Source: an uncultured Acetobacteraceae bacterium
GTDB lineage: Bacteria > Pseudomonadota > Alphaproteobacteria > Acetobacterales > Acetobacteraceae
NCBI GenBank assembly: GCA_964246135.1
Contig: CAXTPV010000002.1
Coordinates: 1 to 47,635 of the forward strand
Length of the DNA stretch: 47,635 nucleotides
Reading direction: 5' to 3'
The translations under genes were made by a program, and so were the position numbers. The notes under the pieces were generated by a model, which saw nothing but the letters and a program-made list of their open reading frames with translations, made no database searches and was not told the origin of the DNA. Each line of letters starts with the position of its first letter. Positions within the stretch are counted from its first letter, which is position 1. Below are positions 1-47,635 of this stretch, one piece after another.

Positions 1-402
1 GTTGCGTGCCCCCGCCGCGCCGATCGCCAGCGTGCCGACCGGAACCCCCGCCGGCATCTGCACGATCGACAGCAGGCTGTCGATCCCGCGCAGCGCCTGG
101 CTTTCGATCGGCACGCCGAGCACCGGCAGCGTCGTCCACGCGGCGCACATTCCGGGCAGATGCGCCGCCCCGCCGGCACCCGCGATGATCACCCGCAAGC
201 CACGCGACGCCGCGTCCTTGGCATAGGCCATCAGCCGGTCGGGCGTGCGATGCGCCGACACGATCCGCGCCTCGTGCGCGACGCCGAGTTCGGCCAGCAC
301 CGCGGCCCCGCGCGACATCGTGGTCCAGTCGGACTGGCTGCCCATGATCACGCCCACCACCGGCAGGTCGCCCGTCACCAGCGCGTGCTCACGCCACGTC
401 AT
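1..402 (-). CDS. purE: N5-carboxyaminoimidazole ribonucleotide mutase PurE (C-terminal end lies beyond the window start)
   Basis: Not in the ORF track because there is no stop in the window. The reverse complement from the ATG at 400-402 reads [41 protein letters not shown]...[29 protein letters not shown]. This carries the PurE signatures GSxSDW and AGGAAHLPG. Confidence 0.9.
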
Positions 403-589
403 CGGGGATCAGCCGGCTTTCCAGCCAAGCGATCTCGTCCTTCAGCATCAGCTTGCGCTTCTTCAGCCGCTGTATCTGCAGCTGGTCCAGCGCCTCGCGC
501 CCAAGCCGGCTGACCACGGTGTCGAGGTCGCGATGCTCGCTCCGAAGCTCGTGCAGCTTGCGCAGCAGCGAGTCGCGATCGGTCAGCAT
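389..589 (-). CDS. DUF465 (YdcH-like) small coiled-coil protein
   Basis: 66-aa [29 protein letters not shown]...[20 protein letters not shown]. This is the typical DUF465 pattern. It overlaps the purE start by 14 nt. Confidence 0.75.
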
Positions 590-611
590 GACGAAAGCCC
601 AGGCGCCGCGA

Positions 612-1193
612 TCAGGCCGCCACGTCGTCGACCTCCGGCGGCGGCGGCACCGGCACGTGACGCCCCTCGCGCACCAGCCGCTCGTTGGCCGCCTGAACCA
701 TGGCGTTGAGGTCGGTCTGGGTGCACAGGCCGAGGATGACCGGATCGCGCGGCTTGATGTTGGCCGAGTTCCAGTGCTGGCGGTCGCGCACCTTCTGGAT
801 GGTGTCCTTGGTCGTCCCGAGCAGCTTGATCACCTGCGCGTCGGACAGTTGCGGGAAGTTGCGTAGGATGAACGCGATCGCGTCCGGGCGGTCGTTGCGC
901 TTGGCGACCGGCGTGTAGCGCGCCCCGCGCGACCGCTTCGGTCCCTGGAACGCGCTCGGCAGCACGTGCAGCCGCAGCTCACTGTCGCCCTCGCAGCGTG
1001 TGATCTCGTCGGCGCTGACCTGGTTGTTGGCGACCGGATCATAGCCGACGATGCCTTGCGCCACCTCGCCATCGGCGATCGCCTGGACTTCCAGCGGGTG
1101 CATGCCGCAGAAATCGGCGATCTGGGTGAAGGTCAGCGCGGTCTTCTCGATCAGCCACACCGCGGTGGCCTTCGGCATCAAGGGAAGCGTCAT
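612..1193 (-). CDS. DUF1013 family protein (TrcR-like cell-cycle transcriptional regulator of alphaproteobacteria)
   Basis: 193-aa ORF starting MTLPLMPKATAVWLIEKTALTFTQIADFCGMHPLEVQAIADGEVA..., with a second HTH-like half LSDAQVIKLLGTTKDTIQKVRDRQHWN. I recognise this as the conserved DUF1013 architecture. Confidence 0.8.
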   Translation of the reverse strand: MTLPLMPKATAVWLIEKTALTFTQIADFCGMHPLEVQAIADGEVAQGIVGYDPVANNQVSADEITRCEGDSELRLHVLPSAFQGPKRSRGARYTPVAKRNDRPDAIAFILRNFPQLSDAQVIKLLGTTKDTIQKVRDRQHWNSANIKPRDPVILGLCTQTDLNAMVQAANERLVREGRHVPVPPPPEVDDVAA

Positions 1194-1356
1194 CTTCGAC
1201 TACACCAATCTGGGAGGCGTCCCGGCTGGGCGAACCAAATCGTCAAGGAAGTCCGCCACGCGCCCGGCACGCGCGGGATCATGCCGCGTCTATGTCCATG
1301 CCAACCCGTCGGGGTCAAGCCCGGCGTGACAACAACAGCGGCGGCGTCGAAACGAA

Positions 1357-1380
1357 GAGGGGCCGGCGAACCGGCCCCTC
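1357..1380 (-). terminator. GC-rich hairpin downstream of hsp20 (putative intrinsic terminator)
   Basis: GAGGGGCCGG-cgaa-CCGGCCCCTC is a perfect 10-bp stem about 18 nt after the hsp20 stop. On the minus strand it is followed by TTCGTTTCG. Confidence 0.5.
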
Positions 1381-1397
1381 CGTCGGATCAGGACCGC

Positions 1398-1883
1398 TTA
1401 CGCGGCCGCTGCCTGACCACCCTCGTCGTTGCTCGCCGGCGCCGCGTTCAGCACCGGTGCTGCCGGCTTGCCGCCGATCGCGATCCGCCGCGGCTTTAAC
1501 GCCTCGGGAACGACCCGCGCCAGGTCGACATGCAGCAACCCGTTCTGCAGTTCCGCGCCCTGGACCACGATGTGGTCGGCGAGCACGAAGCGACGCTCGA
1601 ACCCGCGTCCGGCGATGCCGCGATAGATGGTCTCGCCACCTTCGGCCTTGGCCGCCGGCTTGCCGGTCACCACCAGGGTGTTGTCGCGTGCCACCAGCTC
1701 GACGTCGTCGGGGCCGAACCCGGCCACCGCCATCGTCAGCCGGTAGTGATCGTCGTCGAGCCTGTCGATGTTGTAGGGCGGGTAGGCAGGCGCCGCACCC
1801 GCCTCGATCGCCGAATCCATCAGCCGCGCCAGCCGGTCAAAGCCGATCGCGGTACGGAACAGGGGCGAGAAATCGTACGTCAT
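1398..1883 (-). CDS. Hsp20/alpha-crystallin family small heat-shock protein
   Basis: MTYDFSPLFRTAIGFDRLARLMD...PPYNIDRLDDDHYRLTMAVAGFGPDDVELVARDNTLVVTGK...GIAGRGFERRFVLADHIVVQGAELQNGLLHVDL is IbpA-like. The ORF-track start at 1904 was trimmed to the ATG at 1883, which has AGGAGG 6 nt upstream. Confidence 0.9.
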   Translation of the reverse strand: MTYDFSPLFRTAIGFDRLARLMDSAIEAGAAPAYPPYNIDRLDDDHYRLTMAVAGFGPDDVELVARDNTLVVTGKPAAKAEGGETIYRGIAGRGFERRFVLADHIVVQGAELQNGLLHVDLARVVPEALKPRRIAIGGKPAAPVLNAAPASNDEGGQAAAA

Positions 1884-1990
1884 GGAAAACCTCCTAAGGA
1901 GCAAGGTTCAAGTCAGACGGATCGCCCATGCGGGCCGACCCTGGCAGTCACCGGAACCCCATCGGGCATCCCGGCCGCCACCTGATTTGG
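1884..1990 (-). promoter_or_regulatory. ROSE-like RNA thermometer in the hsp20 5' leader
   Basis: The minus-strand leader ends ...CUUGAACCUUGCUCCUUAGGAGGUUUUCCAUG. The UUGCUCCU segment can pair with the AGGAGG SD, as in the terminal hairpin of rhizobial ROSE elements upstream of small-hsp genes. The 5' boundary is a guess. Confidence 0.5.
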
Positions 1991-2057
1991 TGCAACCTCA
2001 AATCTGCTTCAAGGAGGCGGGCGACGTCCCGAGGGCCCACCCGCGCCATCGCAAGAA

Positions 2058-2108
2058 GCCAAGGGACTTTGCCCTTTGACCCCATCAAAGGCGAAGCCCT
2101 TGAAATCC
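2058..2108 (-). repeat. 51-nt double-hairpin intergenic repeat, copy 1 (inverted orientation)
   Basis: The reverse complement is GGATTTCAAGGGCTTCGCCTTTGATGGGGTCAAAGGGCAAAGTCCCTTGGC. It matches the copies at 2191 and 4236 at nearly every position. Confidence 0.7.
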
Positions 2109-2190
2109 ATTCATCTTCTTGGTCTGAAGTGGAAGGCCGCTCGCACACCGATGATCTTCCTGCGAGAAGCTCGGTCATGACAGCTGGATC

Positions 2191-2241
2191 GGATTTCAAA
2201 GGCTCCGCCTTTGATGGGGTCCAGGGGTAAAACCCCTGGCC
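2191..2241 (+). repeat. 51-nt double-hairpin intergenic repeat, copy 2
   Basis: GGATTTCAAAGGCTCCGCCTTTGATGGGGTCCAGGGGTAAAACCCCTGGCC contains two stem-loops (CAAAGGC..GCCTTTG and CCAGGGG..CCCCTGG). It forms an inverted pair with copy 1 across an ~82-nt spacer. Confidence 0.7.
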
Positions 2242-2275
2242 TTACCTTCCTTACCGCTTAAGTCCCGCCCCAGCG

Positions 2276-2500
2276 TTACTTCGTCACGCCGATCCCGGCG
2301 AACCGCTTGTTGAAGCGCGCCACTCTGCCGCCGGTGTCCATCACCCGCTGCTGGCCGGTCCAGGCCGGATGCGACTTCGGATCGATGTCGAGCCGGATGG
2401 TGTCGCCCTCGCGGCCGTAACAGGATCGCGTCTTGAACGTGGTGCCGTCCGTCATCACGACGTTGATCTCGTGGTAGGCGGGATGGATCCCGGACTTCAT
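2276..2500 (-). CDS. rpmE: 50S ribosomal protein L31
   Basis: [67 protein letters not shown]. This is the C-terminal 74 aa of ORF 2276..2995. The long N-terminal extension in the track is Arg/Ala-rich read-through. Confidence 0.95.
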
Positions 2501-2586
2501 CTTATCTGCCCCTGCTGTCGAGGCGCCGATGCCGACCGGCGCGCCCGCGTCGTAACCTGGCGAGCGGCGCGCGTAAAGCGCGCGCC

Positions 2587-3066
2587 CTATCCCCGTTGCC
2601 TGCTGGTGCCGGTGTTGCGGAACACCGCGTCGGCGACCCGCTTCTGGTCGGCCGAGAACTCCGCGTAGAGGGTCTGGAACGGAACCACCAGCTTGCCGAT
2701 CTGGCGCGCCCGCACCGTCTCGATCTCCGCGTAGGAGCGCAGGTCGTCGGTGGCGGTCATGGTGGCGAACCCCTGCGCCCGCGTCGTCATGATCTGGTTC
2801 ATCTCGGCCGCGTTCGTGCGCATCACCGCGGTGAAATCCTGCCAGGCCGGCTCCTGCTGGCCGCTGATCTGCAGCTCGGCGTGCAGGTCGGCGATCCGCT
2901 GCGCCAGCCGTTGCGCCGCCGCCTGCTCGCCACCGGGGTCGCCGAAGGCCGGCTGCGGCTGCGGCGCCTGTGCCGATGGGGGCGTCTGTCCCCACGCCGT
3001 GCCGCCGCCGAGCGCCAGCGCCGCTGCCGCGACCGCACCGATCACGCGGGTTCGATGATTGACCAT
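2587..3066 (-). CDS. Periplasmic Spy/CpxP-like (LTXXQ-type) protein
   Basis: Signal peptide [27 protein letters not shown], followed by a helical Q/A-rich body ([29 protein letters not shown]...[13 protein letters not shown]). The start was trimmed to the ATG at 3066. The family call is tentative. Confidence 0.5.
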
Positions 3067-3151
3067 GGGCTTGCTCCGTCCTGCCTCGGCCGCCAACGCG
3101 GCGGCCGGCCCACGGTTGTCAGGTGGGGCGTCCGGCGTGGATCATGCGCCG

Positions 3152-4012
3152 ATGCACATCCTGTCCATCCAGTCCTGGGTCGCGTTCGGCCATGTCGGCA
3201 ACGCCGCCGCGATCTTCCCGCTGCAACGGCTCGGCGCCGAGGTCTCGGCGATCCACACCGTCCAGTTCTCCAACCACACCGGCTATGGCGACTGGACCGG
3301 CGAGGTGTTCCCGGGCCACGCGGTCAGCGCGCTGGTCGATGGCCTCGACCGGCGCGCCGTGCTGCCGAGGATCGACGCCGTGCTCTCGGGCTATGTCGGC
3401 GATCCGGCCACCGGCATTGCCATCCTCGACGCCGTCGCGCGGGTCAGGCGGGCCAACGCCCGCGCGCTCTACGCGCTCGACCCGGTGTTCGGCGACACCG
3501 CGACCGGCGTGTTCGCGCGCCCCGGCGTGGTCGAGCTGTTCGGCGCGCGCGCCGTGCCCGAGGCAGATGTCCTGACGCCGAACCATTTCGAGCTGGAGCG
3601 CCTGACCGGCACCGCCCTGCCCACGCTCGGCGCCGCCAAGGCCGCCGCGTCGGCCTTGCGCGCACGCATGCGCGGGCAGGGTGCCCGGCCGGTGCTGGTG
3701 ACGAGCCTGCTGGCCGGGCACGAAGCCGCCGACACCATCGAGCTGATGGTCGCCACCGCCGATGGCTGCCATCGCCTTCGCACCCCCCGCCTTAACGCCG
3801 AGGTCAACGGCGCCGGCGACATGATCGCCGCCTTGTTCCTGTTCCACGTGTTGCGCGACAACGATCCGGTGCTGGCGATGGCGCTGAGCGCGAGCGCGGT
3901 CTGGGGCGTGATCCGCCGCACCATCGAGTCCGGCCAGCGCGAACTCGCCCTCGTCGCCGCCCAGGACGAACTGGTCCAGCCCACAACGCTGTTCCGCCCG
4001 GAACCCTGCTGA
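3152..4012 (+). CDS. pdxY: Pyridoxal kinase PdxY
   Basis: MHILSIQSWVAFGHVGNAAAIFPLQRLGAEVSAIHTVQFSNHTGYGDWTG...SGYVGD...NGAGDMIAALF is the ribokinase-fold PdxY pattern. The start is the internal ATG (residue 32 of ORF 3059..4012). Confidence 0.85.
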   Translation: MHILSIQSWVAFGHVGNAAAIFPLQRLGAEVSAIHTVQFSNHTGYGDWTGEVFPGHAVSALVDGLDRRAVLPRIDAVLSGYVGDPATGIAILDAVARVRRANARALYALDPVFGDTATGVFARPGVVELFGARAVPEADVLTPNHFELERLTGTALPTLGAAKAAASALRARMRGQGARPVLVTSLLAGHEAADTIELMVATADGCHRLRTPRLNAEVNGAGDMIAALFLFHVLRDNDPVLAMALSASAVWGVIRRTIESGQRELALVAAQDELVQPTTLFRPEPC

Positions 4013-4235
4013 CGATGCGCGATGCTTGCGCCCAGGCGTATAACGGCACCCATGGCGGCGCGGCGGCGTTGCCCCCAGCCCGCCGCCAACTCAAGAATCT
4101 TGATTTAATTTCAAGTTTCGCGCCGCCCGTCCTCGGCCCAGGTCAACCTTTCGCTGGCGGGAAGCTGAAGCAAGGCGAGGGCTCTGCCCTCGACCCGCTG
4201 GGGCCATCGGCCCCAGACCCCATTTCTGAATGAAA

Positions 4236-4286
4236 GGATTTCAAAGGCTTCGCCTTTGATAGGGTCAAGGGGCAAAGCCCCTTGCC
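4236..4286 (+). repeat. 51-nt double-hairpin intergenic repeat, copy 3
   Basis: GGATTTCAAAGGCTTCGCCTTTGATAGGGTCAAGGGGCAAAGCCCCTTGCC lies in the 306-nt gap between convergent pdxY and the AGE-family gene. It is preceded by two more GC hairpins (GAGGGCtctGCCCTC, CTGGGGCCatcGGCCCCAG). Confidence 0.7.
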
Positions 4287-4318
4287 TTGGTTAGGCTTCG
4301 AACAGCGCCTTCGGCGCT

Positions 4319-5470
4319 CTAGACCACCAGCCGGGCAAGCTCATCGGCCGCCGCCACGATGTGGTAGAACGTGCTCGCCGGCACCGGATGCTCGCCAAAG
4401 CTGCCATCCGCCTCGATGCGGTCGTGCCACAGCCCCGCCAGCGGCACGTCGAGGTAGCGCAGCAGCGCCTCGCCGCCGGCGCGCGCGACCTCGCCGAACC
4501 GCGCCTCGCCGGTGACCTGCCGCGCCAGCAGCCCCGCCTTGATCCGCTCGGTCTGCGGCCAGGTCCGCCCCACCGCCGCGTGCACCGACATGTCGTCGAG
4601 CAGCGCCTCGTAGGCGACGCCGCGCACGGGGTCGATCCCGTGCGTCTCGGTGAGGTCGATCAGCCGCAGGCTGGCGGCGATGGCGTCGTCGCGCCCGCGC
4701 AGGCTGCCCCAGCGCAGCAGCAGCCAGGCCCACTCGTACTGGTGTCCCGGCTCCACCAGCCGGCCGGGCAGGCCCTCGGCCAGGCTCCAGTCGGCGGCGA
4801 AGTTCTCGTGCAGCGCGCCGGTCGCGGCTGCGATCATGCGGGTGAGCGCAAGCGTCGCGATCTCGTCGGCCAGCGCCCCCCAGGCCGCGTCGCCTCCCAC
4901 CTCGATCCAGGCGAGGCACGCTTCCAGCAGGTGCATGTGCGGGTTGGACAGCAGCGGCAGCGGCCGCGCCTCGCTCGAACGCAAGCCCCCTCCGGCGTGG
5001 CCGAACCGCGCCCTCAGCGCCGCCAGCATGGCCAGGGCATCGTCATGGTGTCGACCGCCGCCGAGCACGATGTGCGCGCGGGCGTAAGCCAGCAGCGCGA
5101 AGCTGTGATCGTACACCACCGCGCGCTCGTCCAGCACCGTGCCGTCGGCCGCCACCAGCGTGCGCAGCAGCCCGTCCGGCCGGACGTAGCGACCCGCCAC
5201 GTAGTCCAGCCCGTGCCGCATCAGCGCGGCCGCCGGGCCGTCCCAGCCGAGCCCCGCGGCCGAGGCGAACGCGACCACCTGTCGCGGCTGCACCCGCGCC
5301 CGCCGCGGCGCCTCGACCGGCGTGCCGTCCAAGGCCAGCGCCTCGTGGAACCCGCCTCGGACCGCGTCCACGCCGCGCTCCGACCAGAGCGGATAGGCGC
5401 ACTCCCGCACCCAGCCCACCAGCCGGTCGCGCAGGCCGATCAGCGACGTGATCTCTCGTTGCATGCGCAA
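4319..5470 (-). CDS. AGE-family epimerase/isomerase (N-acylglucosamine 2-epimerase / mannose-6-phosphate isomerase-like)
   Basis: 383 aa. An (alpha/alpha)6-barrel-type pattern is visible: YPLWSERGVD..GGFHEAL..., VYDHSFALLAYA, NPHMHLLEACLAW, EPGHQYEWAWLL, YHIVAA. Confidence 0.8.
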   Translation of the reverse strand: MRMQREITSLIGLRDRLVGWVRECAYPLWSERGVDAVRGGFHEALALDGTPVEAPRRARVQPRQVVAFASAAGLGWDGPAAALMRHGLDYVAGRYVRPDGLLRTLVAADGTVLDERAVVYDHSFALLAYARAHIVLGGGRHHDDALAMLAALRARFGHAGGGLRSSEARPLPLLSNPHMHLLEACLAWIEVGGDAAWGALADEIATLALTRMIAAATGALHENFAADWSLAEGLPGRLVEPGHQYEWAWLLLRWGSLRGRDDAIAASLRLIDLTETHGIDPVRGVAYEALLDDMSVHAAVGRTWPQTERIKAGLLARQVTGEARFGEVARAGGEALLRYLDVPLAGLWHDRIEADGSFGEHPVPASTFYHIVAAADELARLVV

Positions 5471-5565
5471 TGTCTTGTTCCATCCGGGCCGGCGGGCGCA
5501 AGCTGTCTCTCCGGCCAGAAGGCCGCCCGCGTGCTCAGGAGGCCCGCGTGCTCAGGAGGTGCCTG

Positions 5566-5997
5566 ATGAGCATTCCCTCGATTCTCCGCAGAAAGAACCC
5601 CGGCGTCATCTCGGTCGCGCCGGGCGACACCATCGCGACCGCGGTCTCGGTGCTCGGCGAGCGACGCATCGGCGCCGTGCTGGTGTGCGACGGCGACGAA
5701 ATCCACGGCATCCTGAGCGAGCGCGACGTGGTCCGCAGCCTGGCGACCAAAGGTGCCGCGACGCTGACGCTGACCGCCGCCGACCTGATGACGGCGGTGC
5801 TCTACACCATCACCCCCGACACCACGATCCAGCGCGCCATGGAGGTGATGACGGAGGGCAGGGTGCGGCATCTGCCGGTGATGTCGGACGGCAAGCTGGC
5901 CGGGCTGGTCAGCATCGGCGACGTGGTCAAGGAACGGCTCGACCAGCAGGCGGGCGAGGTCGACGCGCTGCGCGACTACGTCGCCGGCCAAGGCTGA
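5566..5997 (+). CDS. CBS-domain pair protein
   Basis: MSIPSILRRKNPGVISVAPGDTIATAVSVLGERRIGAVLVCDGDEIHGILSERDVVR...TIQRAMEVMTEGRVRHLPVMSDGKLAGLVSIGDVVK contains two CBS motifs. The ATG at 5566 has AGGAGG upstream. Confidence 0.85.
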   Translation: MSIPSILRRKNPGVISVAPGDTIATAVSVLGERRIGAVLVCDGDEIHGILSERDVVRSLATKGAATLTLTAADLMTAVLYTITPDTTIQRAMEVMTEGRVRHLPVMSDGKLAGLVSIGDVVKERLDQQAGEVDALRDYVAGQG

Positions 5998-7061
5998 GCC
6001 GCCGGATCGGCGCGCCACCGCCGCCGCAAGGCGAGATTCGCGGGCCTGCCGAGCCCGCTCGCAATCAGCGCGGCCAGCAGCATCGAGCCCGCGAGAAAGA
6101 CCGCGAGCAGGAGCAGCGTGGACGCCGGGCCGCCGGCGCGCGGCACGGCCGTCCGGAGCAGCCCGAGCACCACCAGATGGAACAGATAGAGCTCGTAGCT
6201 GTGCCGCCCGGTCCAGGCGACGGCGCGCCACGGCCCGGCGCCTCTCGCCGGCGTCTCCCTCGAGGCCAACAGCAGGATCGCGGTGGCCACCGCGCCCACC
6301 GACACGCCGCCGACCGCCGTGCGCCAGATCGGCCACGCGAACAGCAGCGCCGCGAGCCCCCCGCCCGCTGCGATCACCAGCATCCGGCGAGGCCGCCAGC
6401 GTGCCGGCAGCAACGCCGCGCCGCAGCCGATCGCAATCGCATCGAAGCACGACGCGTAGGCGTAGAGCAGCCCGTTCTCGTCATCGGCGTGCAGCGCCCG
6501 GTTGACCGGTCCGAGCACGACCAGCCCGGCAAGCGTCGCGACCAGCACCCACCGCCATCGCGACGCCAGCGCCAGCAACGGGAACGCCGCGTAGAACACC
6601 TCTTCCACCGACAGCGACCACAGCACGCAGAGCGCGTAGTTGAACCAGCCCGCCTGTGCCATCAGCAGGTTGATCCGCAAGGTCAGCGCCGCCGCGTCGG
6701 CCGTGGCGAACGAAACCGGACCGCCCCACTCGGGATGGTTGCCGAACATGGCGACATTCCCGAGCCCGAGCGCGTTCACGATGGTGAGCAGCAGCAGCAG
6801 GCAGGGCAGGATGCGCGCGACCCGCAGCGCGTAGAACCGCGCCGGCTGGATGCGGTCGAGTGCGCCCCAACGCGCCAGTGCGTTGCCGGTGATCAGATAG
6901 CCCGACACCGCGAAGAACATCGTGACGCCGTAATTGCCGTTGCGCACCAGCCGGTGCAGCGGCCCGAGCGTGTAGGCGATGTCGAAGTGGTGCAGCAGCA
7001 CCAGGCCGATCGCAACGCCCCGCAAGGTGTCGATGGCACCGTTCCGCCGCCCCGTCGCCAC
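5976..7061 (-). CDS. Acyltransferase family 3 integral membrane protein
   Basis: 361 aa. The N-terminal motif IDTLRGVAIGLVLLHH is followed by about 10 hydrophobic segments. It overlaps the convergent CBS gene by 22 nt. Confidence 0.8.
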   Translation of the reverse strand: MATGRRNGAIDTLRGVAIGLVLLHHFDIAYTLGPLHRLVRNGNYGVTMFFAVSGYLITGNALARWGALDRIQPARFYALRVARILPCLLLLLTIVNALGLGNVAMFGNHPEWGGPVSFATADAAALTLRINLLMAQAGWFNYALCVLWSLSVEEVFYAAFPLLALASRWRWVLVATLAGLVVLGPVNRALHADDENGLLYAYASCFDAIAIGCGAALLPARWRPRRMLVIAAGGGLAALLFAWPIWRTAVGGVSVGAVATAILLLASRETPARGAGPWRAVAWTGRHSYELYLFHLVVLGLLRTAVPRAGGPASTLLLLAVFLAGSMLLAALIASGLGRPANLALRRRWRADPAAQPWPAT

Positions 7062-7065
7062 CTGG

Positions 7066-7518
7066 TCAATAGCGCTTGTAGGGCAGGAACTTGCCGCTCA
7101 TCACGATGCGCACCCGGTCGCCGGCCGGGTCAGGCTCGCGCTCCAGCGACATCTGGAAGTCGATCGCGCTCATGATGCCGTCGCCGAACTCCTCCCCGAT
7201 CAGCTCCTTCCACGTCGTGCCGTAGACCTGCAGCAGCTCGTGAAACCGGTAAAGCAAGGGGTCGGTCGGCGGACCGGGCGGCAACGCGCCGCGATACGGG
7301 ATCGCTTGCAGCGTCGCCGCGTCGTCGGCTGACAATCCGAGCGCGTGAGCCAGCCTGCCGGCCGCGTCCGCCGGCACCGCCATCTGCCCGAGGCAGGCGG
7401 CGCAGGTCCAGACCGGGGACTGGCCGGCGATGGCGGCGAGCGCGCCCCAGCCCAGGCCACGCTCCCGCTTGATCGCGACGATCCGCTCGCCCAGCGTGGT
7501 TTTCGCGTCGTTCAGCAT
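7066..7518 (-). CDS. cynS: Cyanate hydratase (cyanase)
   Basis: MLNDAKTTLGERIVAIKRERGLGWGALA...PTDPLLYRFHELLQVYGTTWKELIGEEFGDGIMSAIDFQMSL...SGKFLPYKRY aligns by eye with E. coli CynS (PTDPTMYRFYEMLQVYGTT..FGDGIISAINF..GKYLPTKPF). The ATG at 7518 has AGGAGG 6 nt upstream. Confidence 0.9.
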   Translation of the reverse strand: MLNDAKTTLGERIVAIKRERGLGWGALAAIAGQSPVWTCAACLGQMAVPADAAGRLAHALGLSADDAATLQAIPYRGALPPGPPTDPLLYRFHELLQVYGTTWKELIGEEFGDGIMSAIDFQMSLEREPDPAGDRVRIVMSGKFLPYKRY

Positions 7519-7626
7519 GTCCGTCCTCCTTGGCATGGCGCGGTTCACCGCAACAGGATTAAAGGTCGGAGGCGAGCCTCGTCTCAACCGGGGGCAAGCT
7601 CGCGCCGCATCGGAGGAGCGATCGCC

Positions 7627-8115
7627 ATGGCCCTGCCTACCCTGCACACCGACCGGCTGCGGCCGCCCGGCTGGATCGGCGAGTTCCGGGCCTTCATCAT
7701 GCGCGGCAGCGTGGTCGACCTCGCGGTCGGCATCATCATCGGCGCCGCCTTCACTGGCATCGTCCAGAGCCTGGTCAAGGACATCTTCAACCCGGTGATC
7801 GGCCTGCTGATCGGCGGCATCGACTTCACCAACCTGTTCGTGACCCTGAAGGGACCGGTGACGCACACGCTTGCCGACGCGCAGCACGCCGGCGCCGTCA
7901 CCATCAACTACGGCAACTTCGTCAACGCGATCGTGCAGTTCATCATCGTCAGCTTCGCGATCTTCTGGGTGGTGCGGTTGCTGACCCGCCTGCACGTGCG
8001 CCAGGAGGCGGCGGCCGCCGCGACGCCGGCCCAGGAGCTTCTGCTCGCCGAGATACGCGACATCCTGCTGCGGCAGGACGCGGCACCCGCCGCGCCGACG
8101 CTCACGGAACGCTGA
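7627..8115 (+). CDS. mscL: Large-conductance mechanosensitive channel
   Basis: ...GEFRAFIMRGSVVDLAVGIIIGAAFTGIVQSLVKDIFNPVIGLLIGGIDFTNLF is the MscL TM1 signature. The ATG at 7627 has GGAGGAG upstream. Confidence 0.9.
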   Translation: MALPTLHTDRLRPPGWIGEFRAFIMRGSVVDLAVGIIIGAAFTGIVQSLVKDIFNPVIGLLIGGIDFTNLFVTLKGPVTHTLADAQHAGAVTINYGNFVNAIVQFIIVSFAIFWVVRLLTRLHVRQEAAAAATPAQELLLAEIRDILLRQDAAPAAPTLTER

Positions 8116-9115
8116 TCACCACCTTGCCGACATGCGAGCCGCCGGCGAGATGCTCGTAGGCCGCGCGCGCGTCGGCGAACGGGAACACGCGATCGATCAC
8201 CGGACGCAGGCCCGTACGCGCGATCGCCCGGTTCATCTCCTCGAACATCTCGGTCGAGCCGACCAGGACGCCTTCGAGCCTGAGTCGACGCCGCAGGATC
8301 ATCAACGGATCGATCGTCTCGCCAGGGCCGCTGAGCAGCCCGATCACCGCGATGCGGCCGCCCGGCGCCGCCGCGCGCATCGATCGCGTGAACGTCCCGG
8401 GTCCGCCCACCTCGATCACCAGATCGGCGCCGGCGCCGTCCGACAGCGACCGTACCTGATCCTGCCACTCCGGGTGCTGGCGGTAGTTGATCGCCGCCTC
8501 GGCGCCGAGTGCCCGCACCCTGGCCAGCTTCTCGTCCGATGACGAGGTCGCGAACACCCGCGCGCCCAGCAGCCGCGCGAACTGGATCGCGAACATCGAG
8601 ACCCCGCCGGTGCCCTGGGTCAGCACGATCTCGCCCGGAACGACACGCCCGAACCGCACCAGCGCGTGCCAGGCGGTCAGCGCCGCGCAGGGCAGCGTCG
8701 CCGCCTCGTCAAACGAGAGGTGGTCCGGGACGCGCACCGCCCCCGCCTCCGAGACCGCGACGAGCTCGGCGAGCATGCCATCGATCGCGCCGCCTCGCGC
8801 CGAGCGCTCGAGCGCCGCGGTGAGCGCGCCGCCCTGCCAGCGATCGAAGAAGCCCGCCGCGACCCGGTCGCCGACCGCGAACCGGCTCACCGCCTCGCCG
8901 ATCGCGACCACCTCGCCAGCGCCGTCCGACAGCGGCACCAGCCCCTCGGCGATGCCGCCGCCATACTGCCCGCGCACCACCATCAGGTCGCGGTAGTTGA
9001 GCGAGCAGGCGCGCACCCGCACCAGGATCTGCCCGCGTCCCGGCTTCGGCTCGGGCGCGTCCGCCAGCGACAGTCCGTCGATGGCGCCGAACCGGTCGAT
9101 GCGATAGGTCTTCAT
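8102..9115 (-). CDS. NAD(P)H-dependent MDR-family (zinc-type alcohol dehydrogenase / quinone oxidoreductase-like) oxidoreductase
   Basis: 337 aa. It has a GroES-like N-terminus (ILVRVRACSLNYRDLMVVRG), a Rossmann motif LTQGTGGVSMFAIQFARLLGARV, and ends GSHVGKVVISVP. Confidence 0.85.
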   Translation of the reverse strand: MKTYRIDRFGAIDGLSLADAPEPKPGRGQILVRVRACSLNYRDLMVVRGQYGGGIAEGLVPLSDGAGEVVAIGEAVSRFAVGDRVAAGFFDRWQGGALTAALERSARGGAIDGMLAELVAVSEAGAVRVPDHLSFDEAATLPCAALTAWHALVRFGRVVPGEIVLTQGTGGVSMFAIQFARLLGARVFATSSSDEKLARVRALGAEAAINYRQHPEWQDQVRSLSDGAGADLVIEVGGPGTFTRSMRAAAPGGRIAVIGLLSGPGETIDPLMILRRRLRLEGVLVGSTEMFEEMNRAIARTGLRPVIDRVFPFADARAAYEHLAGGSHVGKVVISVP

Positions 9116-9184
9116 GACGTTGCTCCGTGGCGATCCTGCGCCAAGCCCGGATCAGGCGGATCGGTTGCCGGAGTTCGCGCATCC

Positions 9185-9577
9185 ATGTCTCGAGGCCGCC
9201 CCCGCCCCAGCCCGGGCAAGCGACAACGTCACCTGCTCGGGGCCGTCCTGCTCGGCGCGACGCTGTCCGCCTGCGCGACCTTGCCACGCGGCGAGCCGAT
9301 CCCGGTCAACACCAGCACGCTGCTCGACGACTATGTGCTGGCGCACGGCTTCGCCGCCGGCCGGGTGCTGTCGGAGAACGTCGACCGCGCGACCATCGCC
9401 GAGATCATCCATCTCGACCATGACGCCCTGCTCGCGATCAGCCTGAGCGTCGCCAACCCGGGATCGGCCGACGCGAAAACGCGGGCGACCGCGGCGCTCG
9501 CGCGCCTGACCGGCTTCGTCTCGGAGCAGGGTGAAGGCGGCACGGTGGGACCGGGGCAAAGGCAGGGGGCACGGTGA
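9185..9577 (+). CDS. Hypothetical lipoprotein
   Basis: MSRGRPRPSPGKRQRHLLGAVLLGATLSACATLP carries a lipobox (LSAC). I recognise no family. It occupies the C-terminal part of ORF 8666..9577. Confidence 0.5.
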   Translation: MSRGRPRPSPGKRQRHLLGAVLLGATLSACATLPRGEPIPVNTSTLLDDYVLAHGFAAGRVLSENVDRATIAEIIHLDHDALLAISLSVANPGSADAKTRATAALARLTGFVSEQGEGGTVGPGQRQGAR

Positions 9578-9605
9578 GGCGCGGGCACGATCGCGCGCCG
9601 ATCAC

Positions 9606-10517
9606 TCAGGCCGCCCAGCCACCATCGGGTCCGGACCGCAGCGCCTCGATCAGCGCGGTGAGCGCCGGCGGCGTCTGCCGGCGGCTGGTGTAATAGAGAT
9701 AGTAGCCAGGCGCGGTCCAGGACCAGTCCGCCAGCACCCGCACCAGCCGTCCGGCCTCGACGTGACCCGCGGCTTGGTCTTCCAGGAGCTGTGCCACGCC
9801 CTGTCCGGCCAACGCCGCTTCCAGGATCAGCTCGCCGTCGTTGACGATGAGCGAGCCGTCGACCTTGACCTGCAGTGACCGTCCGGCGTGCTCGAACTCC
9901 CAAGGGTAGAGGCTGCCGGCGGTGGCCAGCCGATAATTGATACAGCGGTGGCGAGCAAGGTCGTGCGGTGTCACCGGGATCGGATGCGTCGCGAAATACG
10001 CGGGCGAGGCGACGACCGCTGATCGTATCGCCGGGCCGACCCGCACCGCGATCATGTCGCGCGCCACCTTCTCGCCAAACCGCAGCCCCGCATCGTAGCG
10101 ACCCTCGACGATGTCGGTCAGGCCGTCATCGACGGTGATCTCCATCCTGATGTCCGGATAGGCCGCCATGAACGCGGGAAGCACTGGCAACAACACCGAG
10201 AACGCCCCATGCCGCGGCGCGGTGATGCGCAACTTACCCGCCGGACTGTCGCGCAACGTCGCCAACACGGCAAGCGAGGTGCCGATCTCGGCCAGCGCCG
10301 GTCGCAGGCTGCGCAGCAACCGGTCGCCGGCCTCGGTCACGGCGACGCTCCTGGTGGTGCGCGCCAGCAGCCGCACCCCGACCCGGCTCTCCAGCGCCTT
10401 GATCGCGTGGCTCAGCGCGGAGGCCGACATCCCGAGCTTGGCGGCGGCACGGGTGAAGCTCGCCTCGTCGGCGATCGTCACGAAGGCCGCCAACTCGTTC
10501 AGCTCGTTCCGTCTCAT
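9606..10517 (-). CDS. LysR-family transcriptional regulator
   Basis: MRRNELNELAAFVTIADEASFTRAAAKLGMSASALSHAIKALESRVGVRLLARTTRSV is a LysR HTH, followed by a substrate-binding domain. It is divergent from the aldo/keto reductase. The start was taken from ORF-track indexing (residue 94 of 9606..10796). Confidence 0.9.
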   Translation of the reverse strand: MRRNELNELAAFVTIADEASFTRAAAKLGMSASALSHAIKALESRVGVRLLARTTRSVAVTEAGDRLLRSLRPALAEIGTSLAVLATLRDSPAGKLRITAPRHGAFSVLLPVLPAFMAAYPDIRMEITVDDGLTDIVEGRYDAGLRFGEKVARDMIAVRVGPAIRSAVVASPAYFATHPIPVTPHDLARHRCINYRLATAGSLYPWEFEHAGRSLQVKVDGSLIVNDGELILEAALAGQGVAQLLEDQAAGHVEAGRLVRVLADWSWTAPGYYLYYTSRRQTPPALTALIEALRSGPDGGWAA

Positions 10518-10617
10518 TGCTGCATGTGTTTCACAGATCCATGCCGGCGCAACCCGGTAATCATCACGCCATCGCGGGGCCAGATCCTGACCGGCGATCG
10601 TGAAGGACATGGCATCG

Positions 10618-11643
10618 ATGCGTTTCAAGCAACTGGGCCGGACCGGCCTGCTCGTATCCGAGCTCTGTCTCGGCACCATGACGTTCGGCGGCGGCGGCGT
10701 CTGGAGCGTGATGGGCGATGTCGGGCAATCCGATGCGGATAGGCTGGTCGGCCGCGCGCTCGAAGCGGGGATCAACTTCATCGATACCGCCGACATCTAC
10801 GCGGGCGGGCAATCGGAGGTCATCACCGGGACCGCGCTCAAGAACCTTGGCGTGTCGCGCCACGGCGTCGTGCTCGCGACCAAGGCCTACGGCGCCACCG
10901 GGCCCGGTCCCAACGAGCGCGGCGCGTCACGCGGCCACATCATCGACGCCGTCCATGCCAGCCTGCGGCGGCTCGGCACCGATTACATCGACCTTTACCA
11001 GATGCACGGGTTCGATCCTGTCACCCCGGTCGAGGAGACAATGCGGGCGCTCGACGATCTCGTGGGTCAGGGCCTGGTGCGCTATGTCGGCTGCTGCAAC
11101 GCCCGTGCGTGGCAGATGATGAAGGCGATCGGCGTTGCCGACGGTCGTGGCTGGGCGCGGTTCGAGAGCCTGCAGGCCTACTACACGCTGGCCGCTCGCG
11201 ACCTCGAGCGCGAGGTGATCTCGCTGGTCAATGACCAGAAGCTCGGCCTGCTGGTGTGGAGCCCGCTGGCGGGCGGCCTGCTGTCCGGCAAGTTCGGTCC
11301 TGACCGCGCCGCCTCCGCCGGCGCGAGACGCGCGAGCCTGCCGTTTCCGCCGGTCGACGACGCACGCCTGGAAGCCTGCGTCGAGGCCATGCGGCCGATC
11401 GCCGCCGCCCACGAGGTGTCGGTGGCACAGGTCGCGATCGCCTGGCTGCTGCAGCAACCACACGTCACCTCCGTCATCATCGGCGCCAGACGCATCGAGC
11501 AGCTCCACGACAACATCGCCGCGACCACGCTGACGCTGACCGGGGCCGAGATGGAGACGCTGGGCGCGGTCAGTGCCCTGCCGCCGGAATATCCGGGCTG
11601 GATGTTCCCGGCCTTCGTGGATCAGCAGCGTTTCCCCGATTAG
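10618..11643 (+). CDS. Aldo/keto reductase
   Basis: MRFKQLGRTGLLVSELCLGTMTFGG...GINFIDTADIYAGGQSE...YIDLYQMHGFD is a typical AKR. A GTG at 10600 and an ATG at 10609 are alternative starts. GAAGGA lies about 10 nt before 10618. Confidence 0.9.
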   Translation: MRFKQLGRTGLLVSELCLGTMTFGGGGVWSVMGDVGQSDADRLVGRALEAGINFIDTADIYAGGQSEVITGTALKNLGVSRHGVVLATKAYGATGPGPNERGASRGHIIDAVHASLRRLGTDYIDLYQMHGFDPVTPVEETMRALDDLVGQGLVRYVGCCNARAWQMMKAIGVADGRGWARFESLQAYYTLAARDLEREVISLVNDQKLGLLVWSPLAGGLLSGKFGPDRAASAGARRASLPFPPVDDARLEACVEAMRPIAAAHEVSVAQVAIAWLLQQPHVTSVIIGARRIEQLHDNIAATTLTLTGAEMETLGAVSALPPEYPGWMFPAFVDQQRFPD

Positions 11644-11710
11644 TCGCGGGCCTTAACTCCGCGGGAATTGTTCCGGTTGAGAATGGGATCAGCCACCAGA
11701 GCTGGTCGAG

Positions 11711-12766
11711 ATGCCAAGTGACGTCGTCACCCGACTGTCCGAACCGAGCGCCGATCTGCCGGCGCATGCGCTTGCCGTGATGGTGCTGACGGAGATGCGT
11801 CGGCACGGCATTCTTCCGAGCCCACCCAATTACGAGCTCTGGTTCACCTTCCGCACCGGAACCAACCCGTCGCTCACCGAGCGCATGCGGCAGGTGATGA
11901 TGGAGCGGGTGCCGGTCACGCCCGCGTTGCTGGCGGCGTTGCACGCCGAGTTCATCGCGAGCCAGGCGGCGGATCCGGTGGCGGCCGCGAGCGCGCTGCG
12001 TGACCTCACCGACAACGTGTCTGACGAGCTCGCGCGCGGGCAGGCCTCGGCCCGGGTCTATGGCGACGCCCTGGCCGCGATGACGCGGCAGCTCGGCGAG
12101 GACCCGACGGTCGGCAGCCTGATCGACGCCATCGCCACCATCACCGCCGAGACCAGCCGTGCCGGTGAGCGCAACCGGCTGCTGGAACGCCAGCTCGCCG
12201 CGTCCACGACCCGGATCGACAAGCTCAGGAAGTCCCTGTCCGAGGTGCGCGAGGAGGCGACCACCGACGTTCTGACCGGCATCCTCAACCGGCGCGCCTT
12301 TGAGGCGAGGCTGCGCCGGCTGAACGCGGCCCTTCGTCTCGATCCGGGCGCGGTGTTTTCCGTGCTCCTTCTCGACGTCGATCACTTCAAGGCGTTCAAC
12401 GACACTCATGGCCATGCCGCCGGCGATTTCGTCCTACGCCTGATCGCGCGCCTGCTGACAGAGAACGTGAAGGGCCGGGACGTCGTCGCACGCTACGGCG
12501 GCGAGGAGTTCGCCGTGCTGCTGGTCGGGACACCCCTGATGGCGGCATCGGTGGTGGCGCGGCAGATCGCCGAGGCGCTTGGCGGCAAGCGCCTGGTCAG
12601 CAAGGCATCGAGGCAGGGCCTGGGCGCGGTCACCGTCTCGGCCGGCGTGGCCGAGGCCCGTCGTGGCGACAGCCCGGCCGCGTTGATGGAGCGTGCCGAC
12701 GCCGCGCTGTATCAGGCAAAGCAGGGCGGCCGTAATCAGGTGCGTGTCGACGACATGTCACTGTAG
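11711..12766 (+). CDS. Diguanylate cyclase (GGDEF domain, GGEEF active site) with a helical N-terminal sensor region
   Basis: TDVLTGILNRRAFEARL...LLLDVDHFKAFNDTHGHAAGDFVL...RYGGEEFAVLL...ADAALYQAKQGGRNQV. Confidence 0.85.
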   Translation: MPSDVVTRLSEPSADLPAHALAVMVLTEMRRHGILPSPPNYELWFTFRTGTNPSLTERMRQVMMERVPVTPALLAALHAEFIASQAADPVAAASALRDLTDNVSDELARGQASARVYGDALAAMTRQLGEDPTVGSLIDAIATITAETSRAGERNRLLERQLAASTTRIDKLRKSLSEVREEATTDVLTGILNRRAFEARLRRLNAALRLDPGAVFSVLLLDVDHFKAFNDTHGHAAGDFVLRLIARLLTENVKGRDVVARYGGEEFAVLLVGTPLMAASVVARQIAEALGGKRLVSKASRQGLGAVTVSAGVAEARRGDSPAALMERADAALYQAKQGGRNQVRVDDMSL

Positions 12767-12829
12767 TGTGCCAATGGCCTCAAGGCCGCAGTCCCACTGA
12801 TCCGAAAGCTGGAAGGTACGCGACACCCC

Positions 12830-12994
12830 GTGATCGAAGCCCTGGTCGAAGGCGTCGGCATCATCGTCGGCTTGGCGCTGCTCTATTACTATCAGGTGCG
12901 GCGGCCCGCGCAGGAAGCCGCCCGCGCGGCTGCTGAGACGAATCAAGAATCACCGCCTACGGAGCTGGACCGTGACGCCTCGCGGCCCGACTGA
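12830..12994 (+). CDS. Possible small single-pass membrane protein (54 aa, GTG start)
   Basis: Below the ORF-track size cut-off. It reads (V)IEALVEGVGIIVGLALLYYYQVRRPAQEAARAAAETNQESPPTELDRDASRPD, with one hydrophobic helix and GC-rich third positions. It is in the same frame as the upstream GGDEF gene, 21 codons after its TAG. The RBS is weak. Confidence 0.25.
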   Translation: MIEALVEGVGIIVGLALLYYYQVRRPAQEAARAAAETNQESPPTELDRDASRPD

Positions 12995-13023
12995 GCGGTG
13001 AACCTCACGGTCGCAATGTGCCG

Positions 13024-13989
13024 CTACGGTCGCGCCCGCACCGATGAGCCGCTAGCGGCGTCCCGCCGCAGCCGCTTGGCGCCAAGCAGCAGCAGGATCG
13101 GCGCGGCGATGAAGATCGAGGACGAGGTGCCGACCACGATCCCGAACAGCATCACCGTCGCGAACCCCGACAAAGTGCCGCCGCCAAACAGTGCCAGCGG
13201 CATCGCGGCCAGGAACACCGTCATCGACGTGCCGAGCGTTCGGTTCAGCGTCTCGTTGATCGACAGGTCGATCAACTCCCGCAGTGGCATCGTCCGGTAT
13301 TTGCGGAGGTTCTCCCTGACCCGGTCGTACACGACGACCTTGTCATTGGTGGAGTAGCCGAGGATGGTCAGGATCGCGGCCACCATCACCAGGTCGAACT
13401 CGAACCGGGTCACCGCGAGAAACCCGATCGTCTTGGTGATGTCGAGCAACAGCGTAATGACCGCGCTGATCGCGAACTCCCACTCGAAGCGGAACCAGAT
13501 ATAGGCCAGGATCATCAGCAGGCTGAGCCCGAGCGCCAGCAATCCGTTGCGGAACAGCTCGCTCGAGACCGAGGCGCCCACCGCGTCGGCGCGCAGCACC
13601 TTGGTGCCGGGTGCGGCTTCGGCCAACGCGTGCCTTACCTGATCGACCGCGCCCTGCGTCGCCGCTTCGCTGGCCTGCTGGCGCAGTCTGATCAGCACGT
13701 CGTCGGCGGCGCCAAATCGCTGCAGGCCAGCCGCGTGGATGCCGTGCGCGGCCAGGCTAGCGCGCAGACGCCCGAAATCGGCCGGACCCGGAGTGTGCGC
13801 CTCGACCACGATGCCGCCGGAGAAGTCGATCCCGAGCCGCAGCCCGGGCGCGAAGAACAGCACGATCGAGGCGAGCGACAGCGCCGCCGACACCGCGAGC
13901 CCGGCATAGCGGCCGCGCATGAAGCGGATTTTGGTGCCGTCGCGGACGAAGCGGAACATCGGCTGGGTGAACGGCGAGGAGGACGACAT
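13024..13989 (-). CDS. secF: Protein translocase subunit SecF
   Basis: FMRGRYAGLAVSAALSLASIVLFFAPGLRLGIDFSGGIVVE...GYSTNDKVVVYDRVRENLR...LNRTLGTS. It follows secD after a 9-nt gap. Confidence 0.95.
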   Translation of the reverse strand: MSSSSPFTQPMFRFVRDGTKIRFMRGRYAGLAVSAALSLASIVLFFAPGLRLGIDFSGGIVVEAHTPGPADFGRLRASLAAHGIHAAGLQRFGAADDVLIRLRQQASEAATQGAVDQVRHALAEAAPGTKVLRADAVGASVSSELFRNGLLALGLSLLMILAYIWFRFEWEFAISAVITLLLDITKTIGFLAVTRFEFDLVMVAAILTILGYSTNDKVVVYDRVRENLRKYRTMPLRELIDLSINETLNRTLGTSMTVFLAAMPLALFGGGTLSGFATVMLFGIVVGTSSSIFIAAPILLLLGAKRLRRDAASGSSVRARP

Positions 13990-13998
13990 CGCAGCCGC

Positions 13999-15558
13999 TC
14001 AGACCGGCAGCAGGGCAGGACGGCGGCGGGTGAACCAGCGCACCATCAGCAGGCGCGTCACCAGGAGTGCCGTGAACATCGTGCTCGCGATGCCGACCGT
14101 GATCGTCAGCGCGAAGCCGCGCACCGGCCCGTTGCCGAACACGAACAGCATCACATGCGCGAGGAACGCGGTGGCATTGCTGTCGACGATGGTGCCGTAG
14201 GCACGTTCGAACCCCGCCTGCATCGAGGCGAGCGGCGTCCGGCCGCGGCGGACCTCTTCGCGTATGCGCTCGTTGATCAGGATGTTGGCGTCGACCGCCA
14301 TGCCGAGCGTCAGCAGGATGCCGGCCATGCCGGGCAGCGTCAACGTCGCCTGGAACAACGACAGGATCGCGCACATCAGCACCAGGTTGGCGACCAGCGC
14401 CACGTTCGCGTACCAGCCGAACAGCCCGTAGAAACTGCCCATGAAGCCGATCACCAGCAGGAACCCGACGCCGAGGCTGAGCGCGCCGGCGCGTACGCTG
14501 TCGGCGCCGAGCTCGGGGCCGATCGTCCGCTGCTCCAGCACCGCGAGCGGCGCCGGCAGCGCACCCGCCCGCAGCAGCAATGCCAGCGTGGTCGCCGATT
14601 GCGCGTTGAAGTGGCCGGTGATCTGGCCCTGGCCGCCCGGAATGATCCCCTGGATCACCGGCGCCGAGATCACCTTGCGGTCGAGCACGATCGCGAAGCG
14701 ATGCCCGAGATTGTCCCGCGTGACCGCCGCGAAGCGCCGCGCGCCGGCGGCATCGAACGTGAAGTTCACCGCCCACTGACCGGTCTGTTGGTCGATCGCC
14801 GCCTGCGCGTTGGTGAGGTCGGCGCCGTCCACCTCGACATGTCGCAGTACCGCGATCGACTGGCCCGGCGTGTCCTCCGATGGCAGCCACTCGTCGCCTG
14901 GCGGTGCCGGCTCTCCGGGCACCGCCGCCTCGTCCACCAGCTGGAACGTCATCTTCGCGGTGGTGCCAAGCAGCGCCCGAACCTGCTCCGGATCGGACAC
15001 ACCTGGCAGCTGCACCACGATGCGGTCGTCACCCTGTCGCGCGATCGATGGATCGACCACGCCGGTCGCGTCGATCCGCCGCCGCACGATCTCGATTGAT
15101 TGCTGCACCGCCTGGCTCGCACGCCGCCGCATCGCGGCCGGCTGCAGAGTGACCGCAATGGTGCCGTCGGGCCGCGCCGACGCGCTGAATTCGCCGGGCA
15201 GGTCACGCGGCATGCGGGCGAGTGCGGCGAGATCCGGCTGCCGCTCTGAGCCCGACCTTGGCGTGAACACGACGGCGCCACCGGCAGGATCCGGGCCGAG
15301 ATCGCGGTAGCCAAGCTCTGACGCCAGCAAGGTATGCCGGACGCCGTCCGCAAGGGTGTCGAGGCGTCCCCGCGTGACCGCCGGCAGGTCGACCTGCATC
15401 AGCAGATACGACCCGCCGCGCAGGTCAAGCCCGAGATGGATCTGCCGCCACGGCATCGCGGCGAACGGCCGCGCCAGGATGTTGGGCAGGCACAGCAGCA
15501 CGCCGAGCAGGCAGACCCCGAGGATGAGGGCCGTCCGCAGCCGGCTGAAATACATCAT
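13999..15558 (-). CDS. secD: Protein translocase subunit SecD
   Basis: 519 aa: IHLGLDLRGGSYLLMQVD...LGPELGADSVRAG...TLPGMAGILLTLGMAVDANILINERIREE. Confidence 0.95.
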   Translation of the reverse strand: MMYFSRLRTALILGVCLLGVLLCLPNILARPFAAMPWRQIHLGLDLRGGSYLLMQVDLPAVTRGRLDTLADGVRHTLLASELGYRDLGPDPAGGAVVFTPRSGSERQPDLAALARMPRDLPGEFSASARPDGTIAVTLQPAAMRRRASQAVQQSIEIVRRRIDATGVVDPSIARQGDDRIVVQLPGVSDPEQVRALLGTTAKMTFQLVDEAAVPGEPAPPGDEWLPSEDTPGQSIAVLRHVEVDGADLTNAQAAIDQQTGQWAVNFTFDAAGARRFAAVTRDNLGHRFAIVLDRKVISAPVIQGIIPGGQGQITGHFNAQSATTLALLLRAGALPAPLAVLEQRTIGPELGADSVRAGALSLGVGFLLVIGFMGSFYGLFGWYANVALVANLVLMCAILSLFQATLTLPGMAGILLTLGMAVDANILINERIREEVRRGRTPLASMQAGFERAYGTIVDSNATAFLAHVMLFVFGNGPVRGFALTITVGIASTMFTALLVTRLLMVRWFTRRRPALLPV

Positions 15559-15693
15559 CGAGAGCCCGCCCCCTCAATCCCGGCACGATCGATCGCACGG
15601 CGGCCGGAACATGCCGACGCCACCCACTCGACGCAACCGCGAGCGGCGCGATCACGTCGAGGGGTGCGTTGCCGTCGCGCCCGGAGAAGAGCG

Positions 15694-15948
15694 CTACTGC
15701 TGCGGCGCTGTGCCTGACCGGGACTGCTGCCGGGCCAGCTCCCGCTGTTGCTTCCGGTATTCATGGCGCTTGTAGGCGCCGGCGGCGCAACCGCCCGCCG
15801 CTCCCAGCACCCCATGATGGGCTAGGTGACCACCCACGGCGCCAACCGCGCCATATTTCAGGCATCCTCCCGGCTCGGCCATCGCCGAACCCGCGCCCAT
15901 CGACCCAGCCAGCAAAGTCAGCACCGCAAGTCTCGTCCGAAGTCGCAT
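15694..15948 (-). CDS. Small secreted Gly/Ala-rich (glycine-zipper-like) protein
   Basis: MRLRTRLAVLTLLAGSMGAGSAMA is a signal peptide. It is followed by EPGGCLKYGAVGAVGGHLAHHGVLGAAGGCAAGAYKRHEYRKQQRELARQQ. GGGGAG lies 8 nt before the ATG at 15948 (residue 18 of ORF 15694..15999). Confidence 0.45.
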   Translation of the reverse strand: MRLRTRLAVLTLLAGSMGAGSAMAEPGGCLKYGAVGAVGGHLAHHGVLGAAGGCAAGAYKRHEYRKQQRELARQQSRSGTAPQQ

Positions 15949-16092
15949 CTGAAACACTCCCCTACCGTCTGATACATACCACGCCCAGGGACATGGCACA
16001 CGCCGGCGAAGGCGGATCTCGGGCAGCTCCGTGGCGAGACGAGGGCGGCATGCGGTGCTAACCAGAATCCTCGCGCCCCGGGGGATGCCTTG

Positions 16093-19125
<3,033 letters not shown>

Positions 19126-19277
19126 CACCATCCGCGCGAAGCAGGTGGCGTGTCAATCGCCACCCACTCGGTGTCAGGCATCCGGCGTAGGCACTTCCTT
19201 CACATTCTGCGTGTACTTCCACAGGCGTCGCCGCGCGGGCGACCTCCGACCACGTGCGCAGTGATGGGATCAACTGC

Positions 19278-21764
19278 ATGTTAGATGATCTCGCCCGCTG
19301 GTTGTTTGACCCCTCCGGTCTGATCCCGCACGGCTCTTGCCTGCTCTGGCATCCGGGCCTGATCTGGACCAACGCGCTGTCTAATCTGACCATCGGCGTC
19401 GCCTACCTCACCATCCCCGTGGCGTTGCTGGTGTTTGCGCGTTTGCGCACGGACCTCGCTGTCAAACCGCTCTTTGGGCTGTTCGCCGCCTTCATCCTGC
19501 TTTGCGGCGCTGGTCACTGGCTCGACCTGCTCACACTTTGGGTGCCCGTCTACGGCGTCGACGGGGTCGTCAAGGCGGCGACGGCGATCGTGTCCCTGAT
19601 CACCGCGGCGGCGATCTGGCCGGCCATCCGGCGTGCGCGATCGCTTCCATCATCAGCCCAGTTCCAGGCCGCCAACGCGGCACTGCGCGAGACCAATCAG
19701 CGCCTCCAGCTCGCCAGCCAGATCGCGGGCGTCGGGCATTGGCGCGTCACGCTGCCGAGCCTGTCCCTCTGGTGGTCCGACGAGGTGTTCCAGATCCACG
19801 GCATCGATCCGGCGTGCGGCGCACCCAGCGTGGACGCTGCCATCGCCGCCTATCATCCGGATGATCGGGCCACGATCGCCCTTCACGTCAAGCGGGCCAT
19901 CGAGGAGGATGTGGACTACGACGTGGGCGCGAGGCTGATCCGGCCTGATGGCGAGCTGCGCCACGTTCAGGCGCGCGGGCTGCAGGAGCGCGGACCCGAT
20001 GGCAGGGTGATCACGTTGTTTGGAACTTTCATCGACCTGACCGAGCAGAAACGCAACGAGGAGGCGCTTGAGCGGCTCTACGCACTGAGCATCCGCGCGC
20101 GCGAGGACGCCGAGGCATCCAGCATCAGCTCACAGCGCCTGGCGCGACATCTCGAAGCCGCTCGCGATCGTGCTGAGCAAGGTAACAAGGCCAAGTCGCG
20201 ATTCCTCGCGAACATGAGCCACGAGCTTCGGACGCCGCTGAACGGCATCATCGGCTACACCCAGCTTTTGCAGCTGGAGGGTGGTCTAAACGCGACCCAG
20301 TCGGCGCGCCTAGAGGCGATGATGGGGGCGGGCAACCATCTTCTCCAAATGATCAACCGTGTTCTCGATCTCTCCGGCATCGAGGCTGGGCGGGTCGAAC
20401 TCGATCAGGTCGATACCGATCTCAGCGCGGTTGCGGAAGCCTGCCTCGATCTCGTTCGACCGACGGCTGACATCAAGCGCCTGGAACTCAGGCTCACGAT
20501 CGAGCGCGATGTTCCGGGTCGGATCAGGACCGATCCCGTGCGGCTCCGACAGATGCTGTTGAACCTGCTGGGCAACGCGGTGAAGTTCACGGCACGCGGA
20601 CATGTCGACCTGCGTCTCGCGAGCCGTGATGATGGTAGGACGCTTCTTCTCGAGGTCGCCGATACCGGCCCCGGTATACCCGTGGAGCGGCGACACCAAC
20701 TATTCCAGGATTTCGAGCGTCTCGAAGCGAGCGCTACCAGCGGCATTGAGGGCGCGGGGCTCGGGCTGGCCATTTCCGCGCGGCTCGCGGCGATGATGGG
20801 CGGCCGGCTTGGATTTAGAGAAAACGACGGTGGTGGCAGCGTATTTTTCCTGGATCTGCCAGAGAAGGATCGAAAGTCCTGGGACGCATCCCCGCCGACC
20901 GCCATCGCCGGTCCGACCGTGCCAGCCGCGCGGGCGCCAGCGAAACCTGTTCGGGCGCTGGTGGTCGATGACGTTGCGATGAACCGCGACGTCGCCCGTG
21001 CCTTCCTTGAAGCGGCGGGTCACGAGGTGCTCTGCGCGAACGATGGGGAAGCGGCGATCGCGGCGGCGGCAGCCATGGATTTTGACGTCGTGCTGATGGA
21101 CATCCGCATGCCGGGCATGGACGGAATAGCGGCGACGAGCCGGATCCGTCGCCTGGACGGTCCCCGCGGACGCGTGCCGATCATCGCCGTGACCGCTCAA
21201 ACCTTCGCCGAGCAGATCGACGAATGTTGCAGGGCTGGCATGGACGGCCATTTGGCCAAGCCGATCAGCCCAGCCATCCTGCTGGAGACCATCGCCTGCG
21301 TCATCGAGGCCCGGGAGTTCGACTGCGGCAATAACCCGCCTGTCATTGCATCAGGACACGGCACTGCCCCCGGCGACTGCGGCTTGGCTGGCCACAACCA
21401 GCCTGAGCGCGGCGTCTTCGATCGAAGCGTCTTCGATCGGACGACGTCGTTCCTCGCTCCTGCCATCGTGACCTCGCACATCCAGGGGATGTCGGATCAG
21501 GTCGGCGCGATCATCCGCCGGTTGCGTGTCAGGGGCCACGATGCAAGCGGGGCTGCCGAAATCGCCGAAGCCGCGCATGTGCTGGCGGGTAGTGCCGGCA
21601 TGTTCGGTTTCAGGCGCCTGGCGGCCGCCGCGCGGCGGCTTGAATGTGCCGCCCGCGCGAGCGCCATCGACGATGGCGATGCCATCGCGTCGGAGCTTCT
21701 CGCCGGCGCGGCGGCCGCTCGGGAGGCGGTGTCCCGCCGTCCGTGGGTGCCAGAACATGCCTGA
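19278..21764 (+). CDS. Hybrid sensor histidine kinase/response regulator: 3-TM N-terminal sensor (ethylene-binding-domain-like), PAS, HisKA, HATPase_c, REC, Hpt
   Basis: H-box [19 protein letters not shown]; N/G boxes [26 protein letters not shown]; [17 protein letters not shown]...[12 protein letters not shown]...HLAKP; Hpt [12 protein letters not shown]. The ORF-track start at 19254 is a GTG; the first ATG is at 19278. Confidence 0.9.
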
Positions 21765-21823
21765 GGCGGCCGGATGACCGGGTTCAACCCCGAGCTACTC
21801 TCGGTTGGCGAGCGGTTCGCGGG

Positions 21824-22003
21824 ATGACAGGCAAGATGCGCCGCAAAGGCGACCTGCCGACCAAGATCTGCGCTGTGTGCGGGCGTCCGTTCACCTGGCG
21901 CCGCAAGTGGGCGCGGACGTGGAACGAGGTTCGCACATGCTCTGACGCCTGTCGCCGCGATCGGCGGCCGACAGGGATTGCGAAGGGCCTCCCATCGGCC
22001 TGA
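21824..22003 (+). CDS. DUF2256 small zinc-ribbon protein
   Basis: MTGKMRRKGDLPTKICAVCGRPFTWRRKWARTWNEVRTCSDACRR is the characteristic DUF2256 C-x2-C...C-x3-C pattern. The ATG at 21836 is an alternative start. Confidence 0.7.
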   Translation: MTGKMRRKGDLPTKICAVCGRPFTWRRKWARTWNEVRTCSDACRRDRRPTGIAKGLPSA

Positions 22004-22064
22004 CAAGCGATCCTCCGGTGAGCGCGATGCCGCGATGGCGACCACGCCGTCAGCCTCCCGTGGT

Positions 22065-23234
22065 TTACCCCGCTTTGCCCTGGTCAAGCAGGTCGAGGAC
22101 GGCAAGCGCCGCGGCATCCGATGGCAGGTCGCCGGCCGGTGCCGCAAGACGGCCGAGCAGGGCGACGAACGCGTGACGCTGGGCGTCCGCGACCTGCCGG
22201 TCCTCGATGAGGAGGGTCACGATATCGGCCAAGCCGCGCGGCGTGCAGCGCGCCTGCAACAACTCGGGCACGATCTCGCGCCCGGCCAGCAGGTTGACCA
22301 TGGCGACATGCGGCACCCGGATCATCCGCCGCACCAACACCGCGGTGATCGGATTGACGCGATAAGTGACCGCCATCGGCACGCCCGCGAGCGCGAGCTC
22401 AAGCGTCGATGTGCCCGACTTCGTCAGCGCCGCCGAGGCCGCGGCGTAGGCATCGTGCTTGTCGGCGACATCCGTCACCACCACGGGCGGCGTCGCCCAG
22501 CTGGCCGTCGCCGCGGCGACGACGCCCGCGACCACCGGCGACACCGGCACCACCGGCACCAGCCCGGGATGTGTCGTCCGTAGCAGCGACAGCATCCTGC
22601 CGAACACCGGCAGCAGCCGCGGCGCCTCGTTCCGCCTGCTTCCCGGCATCAGCACAACCACGATCGCATCCGCCGCGAGGTTGTGCCGGCGCCGGAACCT
22701 CGCGCCATCGCCGCTGCCTGCGCCTGATTGCAGCACCGGATGCCCGACGAACATTGAGGGAATGCCATGCCGGCGATAGAACTCGACCTCGAACGGTAGC
22801 AGGCACAGCAGTTTCTCCCACAGTCCCGGGAACCGTCGCACCCGGCTTTCGCGCCAGGCCCAGGCCTGCGGCGCCACGTAATGAACGCGCGGGATGCCAA
22901 GCGGCGTGATCCGGCGCAGCAGCCTAAGCGCGAACCCGGGACTATCGATGGTGACCACCAAATCCGGACGCCGCGACACGATGTCCGCCACCGCGTCCTT
23001 GAGCCGTTGACGCAGAACCCGCAGCTGCGGCAACACTTCGGCGAGCCCCATCACCGCGAGCTCGCTCATCGGAAAGGCGCTGGCCAGGCCCAGCGCTTCC
23101 ATGCGCGGGCCGCCGACGCCGGCAAAGCGAAGTGCCGGCCGGCGGGCGCGCAGCGCCGTGATCAGCCTCGCCCCGAGCACGTCGCCGCTGGCCTCCCCAG
23201 CAAGCATCCAGATTAGGGCGCCATCATCAGACAT
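22065..23234 (-). CDS. lpxB: Lipid-A-disaccharide synthase
   Basis: MSDDGALIWMLAGEASGDVLGARLITAL...VHYVAPQAWAWRESR...PGSRRNE...ASGTSTLELALAGVPMAV. The start is the internal ATG (residue 37 of ORF 22065..23342). Confidence 0.9.
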   Translation of the reverse strand: MSDDGALIWMLAGEASGDVLGARLITALRARRPALRFAGVGGPRMEALGLASAFPMSELAVMGLAEVLPQLRVLRQRLKDAVADIVSRRPDLVVTIDSPGFALRLLRRITPLGIPRVHYVAPQAWAWRESRVRRFPGLWEKLLCLLPFEVEFYRRHGIPSMFVGHPVLQSGAGSGDGARFRRRHNLAADAIVVVLMPGSRRNEAPRLLPVFGRMLSLLRTTHPGLVPVVPVSPVVAGVVAAATASWATPPVVVTDVADKHDAYAAASAALTKSGTSTLELALAGVPMAVTYRVNPITAVLVRRMIRVPHVAMVNLLAGREIVPELLQARCTPRGLADIVTLLIEDRQVADAQRHAFVALLGRLAAPAGDLPSDAAALAVLDLLDQGKAG

Positions 23235-23691
23235 GGTTGGAAAGTGAACGCCCTGCCGCCTGCGTGCAACGCTGGCAGCGCTGCCGGGGAGGGGGTGGAC
23301 GAGGTCGCCCTGGTGGCCGGCGCAGCTGGCATCAACGGGCATTTCCTGGCACGCTGAGCCCTAATCCGGAAGCGGGAGCCGCGGCCGTCCGCCGGCGCGA
23401 AGTCGAGGGTGTGGCAACCATAACGGTCGACGTGGGGGATAAAGCGGCGTCCCAGACTGCTATGCTGGCGGGCCGGGACACCACGCTCGTGTTCCCCCCC
23501 CCCCAGCCAGCCGGCGCAACCCGGCCTCACGGCCAACGGCCGGATGCTGGAGAACCTTCTTTTATAGCTTGCGCGAAGCGGGTGCGCCGCCTGAGCGTGT
23601 CGTTTGCCACCGAACTTCGACGACACCCATGAGGACACGCCCTGCCGCACGATCTCCGCGGGAAGCCGCGCATCCTACCTTTCGGCGGCCG

Positions 23692-24252
23692 TTAGCTTTC
23701 CAGTTCGACGTCCCAGTAGAGATAATCCCGCCAGGACGCATGCAGGTGGTTCGGCGGAAAGGCGCGGCCGTTTTCCTGCAGCTCCCAAGTGGTCGGCTGT
23801 ACAACCTTCTGGCGTGGAAACATGCGGCATTCCCGCGGCAGCTTCGAGCCCTTGATGAGGTTGCAGCTGCCGCACGCGGTCACGACGTTCTCCCAGATCG
23901 TGCGGCCGCCGCGGCTGCGCGGCACGACGTGGTCGAACGTCAGATCATGCGTCGGCAGCCGCTCGCCGCAGTACTGACAGGCGAAGTTGTCACGCAGGAA
24001 CACGTTGAACCGGGTGAACGCCGGCCGCCGCGCCGATGGAATGTAGTCCTTCAGCGCGATCACGCTCGGCAACCGCATCCGCAGCGAAGGTGAACGCACC
24101 TCCACATCGTACTCGTTCAGCACGCTCACCCGGTCCAGGAACACCGCCTTGACCGCGTCCTGCCAGCACCAGACGGAGAGCGGGAAGTATGACAGCGGCC
24201 GGAAGTCCGCGTTCAGAACCAGGGCTGGGAGCTGCAAACCGCCATCAGGCAA
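23692..24252 (-). CDS. HNH endonuclease-domain protein
   Basis: 186 aa: ...RDNFACQYCGERLPTHDLTFDHVVPRSRGGRTIWENVVTACGSCNLIKG carries the HNH motif with its CxxC pairs. Confidence 0.8.
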   Translation of the reverse strand: MPDGGLQLPALVLNADFRPLSYFPLSVWCWQDAVKAVFLDRVSVLNEYDVEVRSPSLRMRLPSVIALKDYIPSARRPAFTRFNVFLRDNFACQYCGERLPTHDLTFDHVVPRSRGGRTIWENVVTACGSCNLIKGSKLPRECRMFPRQKVVQPTTWELQENGRAFPPNHLHASWRDYLYWDVELES

Positions 24253-24428
24253 TGCCGCGTTCCTTCACGGACGGCGCCCGGGCTGTCCCCTTGGAGGCTG
24301 AAGGCCTCCTGGCGTCGCCGACATCATTTATCGTTATCGCAGAGCCCCGAAATCGCCGCAAGGCGACCGCCTCATGCCTGATGGGTTAGCAGCCGACGTC
24401 ATGATCTTGTCATCGGAACATTCTGCAA

Positions 24429-25322
24429 GTGTCTGATCCGAAGGGTGCAGCGCCTCACCGCCCGCGTGACACGACTCGCTTCGCACCCAGCCCCACCGGC
24501 GAGCTGCACCTCGGCCACGCCCATGCCGCCCTGTTCGCGGCGGCGCATGCCCGCCGGTCGCGCGGCCGCTTCCTCATCCGGCTTGAGGATCTCGATTCCG
24601 TCCGCTGCCGCCCGGCTTTCGCCGAGGCCGCGCTGCGCGACCTTGCCTGGCTCGGCCTGCAGTCCGACGAGAAGGTGCGCCGGCAGTCCGAGCATCTCGA
24701 CGAGTACGCAGCCTGCCTCTCGACGCTCGGCGCCGCCGGCCTCGTCTATCCGTGCTTTTGCACCCGGGCCGAGGTCGCGCGCGAGATCCGGGGAGCGGTC
24801 GCGGCACCGCATGCCCCGGACGGCAGCCAGCTCTATCCCGGCACCTGCCGCGTGCTTGATCCCGGACACCGGGCCGAGCGCCTCGCGCGCGGCGACACGC
24901 ACTGCCTGCGCCTCGATGTCCAACACGCCATCTTGGTCGCCGGGCAGGGGCTGACCTATAGGCTGCACGATGGCGGCAGCGTCGCCTGCCGGCCTGAGCG
25001 TTTCGGCGACGTCGTGCTCGGCCGTCGCGACATGCCAGCGAGCTACCACCTCGCTGTCACTCATGATGACGCAGCGAGCGGCGTGACGTTGGTCACCCGC
25101 GCGGACGATCTCGCACCCGCGACCGAGATCCATCGCCTGCTGCAGGCGCTGCTCGGCTGGCCGATTCCGGCCTACGCGTTTCACCGGCTGCTGCCCGGTC
25201 CTGACGGTCGGCGCCTCGCCAAGCGCGATGGCGCGACGTCGCTGCGTGCCATGCGTGAGGCCGGCCTCACACCAGCCGACATCCGGCGTCTTGCCGCGCT
25301 CCCCGACCTGCTTCACCCTTAA
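24429..25322 (+). CDS. gluQ: tRNA glutamyl-Q(34) synthetase GluQRS
   Basis: RFAPSPTGELHLGHAHAALFA (HIGH-type motif), a truncated GluRS catalytic domain without an anticodon-binding domain, and RLAKRDGATSLR (KMSKS-like). The start is a GTG. Confidence 0.9.
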   Translation: MSDPKGAAPHRPRDTTRFAPSPTGELHLGHAHAALFAAAHARRSRGRFLIRLEDLDSVRCRPAFAEAALRDLAWLGLQSDEKVRRQSEHLDEYAACLSTLGAAGLVYPCFCTRAEVAREIRGAVAAPHAPDGSQLYPGTCRVLDPGHRAERLARGDTHCLRLDVQHAILVAGQGLTYRLHDGGSVACRPERFGDVVLGRRDMPASYHLAVTHDDAASGVTLVTRADDLAPATEIHRLLQALLGWPIPAYAFHRLLPGPDGRRLAKRDGATSLRAMREAGLTPADIRRLAALPDLLHP

Positions 25323-26817
25323 CCCGAACCTTGATCAGGACCGGCTCCCCCTGCGCGCTCATCCGCTTCTGTTTGAGGTCAACACGCGCCTGCTGCTCGG
25401 ACGCCTGACGCCGGGTCTGGGCCGCGCGGCGACATTGACCGACGTGACCGACAAGGTCCTGGACGGCCTGCTGCCCGCCGGAATCGATTGGGTATGGCTG
25501 CTCGGTGTCTGGCAGACCGGCCAGGCGGCTCCGGCCATCTCGCGCGCCCACCCCGACCTGCGCCATGCCGCCGAGGTGACGCTTGGCAGCTGGACCGACG
25601 AGGACATCGCCGGCAGCTGCTTTGCCATCGTCGGCTATGATGTCGACGAGCGGTTCGGTGGAGCCGATGCGCTTGCGACACTCCGCGCACGGCTCGCCGC
25701 GCGCGGCATCCGGTTGATGCTTGACTTCGTGCCGAACCACACCGCGCCCGACCACCCGTGGGTACGCGAGCGGCCTGACCTCTACGTTTGCGCCGACGAC
25801 GCCACGATCGAGACCGACCCGGCCAACTGGCGCCGGATGAACACGAAAGCGGGTGAACGGGTGATCGCGCTTGGCCGCGATCCGTATTTTCCCGGCTGGA
25901 TCGACACCCTCCAGCTCGACTACGCCCATCCCGAGACTCAGTCCCGGATGCAGGCCTGCCTGACCGCCGTCGCCTCGCTCTGCGACGGCGTCCGCGTCGA
26001 CATGGCGATGCTGGTGCTGCCCGAGGTCTTCCGCCGCACCTGGCACCGCGAGGCGGCGGAGTTCTGGCCGGATGCCATCATCGCGGCGCGCCGGGTCGCG
26101 CCGGGTTTCACGCTGATGGCAGAGGTGTACTGGGGCCTTGACGAGGCGCTGATCGCGCGTGGCTTCGACTACGCCTACGACAAGAGCCTCTATGACGCGC
26201 TGGCCGCGCGTGATGCGGCCGGAGCCCGCGCCTGTCTTGCCGCTCCGGTCGACCGTCAGGCACGGGCCGCCCGTTTCATCGAGAACCACGACGAACAGCG
26301 CGCGGCGTCGGTGTTCCCCTGGCCGGTCGAGCGCGCCGCGGGGGCGATCGCGCTGCTGGCACCGGGCCTCCGCCTACTGCATCAGGGTCAGATGCACGGC
26401 GCGCGCGCACACGTCTCGATGCATCTTGGCCGCGGGCCCGACGAGCCGTCGGAGCCAGACATCGTCGTCCTGCACCAGCGTCTGCTGGCTGTACTGTCGC
26501 ACCGGGCGCTGCATGAGGGCGAGTTCGCGCCGCTCGATCCGGAGCCCGCCTGGGGCGGCAATCCGAGCAATGCCGGTTTCGTGGTGTTCCGCTGGACATG
26601 CGCCGGTGCCGAAACGATCCTGGTCGCGGTCAACTTCGCGCCCAACCGGGGCCAGTGCCGGGTGTTTCTCGAGCCTCCATGGCCGGGCGTGCTGCGCCTG
26701 ATCGATCTGCTTGGAGACGAGCAGTATATCCGCGCCCCGGACGAGATCGCGACCGAGGGTCTCTACCTCGACCTGCCCGGCTGGGGCGCCAACGTGTTCG
26801 AGCTCGGCGGCGGTTGA
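25228..26817 (+). CDS. Alpha-amylase-family (GH13-like) glycoside hydrolase
   Basis: Conserved regions are IRLMLDFVPNHTAPDHPW, GVRVDMAMLV, LMAEVYW and FIENHDEQR. The start is uncertain. The ATG at 25228 overlaps gluQ by 95 nt. In-frame GTGs at 25246 and 25255 and a TTG at 25291 are alternatives. Confidence 0.8.
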   Translation: MARRRCVPCVRPASHQPTSGVLPRSPTCFTLNPNLDQDRLPLRAHPLLFEVNTRLLLGRLTPGLGRAATLTDVTDKVLDGLLPAGIDWVWLLGVWQTGQAAPAISRAHPDLRHAAEVTLGSWTDEDIAGSCFAIVGYDVDERFGGADALATLRARLAARGIRLMLDFVPNHTAPDHPWVRERPDLYVCADDATIETDPANWRRMNTKAGERVIALGRDPYFPGWIDTLQLDYAHPETQSRMQACLTAVASLCDGVRVDMAMLVLPEVFRRTWHREAAEFWPDAIIAARRVAPGFTLMAEVYWGLDEALIARGFDYAYDKSLYDALAARDAAGARACLAAPVDRQARAARFIENHDEQRAASVFPWPVERAAGAIALLAPGLRLLHQGQMHGARAHVSMHLGRGPDEPSEPDIVVLHQRLLAVLSHRALHEGEFAPLDPEPAWGGNPSNAGFVVFRWTCAGAETILVAVNFAPNRGQCRVFLEPPWPGVLRLIDLLGDEQYIRAPDEIATEGLYLDLPGWGANVFELGGG

Positions 26818-26823
26818 GCGGGC

Positions 26824-27501
26824 TCACGCACCCACGTTCTGCCGCAACACTTGGACCTCGGTGAGGCACGCGATGTCGGTCGCGCCCCGGCGATCAAGCC
26901 GACTGACAAACTCGTTGATCTCTTGGTCAGGTTCTCCGCTCCGAAACACGAGGTCTCGTGAGGTCAGGCGCGTCCGGTCGAGCAGGAACACGGGCGCGAG
27001 CGCAATGCCGGGAAGCGATGTGCCAGGGTCTCTCGGCAAGGGCAGGATCACGTCGCCCCACCAGCACGCCGCCTGTGCCGCCGCGCCACCCAGCGCGATC
27101 GCCGCCTGGGTTGCCTGCAACCGCGACAGCAGTTTGGCATACGTCCCGGCCAGCACGCGGTCATTGCTGCCAACGCAGGTCACGTAGCGGCCTTGCGCGA
27201 CCTCCAGGCCCCAGTTCAACAGCGGCACGCGCAGGTCGAAGGGCTCCGGATAGTCCCAGTTGTGCAGCGTCAGGCTGGCGCCCTCGTCCAGCAGCAACAT
27301 GTCCTTGGTCGCATGCCGCACGGCCTGCATGTCGGTGATCGAGAATCGCTGCAGCATCGCATGCAGCCGCAACCCGCCATGGGACTGGCTCCCCGTTGCC
27401 GAGGGGGCCTGGCCAAGCAGCGAGAACAGGCATTGCGCAAAGCAGGGAAGCTCGGCGGTGTCGTAAAGCGTGACGATGACATCAATTCCCTCTGGCGTCA
27501 T
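26824..27501 (-). CDS. Glycosyltransferase-like protein (degenerate GT-A/GT2 fold), last gene of the glycan cluster
   Basis: MTPEGIDVIVTLYDTAELPCFAQCLFSLLGQ... resembles a GT2 N-terminus. The usual DxD position reads VGSNDRV. The ATG shares one base with the stop of the upstream gene (TGATG). It is the C-terminal part of ORF 26824..27735. Confidence 0.6.
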   Translation of the reverse strand: MTPEGIDVIVTLYDTAELPCFAQCLFSLLGQAPSATGSQSHGGLRLHAMLQRFSITDMQAVRHATKDMLLLDEGASLTLHNWDYPEPFDLRVPLLNWGLEVAQGRYVTCVGSNDRVLAGTYAKLLSRLQATQAAIALGGAAAQAACWWGDVILPLPRDPGTSLPGIALAPVFLLDRTRLTSRDLVFRSGEPDQEINEFVSRLDRRGATDIACLTEVQVLRQNVGA

Positions 27502-29282
27502 CAAGCAATGCCCGCCTGCAAGCGCAGGCAGTCGAGAACGTCGGTGCGGCGCCAGGCTTCCCTTACGGCGGGCAGTTCCGGTGCGTCCGGCGCGCCGACC
27601 CCACGCAGCAGCGCGGTGAAGTGGGCCACGGCGGGCGCGTCCCCCCACTTCGAAGCCAGCAGCAGCCCAGCCGCCGGCTTCAGCTCCGGCGCCGGCGCGG
27701 CGCCGACCCCTGCCGAGAACAAAGCACGTGGGCATTGCAGCACGGACAAGCCGAGCGCGCGCGCGCGCCAGGACAGATCGATGTCGGCCAGCCAGGCGTC
27801 GAGGCGCTCATCAAAGCCGCCCGTCGCCTTGAACAGGGTGCGCGGGATCGCGACCCCCGGACCGCCTGCCCACTCGATGCTGAAATCCTCAAGACCGACC
27901 CGCCTCGGTGCCGTGTTCGGAACGGTTTCGACCTGCATCAGCGCCCGACCGCCATGCGCGTCTGACATGCGCAGCAGCGCCGCGCCGCTGCCGGGATGCA
28001 GCAGTCCCGGCGCGTCGAGCAACAGCACCAGGTCCGCGCCAGCATCAAAGCCGGCGCGCAACGCAAGGTTGCGGTCGGAGGTGTCCGACGCGGGACTGCC
28101 GCCGCGAGCTGGCATCCTGATGCGTTCGCCATCTGCGCCGGGCGGCAGGCCCAGCAACGCCATCTCGACACTTCGGGCCAGGGGACCTGATCCCCCCGCC
28201 TCGCCGCGCAACACGATGGCAAGGCGCCTCCCAGGCGCGATCGCGTCGCCCAAAGGCTGTCGCCACAGGACGTGCAGAACACGGCGTGGTCGTGGTGGCG
28301 GCGACGTAATGAGCGGGTTGTCTTCGACCGCGCGAATGACGCCGCGAGATTCGGACAGCCTGACCAGGCGGCGCGACAGGAAGCGATCCAGCGCCTCGCT
28401 GCTCGGCACCGCCGTCACGTGGCCCTGCTCGTGCAATTCGCCACGCGCGGTGAGCTTCATCCAGTCGTAGCCGGCCTGCTCGCAGATGTGGAAATACAGC
28501 CGCTCGATGCAGTGCGCCAGCGTGCCGTCGGTCTGGCCGCGCTCTTCGGGGAAGTCGCGCGCGGCAAGGCCGAGATCGAGCAACGGCCGGAGCGCTGCGC
28601 TGCGCGCCCAGAACATCGAGCCGGAGGGAAAGTCGAGCGGCGCCCGGGGCGGCAGCGCAAAACCCATCCGCCCCGCCAATGCCTCGGCCTCTCGATGGTT
28701 CTGGCCCCAGCGGATCCAGGGGCGAAGCTCGTCGATATGCTGCGGCGCGAGCATTCCAAGCCGCGGCATGCGTGCGAACACCTCGAAAACCCCGCGCACG
28801 GTCTCTGGAGAACCGAGCAAAGTGTCCAACAGGTAGCCGCGCCATCCGACCAGGCGGGAATCGTGGGGCGACTGCTTGGTATGCAGGTGCAGCACGTATT
28901 CGTAACGATCGTGCACGGAGGCGAAACCGACCACCTTGGGCGCGACATCGCGCCCGCGATTTGGCACCACCCGGGTCTCGACCATACCCGGCGCCCAGTT
29001 CGCAAAGCAGGCCAGCACGGCCACCTGCTTTGCCTCGGTGTCCGTGCTGACAAAGAGGTCGGCGCGAAAAGGTATGTTGTCGAGATAGGCGCGAAACTCG
29101 TGCAGCAGCTCGACGTGGAAGGCATGCAGAACGACGGCGACGGAGGGTACCCGTGCCGGTGCCGAATAGCCAAGTGGCAGTTCGAGGCTGAACTCCTGCT
29201 CCAGCGGATAGAGGGACTCCCGCCGCACGATGTGCTCGCCTCGACGCGCTCTGACAATGGGCGTTCCCGACAGGCCAGCCAT
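27501..29282 (-). CDS. Fusion protein: rhamnan-synthesis-F (RgpF)-like domain plus C-terminal GT2-like domain
   Basis: The RgpF-like half reads VAVVLHAFHVELLHEFRAYLDNIPFRADLFVSTDTE...NRGRDVAPKVVGF...YEYVLHLHTKQSPH...FPSGSMFWARSAAL...GTLAHCIERL. The C-terminal half reads LLLDAPGLLHPG...GGFDERLDAWLADIDLSWRA. The ATG at 29282 overlaps the upstream stop by 1 nt. Confidence 0.8.
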   Translation of the reverse strand: MAGLSGTPIVRARRGEHIVRRESLYPLEQEFSLELPLGYSAPARVPSVAVVLHAFHVELLHEFRAYLDNIPFRADLFVSTDTEAKQVAVLACFANWAPGMVETRVVPNRGRDVAPKVVGFASVHDRYEYVLHLHTKQSPHDSRLVGWRGYLLDTLLGSPETVRGVFEVFARMPRLGMLAPQHIDELRPWIRWGQNHREAEALAGRMGFALPPRAPLDFPSGSMFWARSAALRPLLDLGLAARDFPEERGQTDGTLAHCIERLYFHICEQAGYDWMKLTARGELHEQGHVTAVPSSEALDRFLSRRLVRLSESRGVIRAVEDNPLITSPPPRPRRVLHVLWRQPLGDAIAPGRRLAIVLRGEAGGSGPLARSVEMALLGLPPGADGERIRMPARGGSPASDTSDRNLALRAGFDAGADLVLLLDAPGLLHPGSGAALLRMSDAHGGRALMQVETVPNTAPRRVGLEDFSIEWAGGPGVAIPRTLFKATGGFDERLDAWLADIDLSWRARALGLSVLQCPRALFSAGVGAAPAPELKPAAGLLLASKWGDAPAVAHFTALLRGVGAPDAPELPAVREAWRRTDVLDCLRLQAGIA

Positions 29283-30085
29283 CACTGGCGGCTCACTCCG
29301 AGAAAGCTCCGCACCTGCCGCCATCCGACCGTGCGGCGCTGCGGGTAGGCGACCACGACATCGTGGTGATCGTCCCAGGCACGGGGATGGTAGGCCGCCA
29401 TGCGCAACCCGCAGGCCGTCAGGGTCGCGCCAAGCCACGCCTGGTCGATCAGCGAGATGCCGTAATGCTCGTTACTGAGCGCGACGCCGTAGTCGGGACC
29501 GCCACCATAATCGCGATAGCCGAAACCCGTGCGTTCGTAATCATCGATCACGCCTGCCGGGTCGCCGTCGGCGAGGCCGTACCCGATCTCGCGCAGTCGC
29601 GGGATGATGCCGGGGCCATGCGACGATGCCACCAGCACGGAACGTCGGGTCATGTGTCGCGCCATCGCCGCCAGGAACAGCTTCACCTGCCGCGCCGGCA
29701 GGTGGGTGATCAATGAGCCGACCCAGATCAGATCATAGGTTTCCCCCAGCCTCAAGGTGGTGAAATCGCGCACCGACAACGCCGGCCGCACGCCAAGCCG
29801 GGCGGCGCAGAACGCGATGCCATCGGCGTCGAGGTCGCTCGCGGTGATGGTGGCGCCTGGAAACCGTGCCCGCAGCACCCGCGTCACGCGTCCGAACCCG
29901 CTCGGAAGATCAAGAATGCTGCGTGGTAAGGCGCCGTCCAGCGCCTGCTCGATCACGCGCAACGCCGATAGGCCCACCGAGGCATAGTGAAAATGGTCAT
30001 CGTCCCTGAACATCTTGTCGGCATCGTCAACCGATCGGTCCATCGTGGGCAAGGGAAAGCCCACCGGCAGGATAAGTTGATGCAT
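29282..30085 (-). CDS. Class I SAM-dependent methyltransferase
   Basis: ILDLPSGFGRVTRVLRARFPGATITASDLDADGIAFC...YDLIWVGSLITHL matches motifs I-III. The ATG at 30085 has GAGGG upstream. The ORF-track start at 30130 is a TTG that overlaps the upstream gene. Confidence 0.8.
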   Translation of the reverse strand: MHQLILPVGFPLPTMDRSVDDADKMFRDDDHFHYASVGLSALRVIEQALDGALPRSILDLPSGFGRVTRVLRARFPGATITASDLDADGIAFCAARLGVRPALSVRDFTTLRLGETYDLIWVGSLITHLPARQVKLFLAAMARHMTRRSVLVASSHGPGIIPRLREIGYGLADGDPAGVIDDYERTGFGYRDYGGGPDYGVALSNEHYGISLIDQAWLGATLTACGLRMAAYHPRAWDDHHDVVVAYPQRRTVGWRQVRSFLGVSRQ

Positions 30086-30098
30086 GCGTCTGACGCCC

Positions 30099-31604
30099 TC
30101 AGCCGGCGCGCCGTGACGCTGGCACGGCAATCGCTGGTGCCGGCTCGACCGTCATCACAGTCTTCCCAAAGAACAGCATCACCGAGAGGTAGCGCCAGTC
30201 GAGGCCACCTAGCTCGGCATCAGAACGACGCCGATAAATACCAGGGTCGAACTTCCAAGCCCCATTGGCGAGCATCGGGACGGGGGCGTTCCGCCAGACC
30301 ATTGCCGGACCCGGCGAACGTCCCGAAGCCCATAGCGCATCGCGGGTGGCGATGGTGGAGGCAATCAGCGCTCGGTCATGCAGGAGGTCGGGCAACCGCC
30401 AGCAAAACACTATCAGCAACGGCACCGTAAGCAGCAAAGCGCGGGTCCGCTGTGCCATCATGCTCGGCCAGGCCTGGGCGAAACTGTAGACAGCGAGCAC
30501 GCCCAGGCAGGTGCGAAAAGTCTCGTGACGCTCGCAGCAATCGTCGCCGAACTGCCGGTAGGCGAGCACGATCGATCCGTAGCTGGCGAGCAGCAGGGCC
30601 GTACCACGCAGCAGCGCCTCGAGGACGGTCGGCCCCAGGCGCGTCTCCGTCATGCCAGGTCGGAAGCCAAGGAACAGCAGCAGCTTGACCGCGAGACCGG
30701 CGGCAACGTTCCAGCCACCGCCAAGCCTGATTGCTGCCAATTCGCGCAGATCATCCGGTCCTGACACAACGAGACTCGCGCCGAGCCTGCCGATAGTCGG
30801 ACTGCCATGCCGGAGCACATCCACGTTGCTGCCGACCCGATGCAGTGCCGTCACCATCGCGACGAAGGCGACGGAGGCGGCAGCGCTTGCCCACACAAAC
30901 CAGCGTAGGCGCACTTGGCCGCGCGCGATACCGTGCGCAACCAGAAGCAGCCCCGCGTCGATCGCGACCACCATCGCGCCCAGCTCCGCGCACCATGCCG
31001 CAACGACCAGCACACCACCGAGCGCCCAGCTCCGCGATGGATGGTCGCGTTTCATCAGGCAGGCGCTGCCGAGCGCGGTGATCCCGAGCAAGTACGCGGC
31101 GGCGCCAGCTGGCCAGTAGAACATCTCTCCCGGTTTGGCGAGCAGGAGGAACGCCGCAACCAGAGAGGCCGCGATCAGCGCCGGCTCGCGACGAGTGCTC
31201 CTTGCAGCGAAATAGAGGCCGAGCAGGAGAACCGACCAGATGGCGGCAAGAAACGGCAGCGACAGCGGTCGTCCAAGCAGGTTGACAGCGGTGCCATAAC
31301 CAAAAAGCACGAGCTCGGACACCGGACGCGGACTCCAGCCGAGGATCCTGTCCGCGGTCGCATGCCAGCCGGCGACGCGTTGCTCGTGGAATTGCAGGAA
31401 CTCGTCCGGATGCCATTTTCCGAGCGGCAGCAGCGACGCGTAACAGGCGATCATCAGCAACAGCGCCGTGGTCGCACCAGGTATGGCGAGGTATCGGGCG
31501 ACTTGGCGCGTGGGCGTTCGCTTGGCAATGCCGGCTCCGGCCCGGACACTCTCCGCGCTCAATCGGCGCGATCCTCGGGATCGATCGGAGACAGCTTCAT
31601 CCAT
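30099..31604 (-). CDS. Polytopic membrane protein of the glycan cluster (possible GT-C-type transferase or polymerase)
   Basis: About 11-12 hydrophobic segments. The first loop reads LPLGKWHPDEFLQFHEQ (acidic DE motif after TM1). The hydrophilic C-terminal ~90 aa follow. I recognise no family. An alternative start is the TTG at 31562, which overlaps the upstream stop as TTGA. Confidence 0.65.
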   Translation of the reverse strand: MDEAVSDRSRGSRRLSAESVRAGAGIAKRTPTRQVARYLAIPGATTALLLMIACYASLLPLGKWHPDEFLQFHEQRVAGWHATADRILGWSPRPVSELVLFGYGTAVNLLGRPLSLPFLAAIWSVLLLGLYFAARSTRREPALIAASLVAAFLLLAKPGEMFYWPAGAAAYLLGITALGSACLMKRDHPSRSWALGGVLVVAAWCAELGAMVVAIDAGLLLVAHGIARGQVRLRWFVWASAAASVAFVAMVTALHRVGSNVDVLRHGSPTIGRLGASLVVSGPDDLRELAAIRLGGGWNVAAGLAVKLLLFLGFRPGMTETRLGPTVLEALLRGTALLLASYGSIVLAYRQFGDDCCERHETFRTCLGVLAVYSFAQAWPSMMAQRTRALLLTVPLLIVFCWRLPDLLHDRALIASTIATRDALWASGRSPGPAMVWRNAPVPMLANGAWKFDPGIYRRRSDAELGGLDWRYLSVMLFFGKTVMTVEPAPAIAVPASRRAG

Positions 31605-32350
31605 GGATGACGCATGGTCATTTCGACGAACACCGCGTCGTAGGATCGCGCCGTTTCGGTTCGCAGCATGGACGCGCGATGCACCCGGTAGCGGCACAGC
31701 ATCTCCGGAACGAACGCCGCGACGTAGCCCTGCTCGATGAACTTGCACCAGAAATCGTAATCTTCCCAGCCACCCTCGACGTGGCTGTAGCCGCCGACGT
31801 CCCGCCAGGCCCGTCGCGATATCAGTGCCATCGCGTCGATGTAGTTGCCATGGCGCAGCCATCGCGGCTGCCAGACATCGGCGAGGCCGACACCGTGCTT
31901 GGCGCCAAACAACTCATGCTGGGTGTAGGCGGCGGCGGCGGCGCTGGTGGCGATCGCGTGATGCAGCCTGCCGATCGCGCGTGGATAAAGCGCGTTGTCG
32001 GCGTCCAGCACGAACACGTTGGCGCCTTGAGCGTGCAGGAAGCCGGTGTTGCGGGCCTGCGCCAGTCCCTGGTTGCGTCGGTGCCGCAGCAGCTTCACGC
32101 GCGAGAAACGCTCCGAATGCGCCTGCATCCAGTCCCGCGCGACGGCGACTGACGCGTCCTTGGCCGACGCATCGTCAACCACCACGAGTTCGAGCGCGGC
32201 GTGACGCTGCGCCGCGATGGAGTCGAGACATTCAGGAAGGAACTCGGCATAGTTGTACAGGCTGACCGTGACCGTCACGAGGTCGGATGGTGAGGCATCG
32301 TCGCGTGCAGCCTCGAACACGGTCTCAGTCGCGGGCGCAATGTTCGGCAT
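31559..32350 (-). CDS. Glycosyltransferase family 2
   Basis: VTVSLYNYAEFLPECLDSIAAQRHAALELVVVDDASAKD...NQGLAQARNTGF...VFVLDADNALYP is a canonical GT2 (DxD = DAD). There are no TM segments. Confidence 0.85.
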   Translation of the reverse strand: MPNIAPATETVFEAARDDASPSDLVTVTVSLYNYAEFLPECLDSIAAQRHAALELVVVDDASAKDASVAVARDWMQAHSERFSRVKLLRHRRNQGLAQARNTGFLHAQGANVFVLDADNALYPRAIGRLHHAIATSAAAAAYTQHELFGAKHGVGLADVWQPRWLRHGNYIDAMALISRRAWRDVGGYSHVEGGWEDYDFWCKFIEQGYVAAFVPEMLCRYRVHRASMLRTETARSYDAVFVEMTMRHPWMKLSPIDPEDRAD

Positions 32351-32354
32351 TGCC

Positions 32355-35114
32355 TCAGCCGCGCTCCCGGGCGCGATGCCGCGACAGGAACCGCAGCATA
32401 CCAGCGACCGTGTTTCGGGTCTCGAAGGTGGTCGAGATCAAGGCGTTGACGTTGGCGCGCACGCGTTCCGCCTCACGGCCGCCCTCCTCGGTGGTGAGCA
32501 GCCATTCGAGTAGGTCCGGAATGTGTCGTGCGCTCTCCTGCAGGTAGTGTTCGTTGGCAACGAAACTCGGATGCGGCAGGCAGGGGTCTGACACGATCAG
32601 GCTGCCCGAGCACATGCCGATCCGAACCATGCGGTGCCACTCGAAATAGCCGAACTCCTCGCGATGGATGTTCAGCGTGATCTTGCTATGACCCGAAACG
32701 TGCCCGGCGAGCCGGGTCAGCGCGCCGTCCTCGCCTTCACTCCGGATCGGGCCGCGGCCCGGTCGGCGGTTGTAGTTGAAGGTCTCGTAGTCGGCGAAGA
32801 AGGCGGCGTTGCGAGCAAAAAAGCGATCGCGGCGCGCGCTCGACGTGCCAAAGAAGCTGATATCGAGGGGCCTCGCGGCAAACGGCAGGCCGGGATCGAT
32901 GTCACGCTGGGCCGCCGCTGGAAGGACGCCATACAGAGGATGCCGGCGATCCCGCTCGGTGAGCTTGTGCGGCCGCAGACGGGCGCCGGGCAACACGTGC
33001 AGCGCCGCCATGTCAAGGCGCTCGAACAGGTCAGCGGTCTGCGAGCATATATCGAACATGCCCCGCGACATCAGGATGAACGGCAATGCCAGCTGAAACC
33101 AGGTGGTCTGGACCTGCTCGGTGCCGAACATGAAGGCGTCCGACAGCACGTCGTCGCGCACCCAGTCGGAGCCGCGTCCTAGCACGAAGAACTCGTGCGG
33201 TGCCACGAACACGCATACCGGCGGCCGCGTCTCGATCGCGCTGGTCTCGTCCAGCAACTCGACACGAACACCGGCGCTGCGAAGATCGGCTGCCAGGTCC
33301 TCGGCAAGGTCGTCCATGAAGACGTTGCCATGCGTGCTGACATAGATGCCGACATGGCTGACATCTTCGACCAGCGCAGGCAGGTCTTGATCGTCATGCC
33401 GCGAAGGTGGCAGCGCGCGAACGGCATGGTCGAACAGCATGAAGCCGCTCATCAGGCGTGCAAGGTCCTCTGGGTCGACTTTGCCGCGCCCTTCCAGCGC
33501 GCCTGACTGGATGAAGTGCTCGTAGGGGTCGACACCAGCGGCGGCAACGTCTGGGTTGCGGCGCAGGTAGTCCTCGACATCGAACACCTCAAAGCGCCGC
33601 AACCGGGTCACTGCGGCGGCAAGCGTCCACCAGTTCACCTCGCCGACGTAGCGTCCGAAACACTGGATCTGCGGCTTTTCCGGCGGCGGTTCGGCCAGCA
33701 TCTCTTCCGATTGTGACACCTCGGTCTGTTGCGGCGGCTCCACGTAGTCGGGCTCGGGCGGCGGAAGGCCTCTGGTGGACCGTGACAGCAGGCGGCCGAC
33801 GCGTTGAGCACCCACGCCGACCCGCACGAGGCGCGAGCGCCGGGCGGCATCGACGTCGGCGAGCCGGGCGTCGATGTCGATGTCGCGCTGTTGCAGCGCC
33901 GCTTCCCGGGCATCGAGCGCGAGCGCTTGCTGTTCAAGCACGTCACGCGTCGCGGCAAGTTCGGCACGTGCGGCCTCGCGTTCCGCCGCGGCGTCAGCGG
34001 CTCTCGCGTCCCGCCGCAGCATCTCGGCAGCCTGCCAGTCGGCCAGCTTTGTCTCGGCATGGAGTCGTGCGGCGGCTTGGGCCTGGAGCTGTTCGCGTAG
34101 CGGCCGGATGTCTCGCTCGGCCGCCTCGGCACCGAGGCGGCGTTCTCGCTCGGCGACGAAGGCCGCGTTGGCGGCGGCGAGCCAGTCCCCGGTTTCGCCA
34201 AGCTGGCGCGACAGGTCGGCAATGTCCTGCTCAGGCTGATAGGTCTCGGTGCGGGTCCAGGGGAAAACGTTGCGCGCCTCCGGGGTTGACGCAGCAGCGC
34301 GCGCTGTCGCCATGAGCGAGGGCGGCACCACGTCGCGCCCCAGGTTTGCCGTCACCAGCCGCCGAAAATCGGCCGCCTCTTCCGCGGCCGCGTCCTGCCG
34401 AAAGCGTCTCGGCAGACCAAGCAGGTTGGCCAGCAGGTTTTCCGGGTGGATCAGCGACAAGCCGCGTCCATCAGCCCGGCCTGGCTGCGGCAGGGCGTCG
34501 GCGGCAGCGCTGCCGTCGCGCGCGAACACCAAGGTGTTCTGCGCGTACCACCAATCGACATCCGCATTCGCCCAAAGGCTTCCGCGCAAGAAGTCAAAGC
34601 AGGAATAACCTTGGCCACGAAACAGGATGGACCAATATTCCGGCCACTGCTCGTTGACGTGGTGGGTGCCATACTGGAACGGCACCGCGGCGGAGAACAG
34701 CACGGCGTCGCCGAGCGACGCCAACTCCGCAATGAGTGACGGCGCGCGTCCATGCGGCAGATGCTCGGCGACTTCCATGCAGACCACGAGGTCGAAGCTT
34801 GCCCGCGCCCTCGTTCGCAGAATGTCGGGCAGCGCCTGCGTCGCGAGGTCAGAAGCAATGAAGCTGTGGGCGTCAACCAGCAGCGCGTCGCGATCGACGT
34901 AGTCGCCATCAATGCCGATCGCCTCCTCGACCCCGAGATCGAGCCCCGCTCGCATCCAGCTGCCGACGCCACAGCCGACGTCCAGCAGGCGCCGCGGTCG
35001 CAGCAGCGGCACCAGCCTGCCCAGGATGATGCGAGCCGAGATCAGGCTCCGCTCCGCCTGGCCCTCAAAGAAATCCTTGTCGTAGATCGCGGCCGGTGTG
35101 TGTCGGGCCGCCAC
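32355..35114 (-). CDS. Three-part protein: N-terminal class I SAM methyltransferase, ~130-aa Ala/Arg/Glu-rich coiled coil, C-terminal glycosyltransferase-like (CgeB/GT1-like) domain
   Basis: MTase: LLDVGCGVGSWM...FDLVVCMEVAEHLP...HVNEQWPEYW. Coil: REQLQAQAAARLHAETKLADWQAAEMLRRDARAADAAAEREAARAELAATRDVLEQQALALDAREAALQQRDIDIDARL. It also has a YLRRNPDVAAAGVDPYEHFIQSGALEGR motif. The C-terminus reads FGTSSARRDRFF...ITLNIHREEFGYFEWHRMV. The GTG at 35114 lies 2 nt after the upstream stop. The ATG at 35225 would overlap the upstream gene by 110 nt. Confidence 0.75.
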   Translation of the reverse strand: MAARHTPAAIYDKDFFEGQAERSLISARIILGRLVPLLRPRRLLDVGCGVGSWMRAGLDLGVEEAIGIDGDYVDRDALLVDAHSFIASDLATQALPDILRTRARASFDLVVCMEVAEHLPHGRAPSLIAELASLGDAVLFSAAVPFQYGTHHVNEQWPEYWSILFRGQGYSCFDFLRGSLWANADVDWWYAQNTLVFARDGSAAADALPQPGRADGRGLSLIHPENLLANLLGLPRRFRQDAAAEEAADFRRLVTANLGRDVVPPSLMATARAAASTPEARNVFPWTRTETYQPEQDIADLSRQLGETGDWLAAANAAFVAERERRLGAEAAERDIRPLREQLQAQAAARLHAETKLADWQAAEMLRRDARAADAAAEREAARAELAATRDVLEQQALALDAREAALQQRDIDIDARLADVDAARRSRLVRVGVGAQRVGRLLSRSTRGLPPPEPDYVEPPQQTEVSQSEEMLAEPPPEKPQIQCFGRYVGEVNWWTLAAAVTRLRRFEVFDVEDYLRRNPDVAAAGVDPYEHFIQSGALEGRGKVDPEDLARLMSGFMLFDHAVRALPPSRHDDQDLPALVEDVSHVGIYVSTHGNVFMDDLAEDLAADLRSAGVRVELLDETSAIETRPPVCVFVAPHEFFVLGRGSDWVRDDVLSDAFMFGTEQVQTTWFQLALPFILMSRGMFDICSQTADLFERLDMAALHVLPGARLRPHKLTERDRRHPLYGVLPAAAQRDIDPGLPFAARPLDISFFGTSSARRDRFFARNAAFFADYETFNYNRRPGRGPIRSEGEDGALTRLAGHVSGHSKITLNIHREEFGYFEWHRMVRIGMCSGSLIVSDPCLPHPSFVANEHYLQESARHIPDLLEWLLTTEEGGREAERVRANVNALISTTFETRNTVAGMLRFLSRHRARERG

Positions 35115-35115
35115 G

Positions 35116-37896
35116 TCAGGGCTCGCCCAGGAAGGCGCGAATGCGCCGTATGCTCTCGGCCGGGAAGGCGTGCTCCCAGTCGGTCGGCCAGTCCACCTGC
35201 GCGCCGGCAAGTCGGGCGTCGACATCGTCGACGCGCGCCATCGCCTCCACCAGGCCGTCGCAGATCGCGTCGACCGTTGGCGAGACCCCGATCAGGTTGC
35301 TCGAGATCTCGCGCAGCCGTTCGGTGGTCTTGTTGGCGAACACGTTGGTGACCGTCCACATCCCGGCCGACGCCATCTCGATCGGGACTAGGCTCGGATG
35401 CGGCGTCAGCATCAGCGAAAGGCCGACATCGAAACTCGGCATCAGCCGGATGTACTCCTCAAGGCTTGTCTTTGGGACCAGCTCGAGCGGCACGCCCTCG
35501 GCGAGCTCGAGCATGTTGCCGCCGATCGAGCCAATACCGTGAAAAGACCACTCGGCGAGGTTCACGCGTGGGTCGCGTACAACCCGTGCGAGCGCCATCA
35601 TGCCGAGTTCGAACAGGTTGCGGGCGGCGTGCTCCTCGGGTCTGGCGTAGAACAGCAGCCGCCTTTTGCTGCGCATCAACTGGCCGCGAGATGGATGAAA
35701 CTTCTGGATCGCGTTGCTGAACACCGCCGCGTCGGCATCGCCGCCAGCCCGCGCGAAAACACCGATGCCTTGATCGCGAAAGAAGTCGCGCAGCAACTCG
35801 GTCGAAAACAGCGACATCTGGGGCAGCGTGTAGGCCTGCTGGAACAAGGCGCTGATCGAGTTCATCGCCATGAAGTAAGGCTCGTACTCCTGCGCCATGA
35901 ACAGGAAAGGCCCGCCGCGAAGCTGTTGCAGCGTATGATGGGCGATGTGGGCGGCCCAGCAGTTGGTCGCGACGAACTGGTCTTCCGGGTTGACCTCCAC
36001 CGGGACCGTCCGGTCCGCTCGCGCGATCACCTCGACCTCATCGAACAGCGTGGTGATACCAGGATACTTCCCGATCTTGGTTCGCCACTCCCCCATGTTC
36101 CATTCAGTAGGCTCATGGAGAATGATACGCGTATGATAGCCCTCGCGCTTCAGTCGAAGTGCCAGGCTGAACATCCCGATGTAGCCGCCAAAGACATAGT
36201 TGAAATCGATCGTCGCGAGCAGCAGGTTCACCCGCTTGGGGTGCTCATCTGACACGTCAAGCGTAAGCGGCAGGATGTTGCGATGAATCCACTTGGTGGT
36301 GCCATACTCCAATGCTGGAATGCTGCGCCGCGGCGCCTCCATGCTGGCAGGCAGCGGCGTGACGGCGTCAGACGGCGTAAGCGTCAGTTTGCCGGCGGCA
36401 ACGACGGCGTTGAGCAGGCGCGCTCCGGGGTTCTTGACTTGCAACCGGACAAGGTCGCGCTGTTTGCGTCGCAGCGCGTAGTTACGCAGACGCGTTCCGG
36501 CGATCGACCAGAGCAACATTCCTTCGAGGTTGAGCGTCGGCCGGCCGGTACGCACCGCCGCGATCTTTTGGTCAAGTGCGGCTCGAAACGAGGTCTCGAA
36601 TCGTGAGAAGCGCTGCAGGACAACTTTCCGTTCGGCCGGCAGTTGCGGGTTCCGCAGCAGCAACGTGCGCGCCAGCATCACCTTCTGCAACACGAACTTG
36701 TAGTCGTCGAGTGACTGCTTCAGCAGCATCGTGGCCGTCGCCGCCATTCGGCGGCGGTTCGGCGCGGCGCGCAGGACTTGCCGCAGCGCTGACAGCATAC
36801 CGGGCCATTTGTTGTAGTTGTGACCGATCACGCCGCCCGTGTGCTGAACATAGTCGTAGAGAGGGGCATCCACGTATCCGATGCCGCCACGCAGCAACGC
36901 GACCAAGCCAATCCAGTGATCATGGAAGGCAGGACCGACCTGTTTCGGGAACGGCAGCAAATCGGGCAGCAGCGATGCACGGATCATGCTGGCAGCACCG
37001 GTAATGGTGTTGGCAACCATCAGCGTCGACAGGTCCGTGTAGTTGTTACGCCGTCTGGCCCAGAACGTCTCCGACCGGACTCCACCATTCGCGTCGACCA
37101 CGCGCGCGTCGCTGTAGACGAGCTGGATGCGGTCGGTAAAACCGTCGAGCAATGCCCGCAATTTGTCCGGGCGCCAGACGTCATCCTGGTCACAAAGGGC
37201 GATGTAGTCAGCATCGGTCGGCGCGCGCCGCAACGCCTGTTCGAAATTGTCGTAGAAGTGCAGGCGGGCGCGGTTCTGGAAGAACATGAAGCGTCGGTCG
37301 TGCTTGACCATCATGCGCACGCGGTCGTAATGCTCGTTGCTGGTGTCGTCGTCGGAGATGATGCAGACCCAGTTCGCGTGCGTCTGCGCCTGGATCGAGG
37401 CAATCTGTGCCTGGAACAGGTCGGCGGGTGGATCAAACATTGCCATGCAGATCGCGATACGCGGTCCGTCCGCCGGCCACGTCACCGCGGTCGGTTGCAC
37501 GCCGTCCCCGGTCAGCAAGCGGATCGTGCCAAGCAGGCGCTCGATCACCTTGCCACGCGTCAGCGTGGCTCGGAGCCACAAAGCGACATCGCGATCGCGA
37601 CCGGGCGATGCGAACGGCACCAGCCCTTCAAAGCCACTCAGCAGGCTGTTGCCGCTGCTGTCTTGTCCGGGACACTTGTCGACGAACACATCGAGGCGAC
37701 CCCAGGAGTGGTTAGCGATCGACGTCGCGACGCCATCAACGACGATCTCCAGACCGGCGAGCTGGTCGTCGGGCGAATAGCACCACCCGCGCACCGGCAG
37801 CATCGCCCCCTTGCCCACAAGCATCGTGTCGGGCAGCGCCTCATCGAGACCGTGGGCAAACGGCGCCTGGGTGATGCCGGGTGAGAAGTCGTCCAT
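35116..37896 (-). CDS. Bifunctional glycosyltransferase: unknown N-terminal domain, GT2 (rhamnosyltransferase-like) domain, WsaF-like GT-B C-terminal domain
   Basis: GT2: RIAICMAMFDPPADLFQAQIASIQAQTHANWVCIISDDDT...YIALCDQDDVWRPDKL. The C-terminal ~370 aa read VNLLLATIDFNYVFGGYIGMFSLALRLKREGY...FMAQEYEPYF...LLFYARPEEHAARNLFELG...SLVPIEMASAG, which resembles WsaF-type rhamnosyltransferases. This is the first gene of the cluster. Confidence 0.8.
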   Translation of the reverse strand: MDDFSPGITQAPFAHGLDEALPDTMLVGKGAMLPVRGWCYSPDDQLAGLEIVVDGVATSIANHSWGRLDVFVDKCPGQDSSGNSLLSGFEGLVPFASPGRDRDVALWLRATLTRGKVIERLLGTIRLLTGDGVQPTAVTWPADGPRIAICMAMFDPPADLFQAQIASIQAQTHANWVCIISDDDTSNEHYDRVRMMVKHDRRFMFFQNRARLHFYDNFEQALRRAPTDADYIALCDQDDVWRPDKLRALLDGFTDRIQLVYSDARVVDANGGVRSETFWARRRNNYTDLSTLMVANTITGAASMIRASLLPDLLPFPKQVGPAFHDHWIGLVALLRGGIGYVDAPLYDYVQHTGGVIGHNYNKWPGMLSALRQVLRAAPNRRRMAATATMLLKQSLDDYKFVLQKVMLARTLLLRNPQLPAERKVVLQRFSRFETSFRAALDQKIAAVRTGRPTLNLEGMLLWSIAGTRLRNYALRRKQRDLVRLQVKNPGARLLNAVVAAGKLTLTPSDAVTPLPASMEAPRRSIPALEYGTTKWIHRNILPLTLDVSDEHPKRVNLLLATIDFNYVFGGYIGMFSLALRLKREGYHTRIILHEPTEWNMGEWRTKIGKYPGITTLFDEVEVIARADRTVPVEVNPEDQFVATNCWAAHIAHHTLQQLRGGPFLFMAQEYEPYFMAMNSISALFQQAYTLPQMSLFSTELLRDFFRDQGIGVFARAGGDADAAVFSNAIQKFHPSRGQLMRSKRRLLFYARPEEHAARNLFELGMMALARVVRDPRVNLAEWSFHGIGSIGGNMLELAEGVPLELVPKTSLEEYIRLMPSFDVGLSLMLTPHPSLVPIEMASAGMWTVTNVFANKTTERLREISSNLIGVSPTVDAICDGLVEAMARVDDVDARLAGAQVDWPTDWEHAFPAESIRRIRAFLGEP

Positions 37897-38206
37897 CAGT
37901 TCCTGCCGCGCCGATGCGGGGCCTGGATCGGCCCGGCCATACCGATGCCTTGCCCAAAGCGAGTCCGAGCCGGGAGGGATAGCGGCGGTGAGGGATCGTT
38001 CATGCCAATGCCAGAGCTACGACGTGCGCGGCACAGTTGCCATACCGGGCCGCCGGGCGGAAGCGCCCCGGTTGCTTCCTCGTCCCGCCTGGCCATTCCG
38101 ACCCAACGCTCGCGCGCGTCAGAAATCGGCCTTCCAACGCTTCCGGCACCGGCCTATCCATCGTCGGCGAGCCCCCGCCGCGCAAGGACAGCTCCGGACC
38201 ATCAGC

Positions 38207-39409
38207 ATGGATCTCATCGCCGCCCGCCTCAACCGTATCAGCCCCAGTCAGACCATCGCGATCAGCGCCCACGCACGTGCGCTGAAGGCGGCGGGTCGCG
38301 ACGTCATCAGCCTGTCGGCCGGCGAGCCCGACTTCGACACCCCCGACAACATCAAGGACGCCGCCCGGCGCGCGATCGCCGCCAATGACACCAGATACAC
38401 CGATGTCGGCGGCACGCCGGCGCTCAAGCGCGCCATCATCGACAAGTTCCAGCGCGATTCCGGGCTCGACTACCGTTCAGACGAGATCATCGTGTCGACC
38501 GGCGCCAAGCAGGTCATCTTCAACGCCCTGCTGGCAACGCTTGAGCCCGGTGACGAGGTGGTCATTCCCGCGCCCGGCTGGGTCAGCTACCCCGACATCG
38601 TGTCGCTGGCCGACGGCACCCCGGTGATCGTCCCATGCGGCCCCAACGCCAGCTTCAAACTACGCGCCGAGCAGTTGGAGGATGCGATCACCCCGCGCAC
38701 CAAGTGGCTGATCCTGAACAGCCCCAACAACCCGACCGGTAGCGCCTACACCGCCGACGATCTCCGCCCGCTCTGCGACGTGCTGCTGGCCCACCCGCAG
38801 GTCTGGGTGATGGCAGACGACATCTACGAGAAGCTGGTCTATGACGGCATCAAGGCGGTGACGGTGGCGCAAATCGAGCCCCGCCTGCGCGACCGCACCC
38901 TGACGCTGAACGGCGTCTCCAAGGCCTACGCGATGACCGGCTGGCGGATCGGCTATGCTGGCGCGCCGGCGGCGCTCACTCGCGCCATGGACAAGCTGCA
39001 GAGCCAGTCCACCTCCAGCCCGTCCTCGATCAGCCAGGCCGCGGCGGTCGAGGCGCTGTCGGGACCGCAGGACAGCGTCGCCGCCATGGCGCGTGTCTAC
39101 CAGGCGCGACGAGACCTGGTGGTCGGCGCGCTGAACCGGATGCCGGGCATCACCTGCCACCAGCCCGACGGCGCGTTCTACGTCTATCCCTCGATGCAGG
39201 GGGTGATCGGCAAGCGCTCGCCGTCCGGCACGGTGATCGAAACCGACGAGCAGTTCGCGGTCGCCCTGCTCGAGGCCGAGGGCGTCGCGACCGTGCACGG
39301 CAGCGCCTTCATGTTCCCCGGGCACTTCCGGATCAGCTACGCACTCGACACCCCGAGCCTGGAGCGCGCCTGCGACCGCATCGCGCGGTTCTGCCGGAGC
39401 CTGTCCTGA
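38207..39409 (+). CDS. Aspartate/aromatic aminotransferase (class I PLP fold)
   Basis: MDLIAARLNRISPSQTIAISAHARALKAAGRDVISLSAGEPDFDTP...LNSPNNPTG...NGVSKAYAMTGWRIGY (PLP-Lys in SKAY). The start is residue 133 of ORF 37811..39409. Confidence 0.9.
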   Translation: MDLIAARLNRISPSQTIAISAHARALKAAGRDVISLSAGEPDFDTPDNIKDAARRAIAANDTRYTDVGGTPALKRAIIDKFQRDSGLDYRSDEIIVSTGAKQVIFNALLATLEPGDEVVIPAPGWVSYPDIVSLADGTPVIVPCGPNASFKLRAEQLEDAITPRTKWLILNSPNNPTGSAYTADDLRPLCDVLLAHPQVWVMADDIYEKLVYDGIKAVTVAQIEPRLRDRTLTLNGVSKAYAMTGWRIGYAGAPAALTRAMDKLQSQSTSSPSSISQAAAVEALSGPQDSVAAMARVYQARRDLVVGALNRMPGITCHQPDGAFYVYPSMQGVIGKRSPSGTVIETDEQFAVALLEAEGVATVHGSAFMFPGHFRISYALDTPSLERACDRIARFCRSLS

Positions 39410-39433
39410 ACCTGCGCCGGGTGCGGCCCTGAC

Positions 39434-40630
39434 ATGATCCGCCCGCGCCTGGCCGGCGGCGAGATCGCGGCCACCATCGCGACCGCCGCCCGCGCCCGCG
39501 CGCTCCGCGCCGAGGGCCACGACGTCATATCGCTCGCGATCGGCGAACCCGACCTGCCGACGCCCCCGCACATCCTGGACGCGATGGACGCGGCGGCGCG
39601 CCGGGGCGAGACCACCTACACGCCGATCAGCGGCACACAGGCGCTACGCGACGCGGTCCGGCGCAAGTTCGCCCGCGAGAACGGCATTGAGGCCGCGCCC
39701 GACGAGGTCATCGTCACCAACGGCAGCAAGCAGGCGATCCAGGCGGCGTTCGCCGCCACCCTGGCGCCGGGCGACGAGGTCGTGATCCCGAGCCCCTACT
39801 GGGCGAGCTACCCGCTGATCGCGCGCATGCTCGGTGGCGTGCCGGTGTTCGTGCCTTGTGCGCCTGAGCACGGATTCCGCCCGGACCCCGACGCGATCGG
39901 CCGCGCGATCACGCCACGCACGCGCTGGGTGGTGCTGAACTTCCCGAACAACCCGACCGGCGCGGTCTGCGACGCGGACCGGCTCGCCGCCATCGCCGCG
40001 GTCCTCGCCCGCCACCCGGATGTCTGGATTCTGTCCGACGACATCTACGAGCACCTAATCCATGACCTCACGCCGCACGCGACGCTCGCCGCCATCGCGC
40101 CCGGCCTGCGCGACCGCGTGCTGACCGTCAACGGGGTGTCGAAATCCTACGCGATGACCGGCTTTCGCATCGGCTACGCGACCGGCCCCGCGCCGCTGAT
40201 CGCCGCGATGGCGGCGGTGCAGGGCAACACCACGTCCGGCGCCAGCGCGCCCGGTCAGGCCGCCGCGGTGGCGGCGCTTGACGGTCCGCAGCAGGCACGC
40301 GACGCGATGCGCGCCCGCTTTGCCGCAAGGCGCGACCTGGCCCTCGATCGCCTCGCCGCCGCTTCCGGCTTGCGCTGCACCCGTCCGGAGGGTGCGTTCT
40401 ACCTGTTCCCCTCCGCTGACGGTCTGATCGGCCATCGCAGCGCCGGTGGCCGGCGACTCGCGACCGACGCCGACCTCGCGGACGCCATCCTGGAAGAGGC
40501 GCATGTCGCGGTGGTCGCCGGTGCCGCGTTTGGCGCGAGCCCCCATCTCCGCCTCAGCATCGCCGCCGGCGAGGCGGACATCAAAGCCGCCTGCACCAGG
40601 ATCGTCCGCTTCTGCCAGGGCTGCGCGTGA
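39434..40630 (+). CDS. Second class I aminotransferase (paralogue of the preceding gene)
   Basis: VISLAIGEPDLPTP...LNFPNNPTG...NGVSKSYAMTGFRIGY. It starts 25 nt after the first aminotransferase, and its stop overlaps the next gene's start (GTGA). Confidence 0.85.
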   Translation: MIRPRLAGGEIAATIATAARARALRAEGHDVISLAIGEPDLPTPPHILDAMDAAARRGETTYTPISGTQALRDAVRRKFARENGIEAAPDEVIVTNGSKQAIQAAFAATLAPGDEVVIPSPYWASYPLIARMLGGVPVFVPCAPEHGFRPDPDAIGRAITPRTRWVVLNFPNNPTGAVCDADRLAAIAAVLARHPDVWILSDDIYEHLIHDLTPHATLAAIAPGLRDRVLTVNGVSKSYAMTGFRIGYATGPAPLIAAMAAVQGNTTSGASAPGQAAAVAALDGPQQARDAMRARFAARRDLALDRLAAASGLRCTRPEGAFYLFPSADGLIGHRSAGGRRLATDADLADAILEEAHVAVVAGAAFGASPHLRLSIAAGEADIKAACTRIVRFCQGCA

Positions 40631-41616
40631 CACCATCGTTGCGCCCGGGCCGCGACGCCGACGGCGACGCCATGCGCGCGCTGATCGGCGCCTGCTGGTC
40701 CGAGCATCCCGGCTGCGTGATGGACCCGGACGAGACCGCCTATCTCCGCGTGCCGGCCTCTTACTACGAAGGGCAGGGCGGCCGGCTGCTGGTGGCCGAG
40801 GACGAGGGCGCCCTCGTCGCGACCATCGCCTGGGTGCCGGCCGCCGATCACGCGCTCGAGCTGAAGGGCCTCTACGTCGCGCCGGCGCATCGCGGCACCG
40901 GCCTCGCCCAAGCCATGCTCGACGCGATCGAGGCGATGGCCCGCGCGCAGGCCGCGTCGCATCTCCTGCTCTGGACCGACACCAGGTTCACCCGGGCGCA
41001 CCGCTTCTACGAGCGTCGTGGCTTCGTCGCCGCCGGCGCGATCCGGACGCTCGGCGACCGCTCGAGCTCGCTCGAATACCCCTACGCCAAGCCGATGCTG
41101 AGGCTCGCGGTCGAGGCGCTCGATGGCGTAGCCGCGGCGTCCGCGGTGCCGGCGCTCGCCGACCTGCTGGTCGCCTGCGTTGACGCCGGCGCCTCGGTGT
41201 CCTTCCTGCCGCCGCTCGACCTCGACGCCGCGCGCGCGTTCTATCGCGGCGTTGCTCGCGATGTCGCCGCCGGCCGCCGCCACCTGTTCGCGGGCTGGCT
41301 GCATGGCACCCTGTCAGGCACGATCCTGCTCGATCCGGCCTGGCAGCAGAACCAGCCGCACCGGGCCGAGATCGCCAAGCTGCTGGTGCATCCCGGCGCC
41401 CGCAGGCGCGGCCTCGGCGATGCGCTGCTCACGGCGGCCGAGATGCGTGCCCACGCGATCGGGCGAACCCTGCTGACGCTCGATACCGCGGATGCGGGGG
41501 CGTCCAGCCTCTATCGGCGCCATGGCTGGATCAGCGTTGGCACCATTCCAGGCTACGCGATCGATGGTGCTGGGCGTCCGCTCGACACCACCATGTTCTG
41601 GCGAGCCTTGGCGTAA
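40627..41616 (+). CDS. Tandem-GNAT N-acetyltransferase (two acetyltransferase domains)
   Basis: Domain 1: LKGLYVAPAHRGTGLAQAMLDAIEAMA...FYERRGF. Domain 2: IAKLLVHPGARRRGLGDALLTAAEMRA...LYRRHGW. Both carry the Q/RxxGxG/A acetyl-CoA motif. The GTG start overlaps the upstream TGA. Confidence 0.8.
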   Translation: MTPSLRPGRDADGDAMRALIGACWSEHPGCVMDPDETAYLRVPASYYEGQGGRLLVAEDEGALVATIAWVPAADHALELKGLYVAPAHRGTGLAQAMLDAIEAMARAQAASHLLLWTDTRFTRAHRFYERRGFVAAGAIRTLGDRSSSLEYPYAKPMLRLAVEALDGVAAASAVPALADLLVACVDAGASVSFLPPLDLDAARAFYRGVARDVAAGRRHLFAGWLHGTLSGTILLDPAWQQNQPHRAEIAKLLVHPGARRRGLGDALLTAAEMRAHAIGRTLLTLDTADAGASSLYRRHGWISVGTIPGYAIDGAGRPLDTTMFWRALA

Positions 41617-42841
41617 GGAGCCGATCCTGTCCGTTCCCGTCCTCGATCTGCAACGCCCAGAACATCTCGCCGACCCGTACCCGCTCTATCGCCGGCTCAG
41701 GCGGGACGCGCCGCTCGCGATGCTGACGATGGGAATCTGGGTGGTATCGCGCCACGCCGACGTCACCGCCATCCTGCGCGACTCGCGCTTTGGTCACGGC
41801 GGCGCCATCGGCTCGCCGGCCCCGACCATCGAGCCGATCTCGAATCTGGTCGCGCGCTGGATGCTGTTTTGCGACCCGCCGGCGCATGGCAGGCTGCGCG
41901 GCGTGGTCCAGCATGCCTTCACCGCCGCGCGCATCGAGGCGATGCGCCCGCGTATCCGCGCGATCGCCGACGTCTTGCTGGACGCCGTCGCGGATACAGG
42001 CGGGATGGACGTCATGCGCGACTTCGCGCGACCGCTGCCGATCGCCGTCATCTGCGACATGATCGGTGTGCCCGACGCGGACCGGGAAACCGTGGTGCCG
42101 AGCTTGATGGCGACCGTGCAAGCCCTCGCCCCGAGGCCGATGACGCGGCGCGAGCTCGACCAGGCGAACGCGGCGGTCGCGTCGATGACCGCGTATTTCG
42201 GGGCGCTGCTGGCGTCGCGTCGCCGCGCGCCGGGCGACGACCTGCTGAGCGCGCTTGCCGCCGGCAGCGGGCCCGAGGGCCGGCTCGACGACGACGAGAT
42301 CATCGCCAACCTCGCCTTGCTGTTCCATGCCGGCTTTGAGACCACCGCGAACCTGCTCGGCAACGGCCTGCTCGCGCTGCACCAGCAGCCCGAGGCACTC
42401 GCGGCGCTGCGTGCCGACCCCGGCCTGCTGCCCGCCGCCATCGACGAGCTCACCCGCTTCGACGCGCCGGTGCAGCTCACCGCTCGACGCGCGCTGGAGC
42501 CGGTCGAGCTGCATGGCGAGCGCATCGAGGCCGGCGAGAAGATCGCCTGCCTGCTCGGCTCCGCCAACCGTGACGAGGCGGTGCACCGCAATCCGGACCA
42601 ACTGGACTGGCATCGCGGCGCCGCGCGCGCGGTCGCGTTCGGCGGTGGCATCCATCACTGCCTTGGCGCGCAGCTCGCCCGGATCGAGGCGCAGATCGGG
42701 GTCGCCCGGGTGATCGAACGGCTACCAGGATTGCGCATCGTCGCGCCGGACGCCTCCGCGTGGCAACCGAACGCGACGCTGCGCGGCCAACTTGCCGCGA
42801 GCGAGGCGAGGCCGCGCGAACCAACCACCGGGAGCACTTGA
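41564..42841 (+). CDS. Cytochrome P450
   Basis: Heme-binding loop FGGGIHHCLGAQLA, I-helix LLFHAGFETTANLL, ExxR ELTRFD. The start is uncertain. The ATG at 41564 overlaps the GNAT gene by 53 nt. Alternatively, a strong AAGGAG (41615-41620) sits 6 nt before an in-frame CTG at 41627. Confidence 0.85.
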   Translation: MVLGVRSTPPCSGEPWRKEPILSVPVLDLQRPEHLADPYPLYRRLRRDAPLAMLTMGIWVVSRHADVTAILRDSRFGHGGAIGSPAPTIEPISNLVARWMLFCDPPAHGRLRGVVQHAFTAARIEAMRPRIRAIADVLLDAVADTGGMDVMRDFARPLPIAVICDMIGVPDADRETVVPSLMATVQALAPRPMTRRELDQANAAVASMTAYFGALLASRRRAPGDDLLSALAAGSGPEGRLDDDEIIANLALLFHAGFETTANLLGNGLLALHQQPEALAALRADPGLLPAAIDELTRFDAPVQLTARRALEPVELHGERIEAGEKIACLLGSANRDEAVHRNPDQLDWHRGAARAVAFGGGIHHCLGAQLARIEAQIGVARVIERLPGLRIVAPDASAWQPNATLRGQLAASEARPREPTTGST

Positions 42842-43395
42842 TGCACGCGATCGACGCCCTGCTCAGCCGCGCCTCCGTCTCCAGGCTCGATCCGCCGGTG
42901 CCGACCGGCGAGGACCTCGATCGCATCCTCGCTGCGGTGTCGCGGGCGCCCGATCACGGCGCGCTCACGCCATGGCGGCTGCTGGTCGTCACCGGGCAGG
43001 GCCTCTCGCTGCTCGCAGATGCCGGCGCGGCGTCGCTTCGCCGGCGCGACCCCGAGGTCGCGGCGCGTGACCTCGACCGCGCGCGCGAAAAACTCACTCG
43101 CGCGCCGATGGTGATCGCGCTCGCCGGCCGCATCACGCCGGACCACAAGGTGCCGGAGATCGAGCAGCTGCTGTCGGTCGGCGCGGCCGGGATGAACCTG
43201 CTGAACGCGCTGCACGCGCTCGGCTATGCCGGCAAGTGGGTGACGGGCGCCAGCAGCCATGACCCGGCCTTCGCGCGCGACCTCGGCTTTGCCGATGGCG
43301 AGCGCCTCTGCGGCCTGTTCATGGTCGGCACCGCGGCCTCGACGGAGGATCGCGCTGAACCCGGCGCGGCGCCGTTCGTGCGCTACTGGAACTGA
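42841..43395 (+). CDS. Nitroreductase-family flavoprotein
   Basis: MHAIDALLSRASVSRLDPPVPTGEDLDRILAAVSRAPDHGALTPWRLLVV...AAGMNLLNALHALGYAGKW. The ATG shares one base with the P450 stop (TGATG). Confidence 0.8.
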   Translation: MHAIDALLSRASVSRLDPPVPTGEDLDRILAAVSRAPDHGALTPWRLLVVTGQGLSLLADAGAASLRRRDPEVAARDLDRAREKLTRAPMVIALAGRITPDHKVPEIEQLLSVGAAGMNLLNALHALGYAGKWVTGASSHDPAFARDLGFADGERLCGLFMVGTAASTEDRAEPGAAPFVRYWN

Positions 43396-43412
43396 TGGGC
43401 AGGCGCCCGGCG

Positions 43413-44309
43413 TCAGCCCGGTGCGACGGACGGCAGAAAAGCGGCGAGCCGTGCCGCGACCGCGTCCGGCGCCTCCTCGGCGAGGAAGTGCCCGGCATCG
43501 ATCGCGGCGCCCGATAGCGGTGCCGCGACGTGGTCCTGCCACAGGGCCACGGGATCGTACCAGCCCCCGAGCATGCCGCGCGCAGCCCACAGCACCAAAG
43601 TTGGGCAGGTGACGCGGCCGGTGTCGGCGTTGCCGCTCCGCTCCGCCGCGGCGTCGAGCTCGAGCGCCTGGCGGTAGGTCTCGCCGCGCACGGCCAGCGC
43701 CGCTGGGTCCGGGTCGGGGCCGAGGTAGTCCGCGACGGCCTCGGGATGAAAGTAGGCAGGCGCCTGGCCGCCCGGCAGGGTGCCGGCGAACCAGCTTCCC
43801 GGCGCCCCGTGCAGCAGGCTCTCGGGCTTTGGGTGCGCCTGCGCGAACCAGAACATACGGTAGCTCGCAAGCGATGCCGCCATGTCGGTGCGCTCGAATG
43901 GCAGCGGCGCCGGCACGATGTCGAGCAAGGCGAGCCGCGAGGTTCGTGCGGGTTCCGTGAGCGCCATCCGGTGCGCGACCCGGCCGCCGCGGTCATGGCC
44001 GACCAGGCTCGCCGTATCCACCCCGATCTCGTCGAGCAGTGCGAACAGGCGTCGCGACATAAAAGCCGCGGTCCCCGCCTCGGCGTCGTTGGCGAGCGCC
44101 GGAAAGCTGCCGCCGCTGCCCGGCAGGTCGGGACAAATCACCCTGTAGCCCTGTTCCAGCAACTGGCCGGCGACCGCGTGCCACATCGCATGGGTCTGCG
44201 GGTAGCCGTGCAGCAGCAGCACCGCGGGGCCGGTGCCGGCGCTTCGAAGCCGCATGCGGCCATCGCCGAGGTCGACCGTGATCGGCGGCCCGAAGCCTGC
44301 AAAGAACAT
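43413..44309 (-). CDS. Alpha/beta-fold hydrolase (haloacetate dehalogenase / epoxide hydrolase-like, Asp nucleophile)
   Basis: PAVLLLHGYPQTHAMWHAVAGQL...LVGHDRGGRVAHRMAL...AGHFLAEEAP. GGAGGAGG lies upstream of the ATG at 44309 (residue 76 of ORF 43413..44534). Confidence 0.85.
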   Translation of the reverse strand: MFFAGFGPPITVDLGDGRMRLRSAGTGPAVLLLHGYPQTHAMWHAVAGQLLEQGYRVICPDLPGSGGSFPALANDAEAGTAAFMSRRLFALLDEIGVDTASLVGHDRGGRVAHRMALTEPARTSRLALLDIVPAPLPFERTDMAASLASYRMFWFAQAHPKPESLLHGAPGSWFAGTLPGGQAPAYFHPEAVADYLGPDPDPAALAVRGETYRQALELDAAAERSGNADTGRVTCPTLVLWAARGMLGGWYDPVALWQDHVAAPLSGAAIDAGHFLAEEAPDAVAARLAAFLPSVAPG

Positions 44310-44364
44310 CGGCCCTCCTCCTCGGCGGATTGTGACCGCAGCCCCTGGTCTGTAGTCAGTCAGC

Positions 44365-45777
44365 ATGACAGGTTTTGATCCTGAGGACTGGTCGTCGATG
44401 CGGGCGCTCGGGCACCGCATGGTCGATGACATGATCGACCATCTGCGGCTGGTGCGCGAGCGGCCGGTCTGGCAGCCGCTGCCGGACGGGTTCCGCGCCG
44501 AGCTTCGCGCGATGGCGCTCCCGCACGAGGGCACCGATCCCGACGCGATCTACGCGTTGTTCCAGCGGCTGGTGGAGCCGTATGGCGTTGGCAACACCCA
44601 TCCGCGCTTCATGGGCTGGGTGCATGGCGGCGGCAACGCCGTCGGCATGCTGGCCGAGCTGCTGGCAGCTGGCCTGAACGCCAATCTCGGCGGCCGCGAC
44701 CACGCGCCGATCGAGGTCGAGCGGCAGGTGATCGCCTGGGCCGCCGCCATGCTGGGCCTGCCACCAGGCACCACCGGCCTGCTGGTCACCGGCTCCTCGA
44801 TCGCGAACCTGATCGCCGTGCTGACCGCGCGGCGCGCCGCCCTTGGCCCCCGCGTTCGTAGCGAGGGTCTGCGCGACGCGGCACTCACCGCCTACGCCGC
44901 GACCAGCGCGCATGGCTGCGTGCCGCGCGCGTTCGACATGGCGGGCCTCGGCACCGACGCACTGCGACTGATCCCGGTCGACGCCGCGCAGCGTATCAAC
45001 CTCTCGGCACTGGCGGCAGCGATCACCGCCGACCGGGCGCGAGGCAAACGCCCGTTCCTGATCGTCGGCAGCGCTGGCACGGTCGATTGCGGCGCGGTGG
45101 ACGACCTCGACGCGCTGGCGTCGCTCGCCGCACAGGAGGGTGTCTGGTTTCACGTCGACGGCGCGTTCGGCGCGATGGCGACGCTGTCGCCGCTTCATGC
45201 CCCCTTGCTGCGCGGCATCGAGCGCGCCGACAGCCTCGCGTTCGACTTCCACAAATGGGCACAGGTCCCGTACGACGCCGGCTGCGTGCTGGTGCGCGAA
45301 CCGGGGCGTCAGGCGGACGCGTTCGCGCAATCCCTCGCCTATCTCGGGCGCGAGGCGCGCGGGCTTGCCGGCAACCCGCCTTGGCCCTGCGACCTGGGTC
45401 CCGACCTGTCACGCGGCTTTCGCGCGCTCAAGGTGTGGATGACGCTGCTCGCCTACGGCACTGACGGGCTCGCGCGCGTCGTGGAGAACAGCTGCGCGGT
45501 CGCGCGTCACCTCGAGACGCGCATCGCGCGTGAGCCCGCGCTCGAGCTGCTCGCCCCGGTCACCCTGAACATCGTCTGCTTTCGCGTTCGTACCGGCAGT
45601 TCCGACCTTGACGCACTGAACGCCCGGATCGTGTCCGACCTGCAGGAATCCGGCATCGCAGCGCCTTCAACAACAATGATCAACGGCAGGCGCGCGATCC
45701 GCGCCGCGATCGTCAATCATCGCACCACGACCGCAGACGCGGATGCCTTTGTAGAAGGCGTTCTTTCCTTCCTGTAG
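44365..45777 (+). CDS. PLP-dependent group II amino-acid decarboxylase (aromatic-L-amino-acid / glutamate decarboxylase family)
   Basis: 470 aa: ...HPRFMGWVHGGGN...TGSSIANLIAV...WFHVDGAFGA...SLAFDFHKWAQVPYDAGCV (PLP-Lys in HKW). Confidence 0.85.
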   Translation: MTGFDPEDWSSMRALGHRMVDDMIDHLRLVRERPVWQPLPDGFRAELRAMALPHEGTDPDAIYALFQRLVEPYGVGNTHPRFMGWVHGGGNAVGMLAELLAAGLNANLGGRDHAPIEVERQVIAWAAAMLGLPPGTTGLLVTGSSIANLIAVLTARRAALGPRVRSEGLRDAALTAYAATSAHGCVPRAFDMAGLGTDALRLIPVDAAQRINLSALAAAITADRARGKRPFLIVGSAGTVDCGAVDDLDALASLAAQEGVWFHVDGAFGAMATLSPLHAPLLRGIERADSLAFDFHKWAQVPYDAGCVLVREPGRQADAFAQSLAYLGREARGLAGNPPWPCDLGPDLSRGFRALKVWMTLLAYGTDGLARVVENSCAVARHLETRIAREPALELLAPVTLNIVCFRVRTGSSDLDALNARIVSDLQESGIAAPSTTMINGRRAIRAAIVNHRTTTADADAFVEGVLSFL

Positions 45778-45986
45778 AACGCGTGTGTGCATCCCGATCG
45801 ATGCCTAGGTAGAATGTCCGTTGTTATTTCGAAACGGATTATTTTCCCCTCCGGAACGAGAACCGGCCCTTGATCTTGCCTATCGGCACATCCTCGAATA
45901 TCAAATATCCGATAGCTGGGAACCCTATGCTAATCGCCCTGCCGAAGCCGGACAGAATGCTCCGCGCAGTGACAGGAACTTTTTGA

Positions 45987-47635
45987 ATGCAGCATGCAAA
46001 TGTCTCCCGGCGCAGGTTCGGCAAGGGTGTCGCCGCGACAACGGTGCTCGGAGTGGCCGGCTCGCAAACCGCGCTCGGGTCTGCGTTGGCGGCCGGCACC
46101 GCGCCGTCTGCCTCGGACTTTGCAGGCAATGTCGGTTATCCGGTCGACGTCACCTATTTCTGGACCGGCTCTCACAGCCACTACCTGCAGCCGTGGCGCC
46201 CACTGATCACGACGCGCTCGCTAAGCTCTATCGTTAACGGTCTCGGCATCCAGAACTCGAACAGTGACAATCCCGAGACATTGCCGCTGTTCGCCGCCGC
46301 CGGCTTCACCCAGGTTCGCACTGGCCTGAACTGGGGCCAAGTTTCCGCATCCGATCCGTCGACGATATCGCTCGACGCGAACCAGACCGATGTCACCTTC
46401 ATTAAGACGGCGCAGGCGGTCGGTCTCCGCCCGATGGTCATGGTGCAGGCGTTCGACCAACTGCCGTGCCCGTTCACCACGACGACGATGACGCTGCAGC
46501 ATCCGATCGGACCGAACGACACCACGGTCACGCTGCCATCGACAGCCGGCCTGCGCGCCGGCTTTTCGGGACCGTCCAGTTGGCTAAGGGGTCTGCAGCG
46601 GACCTACGTGAGCTCGAACAATGTCATGTGCCCGGCGTTCTTCACCAGCGTCAACGGCAACCAGGCAACATTGTCAAAGCCGCTTGGTGTGACCGTTCCT
46701 GCCGGCGTTGAGCTTGAGATCCACACGCTGTCGTACAAGCCGTTCAGCTATCCCGGCAACAGCGACTACAACGCGACGATGAACGGGTGGAAACTCTTCC
46801 TGGGCGCGGTGTCGAAATTCATGAGCGGCGTGCTCGGCACGACCGGGAGATCGGATCTCGGATTTGATCTTGAGATCTGGAACGAGATCACTTTCGGTGG
46901 CAATTTCCTCGACATCAACAACTACTACACGCCGGCGATCGTCCCTGAGAGCTACACAGATTTTGGCTACATGCAGACGGTGACGGTCGACCTGATCAAC
47001 CAGAGCTCGGCCTATATCGAAGCCAATCCGCATCTTTTCGCCGGTGTCCGGGTGTCAAACGGGTTCTCCAGTGAGCTGCCTTGGCCGGCCGCGTCCGCTC
47101 AGCCGGCCGCGATCACCGCCATGAGCAAGCATCCCTATCCCAGCCCGGTCTCCTATCCCGCCTCGGACAACCGCTACTGTGGCCTCGACATCACTGGAAA
47201 CGTGACAAGCTTCGTGCCGACTTACTCGCTGTTTTTGCACGAGGCCGCGGAGATGGCCGCAAACCCCTACACCTATTGCCGCGATATATCGACCGAGACC
47301 AGCAGCTTTAACGGCGCCAATCACGGACAGAACGCGAGTCCGAGCGGTCAGCCGGTGAAGCTCTGGGTCACCGAGACCGGCACCTCGGCGACGGAGCACG
47401 GCGTCACGGGCGGCGCGGTCGCACCACTGGTCGCCAAGGGCACGCTGCGCGCGCTATTCTTTCATCTCGGCGTCGGTGTCGAGCGGGTCTACCTCTATGA
47501 GGGTGTCGGCGATCCCGGCATGTTTGCGCTGCTCGATCAGAACGCGCCGACCACGCCGACGGTGCCGCTGAACGCCGTCGGCAACGCGATGTCGATCATC
47601 CATGGCGGCATCTCGCCAGGACAGGAAGGCAATCT
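45987..47635 (+). CDS. Tat-exported putative glycoside hydrolase (clan GH-A-like TIM barrel); 3' end beyond the window
   Basis: Absent from the ORF track because it has no stop in the window. Hand translation from the ATG at 45987 is open to the window end: MQHANVSRRRFGKGVAATTVLGVAGSQTALGSALAAG (twin-arginine signal SRRxFxK)...LEIWNEITFGG...LWVTETGTS. The NE and TETG motifs are spaced ~163 aa apart. All ORF-track entries here lie in other frames or on the opposite strand. Confidence 0.7.
   Translation, partial: MQHANVSRRRFGKGVAATTVLGVAGSQTALGSALAAGTAPSASDFAGNVGYPVDVTYFWTGSHSHYLQPWRPLITTRSLSSIVNGLGIQNSNSDNPETLPLFAAAGFTQVRTGLNWGQVSASDPSTISLDANQTDVTFIKTAQAVGLRPMVMVQAFDQLPCPFTTTTMTLQHPIGPNDTTVTLPSTAGLRAGFSGPSSWLRGLQRTYVSSNNVMCPAFFTSVNGNQATLSKPLGVTVPAGVELEIHTLSYKPFSYPGNSDYNATMNGWKLFLGAVSKFMSGVLGTTGRSDLGFDLEIWNEITFGGNFLDINNYYTPAIVPESYTDFGYMQTVTVDLINQSSAYIEANPHLFAGVRVSNGFSSELPWPAASAQPAAITAMSKHPYPSPVSYPASDNRYCGLDITGNVTSFVPTYSLFLHEAAEMAANPYTYCRDISTETSSFNGANHGQNASPSGQPVKLWVTETGTSATEHGVTGGAVAPLVAKGTLRALFFHLGVGVERVYLYEGVGDPGMFALLDQNAPTTPTVPLNAVGNAMSIIHGGISPGQEGN

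Follow-up and report, generated by a model that had tools for sequence, protein, structure and literature searches.

The gene examined here encodes a hybrid sensor histidine kinase and occupies positions 19278..21764 on the forward strand of a 47-kb window (the whole stretch of DNA that was analysed), where the open reading frame list gives 828 aa plus a stop codon; all features described below lie on this strand. The ATG at 19278 was preferred over an alternative in-frame GTG at 19254, as relatives start at an equivalent MLD..WLFDPSG, and 828 aa is also the length of database entry P0068. Pfam profiles revealed the domain order ETR1_N, PAS, HisKA, HATPase, REC and Hpt, with every score of the PAS_3, HisKA, HATPase_c, Response_reg and Hpt matches above its gathering threshold. 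Behind the membrane sensor, the PAS domain (PAS_3, PF08447, E 3.7e-10) covers residues 165-250 (19770..20027), followed by the HisKA dimerisation and phospho-acceptor domain at residues 305-371 (20190..20390; PF00512, E 6e-19), which carries the H-box His315 in a HELRTP motif (20220-20222). The HATPase_c catalytic domain (residues 419-530, 20532..20867; PF02518, E 8e-26) has its N, G1 and G2 boxes, the receiver domain (residues 561-672, 20958..21293; PF00072, E 2e-25) its phospho-acceptor Asp608 in a VVLMDIRMP motif (21099-21101) together with Lys661, and the C-terminal Hpt domain (residues 739-815, 21492..21722; PF01627, 29.2 bits against a cut-off of 24.6) its His767 in an HVLAGSA motif (21576-21578). 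All phosphorelay residues (H315, the N/G1/G2 boxes, D608, K661 and H767) are thus intact and, as judged from these motifs, the protein is a hybrid histidine kinase with a multistep HisKA-HATPase-REC-Hpt phosphorelay, in agreement with the complete PAS-HisKA-HATPase-REC-Hpt relay read by the initial annotation. An NCBIfam search of the kinase returned generic kinase families only, all under their cut-offs, and database records of relatives bear generic names, just as the initial annotation had said of such proteins.

The sensor, which had been likened by eye to the ethylene-binding domain of ETR1, matches the Pfam ETR1_N profile (PF25487) at residues 28-122 (19359..19643), a region of three transmembrane helices. 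The match spans model positions 2-96 of 97 and, at 105.2 bits (E 2.2e-30), lies far above the gathering score of 27, so the profile comparison that the initial annotation had proposed is clearly significant. BLASTP against residues 1-134 of Arabidopsis ETR1 aligned 111 aa at 31% identity (E 9e-11); the numbering of the AtETR1 sequence used agrees with the published D25, Y32, I35, P36, I62, C65, H69 and K91. A closer match was obtained with AzoEtr1 of Azospirillum brasilense Sp7 (locus OH82_RS30505; PLoS Genet 2025, PMC11819568), an alphaproteobacterial receptor whose N-terminal sensor is the same and aligns gap-free over 133 aa at 46% identity (E 3e-41). The AzoEtr1 sequence was taken from the A. 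brasilense Sp7 record; its length of 525 aa, the cloning primer and the D35/C75/H79/K98 numbering agree with the publication (PMC11819568). Hydropathy analysis revealed three hydrophobic segments, in agreement with the long helices of the AF2 sensor model (26-56, 63-86 and 92-120, pLDDT 88), which also contains an exit helix at residues 126-140; an N-out, C-in topology agrees with how charges are distributed over the loops. A PDB sequence search with the sensor domain gave no match at E<=10, and a structural search of the PDB with the AF2 model, by Foldseek, returned chance helical matches only (best E 2.5); a solved ethylene-binding-domain structure is not available for comparison. On the strength of the profile and alignment scores, a resemblance far beyond chance, the sensor belongs genuinely to the family of ETR1-type ethylene-binding domains. 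This family comprises 5,224 clusters at E<=1e-10, and putative ethylene receptors have been catalogued in many proteobacteria (PMC7700396; PMC11819568). The kinase is therefore a further example of a known receptor type and not a new mechanism, and the premise of barely studied proteobacterial homologues no longer holds: catalogues exist, AzoEtr1 has been tested and the domain has a dedicated Pfam model.

We then compared the sensor with the seven ETR1 residues needed for ethylene binding, following the criterion of Wang et al. 2006 as applied by the Binder laboratory (PMC11819568), and counted conservation in the 150 nearest representative clusters (50%-identity clusters). In the alignments six of the seven residues are kept, plus the Lys91 equivalent. 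The helix 1 motif Y43-L-T-I46-P47 (19404..19418) corresponds to ETR1 Tyr32, Ile35 and Pro36 (Tyr in 150/150 clusters, Ile in 146/150, Pro in 144/150), and helix 2 carries I73-L-L-C76-G-A-G79-H80 (19494..19517), matching Ile62, Cys65 and His69 and keeping the Cys-x3-His spacing of the putative Cu(I) ligands Cys76 (TGC, 19503-19505) and His80 (CAC, 19515-19517). The reading frame, peptide strings and codon positions given for this pair by the initial annotation were all correct, and its suggestion to look for the two residues in relatives found Cys in 150/150 clusters and His in 149/150, alongside the helix 2 Ile in 149/150. In helix 3, Lys99 (AAG, 19572..19574) is the counterpart of ETR1 Lys91 and AzoEtr1 Lys98, the partner of Asp25, and Lys stands at this position in 140/150 clusters. 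Gly79 occupies the position of ETR1 Thr68, which a model of ETR1 puts 2.7 A from copper (PMC10266040); this replacement of a copper-proximal residue counts against the ethylene-sensing reading that we favour below. Just before the first helix, and outside the Pfam ETR1_N model, lies a predicted periplasmic motif, H18-G19-x-C21-x-x-W24-x-P26 (19329..19355), which reads PHGVCLFWRP in AzoEtr1 and is kept in nearly all of the 150 clusters (His 146, Gly 143, Cys 148, Trp 144, Pro 144). This near-invariant His-Gly-x-Cys motif could be an undescribed functional element of the bacterial receptors, for example in copper loading or as a dimer disulfide.

The sole departure among the seven residues is Asn36 (AAT, 19383..19385), which stands at the position of ETR1 Asp25 and AzoEtr1 Asp35. 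Because of it the sensor falls outside the strict seven-of-seven definition of an ethylene-binding site and within the known subclass of Asn variants. The initial annotation had reported this substitution, and the alignments bear it out, yet had passed over it as a footnote; as one of the seven binding residues, it is the functionally decisive difference in this sensor. Position 36 is Asp in 135 of the nearest clusters, Asn in 13 and Gly in 2, with Cys and His kept in 13/13 of the Asn-bearing clusters. The nearest sensor-domain relatives form an all-Asn clade, in which Asn is retained throughout at 78-94% identity (P0002, P0003, P0004, P0014, P0033 and P0038). Asn at position 36 has arisen repeatedly, and between Belnapia orthologues that are 85% identical the Asp/Asn difference is a single GAT/AAT transition. 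This retention across a clade, repeated origin and one-step exchange argue for Asn as a functional state that is tolerated. The same one-step exchange means that the codon could stem from an error in sequencing or assembly, or from a private change of GAT of very recent date, in what would otherwise be an ordinary Asp-type, AzoEtr1-like high-affinity receptor, and in keeping with this AAT is the minority Asn codon of the gene (3/19), GAT is common (31/56 Asp codons), and exact-sequence look-ups of the kinase from both starts gave no near-identical sequence confirming the base. We regard such an origin as very improbable: the closest sensor-domain relatives are all-Asn, Belnapia arida carries the same AAT in an independent genome, and the reading frame is intact over 828 codons with no sign of poor sequence quality near the site.

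The consequences of this exchange have been studied in ETR1, where D25N was engineered (PNAS 2023, PMC10266040; BMC Plant Biol 2025, PMC11971883); the present kinase carries the equivalent naturally. Whereas D25A abolishes ethylene binding (PMC11819568), D25N lowers affinity at least 100-fold and gives fast ethylene release in a receptor that still works, although saturable binding is undetectable in the standard yeast assay (PMC10266040). In planta the D25N receptor is functional with a sensitivity about 100-fold lower (PMC10266040; PMC11971883). Natural Asn variants make up 3.67% of 1,221 EBD sequences, mostly from cyanobacteria plus two plants, and were read by those authors as fast-kinetics receptors and a case of kinetic tuning (PMC10266040; PMC11971883); the variants found here, in contrast, come from alphaproteobacterial relatives such as Belnapia arida and account for 13/150 of the nearest clusters. 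Since D25N behaves in this way in ETR1, ethylene binding by the kinase is plausible and would probably be weaker, with faster release, than in Asp-type receptors.

Because ETR1 D25N lacks detectable saturable binding in yeast, complete loss of binding is also conceivable, and Asn36 could have just this effect in a bacterial scaffold. Ethylene binding would then be lost or vestigial and the three-helix domain a membrane anchor and dimerisation module, with the PAS domain as the real sensor. Besides the requirement for Asp25 among the seven residues and the D25A and D25N binding results, the presence of a PAS domain in the kinase speaks for such a loss, as does the habit of relatives of fusing the same sensor domain to many PAS arrays and kinase types; the PAS domain could indeed be the main sensor. 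We nevertheless consider a vestigial site quite improbable, because the remaining binding residues, the copper ligands and Lys99 are intact although their loss would be expected if the site were decaying, the Asn-bearing members keep both Cys and His without exception, Asn is maintained across the clade of close relatives, and ETR1 D25N is a working ethylene receptor in planta.

Across the family the copper-ligand residues are invariant while second-shell positions vary (Asp/Asn/Gly at 36, Thr/Gly/Ser at 79), and these variations are associated. The Lys91 equivalent is lost in 6/13 Asn variants versus 4/135 Asp variants (Fisher p 2e-5), and Gly79 is commoner in Asn variants (6/13 versus 21/135; p 0.015), which suggests that part of the family has remodelled the site in a coordinated way. 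These patterns would also fit receptors with the ETR1 fold and Cu(I) binding whose physiological signal is not ethylene, the Asn36/Gly79 pocket being retuned to a different ligand: another small alkene or alkyne, carbon monoxide, an isocyanide, copper availability or copper/thiol redox state. Plant receptors respond to other alkenes too, and weakly to CO. Like these additional ligands, an olfactory receptor that detects organosulfur compounds through Cu(I) by a similar mechanism, mentioned in the PNAS 2023 paper (PMC10266040), lends some support to a retuned pocket. The kinase itself, however, retains Lys99 and the other six residues and in this is like ETR1 D25N, a receptor that continues to signal ethylene in planta. 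Moreover, the family members tested (plant receptors, SynEtr1 and AzoEtr1) all bind ethylene (PMC11819568), and there is no family member with a demonstrated alternative ligand. A non-ethylene signal for this kinase therefore appears unlikely to us.

Taken together, this analysis leads us to favour, with some confidence, a sensor that would use Cu(I) to detect ethylene, or an alkene similar to it, with low affinity and fast release, and would feed a phosphorelay to a response regulator. By analogy with ETR1, SynEtr1 and AzoEtr1, each monomer would hold Cu(I) through Cys76 and His80 of helix 2; ethylene or a similar small alkene would bind the copper and shift helix packing, and the PAS domain and kinase core would receive the signal through Lys99 of helix 3 and the exit helix (residues 126-140). 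Autophosphorylation of His315 would then change, in one direction or the other, with the phosphate handed on first to Asp608, then to His767 and finally to a presumed response regulator encoded elsewhere in the genome. As Asn36 replaces Asp25, we predict markedly lower affinity and much faster release than in Asp-type receptors, a combination that would suit following changing or higher ethylene levels rather than trace levels. A broader proposal, which we put forward tentatively and regard as doubtful, is that the kinase represents a natural proteobacterial low-affinity, fast-release ethylene receptor (Asn36, Gly79, Lys99 kept), that the Asp-to-Asn exchange with loss of the Lys91 partner is a recurrent retuning of the Cu(I) site in the family, and that the HGxC motif is possibly functional. 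Such retuning would concern the kinetics of the site or, possibly, a switch to another gaseous ligand.

AzoEtr1 is one of the closest characterised systems: it binds ethylene and controls biofilm formation and root colonisation, and its fragment AzoEtr1[1-130] binds 14C-ethylene saturably (PMC11819568). Both proteins share the PHGxC..W.P motif, the copper-ligand Cys and His, the helix 1 Tyr, Ile and Pro, the helix 2 Ile and the helix 3 Lys, and both place a PAS domain and then a histidine kinase after the sensor. They differ at Asp35 versus Asn36 and immediately before the His, where AzoEtr1 has Thr-Thr and the kinase Ala-Gly. AzoEtr1 is also a simple kinase of a different subtype (525 aa, against the 828-aa HisKA-HATPase-REC-Hpt hybrid) with an adjacent response-regulator gene, whereas no regulator lies near the kinase here. 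Arabidopsis ETR1 likewise combines a three-helix Cu(I) domain, whose Tyr32, Ile35, Pro36, Ile62, Cys65, His69 and Lys91 are conserved here, with kinase and receiver domains. In contrast to the kinase, it has N-terminal Cys4 and Cys6 instead of the bacterial HGxC motif, Thr68 instead of Gly, a GAF domain in place of PAS and no Hpt domain, and it signals mainly via CTR1 and not by phosphorelay (PMC11971883). SynEtr1 (Synechocystis slr1212), compared here by its published function, is a bacterial EBD receptor with a histidine kinase and phosphotransfer to a response regulator, but differs in being bifunctional for light and ethylene (PMC11819568). The natural Asn variants resemble the kinase in having Asn at the Asp25 position.

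In the 47-kb window no genes were found for a response regulator, a copper chaperone or ATPase, ACC deaminase or an ethylene-forming enzyme, and this absence of regulator, copper-handling and ethylene-related genes counts against the favoured reading. Beside some relatives' kinases there is an adjacent receiver-domain gene. Synteny is not shared: 0/7 genome loci with a related sensor have ThiC, DUF2256, LpxB or SecDF neighbours, and the kinase gene is absent from the contigs with the nearest ThiC. The best match of ThiC is 87% identical, one hit being labelled Acetobacteraceae, and look-ups of the exact LpxB sequence, as of the kinase, turned up no other contig. The GC3 of the kinase gene (0.77) is only slightly under that of its neighbours (0.84-0.92), a shift too small to argue for horizontal acquisition, which we therefore do not propose.

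The present outcome is a better annotation, from generic hybrid kinase to ETR1-type receptor kinase of the Asn variant. If functional, the kinase would add a further alphaproteobacterial lineage, one that seems to lie close to the Acetobacteraceae, to those that perceive ethylene; in that family Komagataeibacter has a reported ethylene response without an identified receptor (PMC4686702). As an Asn-type receptor that occurs naturally, and within a bacterial phosphorelay scaffold, it would moreover be convenient for testing the proposal that Asp/Asn exchange tunes affinity and release, which is relevant to ethylene biosensor design as well (PMC11971883).

Finally, many short matches of about 140-250 aa contained ETR1_N only. 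We considered these as stand-alone sensors and inspected two, both of which come from long-read metagenome assemblies, and rejected the idea: the two genes adjoin a separately called PAS-HWE kinase or lie among other split genes, and are probably frameshift artefacts.

The kinase gene is an intact forward-strand ORF that begins at either a GTG (19254) or an ATG (19278) and ends at the stop codon 21762-21764. Because relatives start at the counterpart of the ATG in this region (MLD..WLFDPSG) and P0068, the database copy of the window kinase, is 828 aa long, residues are numbered from ATG 19278. Pfam identified ETR1_N (PF25487, 'Ethylene receptor 1-like, N-terminal domain') at residues 28-122, covering the model almost end to end (105.2 bits, gathering score 27; E 2.2e-30). 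The PAS-HisKA-HATPase-REC-Hpt output described in the initial annotation was borne out, with PAS_3 (165-250), HisKA (305-371), HATPase_c (419-530), Response_reg (561-672) and Hpt (739-815) all above cut-off, and the phosphorelay residues intact: H-box His315, the N/G1/G2 boxes, receiver Asp608 and Lys661, and Hpt His767. The ETR1-like peptides quoted in that annotation are likewise present in the window translation. As it also anticipated, homologues carry generic names ('PAS domain S-box-containing protein', 'ATP-binding protein', 'sensor histidine kinase'), and no model specific to the ethylene-binding domain (EBD) was found among the NCBIfam matches to the window kinase.

By BLASTP, the sensor is 31% identical over 111 residues (E 9e-11) to residues 1-134 of Arabidopsis ETR1 (AtETR1), a query whose numbering matches the published D25, Y32, I35, P36, I62, C65, H69 and K91. 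We also recovered the Azospirillum brasilense ethylene receptor, AzoEtr1, from plasmid p1 of strain Sp7 as a 525-aa ORF whose start, MFGGVEAF, is the product of the published cloning primer, with D35, C75, H79 and K98 at the reported positions (PMC11819568). The window sensor aligns with it at 46% identity over 133 residues without a gap (BLASTP E 3e-41), and judged by sequence AzoEtr1 is the better comparator. Its existence also dates the earlier statement, which credited plants and cyanobacteria with the established functional EBDs, since catalogues of EBD proteins already span many proteobacteria and a diversity of output domains (PMC7700396, PMC11819568), and for AzoEtr1 both ethylene binding and an effect on biofilm formation and on the colonisation of roots have been demonstrated (PMC11819568). 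Hydropathy revealed three hydrophobic segments in the sensor, and a confident AlphaFold2 model (mean pLDDT 88.2, pTM 0.73; 44 homologues as input) contains three long helices (26-56, 63-86 and 92-120) and an exit helix (126-140). Basic residues in the helix 1-2 loop and past helix 3 fit a predicted N-out, C-in orientation. Neither sequence search nor fold search returned a solved structure resembling the sensor. The window kinase is a member of the ETR1-type EBD family.

The Binder laboratory predicts a functional EBD from seven ETR1 residues needed for binding (PMC11819568): D25, Y32, I35, P36, I62, C65 and H69, with K91 as output partner. At these eight positions the window carries N, Y, I, P, I, C, H and K, keeping six of the seven binding residues plus Lys91; the sole departure is Asp25 to Asn36 (AAT, 19383-19385, forward strand), as first noted. 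Cys76 (TGC, 19503-19505) and His80 (CAC, 19515-19517), both on the forward strand, lie where the initial annotation placed them. When 1.84 billion representative proteins were searched exhaustively with HMMER, 7,799 clusters matched at E<=1e-3, of which 5,224 also passed E<=1e-10. The initial reading had been made to depend on conservation of the Cys/His pair in relatives, and on this point it holds: in the 150 nearest clusters, the Cys65 equivalent (Cys76) is present in 150/150 and the His69 equivalent (His80) in 149/150. Tyr43 (ETR1 Tyr32) is kept in 150, Ile46 (Ile35) in 146, Pro47 (Pro36) in 144, Ile73 (Ile62) in 149 and Lys99 (Lys91) in 140, while the Asn36 column holds Asp in 135, Asn in 13 and Gly in 2.

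Just before the first transmembrane segment lies a predicted periplasmic motif, H-G-x-C-x-x-W-x-P (residues 18-26; 19329-19355, forward strand), conserved to the same degree as the copper ligands (His 146, Cys 148, Trp 144 and Pro 144 of the 150 nearest clusters). It falls beyond the limits of the Pfam ETR1_N model, occurs in AzoEtr1 too, and may be a counterpart of the ETR1 Cys4/Cys6 dimer disulfide or a copper-loading site; we found no discussion of it in the EBD and ethylene-receptor literature covered.

Replacing Asp25 with Ala abolishes binding, and AzoEtr1 D35A served as a predicted non-binding control (PMC11819568). In ETR1 D25N, saturable 14C-ethylene binding was undetectable in a yeast assay, yet the protein rescued receptor function and mediated ethylene responses in planta, which its authors explain by a drop in affinity, or a rise in off-rate, of at least 100-fold (PMC10266040); plants with ETR1-D25N alone are ~100-fold less sensitive to ethylene (PMC11971883). 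Natural variants with Asn, found 'most commonly in cyanobacteria', account for 3.67% of 1,221 EBD sequences and have been proposed to serve rapid-response sensing (PMC10266040, PMC11971883). The window kinase thus falls in an already known Asn subclass of EBDs, and its initial recognition was correct. The yeast result would suit a vestigial binding site and sensing by the PAS domain instead; the in planta rescue and the six retained binding residues point the other way, and we regard this reading as quite unlikely.

In a neighbour-joining tree, the sequences nearest the window sensor form an all-Asn clade (P0002, P0003, P0004, P0014, P0033 and P0038; 78-94% mutual identity), and the remaining Asn members sit adjacent to Asp neighbours. 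Rooted on ETR1, this tree gives by parsimony an Asp ancestor and no fewer than 12 changes of state in the column, counting Ser, His and gap states along with Asn. Orthologues 85% identical differ at this codon, with AAT (Asn) in Belnapia arida and GAT (Asp) in B. moabensis; the window codon is AAT. Asn is a recurrent state at this position. The alternative, that an error or a private mutation produced the AAT codon and conceals an ordinary Asp-type receptor, would require a single base change of the kind separating the two Belnapia species, and beside the all-Asn clade we consider it very improbable.

The Lys91 equivalent is absent from 6/13 Asn variants vs 4/135 Asp variants (Fisher p 2e-5, phylogeny ignored), an excess that agrees with the published Asp25-Lys91 bridge. 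Gly occupies the Thr68 position in 6/13 vs 21/135 (p 0.015, phylogeny ignored). The window sensor combines Asn36 and Gly79 with a retained Lys99. Such substitutions around intact copper ligands could reflect a Cu(I) site that has come to sense a different ligand, or copper or redox status, although we find this unlikely. We infer instead, with reasonable though not high confidence, a receptor that depends on Cu(I) and responds to ethylene or a similar small alkene, in which copper-site occupancy would modulate the His315 to Asp608 to His767 phosphorelay, and Asn36, where AzoEtr1 has Asp35, would confer lower affinity and faster release than in AzoEtr1 or ETR1. The protein is of value chiefly as a naturally occurring Asn-type receptor, from a proteobacterium, in which the proposed affinity/kinetics switch could be tested.

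Among 5.8 billion clusters no close orthologue of the kinase was found. The best full-length relatives are 47-57% identical, many with the layout ETR1_N-(PAS)n-HisKA-HATPase-REC-Hpt. Other relatives join the same sensor to different kinase types, and some relatives have a receiver-domain gene next to the kinase. The sensor's nearest genomic relatives are from Belnapia, Rhodovastum and uncultured Acetobacteraceae. P0071, which at 56% identity ranks with the closest full-length relatives (ENA ERZ25070695 contig, 6001-8004), sits among IS66, DDE and rve transposase genes and has a separate REC-Hpt gene in its vicinity, a setting which suggests mobility of this type of sensor-kinase gene. Among homologues on plasmids, the closest (58% identity), an ORF from ~4995 of the Rhodovastum atsumiense plasmid RHOApb locus, has an apparent Ser, judged by eye, at the Asp25 position; its RefSeq CDS start at locus position 5292 would remove most of the ethylene-binding-type domain (match 5001-5420) and is probably a mis-annotated start site that hides the sensor. 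ETR1_N-only proteins of 140-250 aa are numerous among database matches. As stand-alone sensors we set them aside, since the two inspected (L014:1380-2963 and L015:5001-5432) look like frameshift artefacts, one having a separately called PAS-HWE kinase 34 nt downstream, the other lying amid split genes in a long-read assembly.

The window is a chromosomal segment (68% GC) with housekeeping genes, encoding TrcR, HSP20, MscL, a LysR regulator and SecD/SecF as well as LpxB and an HNH endonuclease. We found neither a response regulator nor any gene related to copper handling or to ethylene in the 47-kb window, and its gene order is not conserved around relatives of the sensor or of ThiC, the divergently encoded neighbour (best match 87% identical; one match labelled Acetobacteraceae). 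Judged by the sensor and ThiC relatives, the source is probably an alphaproteobacterium close to the Acetobacteraceae. The intergenic region shared by thiC and the kinase gene holds a TPP riboswitch in the thiC 5' leader (18961-19126, reverse strand); a 66-nt insertion in its P3 stem brings the score down to 37.5 bits in a local search (E 1e-5), short of the Rfam gathering score of 54.3, which is why no RNA family came up when the whole window was scanned at gathering thresholds. On the same strand as the kinase, 60 nt past its stop, begins a DUF2256 gene (~21824-22003; ~59 aa, CxxC...C-type; Pfam E 5e-21) that could be co-transcribed with it, an adjacency found in none of the related loci examined. 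Further along, a polysaccharide-biosynthesis cluster (~26800-37900; RgpF-like, GT2 and WsaF-like glycosyltransferases, methyltransferases) has a GC content of 0.61-0.66, somewhat below the rest of the window (~0.68-0.73), and is possibly a variable surface-glycan island. At 37811-42841 on the forward strand, two tandem class I/II aminotransferase-family genes, with a double GNAT acetyltransferase gene and then one for a cytochrome P450 after them, form a small biosynthetic cluster.

Follow-up and report, generated by a model that had tools for sequence, protein, structure and literature searches.

What is made by a cluster of glycosyltransferase and methyltransferase genes that lies apart from any gene for export, priming or sugar supply? 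The question is raised by seven minus-strand genes (g1 to g7, positions 26824-37896) in the window analyzed here, which is the entire contig CAXTPV010000002.1 (47,635 nt; assembly GCA_964246135.1) of an uncultured Acetobacteraceae bacterium. A previous sequence-only reading described these genes as an accessory, possibly horizontally acquired glycan-assembly operon akin to ABC-transporter-dependent pathways. The observation is confirmed by our analysis and the interpretation is partly supported. By analogy with characterized systems, the product is most likely a methyl-capped, rhamnose-type surface polysaccharide, and we put at roughly 60% the probability that the operon supplies the polymerase and terminator machinery, acting at the cytoplasmic face, of a methylated, 6-deoxyhexose-rich (probably L-rhamnose) polysaccharide of the ABC-transporter-dependent O-antigen or capsule type.

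Structure and composition of the operon

The seven genes run head to tail as one translationally coupled operon, with all reading frames intact. Stop and start codons overlap or nearly abut at five of the six junctions, as previously described: one-base overlaps within TGATG at g6/g7 (27501-27504) and g5/g6 (29280-29284), an overlap of g3 and g4 within TTGA (31559-31562), 4 nt between g2 and g3 (32351-32354) and a single base between the g1 stop (35116-35118) and the g2 GTG (35114); g4 and g5 are spaced by 15 nt. The unusual starts, GTG of g2 at 35114 and TTG of g4 at 31562, are matched by independent database gene calls for the contig (P0001, 919 aa, and P0092, respectively), and AGGAA precedes the g1 ATG at 37896. 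The putative promoter region is the divergent intergenic stretch of about 300 nt (37897-38203) between g1 and an aspartate aminotransferase gene, the start of which we place near 38204 because aminotransferase homology begins at residue 132 of the long ORF; the stretch shows no sigma-70 consensus, so the promoter is proposed from its position.

The lower base composition noted earlier is real and significant, with a GC content of 65.5% in the module region versus 68.9% in the remainder of the window, and a GC3 of 0.75-0.82 (mean 0.79) in the seven genes versus 0.87 +/- 0.04 in the 27 other window genes (Mann-Whitney p=8e-6). Searches of the 47.6-kb window with tblastn detected neither wzm/wzt nor rmlA-D, and across the whole window the genes scanned with Pfam include no transporter, flippase (wzx), polymerase (wzy) or initiating transferase. 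The reported absence of transporter, primer and precursor genes thus stands but is less remarkable than it was taken to be, because most of the genome lies outside this single contig and such genes are often unlinked.

Domain architecture of the encoded proteins

The first gene, g1 (35116-37896), encodes a 926-aa double glycosyltransferase in which an N-terminal region of about 140 aa without an assigned domain type is followed by a GT2 domain (aa 145-312, nt 36961-37464; Pfam 4e-12) and a WsaF-type GT-B domain (aa 541-887, nt 35236-36276; WsaF_N 5e-11, WsaF_C 4e-41). The solved WsaF structure 2x0d matches g1 at 2e-27, and the dTDP-binding residues are intact, with Y247, R249, R254, K302 and E333 of WsaF (residue roles from PMC2943079) all retained. 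The WsaF motif PHPSYPPLE reads PHPSLVPIE in g1, so that the central Tyr of this rhamnose-associated motif is replaced by Leu. Such fusions had been considered unusual but are common: among the 119 other g1 relatives listed (of 407), GT2 is present in all and is accompanied by both WsaF_N and WsaF_C in 116, and there are about 70 full-length relatives of g2.

The g2 protein had been read as a methyltransferase, a coiled coil and a glycosyltransferase. Its N-terminal part (aa 1-250 of 919, 34365-35114, minus strand) is a class I SAM-dependent methyltransferase (Methyltransf_23, 3e-9) and a candidate chain terminator. The SAM motif D45-x-G47-C-G49-x-G51 is invariant across 27 homologs, and among solved structures the domain is closest to a putative SAM methyltransferase (3e8s, 7e-5), followed by a D-glucose O-methyltransferase (6uv6, 8e-4). 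This part leaves no room for a kinase domain, and the PDB search with g2 gave no sequence match to WbdD. The spacer (aa 296-481, 33672-34229), a putative coiled-coil ruler, has the composition of a helical segment, rich in Ala, Glu, Arg, Leu and Gln with a 94-residue run free of Pro and Gly, and ends in a Pro-rich linker; its length ranges from 132 to 257 aa among the 27 homologs, with both flanking domains conserved. We infer, rather than observe, the coiled coil because a crude heptad test fell short of significance (z=1.6, a value attained by 22 of 300 shuffles).

The methyltransferase and the glycosyltransferase of this reading both held, the latter as a GT-B domain invisible to Pfam. This C-terminal domain (g2C; aa 482-919, 32355-33671 including the stop codon) opens with an FDxxxYLxxNPDV...EGR motif. 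An AlphaFold2 model built from a 45-sequence alignment (mean pLDDT 92.4, pTM 0.91) confirms the predicted GT-B fold, the best Foldseek matches all being GT-B enzymes, namely BshA, the methylmannose-polysaccharide (MMP) mannosyltransferase, SenB, SdgB and TarM (E 1e-6 to 1e-4, TM 0.45-0.6, ~10% identity). GT4-like enzymes are among these matches. The family is large (10,963 representative clusters at E<=1e-3 in a profile search), and 6 of 45 stand-alone relatives of g2C match PF13524 (Glyco_trans_1_2).

The third gene, g3 (31559-32350), encodes a soluble 263-aa GT2 enzyme (Pfam 5e-27) with an invariant DXD motif, D116-A-D118. It appears to be a constant partner of g2C, judging from gene order: a g3-type gene directly follows a g2C-type gene in 56 of 60 loci from several phyla, and of the other four loci two are cut off by the end of a contig. 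A stand-alone g2C/g3 pair in Komagataeibacter adjoins manC rather than rml, suggesting that the pair may use a donor other than dTDP-rhamnose, and the gene order in Ancylobacter (L068) is rmlABCD, g2C, g3, RgpF.

The 593-aa g6 protein (27501-29282) had been described as an RgpF+GT2 fusion. The RgpF part stood (aa ~47-272; Pfam 3e-48), with a match confined to profile positions 271-503, about half of the profile, but the GT2 half was not supported (hhalign of the g6 family against GT2, probability 2.5%); the conserved C-terminal region has no fold assignment, and g6, which is 47-65% identical to the copies in relatives, has no relative in the PDB. The previously proposed degenerate glycosyltransferase, g7 (226 aa, 26824-27504), lacks a Pfam family, and an hhalign match to GT2 over 46 columns of the DXD region (69%, E 4e-5) tentatively suggests a GT-A-like core. 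Sequence comparison points to g7 as a functional partner of g6: in one relative (L008) the two form a single 738-aa protein, g7 being 39% identical to its residues 525-735, and two others (L003 and L076) encode RgpF proteins of matching size (734 and 740 aa) with no separate g7 called.

Between g3 and g6 lie g4 and g5. The 487-aa g4 protein (30099-31562) is polytopic, with ~9-10 transmembrane helices predicted from hydropathy, and has neither a Pfam family nor a sequence relative in the PDB; 4 of 22 members of its rare family (23 proteins found) match DUF6056 weakly (best E 0.0013). An invariant D53-E54 pair lies in the first predicted periplasmic loop of this accessory, possibly GT-C-like protein. 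The 266-aa g5 protein (29282-30082) is a SAM-dependent methyltransferase (Methyltransf_25, 4e-9; Methyltransf_12, 1e-7). The Pfam matches thus uphold the earlier calls for g1, g3 and g5, and the presence of two SAM methyltransferases alongside WsaF- and RgpF-type enzymes supports the earlier reading of the operon as one for glycan assembly.

Related loci and alternative functions

A five-gene core, g1-g2-g3-g6-g7, is present in 12 other Acetobacteraceae-type genomes or MAGs. By this comparison it is the five genes, and not the seven previously proposed, that form the conserved unit, with g4 and g5 as variable add-ons. Only the window and L013 have a g4-type gene close to the module; in L005 and L007 such a gene lies away from it. 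The g5 gene is a recurrent accessory: g5-type methyltransferase genes adjoin the module in seven relatives (L001, L002, L009, L012, L013, L016 and L017) in varying position and orientation, methyltransferase genes are annotated at equivalent positions in L076 and L077 (from Pfam only), and L017 and L076 share with the window the placement of this gene between g3 and g6.

Homologs of the genes that flank the module in the window are absent from all 12 related loci, and the annotated neighborhoods of these loci differ from one another. A Mu-like prophage abuts the module in L003, transposase fragments flank it in L009, a transposase gene is located ~7 kb upstream in L077, and the GC content of the module is 0.7-5.7 points below that of the flanks in five of six relatives. 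Together with the lower GC3 in the window, these observations favor an accessory module, as suggested earlier, and the core is probably a portable cassette transferred between genomes of Acetobacteraceae type.

We consider it highly improbable that the cluster is a decaying remnant that makes nothing in this organism. Some features would fit such decay, in that g7 has GSND in place of the D-x-x-D seen in most relatives, g6 covers just half of the RgpF profile, the usual g3-g6 junction is split by g4 and g5, and no partner genes are in view. However, the intact, coupled reading frames, the invariant catalytic or cofactor motifs in g1, g2, g3 and g5, a GC3 within the range typical of coding sequence for every gene, the recurrence of a methyltransferase between g3 and g6, and the conservation of the whole family at 50-79% identity, which indicates selection, all argue against it.

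Within 10 kb of the module, neither the window nor 11 of the 12 relatives has a transporter, primer or sugar-nucleotide gene. The exception, L012, is a close relative (59-72% identity for g1, g2, g3 and g6; 49% for g7) and carries wzm/wzt (ABC2_membrane + ABC_tran) ~2 kb downstream, counted from g7, with an adjoining GT4 gene; its Wzt is short (294 aa) and lacks the C-terminal carbohydrate-binding module (CBM) for reading a terminal cap. More distantly, a relative of the g2 methyltransferase domain (P0076 in L011, with a near-identical locus, L051) is encoded with GT2+RgpF, RgpF, wzm/wzt, Poly_export and rmlA-D homologs, the latter assigned from the NTP_transferase, dehydratase/epimerase and dTDP_sugar_isom families, and P0081 from Acidithiobacillus, also related to g2, has wzm/wzt and a ligase-type Wzy_C gene as neighbors. 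These loci bear out the likeness to ABC-transporter-dependent pathways, although, with no transporter nearby in 11 of 12 relatives, that route rests on one close relative and distant ones.

Export might instead bypass Wzm/Wzt if the membrane proteins that travel with the module translocate or complete the lipid-linked product, in the role of flippases, GT-C transferases or ligases. Most modules have a polytopic membrane protein beside them, either g4, a ~800-aa family (L001, L009, L012 and L077) or a ~700-aa family (L003 and L012), the scarcity of wzm/wzt within 10 kb would be explained, and the D-E pair of g4 resembles that of GT-C enzymes. Nevertheless, this route appears unlikely: the three families are mutually unrelated in sequence and each is missing from some loci, L008 and L076 lack any such protein within 10 kb, members of the g4 family also turn up at a distance from modules, and L012 has wzm/wzt along with both larger families. 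The usual role of GT-C-like proteins is glycan modification after export, and not export itself (compare PMC11127046).

Even less likely is a product that stays in the cytoplasm, either an intracellular polymethylated polysaccharide or the glycan of a cytoplasmic or secreted protein such as flagellin, and we regard it as decidedly improbable. Mycobacteria produce methylmannose and methylglucose polysaccharides of the former kind, and the M. hassiacum methylmannose-polysaccharide mannosyltransferase 7qsg (E 4e-6) is among the best Foldseek matches of g2C, but at the level of the fold only (11% identity) and as one of many GT-B enzymes. The GH13 amylase-like gene convergent with g7, with stop codons 6 nt apart, would suit such a product but is absent beside every related module. 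The two methyltransferases and the near-general lack of a transporter would also fit; however, relatives of g2 and of g2C/g3 occur within loci with wzm/wzt, rml and Poly_export, periplasm-facing membrane proteins accompany the module, and no flagellar or S-layer genes are near it in the window.

Proposed pathway and comparison with known systems

For the favored reading, a methyl-capped surface polysaccharide exported by an ABC transporter, we propose chain growth on an undecaprenyl-diphosphate-linked primer whose biosynthetic genes lie elsewhere. Sugars would be added by g1 (GT2 and WsaF-type), by g2C with its partner g3, and by the RgpF-type g6/g7 unit. The g2 protein would serve as a terminator-polymerase whose variable helical spacer holds the methyltransferase away from a membrane-proximal GT-B domain, so that O-methylation of the non-reducing end stops elongation and sets chain length; g5 may add further methyl groups, and g4 may work at the periplasmic face, perhaps modifying the glycan in the manner of GT-C enzymes. 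Export via Wzm/Wzt and sugar nucleotides from rml-type genes would depend on loci outside the contig, elsewhere in the genome. The five-gene core might make a complete chain or extend a resident one. A literature search found no glycan structure or mutant for any member of the module family.

The streptococcal RgpA-F/Gac systems polymerize a rhamnan or Lancefield antigen on a lipid carrier and export it through an ABC transporter (PMC6802508). The operon shares their RgpF-family domain, but g6 matches only the C-terminal half of the profile, differs in its C-terminal region and is paired with g7, either as a separate protein or by fusion, and counterparts of RgpA/B/C/D are missing.

The S-layer glycan of Geobacillus stearothermophilus NRS 2004/3a is a poly-L-rhamnan made by WsaE and WsaF (PMC2943079, PMC3898925). 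Both systems combine a WsaF-type GT-B enzyme, a rhamnosyltransferase with its key residues retained in g1, with a multidomain protein whose N-terminal methyltransferase O-methyl-caps the chain, in our case putatively; the slg genes are likewise tightly packed and overlapping, with a G+C content below that of the genome. However, WsaE has two GT2 rhamnosyltransferase domains and no long spacer described (PMC2943079, PMC3898925), whereas g2 has a spacer and one GT-B domain, and WsaF is free-standing, whereas its g1 counterpart follows a GT2 domain in the same polypeptide. Also part of the slg cluster, but missing from the operon, are wzm, wzt, rmlACBD, the primer transferase WsaP and the oligosaccharyltransferase WsaB. 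Unlike in the system proposed here, the host is Gram-positive and the glycan protein-attached.

Similar gene content, glycosyltransferases, methyltransferases and a membrane protein, is encoded by pa5455-pa5459 of Pseudomonas aeruginosa. These five genes form an operon that is required for the rhamnan common polysaccharide antigen and is set apart from the operon for wzm/wzt and sugar nucleotides (PMC3560663). In Pseudomonas, however, the two operons are adjacent, the rhamnan consists of D-rhamnose from a GDP-sugar and no terminator-spacer-polymerase fusion is described.

Among the closest parallels to g2 are the coiled-coil terminator/polymerase proteins of ABC-dependent O-antigens, ORF6 of Klebsiella pneumoniae O7, WbbB of O12 and WbdD/WbdA of Escherichia coli O9a (PMC11231755, PMC3482155). 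Unlike these, g2 has only a methyltransferase, with neither kinase nor CBM, so neither methyl phosphate nor Kdo but a plain O-methyl group would form the cap; in place of two GT2 modules or GT102/GT103, g2 has one GT-B domain from a family that Pfam does not cover, and this polymerase module seems to depend on a separately encoded GT2 (g3); wzm/wzt are not linked, and the ruler role of g2 is putative. As in ORF6 and WbbB, however, the terminating enzyme is at the far end of the spacer from a C-terminal polymerase glycosyltransferase in the same protein, further glycosyltransferases are separate proteins, and the variable spacer between conserved end domains follows the pattern described for such terminators (PMC11231755). 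Relatives of these proteins have been reported in Alphaproteobacteria, including a member of the Acetobacteraceae (PMC11231755), and the best reading of g2, by analogy, is that it resembles Klebsiella O7 ORF6, WbbB and WsaE.

The seven-gene operon and its surroundings

ORF calls place seven genes, g1 to g7, on the minus strand at 26824-37896, transcribed from g1 (37896) towards g7 (26824). We estimate at about 60 % the probability that this operon encodes the cytoplasmic polymerase and terminator set for a rhamnose-type polysaccharide that is methyl-capped and depends on an ABC transporter, the set residing on a mobile cassette of five genes (g1-g2-g3-g6-g7), with the exporter, primer and sugar-nucleotide genes located elsewhere. 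The sequence-only reading, which had proposed an accessory module making a methylated glycan, was largely right in spirit, although it made too much both of the fusion proteins and of the missing genes. All the junctions it described were found in the sequence: g5/g6 and g6/g7 are joined by one-base TGATG overlaps and g3/g4 by a TTGA overlap, 4 nt separate g2 from g3, and the GTG start of g2 lies one base past the stop codon of g1; g4 and g5 are 15 nt apart. The GTG start of g2 at 35114 (919 aa) and the TTG start of g4 at 31562 (487 aa) agree with independent database gene calls for the contig, and g1 begins with an ATG preceded by AGGAA. That the operon is a decaying remnant is very improbable, given that its reading frames are intact and coupled and its motifs invariant.

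At its downstream end, g7 faces a convergent gene for a GH13 amylase-like protein, with 6 nt from stop to stop; at the other end, about 300 nt of intergenic sequence separate g1 from a divergent aspartate aminotransferase gene, in which homology begins near 38204. The latter is the first of two tandem aspartate aminotransferase paralogs (38204-39409 and 39434-40630), followed by genes for a double-GNAT acetyltransferase, a cytochrome P450, an alpha/beta hydrolase and a PLP-dependent decarboxylase, and the whole region (38204-45777), adjoining the glycan operon, resembles a cluster for the biosynthesis of an amino-acid-derived small molecule. The GC content of the window is about 69 %, and its genes for TrcR, LpxB, SecDF and ThiC point to a Gram-negative alphaproteobacterium. 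Genes related to envelope glycans also occur at a distance from the module, namely an AGE-family (GlcNAc 2-epimerase-like) gene at 4319-5470, an Acyl_transf_3 membrane O-acyltransferase gene at 5976-7061 and lpxB at 22065-23342. Toward the end of the contig (45800-47635), the GC content drops to 0.61-0.65 and no convincing ORF was found.

A whole-window scan yielded no RNA family at the gathering threshold. A TPP riboswitch-like element upstream of thiC (18961-19126, minus strand) scored 37.5 bits (E 7.8e-6 when 501 nt were searched), short of the 54.3 bits that Rfam sets for gathering; because it spans 166 nt against a model of 105 positions, it probably holds a long insertion. No match to a promoter consensus was found, and the three terminator-like matches are fewer than expected from shuffled sequence.

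Domain architecture of the encoded proteins

The N-terminus of g2 is a class I SAM methyltransferase domain (Pfam Methyltransf_23), and we infer that it acts as the chain terminator. In an alignment of 27 homologs, its SAM motif DxGCGxG is invariant and both end domains of the protein are highly conserved. Because g2 offers no space for a kinase domain of ~220 aa, and the nearest solved relatives of its methyltransferase include the D-glucose O-methyltransferase 6uv6, the cap is predicted to be a simple O-methyl group. The spacer that follows varies from 132 to 257 residues across the 27 homologs through large indels; a segment of ~135 aa is rich in Ala, Glu, Arg, Leu and Gln, and in the window protein a run of 94 residues without Pro or Gly precedes a Pro-rich linker. 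Given that a crude heptad-contrast test was not significant (z=1.6), we treat the spacer as a putative coiled coil only. The same pattern of a variable middle between conserved ends characterizes the coiled-coil proteins that serve as a 'molecular ruler' in O-antigen systems dependent on an ABC transporter; in these proteins the terminator is distal and the polymerase modules are C-terminal (PMC11231755).

The C-terminal domain of g2 (g2C, aa 482-919; 440 residues) had no match in Pfam or PDB sequence searches, GT2 was not matched in g2 at any Pfam threshold, and permissive Pfam scans of unassigned sub-regions gave sub-threshold hints only. An AlphaFold2 model built from a shallow alignment with 14 close homologs was discarded (pLDDT 45); with 45 diverse representatives, the model reached a pLDDT of 92.4 and a pTM of 0.91. 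Foldseek matched it to the GT-B enzymes BshA, methylmannose-polysaccharide mannosyltransferase (ManT), SenB, SdgB and TarM (E 1e-6 to 1e-4, TM-score 0.45-0.6, identity ~10 %), and 6 of the 45 family members touch the Pfam family Glyco_trans_1_2 (PF13524). According to this model, g2C adopts a GT-B glycosyltransferase fold, and the fold model, the Foldseek results and the PF13524 matches together show g2 to be indeed methyltransferase, spacer and glycosyltransferase. Of the methyltransferase-coiled-coil-glycosyltransferase protein proposed from the sequence, the glycosyltransferase end is thus secured by the fold model, the coiled coil remaining putative.

The resemblance to ManT, a mycobacterial enzyme, and the amylase-like neighbour of g7 are all that hints at a product that stays in the cytoplasm as a methylated polysaccharide, or else at protein glycosylation; the fold match is unspecific, however, and no related module has an amylase-like gene beside it, so we consider such a product distinctly improbable. 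The GT-B domain opens with the motif FDxxxYLxxNPDVxxxGxDPxxHxxxxGxxEGR (aa 511-545; window ~33480-33584, minus strand). This motif recurs in 17-20 tandem copies in some proteins of 1900-2200 aa in the representative library (P0185, P0191 and P0218), and one might guess at a sugar-binding or docking module.

A profile search of a representative library of 1.84 billion proteins showed the g2C family to comprise 10,963 clusters at E<=1e-3, of which 618 pass E<=1e-30, its members being either stand-alone proteins of 400-450 aa or fused behind diverse N-termini. Full-length relatives of g2 number about 70 (identity 52-70 %), and those with a name belong to Falsiroseomonas and Acidisoma, two genera of the Acetobacteraceae. 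The g3 protein is a GT2 (Pfam), for which an exact-sequence look-up gave no match. In 56 of the 60 loci of the genome scan, a GT2 gene of the g3 type lies directly after a g2C-type gene on the same strand, with a median gap of 54 nt between tblastn ends, and contig ends account for two of the four exceptions. The pair was found in Komagataeibacter, Gluconacetobacter, Acidocella, Mesorhizobium, Methylocella, Caulobacteraceae, Melainabacteria and Desulfobacteraceae. In Komagataeibacter xylinus (L036, 7017-13029), the g2C-type GT-B gene stands alone and lies, together with its GT2 partner, beside manC, with no rml or transporter genes found nearby, so the donor sugar of the pair need not be rhamnose. 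This manC encodes a GDP-mannose pyrophosphorylase/isomerase, and two small genes without known function also adjoin the pair, which some dozen Komagataeibacter species carry.

The g1 protein combines GT2 with WsaF_N (43.2 bits) and WsaF_C (140.4 bits; Pfam cut-off 27), and the solved WsaF rhamnosyltransferase 2x0d matches it at 2e-27 over residues 34-378. All five WsaF residues with a role in dTDP binding or a place beside the reaction centre, Y247, R249, R254, K302 and E333 (PMC2943079), are identical in the g1 alignment. The Pro-rich motif PHPSYPPLE of WsaF, whose central Tyr is directed at rhamnose (PMC2943079), reads PHPSLVPIE in g1, with Tyr329 replaced by Leu and Pro330 by Val; because the central Tyr is lost, the alignment suggests that the donor sugar of g1 may differ from that of WsaF. 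The emphasis on unusual fusions was overdone in this case: among the matches listed, GT2 is present in 119 of 119 g1 relatives and both WsaF domains in 116 of 119, and the NCBI name of the family is 'rhamnosyltransferase WsaF family glycosyltransferase'.

The RgpF domain of g6 (PF05045, rhamnan synthesis protein F) scores 165 bits against a cut-off of 25, and the match is confined to the second half of the profile, its C-terminal part (271-503 of 503), so g6 is better described as a protein with an RgpF-type domain than as a full-length RgpF; PDB sequence and profile searches gave nothing meaningful. The proposed RgpF+GT2 fusion was not confirmed: assignment of the C-terminal region to GT2 was rejected (hhalign probability 2.5 %). 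As for g7, described earlier as a degenerate glycosyltransferase, it has no Pfam family; the description finds some backing in a weak alignment to the GT2 DXD region (hhalign 69 %, E 4e-5). The window copy reads GSND at the place of the D-x-x-D of most relatives. In L008, g6 and g7 form a single protein of 738 aa, and the RgpF proteins of L003 (734 aa) and L076 (740 aa), loci without a separate g7 gene, suggest by their length the same fusion; this speaks for a joint function of the two.

The two remaining genes are add-ons to the five-gene core. The g5 protein contains a Methyltransf_25 domain (Pfam) and gave marginal matches only in a PDB search; together with the Methyltransf_23 domain of g2, this makes two SAM methyltransferase genes in the module, as had been proposed. 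Methyltransferases of the g5 type are found near the module in most related loci at varying positions, and in L017 and L076 they occupy the same place as in the window, between g3 and g6. The g4 protein has no Pfam family and no PDB sequence relative was found; hydropathy indicates ~9-10 hydrophobic segments. Its D53-E54 pair, invariant in 22 homologs, stands just past the first transmembrane segment, which is preceded by a basic N-terminus, giving the combination of a polytopic protein and an acidic motif in the first extracytoplasmic loop that marks GT-C enzymes. Four of the 22 family members match DUF6056, all below the cut-off (best E 0.0013). One may reasonably guess that g4 is a GT-C-like enzyme; its gene adjoins the module only in the window and in L013 and has few other relatives, in unrelated contexts.

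Related loci, transporter genes and mobility

Inspection of gene neighbourhoods, together with a genome scan restricted to a single genome for each species, revealed the core in the same gene order in 12 further loci (L001, L002/L015, L003, L008, L009/L014, L012, L013, L016, L017, L019, L076 and L077), with g1 displaced in L016. No homologs of the genes flanking the operon in the window were found in these loci, and their annotated neighbourhoods differ among themselves. The L003 module abuts a Mu-like prophage, transposase fragments lie all round the L009 module, and in L077 a transposase gene is found ~7 kb upstream. The impression of a base composition lower than that of the surroundings proved correct: the GC content is 65.5 % in the module against 68.9 % elsewhere in the window, GC3 is 0.79 in the module genes against 0.87 in the others (p=8e-6), and five of six relatives checked also have a module of lower GC than its surroundings. 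No direct or inverted repeats and no tRNA gene flank the module in the window, and a metagenome scan for an 'empty site' with the amylase-like neighbour retrieved relatives of no more than 41 % identity.

As the sequence-only reading had noted, transporter, precursor and primer genes are out of view: the 47.6-kb window holds no wzm/wzt or rml, and Wzx, Wzy and an initiating transferase are missing among its called genes. It gave this too much weight, because the 47,635-bp window is the entire contig and the rest of the genome lies outside it. The same genes are absent within 10 kb in 11 of 12 related loci. The twelfth, L012 (identity to the window 59-72 % for g1, g2, g3 and g6, and 49 % for g7), has wzm/wzt 2 kb from the module, the order past g7 being a ~700-aa GT2-containing protein, ABC_tran and ABC2_membrane genes and a GT4 gene. 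In E. coli O9a, a C-terminal carbohydrate-binding domain recognises capped glycans. The Wzt of L012 (17825-18709; 294 aa), the closest relative with linked transporter genes, is devoid of such a domain, so that export of the glycan, if methyl-capped, may be independent of reading the cap.

Distant relatives lend further weight to a link with transporters and precursors. Thus wzm/wzt are present in the loci of the distant g2 relatives L010, L011 and L051. In L011, and in the near-identical L051, P0076, a relative of the methyltransferase domain of g2, sits among rmlA-D homologs, GT2+RgpF, RgpF, wzm/wzt and a Poly_export gene. P0081 of Acidithiobacillus, a methyltransferase fused to GT1-type domains, is encoded beside wzm/wzt and a Wzy_C ligase-type gene, and the gene order in Ancylobacter (L068) is rmlABCD, g2C, g3, RgpF.

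Two families of large polytopic membrane proteins travel with the cassette in relatives, one of ~800 aa (~8-12 transmembrane segments, a soluble part of ~450 aa, 49-63 % mutual identity) and one of ~700 aa; such proteins are encoded in L001 (4712-7090), L009 (2430-4847), L012 (4504-6984 and 1570-3630), L077 (2617-5064) and L003 (17065-19188). A ~700-aa soluble protein with a terminal GT2 domain recurs in L002, L008, L012 and L077. All three are absent from the window and unrelated to g4 by sequence. Export or finishing of the glycan by the accompanying membrane proteins in place of Wzm/Wzt is, in our judgement, unlikely.

An extension of the polymerase/terminator reading, which we put forward tentatively and regard as possible but doubtful, is that the core is a self-sufficient, transporter-less 'plug-in' cassette that moves between Acetobacteraceae genomes and re-programs the lipid-linked primer and exporter of the host as a serotype-conversion module. 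In this extension, g2 would be a new terminator-polymerase (methyltransferase, variable ruler, GT-B), and the GT-B domain with its constant GT2 partner would represent a very large uncharacterised two-protein glycosyltransferase system of ~11,000 clusters at 50 % identity, ranging from Alphaproteobacteria to Melainabacteria and Desulfobacterota.

Implications and comparison with known systems

Two points appear to be of moderate interest, the layout of g2 and the GT-B family paired with GT2. If the present reading is true, g2 would add a fourth layout to the few known terminator-ruler-polymerase proteins that set chain length, one that combines a lone methyltransferase with a variable spacer and a GT-B module dependent on a separate GT2. 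The g2C domain represents a large unnamed GT-B family nearly always paired with a GT2 gene, and this pairing offers a handle for annotating thousands of proteins now labelled 'hypothetical' or 'methyltransferase domain-containing'. Because it occurs at many genomic sites without its transporter, the cassette could also serve as a simple model of how surface-glycan diversity spreads in acetic-acid and acidophilic bacteria. The understanding of the pathway class is unchanged, the gain lying in annotation and comparative glycobiology rather than in a new principle.

Literature searches found no published work on this module in Acetobacteraceae. Among systems already described, four groups come closest: ORF6 of Klebsiella O7 with WbbB of O12 and WbdD of E. 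coli O9a, Geobacillus WsaE/WsaF, the pa5455-pa5459 operon of P. aeruginosa and the streptococcal Rgp enzymes. WbdD and Klebsiella O7 ORF6 possess a kinase domain of ~220 aa that g2 lacks, and no similarity between WbdD and g2 was detected by sequence. The trifunctional WsaE carries two GT2 rhamnosyltransferase domains after its methyltransferase, whereas g2 has no GT2 and carries a GT-B domain instead. In this reading g2 would work like the ORF6/WbbB/WbdD and WsaE/WsaF groups, but it belongs to neither family, having neither the kinase nor GT2 modules and no similarity to WbdD. In the ORF6/WbbB/WbdD paradigm, the polymerase glycosyltransferase is either C-terminal or recruited, and g2 has its GT-B domain; a GT2 gene lies directly after the g2C-type gene in 56 of 60 loci. 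In the coiled-coil terminator paradigm, an extended coiled coil keeps the terminator away from the membrane-proximal polymerase region, the glycan bears a cap at its non-reducing end and the spacer length governs chain length. The terminating domain occupies one end of the protein, and the N-terminal methyltransferase of g2, with its presumed terminating activity, fits this arrangement.

Follow-up and report, generated by a model that had tools for sequence, protein, structure and literature searches.

The 47.6-kb window analyzed here, a stretch of 47,635 nucleotides from an uncultured Acetobacteraceae bacterium, carries a long reverse-strand gene that raises the question of whether methylation and sugar transfer are joined in one protein to cap a polysaccharide and set its length. 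An initial annotation had proposed such a chain terminator and molecular ruler for the open reading frame (ORF) at 32355-35225. This ORF, found in the ORF list of the window at 32355..35225 (-), is real; it comprises a maximum of 956 aa and exhibits coding-type codon usage (GC3 0.79, GC2 0.49). Initiation at the ATG at 35225 would produce a 110-nt overlap with the upstream gene. A GTG at 35114 lies one base past the upstream stop codon (35118-35116), and the public gene call P0001, 919 aa in length, is 100% identical to the product initiated there. Since this call and the N-termini of the homologues both point to the GTG, the true start is probably at 35114, which corresponds to a gene at 32355..35114 (-) and a product of 919 aa, not 956 aa. 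Approximately 80 full-length homologues, with 40-70% identity, occur in Acetobacteraceae and their relatives. From the N- to the C-terminus, the protein consists of a SAM methyltransferase, a segment of about 130 residues predicted as helical, a basic Pro-rich disordered linker, a helical subdomain with an NPDV motif and a GT-B fold. The three-part anatomy originally described, in which a methyltransferase, a candidate coiled coil and a glycosyltransferase (GT)-like domain follow one another, was confirmed by Pfam, AF2 and Foldseek. Both end domains are strongly conserved and retained in the approximately 80 orthologues, and the helical spacer between them is 61-235 aa long, with 74 aa in P0064 and 235 aa in P0024.

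The class I SAM-dependent methyltransferase domain spans residues 13-230 of 919 (34425..35078, -), close to the location of about nt 34505-35093 given by the initial annotation. Pfam Methyltransf_23 matches residues 70-210 of the 956-aa ORF (E 2.7e-9, 37.4 bits; cut-off, 27 bits), and the AF2 model exhibits pLDDT values above 90 across residues 13-230. A Foldseek search with this part retrieved class I O-methyltransferases, as a match of fold. Neither the SAM-binding motif DVGCGVG nor the second motif, EVAEHL, varies across the family alignment, and the DxGCGxG glycine-rich signature is intact. On these sequence features, the N-terminal domain may serve as a cap-adding module with a putative role in capping, at the end of the protein that faces away from the polymerase or the membrane. 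It is followed by a conserved helical extension (residues 231-293; 34236..34424, -), defined by alignment conservation and AF2, which contains helices at residues 239-258, 268-275 and 286-289 and ends in an FPWTR...PE motif that the Thiomonas relative P0086 shares. Modules with 45-51% identity to this methyltransferase module are fused to either a GT4 or a GT2 domain, with a helical spacer in between. No kinase domain was matched by this protein in Pfam, NCBIfam or PDB sequence searches. A hidden kinase like that of ORF6 of Klebsiella O7 was considered and rejected, since the approximately 60 conserved, mostly helical residues that separate the methyltransferase from the long helix are too few to house one. 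PDB-chain searches with the full protein and the family profile yielded generic methyltransferase matches and weak coiled-coil matches, and the C-terminal domain was unmatched in them.

The central part of the protein is a long helical spacer and a candidate coiled coil (33837..34235, -), as indicated by AF2 and heptad tests. The initial annotation had placed an uninterrupted heptad-like stretch of about 130 residues at nt 33830-34230. Its position and length hold and its continuity does not: AF2 predicts a 39-aa helix and an 89-aa helix (residues 294-332 and 338-426; pLDDT 70-88), separated by a low-confidence break at residues 333-337 that is centered on a proline. The heptad periodicity is modest in this protein. 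With a threshold set at the 95th percentile of composition-matched shuffles, 17% of the 28-residue windows are positive versus 5% expected (approximately 3-fold), while the family mean is 30%, or an approximately 6-fold enrichment. The family profile weakly matches the coiled coils of SMC3, Spc25 and myosin. Since heptad regularity is weak mid-way along the long helix and the break is centered on a proline, the modelled segment may alternatively form a hairpin or a non-coiled helix. Internal duplications are present in homologous spacers; the repeat is strong in 10 proteins, and in seven of these its period is a heptad multiple. The possibility that the central segment is disordered low-complexity sequence, which had been raised together with the ruler proposal, was rejected; AF2 predicts the helices with confidence, and disorder is limited to residues 427-480. 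These residues form a linker (33675..33836, -; pLDDT <50) in which an Arg-rich basic patch is followed by a Pro/Glu-rich segment. According to the charge and hydrophobic-moment analysis, the patch carries a net charge of +5 to +6 over 18 aa, and homologues possess longer amphipathic helices at this position. The Arg-rich patch presumably sits near the membrane.

Beyond the linker, a β-hairpin and a small helical subdomain (residues 481-586; 33357..33674, -; AF2 pLDDT about 90) precede the GT-B fold. The motif reported in front of the GT-like domain lies in this subdomain: a motif search of the window gave a single occurrence of YLRRNPDVAAAGVDPYEHFIQSGALEGR, which contains NPDV, at nt 33486..33569. 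The NPDV motif also recurs as a repeat unit in other proteins. The remaining GT-like domain (residues 587-913; 32376..33356, -) belongs to an unclassified family, and its assignment as GT-like is upheld by AF2 and Foldseek. The AF2 model of the C-terminal domain reaches a pLDDT of 86.9 and a pTM of 0.86, and all of its top Foldseek matches in the PDB are GT-B glycosyltransferases, with TM-scores of 0.35-0.65 and approximately 10% identity. From the model, we are confident in the predicted GT-B fold and regard the domain as a putative glycosyltransferase. No curated GT family in Pfam or NCBIfam accounts for the C-terminal domain in this protein and nine diverse homologues; PF13524 (Glyco_trans_1_2) is weakly matched by 20 of 45 stand-alone homologues, with a best E of 3.8e-4. 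The conserved motifs of the GT-B domain are PHEFF, TEQxQTxWF, RPxDxxFFG, LNIH..YFEWHR and VVSDPC, and invariant polar residues are numerous across both the orthologues and the wider family. When clustered at 50% identity, this family forms no fewer than 2,500 groups (E <= 1e-10). Since its members commonly occur in a stand-alone form of 400-460 aa, the GT-B domain appears to be an autonomous enzyme. Almost all of these stand-alone homologues are named "hypothetical protein" in their sources. A design in which a modifying enzyme is followed by a helical spacer, a basic patch and a GT is recurrent, and its heads are either methyltransferases or sulfotransferases.

The gene is situated within an operon of rhamnan-type glycosyltransferases identified by Pfam, in agreement with the glycan-assembly setting that had been proposed. 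Upstream and translationally coupled to it, a 926-aa protein (35116..37896, -) fuses a GT2 domain to a WsaF-like GT-B of the rhamnosyltransferase type (Pfam Glycos_transf_2, WsaF_N and WsaF_C), and this fusion gene is syntenic at the orthologous loci L001, L002, L083 and L085. The downstream genes encode a 263-aa GT2 glycosyltransferase (31559..32350, -), which is a conserved-core member according to Pfam and synteny; a polytopic membrane protein with at least seven TM segments (30099..31604, -; start codon uncertain), which is inserted into the core in the window; a second, stand-alone SAM methyltransferase (29282..30130, -; Pfam Methyltransf_25/12/11), which has orthologues in L001, L006 and L083; and an RgpF-family rhamnan-synthesis protein (27501..29282, -; Pfam RgpF E 2.6e-48, tblastn synteny). 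A conserved 225-aa protein (26824..27501, -) follows the RgpF gene, and TGATG junctions couple these genes. The core operon of WsaF-, RgpF- and GT2-type transferases is syntenic in at least six other genomes. Most orthologous loci are compact, with 4-6 genes and unrelated metabolic genes on their flanks. A 704-711-aa GT2_3 protein near some of these loci was considered as a membrane synthase-exporter and dropped, as it has no predicted TM segment. The presence of a second methyltransferase in the operon implies that either one could cap the chain or modify it internally. Since the window contains no rml or other nucleotide-sugar genes, the sugar can be guessed only from the homology to WsaF and RgpF. 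A Pfam scan of the ORFs likewise detected no initiating phosphoglycosyl transferase and no ligase in the window.

For the ABC-transporter-dependent export assumed in the initial annotation, an exporter is encoded at one orthologous locus, and none was found in the window. Neither a Pfam scan of 31 ORFs, comprising most large high-GC3 ORFs, nor a tblastn search of the window with Wzm and Wzt from L086 and L087 detected this transporter in the 47.6 kb, and none was found within 10 kb at five of the six other orthologous loci examined. At the sixth, L003, Wzm and Wzt adjoin the conserved core. Genes for relatives of the methyltransferase module in Thiomonas and Cupriavidus also lie directly beside Wzm/Wzt ABC-2 exporters, at the loci L086 and L087. 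The Cupriavidus locus additionally contains rmlABCD, a WsaF-like GT and a WecA-like initiating enzyme. In terminator-coupled export, Wzt typically, if not universally, bears a C-terminal CBM that binds the cap. No such CBM is found in the Wzt proteins of L003 (<=294 aa), L086 (260 aa) and L087 (248 aa), in which only the ABC_tran domain was detected. At 248-294 aa, these related proteins are too short for a cap-recognizing CBM.

The layout had been presented as a new variant, in which termination and transferase activity occupy opposite ends of the ruler. This claim of novelty does not stand, because WbbB (O12) and ORF6 of Klebsiella O7 have already been described with terminator and polymerase GTs at opposite coiled-coil ends (PMC11231755). 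ORF6, compared here by its published description, is a single polypeptide that likewise combines an N-terminal methyltransferase-containing terminator, a coiled coil and C-terminal GTs, specifically as methyltransferase-kinase, coiled coil and two GT2 domains (PMC11231755), and its orthologues have been reported in alphaproteobacteria, including Acetobacteraceae (Gluconacetobacter) (PMC11231755, Kelly et al. 2024). It acts on a rhamnose-containing polymer, and a rhamnan-type polymer is presumed here. In contrast to the present protein, where the approximately 60 conserved residues between the methyltransferase and the helix leave no room for a kinase, ORF6 possesses kinase and CBM-like domains and produces a methyl-phosphate cap. 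Its C-terminus also contains two GT2 (GT-A) domains instead of one GT-B domain of an unclassified family. WbbB of Klebsiella O12 and Raoultella terrigena shares the arrangement of an N-terminal terminator, a coiled-coil ruler and C-terminal polymerase GTs in one protein, whereas its terminator is a β-Kdo glycosyltransferase (GT99) and polymerization is assigned to its GT102 and GT103 modules. Neither of the two Foldseek searches has a WbbB chain among its 50 listed matches. ORF7-O4 is counted in the same functional class of coiled-coil terminators as WbbB, ORF6 and WbdD. WbdD (E. coli O9a and O8, Klebsiella O3 and O5) resembles the protein in its N-terminal class I methyltransferase, long coiled-coil ruler and membrane-proximal region, and its O8 form is methyltransferase-only (PMC3482155). 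Unlike the present protein, WbdD has no GT and recruits the separate polymerase WbdA, and that of O9a contains a eukaryotic-type kinase. The family profile matches the WbdD methyltransferase (4azw) weakly (E 1.2e-3), no better than it matches generic class I methyltransferases. In Geobacillus stearothermophilus, the methyltransferase-GT fusion WsaE acts with WsaF to produce a polyrhamnan S-layer glycan with a 2-O-methyl cap, for which Wzm/Wzt is the exporter (PMC2943079). The N-terminal O-methyltransferase joined to GTs is common to both systems, and a WsaF-like module is encoded directly upstream here. WsaE differs in its two rhamnosyltransferase domains and has no reported coiled-coil spacer, where the present protein has one GT-B domain and about 130 residues of helical spacer. 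What is new is the joining of a methyltransferase-only cap module to a large unclassified GT-B family, while the layout itself is known.

We infer that a terminator and ruler best explains this protein, which would then be a credible yet unsurprising new example of a polysaccharide-capping, length-setting layout. More specifically, and with confidence that is evenly balanced, we propose a bifunctional soluble, probably oligomeric enzyme of lipid-linked polysaccharide assembly that acts as a chain terminator and ruler with a methyl cap. The product would most likely be a rhamnan-type (6-deoxyhexose) polymer that carries methyl groups and is assembled at the inner membrane, on its cytoplasmic side. 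There, the C-terminal GT-B domain would extend the chain in concert with the transferases of its operon (GT2-WsaF, GT2 and RgpF), and the Arg-rich patch would be placed near the membrane at the base of the spacer. With approximately 130 residues in helix, the spacer could span as much as about 19 nm if it ran straight, and it would keep the N-terminal methyltransferase off the membrane, so that only chains grown long enough could reach it. O-methylation of the non-reducing terminal sugar would block further extension, and export would proceed via Wzm/Wzt, an ABC-2 transporter whose genes would lie at another site of the genome. The domain folds, the intact SAM motifs, the operon setting, the pattern of conservation, the Wzm/Wzt linkage of the family at some loci and the published precedents speak for this scheme. 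The lack of exporter and nucleotide-sugar genes in the window, the short Wzt proteins of related loci, the weak heptad regularity with its helix break and the second methyltransferase speak against it. In this scheme, the methyl acceptor, termination, the ruler function, the binding of the patch to the membrane and the oligomeric state are all presumptive.

The protein may instead be a decorating enzyme on a scaffold, in which the methyltransferase modifies internal residues or a non-terminal position, the helices oligomerize the protein and scaffold a multi-GT complex, and chain length is set otherwise. The conservation of the stand-alone methyltransferase in the operon points this way, since methylation may then be a bulk modification, and the CBM-free Wzt of related loci and the modest heptad signal of this protein are consistent with it. 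We nevertheless consider it unlikely, as the recurrent design of head, helical spacer, basic patch and GT fits the published terminators, and the length of the spacer varies freely, often by heptad multiples, between conserved ends. A purely structural oligomerization domain would be expected to hold a constant length.

A quite improbable reading places the enzyme in another pathway, where the glycan of the operon is not an ABC-transporter-dependent O antigen but an exopolysaccharide, a glycan linked to protein or a methylated polysaccharide inside the cell, and the fusion couples a consecutively acting GT and methyltransferase. The lack of Wzm/Wzt, initiating, ligase and nucleotide-sugar genes from the window and the compactness of most orthologous loci between unrelated metabolic genes would suit such a pathway, as would one Foldseek match (7qsg), a mycobacterial mannosyltransferase whose polymer is the cytoplasmic methylmannose polysaccharide. 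Against this stand the Wzm/Wzt genes beside the core in L003, as well as the closest extra-family relatives of the methyltransferase module, which are found in Wzm/Wzt loci of the classical type that also contain rml and WecA-like genes. The families of the neighboring transferases argue the same way: RgpF has its prototype in ABC-transporter-dependent streptococcal rhamnan synthesis. The WsaF prototype functions in an ABC-transporter-dependent rhamnan pathway as well (PMC2943079). It is very improbable that the C-terminal GT-B domain lacks catalytic activity and merely docks or binds the acceptor, leaving polymerization to GT2-WsaF and RgpF, which it would recruit in the way that WbdD draws in WbdA through its C-terminal region. 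Such a role would agree with the failure to match a curated GT family and with the low Foldseek TM-scores and identity, but polar and charged residues of the active-site-cleft type (PHEFF, RPxD, R270, FEWHR) are very conserved in the orthologues and 45 distant stand-alone homologues, and stand-alone family members are common.

If the terminator and ruler reading is correct, the principle of terminator, coiled-coil ruler and GT known from Klebsiella and E. coli reaches environmental Acetobacteraceae with a simpler, methyl-only cap, and a widespread GT-B family for which no curated model exists, as well as the recurrent NPDV repeat, gains its first functional context. Should it turn out to be a scaffold or to methylate the chain internally, the protein would count among the ordinary multidomain polysaccharide enzymes. 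A broader and more doubtful extension, which we offer tentatively, is that the NPDV and GT-B module founds a very large unclassified GT family that is repeatedly wired, via a heptad-expandable spacer and a basic patch, to methyltransferase or sulfotransferase heads. The Acetobacteraceae orthologues, in which spacers of differing length separate near-identical end domains, would then constitute a natural ruler series, with glycan modal length scaling with the spacer, and export would be uncoupled from cap recognition, since the related Wzt proteins have no CBM. Such a series of orthologues with natural spacer lengths could allow the ruler model to be assessed comparatively, with no need for engineered mutants.

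The minus-strand open reading frame at 32355..35225, predicted initially to encode a methyltransferase, a helical spacer and a glycosyltransferase-like domain (hereafter MT-CC-GTB), is a coding frame by its codon-position GC content (GC3 0.79, GC2 0.49). The start codon, however, probably lies 111 nt downstream of the one first assigned. The ATG of the original 956-aa reading entails a 110-nt overlap with the upstream gene; GTG 35114 lies one base past the TGA of that gene (35118-35116). Since the public gene call on exactly the same contig (P0001) is 919 aa long, and the N-termini of homologues sit 5-20 residues ahead of a conserved YDxxFFE motif, GTG 35114 is the likely start codon. Residue numbers refer to the 919-aa product; adding 37 gives the numbering implied by the initial annotation.

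The domains at both ends of the protein lie approximately where they had been placed. Residues 13-230 comprise a class I SAM methyltransferase (Pfam Methyltransf_23, E 2.7e-9; pLDDT above 90), and a Foldseek search with the full-length model retrieved O-methyltransferases besides the same GT-B enzymes as the C-terminal model described below. No kinase was found in the predicted model of this head. Conservation and the model delineate a helical extension at residues 231-293, ending in FPWTR...PE. The following helical stretch was also located correctly, but it is not uninterrupted as claimed: a low-confidence break at a proline separates two long helices (residues 294-332 and 338-426; pLDDT 70-88). 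A disordered segment (427-480) carries an Arg-rich patch, with a net charge of +5 to +6 over 18 residues, and then a Pro/Glu-rich linker. A beta-hairpin and small helical subdomain (481-586), containing the motif singled out initially (33486..33569, minus strand), precede a predicted two-lobed alpha/beta domain (587-913). The C-terminal 427 residues, modelled alone from 45 sequences, gave a pLDDT of 86.9 and a pTM of 0.86. Their top Foldseek PDB matches are exclusively GT-B glycosyltransferases, including EXTL3, GT10 fucosyltransferases, BshA and other GT4 enzymes, SenB, SdgB and a methylmannose-polysaccharide mannosyltransferase (best E 3.6e-6, TM-scores 0.35-0.65, identity about 10%). No curated sequence model matches this domain.

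The helical segment was evaluated for register-specific hydrophobic enrichment at a/d positions in 28-residue windows against composition-matched shuffles. In MT-CC-GTB, 17% of windows exceeded the 95th percentile of the shuffles, versus an expected 5%; both ends of the segment score well, and its Ala/Arg/Asp-rich middle scores weakly. The mean across 39 orthologues is 30%. The segment also gives weak family-profile matches to the coiled coils of SMC3, Spc25, myosin and MacA. It is the sole length-variable part among orthologues: its length runs from 61 to 235 residues, while the flanking anchors share 45-85% identity. Tandem duplications occur in the helical spacers of homologues (central regions of P0005, P0008, P0013, P0040, P0092, P0094 and P0203), and no strong internal repeat was found in the spacer of MT-CC-GTB itself. 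The duplication periods are mostly heptad multiples (7, 14, 21, 28, 35, 42 and 56), found in 7 of 10 strong-repeat proteins versus about 1 in 7 by chance, so the spacer appears to lengthen by whole heptads. Taken together, the heptad test, profile matches, length variation and repeat periods favor a coiled-coil-type spacer that would grow and shrink by heptad units; for MT-CC-GTB itself the evidence is of moderate strength.

MT-CC-GTB is the second gene of a tightly packed minus-strand operon (26824..37896), with overlapping or directly adjacent start and stop codons at several junctions. It follows a 926-aa GT2 and WsaF-like fusion and precedes a 263-aa GT2, a membrane protein with at least seven TM segments (30099..31604), a second methyltransferase, an RgpF-family protein and a 225-aa protein (26824..27501) coupled to RgpF via a TGATG junction. 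Rhamnan synthesis has WsaF and RgpF among its prototypes. The GC content of the glycan operon (approximately 29000..38000) is 0.61-0.68, versus 0.70-0.73 in the flanks; polysaccharide loci that are exchanged horizontally typically form lower-GC islands of this kind. The core order [GT2-]WsaF / MT-CC-GTB / GT2 / [MT] / RgpF is kept in Falsiroseomonas, Acidisoma and several Acetobacteraceae or alphaproteobacterial MAGs. The membrane protein, which interrupts this order, has no Pfam family (DUF6056 matches weakly on a longer ORF) and a homologue was found only in L004, at another position; it may act as a membrane enzyme of GT-C type or one that modifies the polymer. The 225-aa protein has no Pfam match, is present in all orthologous loci and in some is fused to the RgpF C-terminus (738-740-aa forms).

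Both terminal modules belong to wider families. Other 830-1200-aa proteins share the N-terminal methyltransferase module of about 300 residues, FPxTR motif included, at 45-51% identity, and continue with a helical spacer, a basic/amphipathic segment and GT4 or GT2 domains. The C-terminal module has a much wider distribution: among 1.84 billion representatives, phmmer matched 7,365 at E <= 1e-3, of which 2,557 reached E <= 1e-10. Many are stand-alone 400-460-aa proteins annotated as hypothetical, and PF13524 Glyco_trans_1_2 weakly matches 20 of 45 of these. The near-invariance of PHEFF, RPxD..FFG and FEWHR across the stand-alone members points to a catalytically active domain. The motif of the small subdomain (Y..xNPDV..aG.dP..Hf...G..EGR), which no Pfam model matches, forms repeat units about 35 aa long. 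It is also carried by P0155, P0209, P0222, P0263, P0101 and P0203, occurs 10-20 times in giant 1,300-2,600-aa proteins with methyltransferase, GT2 and GT4 domains, and is present in one to about eight copies between the coiled coil and the GT of other putative terminators. The metagenomic homologue P0203 (1199 aa) combines a sulfotransferase, a coiled coil, a basic patch, about eight such repeats and the same GT-B domain, and is possibly a sulfate-capping counterpart. Together with the methyltransferase-headed relatives, it indicates that the design of cap-adding head, helical spacer, basic patch, NPDV unit(s) and GT is recurrent.

Considering the domain identities, gene context and family pattern observed for MT-CC-GTB, the best-supported reading is that proposed initially, a chain terminator spaced away from the polymerizing glycosyltransferases. 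Together with its operon partners, the GT-B domain would lengthen a lipid-linked polymer, probably of 6-deoxyhexose, at the membrane, and the basic patch would hold the spacer base close to it. Chains would be capped once they reach the methyltransferase, at a distance of up to about 19 nm with collinear helices. We infer the acceptor, termination, ruler effect, membrane binding and oligomeric state. Counting against this reading, the heptads are weak in mid-helix, the two helices may not be collinear, and the second methyltransferase of the operon could itself be the capping enzyme.

Export gives evidence on both sides. Methyltransferase-module genes directly adjoin Wzm/Wzt in Thiomonas (L086, 5427..7018) and Cupriavidus oxalaticus (L087, 8157..9703), the latter with rmlABCD, a WsaF-like GT and a WecA-like gene, and in L003, whose orthologue is 65% identical, ABC2_membrane and ABC_tran genes lie directly behind the core (17825..19556). 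However, most loci lack an exporter. Pfam scans of 31 ORFs, covering most of the large ones with high GC3, and tblastn with Wzm/Wzt from L086 and L087 found no Wzm/Wzt, initiating transferase or nucleotide-sugar genes in the window, and no exporter was found within 10 kb in five other orthologous loci. Moreover, Wzt of classical terminator-coupled systems has a C-terminal carbohydrate-binding module, and the ATPases of L003, L086 and L087 (248-294 aa) have none. A terminator role is a reasonable idea for this gene.

The underlying principle is already established, although the finding is real. The claim of a novel layout, with a domain order unlike either paradigm, does not hold: WbbB (O12) comprises a GT99 terminator, a coiled coil and GT102 + GT103, and ORF6 of Klebsiella O7 likewise a methyltransferase-kinase(-CBM), a coiled coil and two GT2 domains, with alphaproteobacterial orthologues and homologous Gluconacetobacter gene clusters reported (PMC11231755). 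MT-CC-GTB would function in the manner of WbbB or ORF6-type proteins. In Geobacillus WsaE, which is partnered by WsaF, a capping 2-O-methyltransferase is joined to a pair of rhamnosyltransferase domains (PMC2943079), and WbdD of E. coli O8 is methyltransferase-only (PMC3482155). MT-CC-GTB falls outside the WbdD sequence family, because no kinase was found and the methyltransferase similarity is no more than generic. We found no description of its combination of a kinase-less, methyl-only head, a coiled-coil-like spacer and a single GT-B domain of an unclassified family. The chief interest lies in this large GT-B/NPDV family and in the natural spacer-length series of the orthologues.

Several further features were also observed. 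Three orthologous loci (L001 17199..19241; L002 4677..6812; L003 15727..17841) carry, alongside the core, a soluble protein of 680-711 aa that ends in a Glyco_tranf_2_3 domain and is absent from the window. In Acidisoma sp. 7E03 (L085), the cluster adjoins a Mu-like prophage with MuA and MuB homologues (1..7543), and the WsaF gene (8295..9941) lacks the GT2 half present in other loci. On the plus strand of the window, 19254..21764 encodes a hybrid histidine kinase with an N-terminal, ethylene-receptor-like ETR1_N domain ahead of PAS, HisKA, HATPase, REC and Hpt domains.
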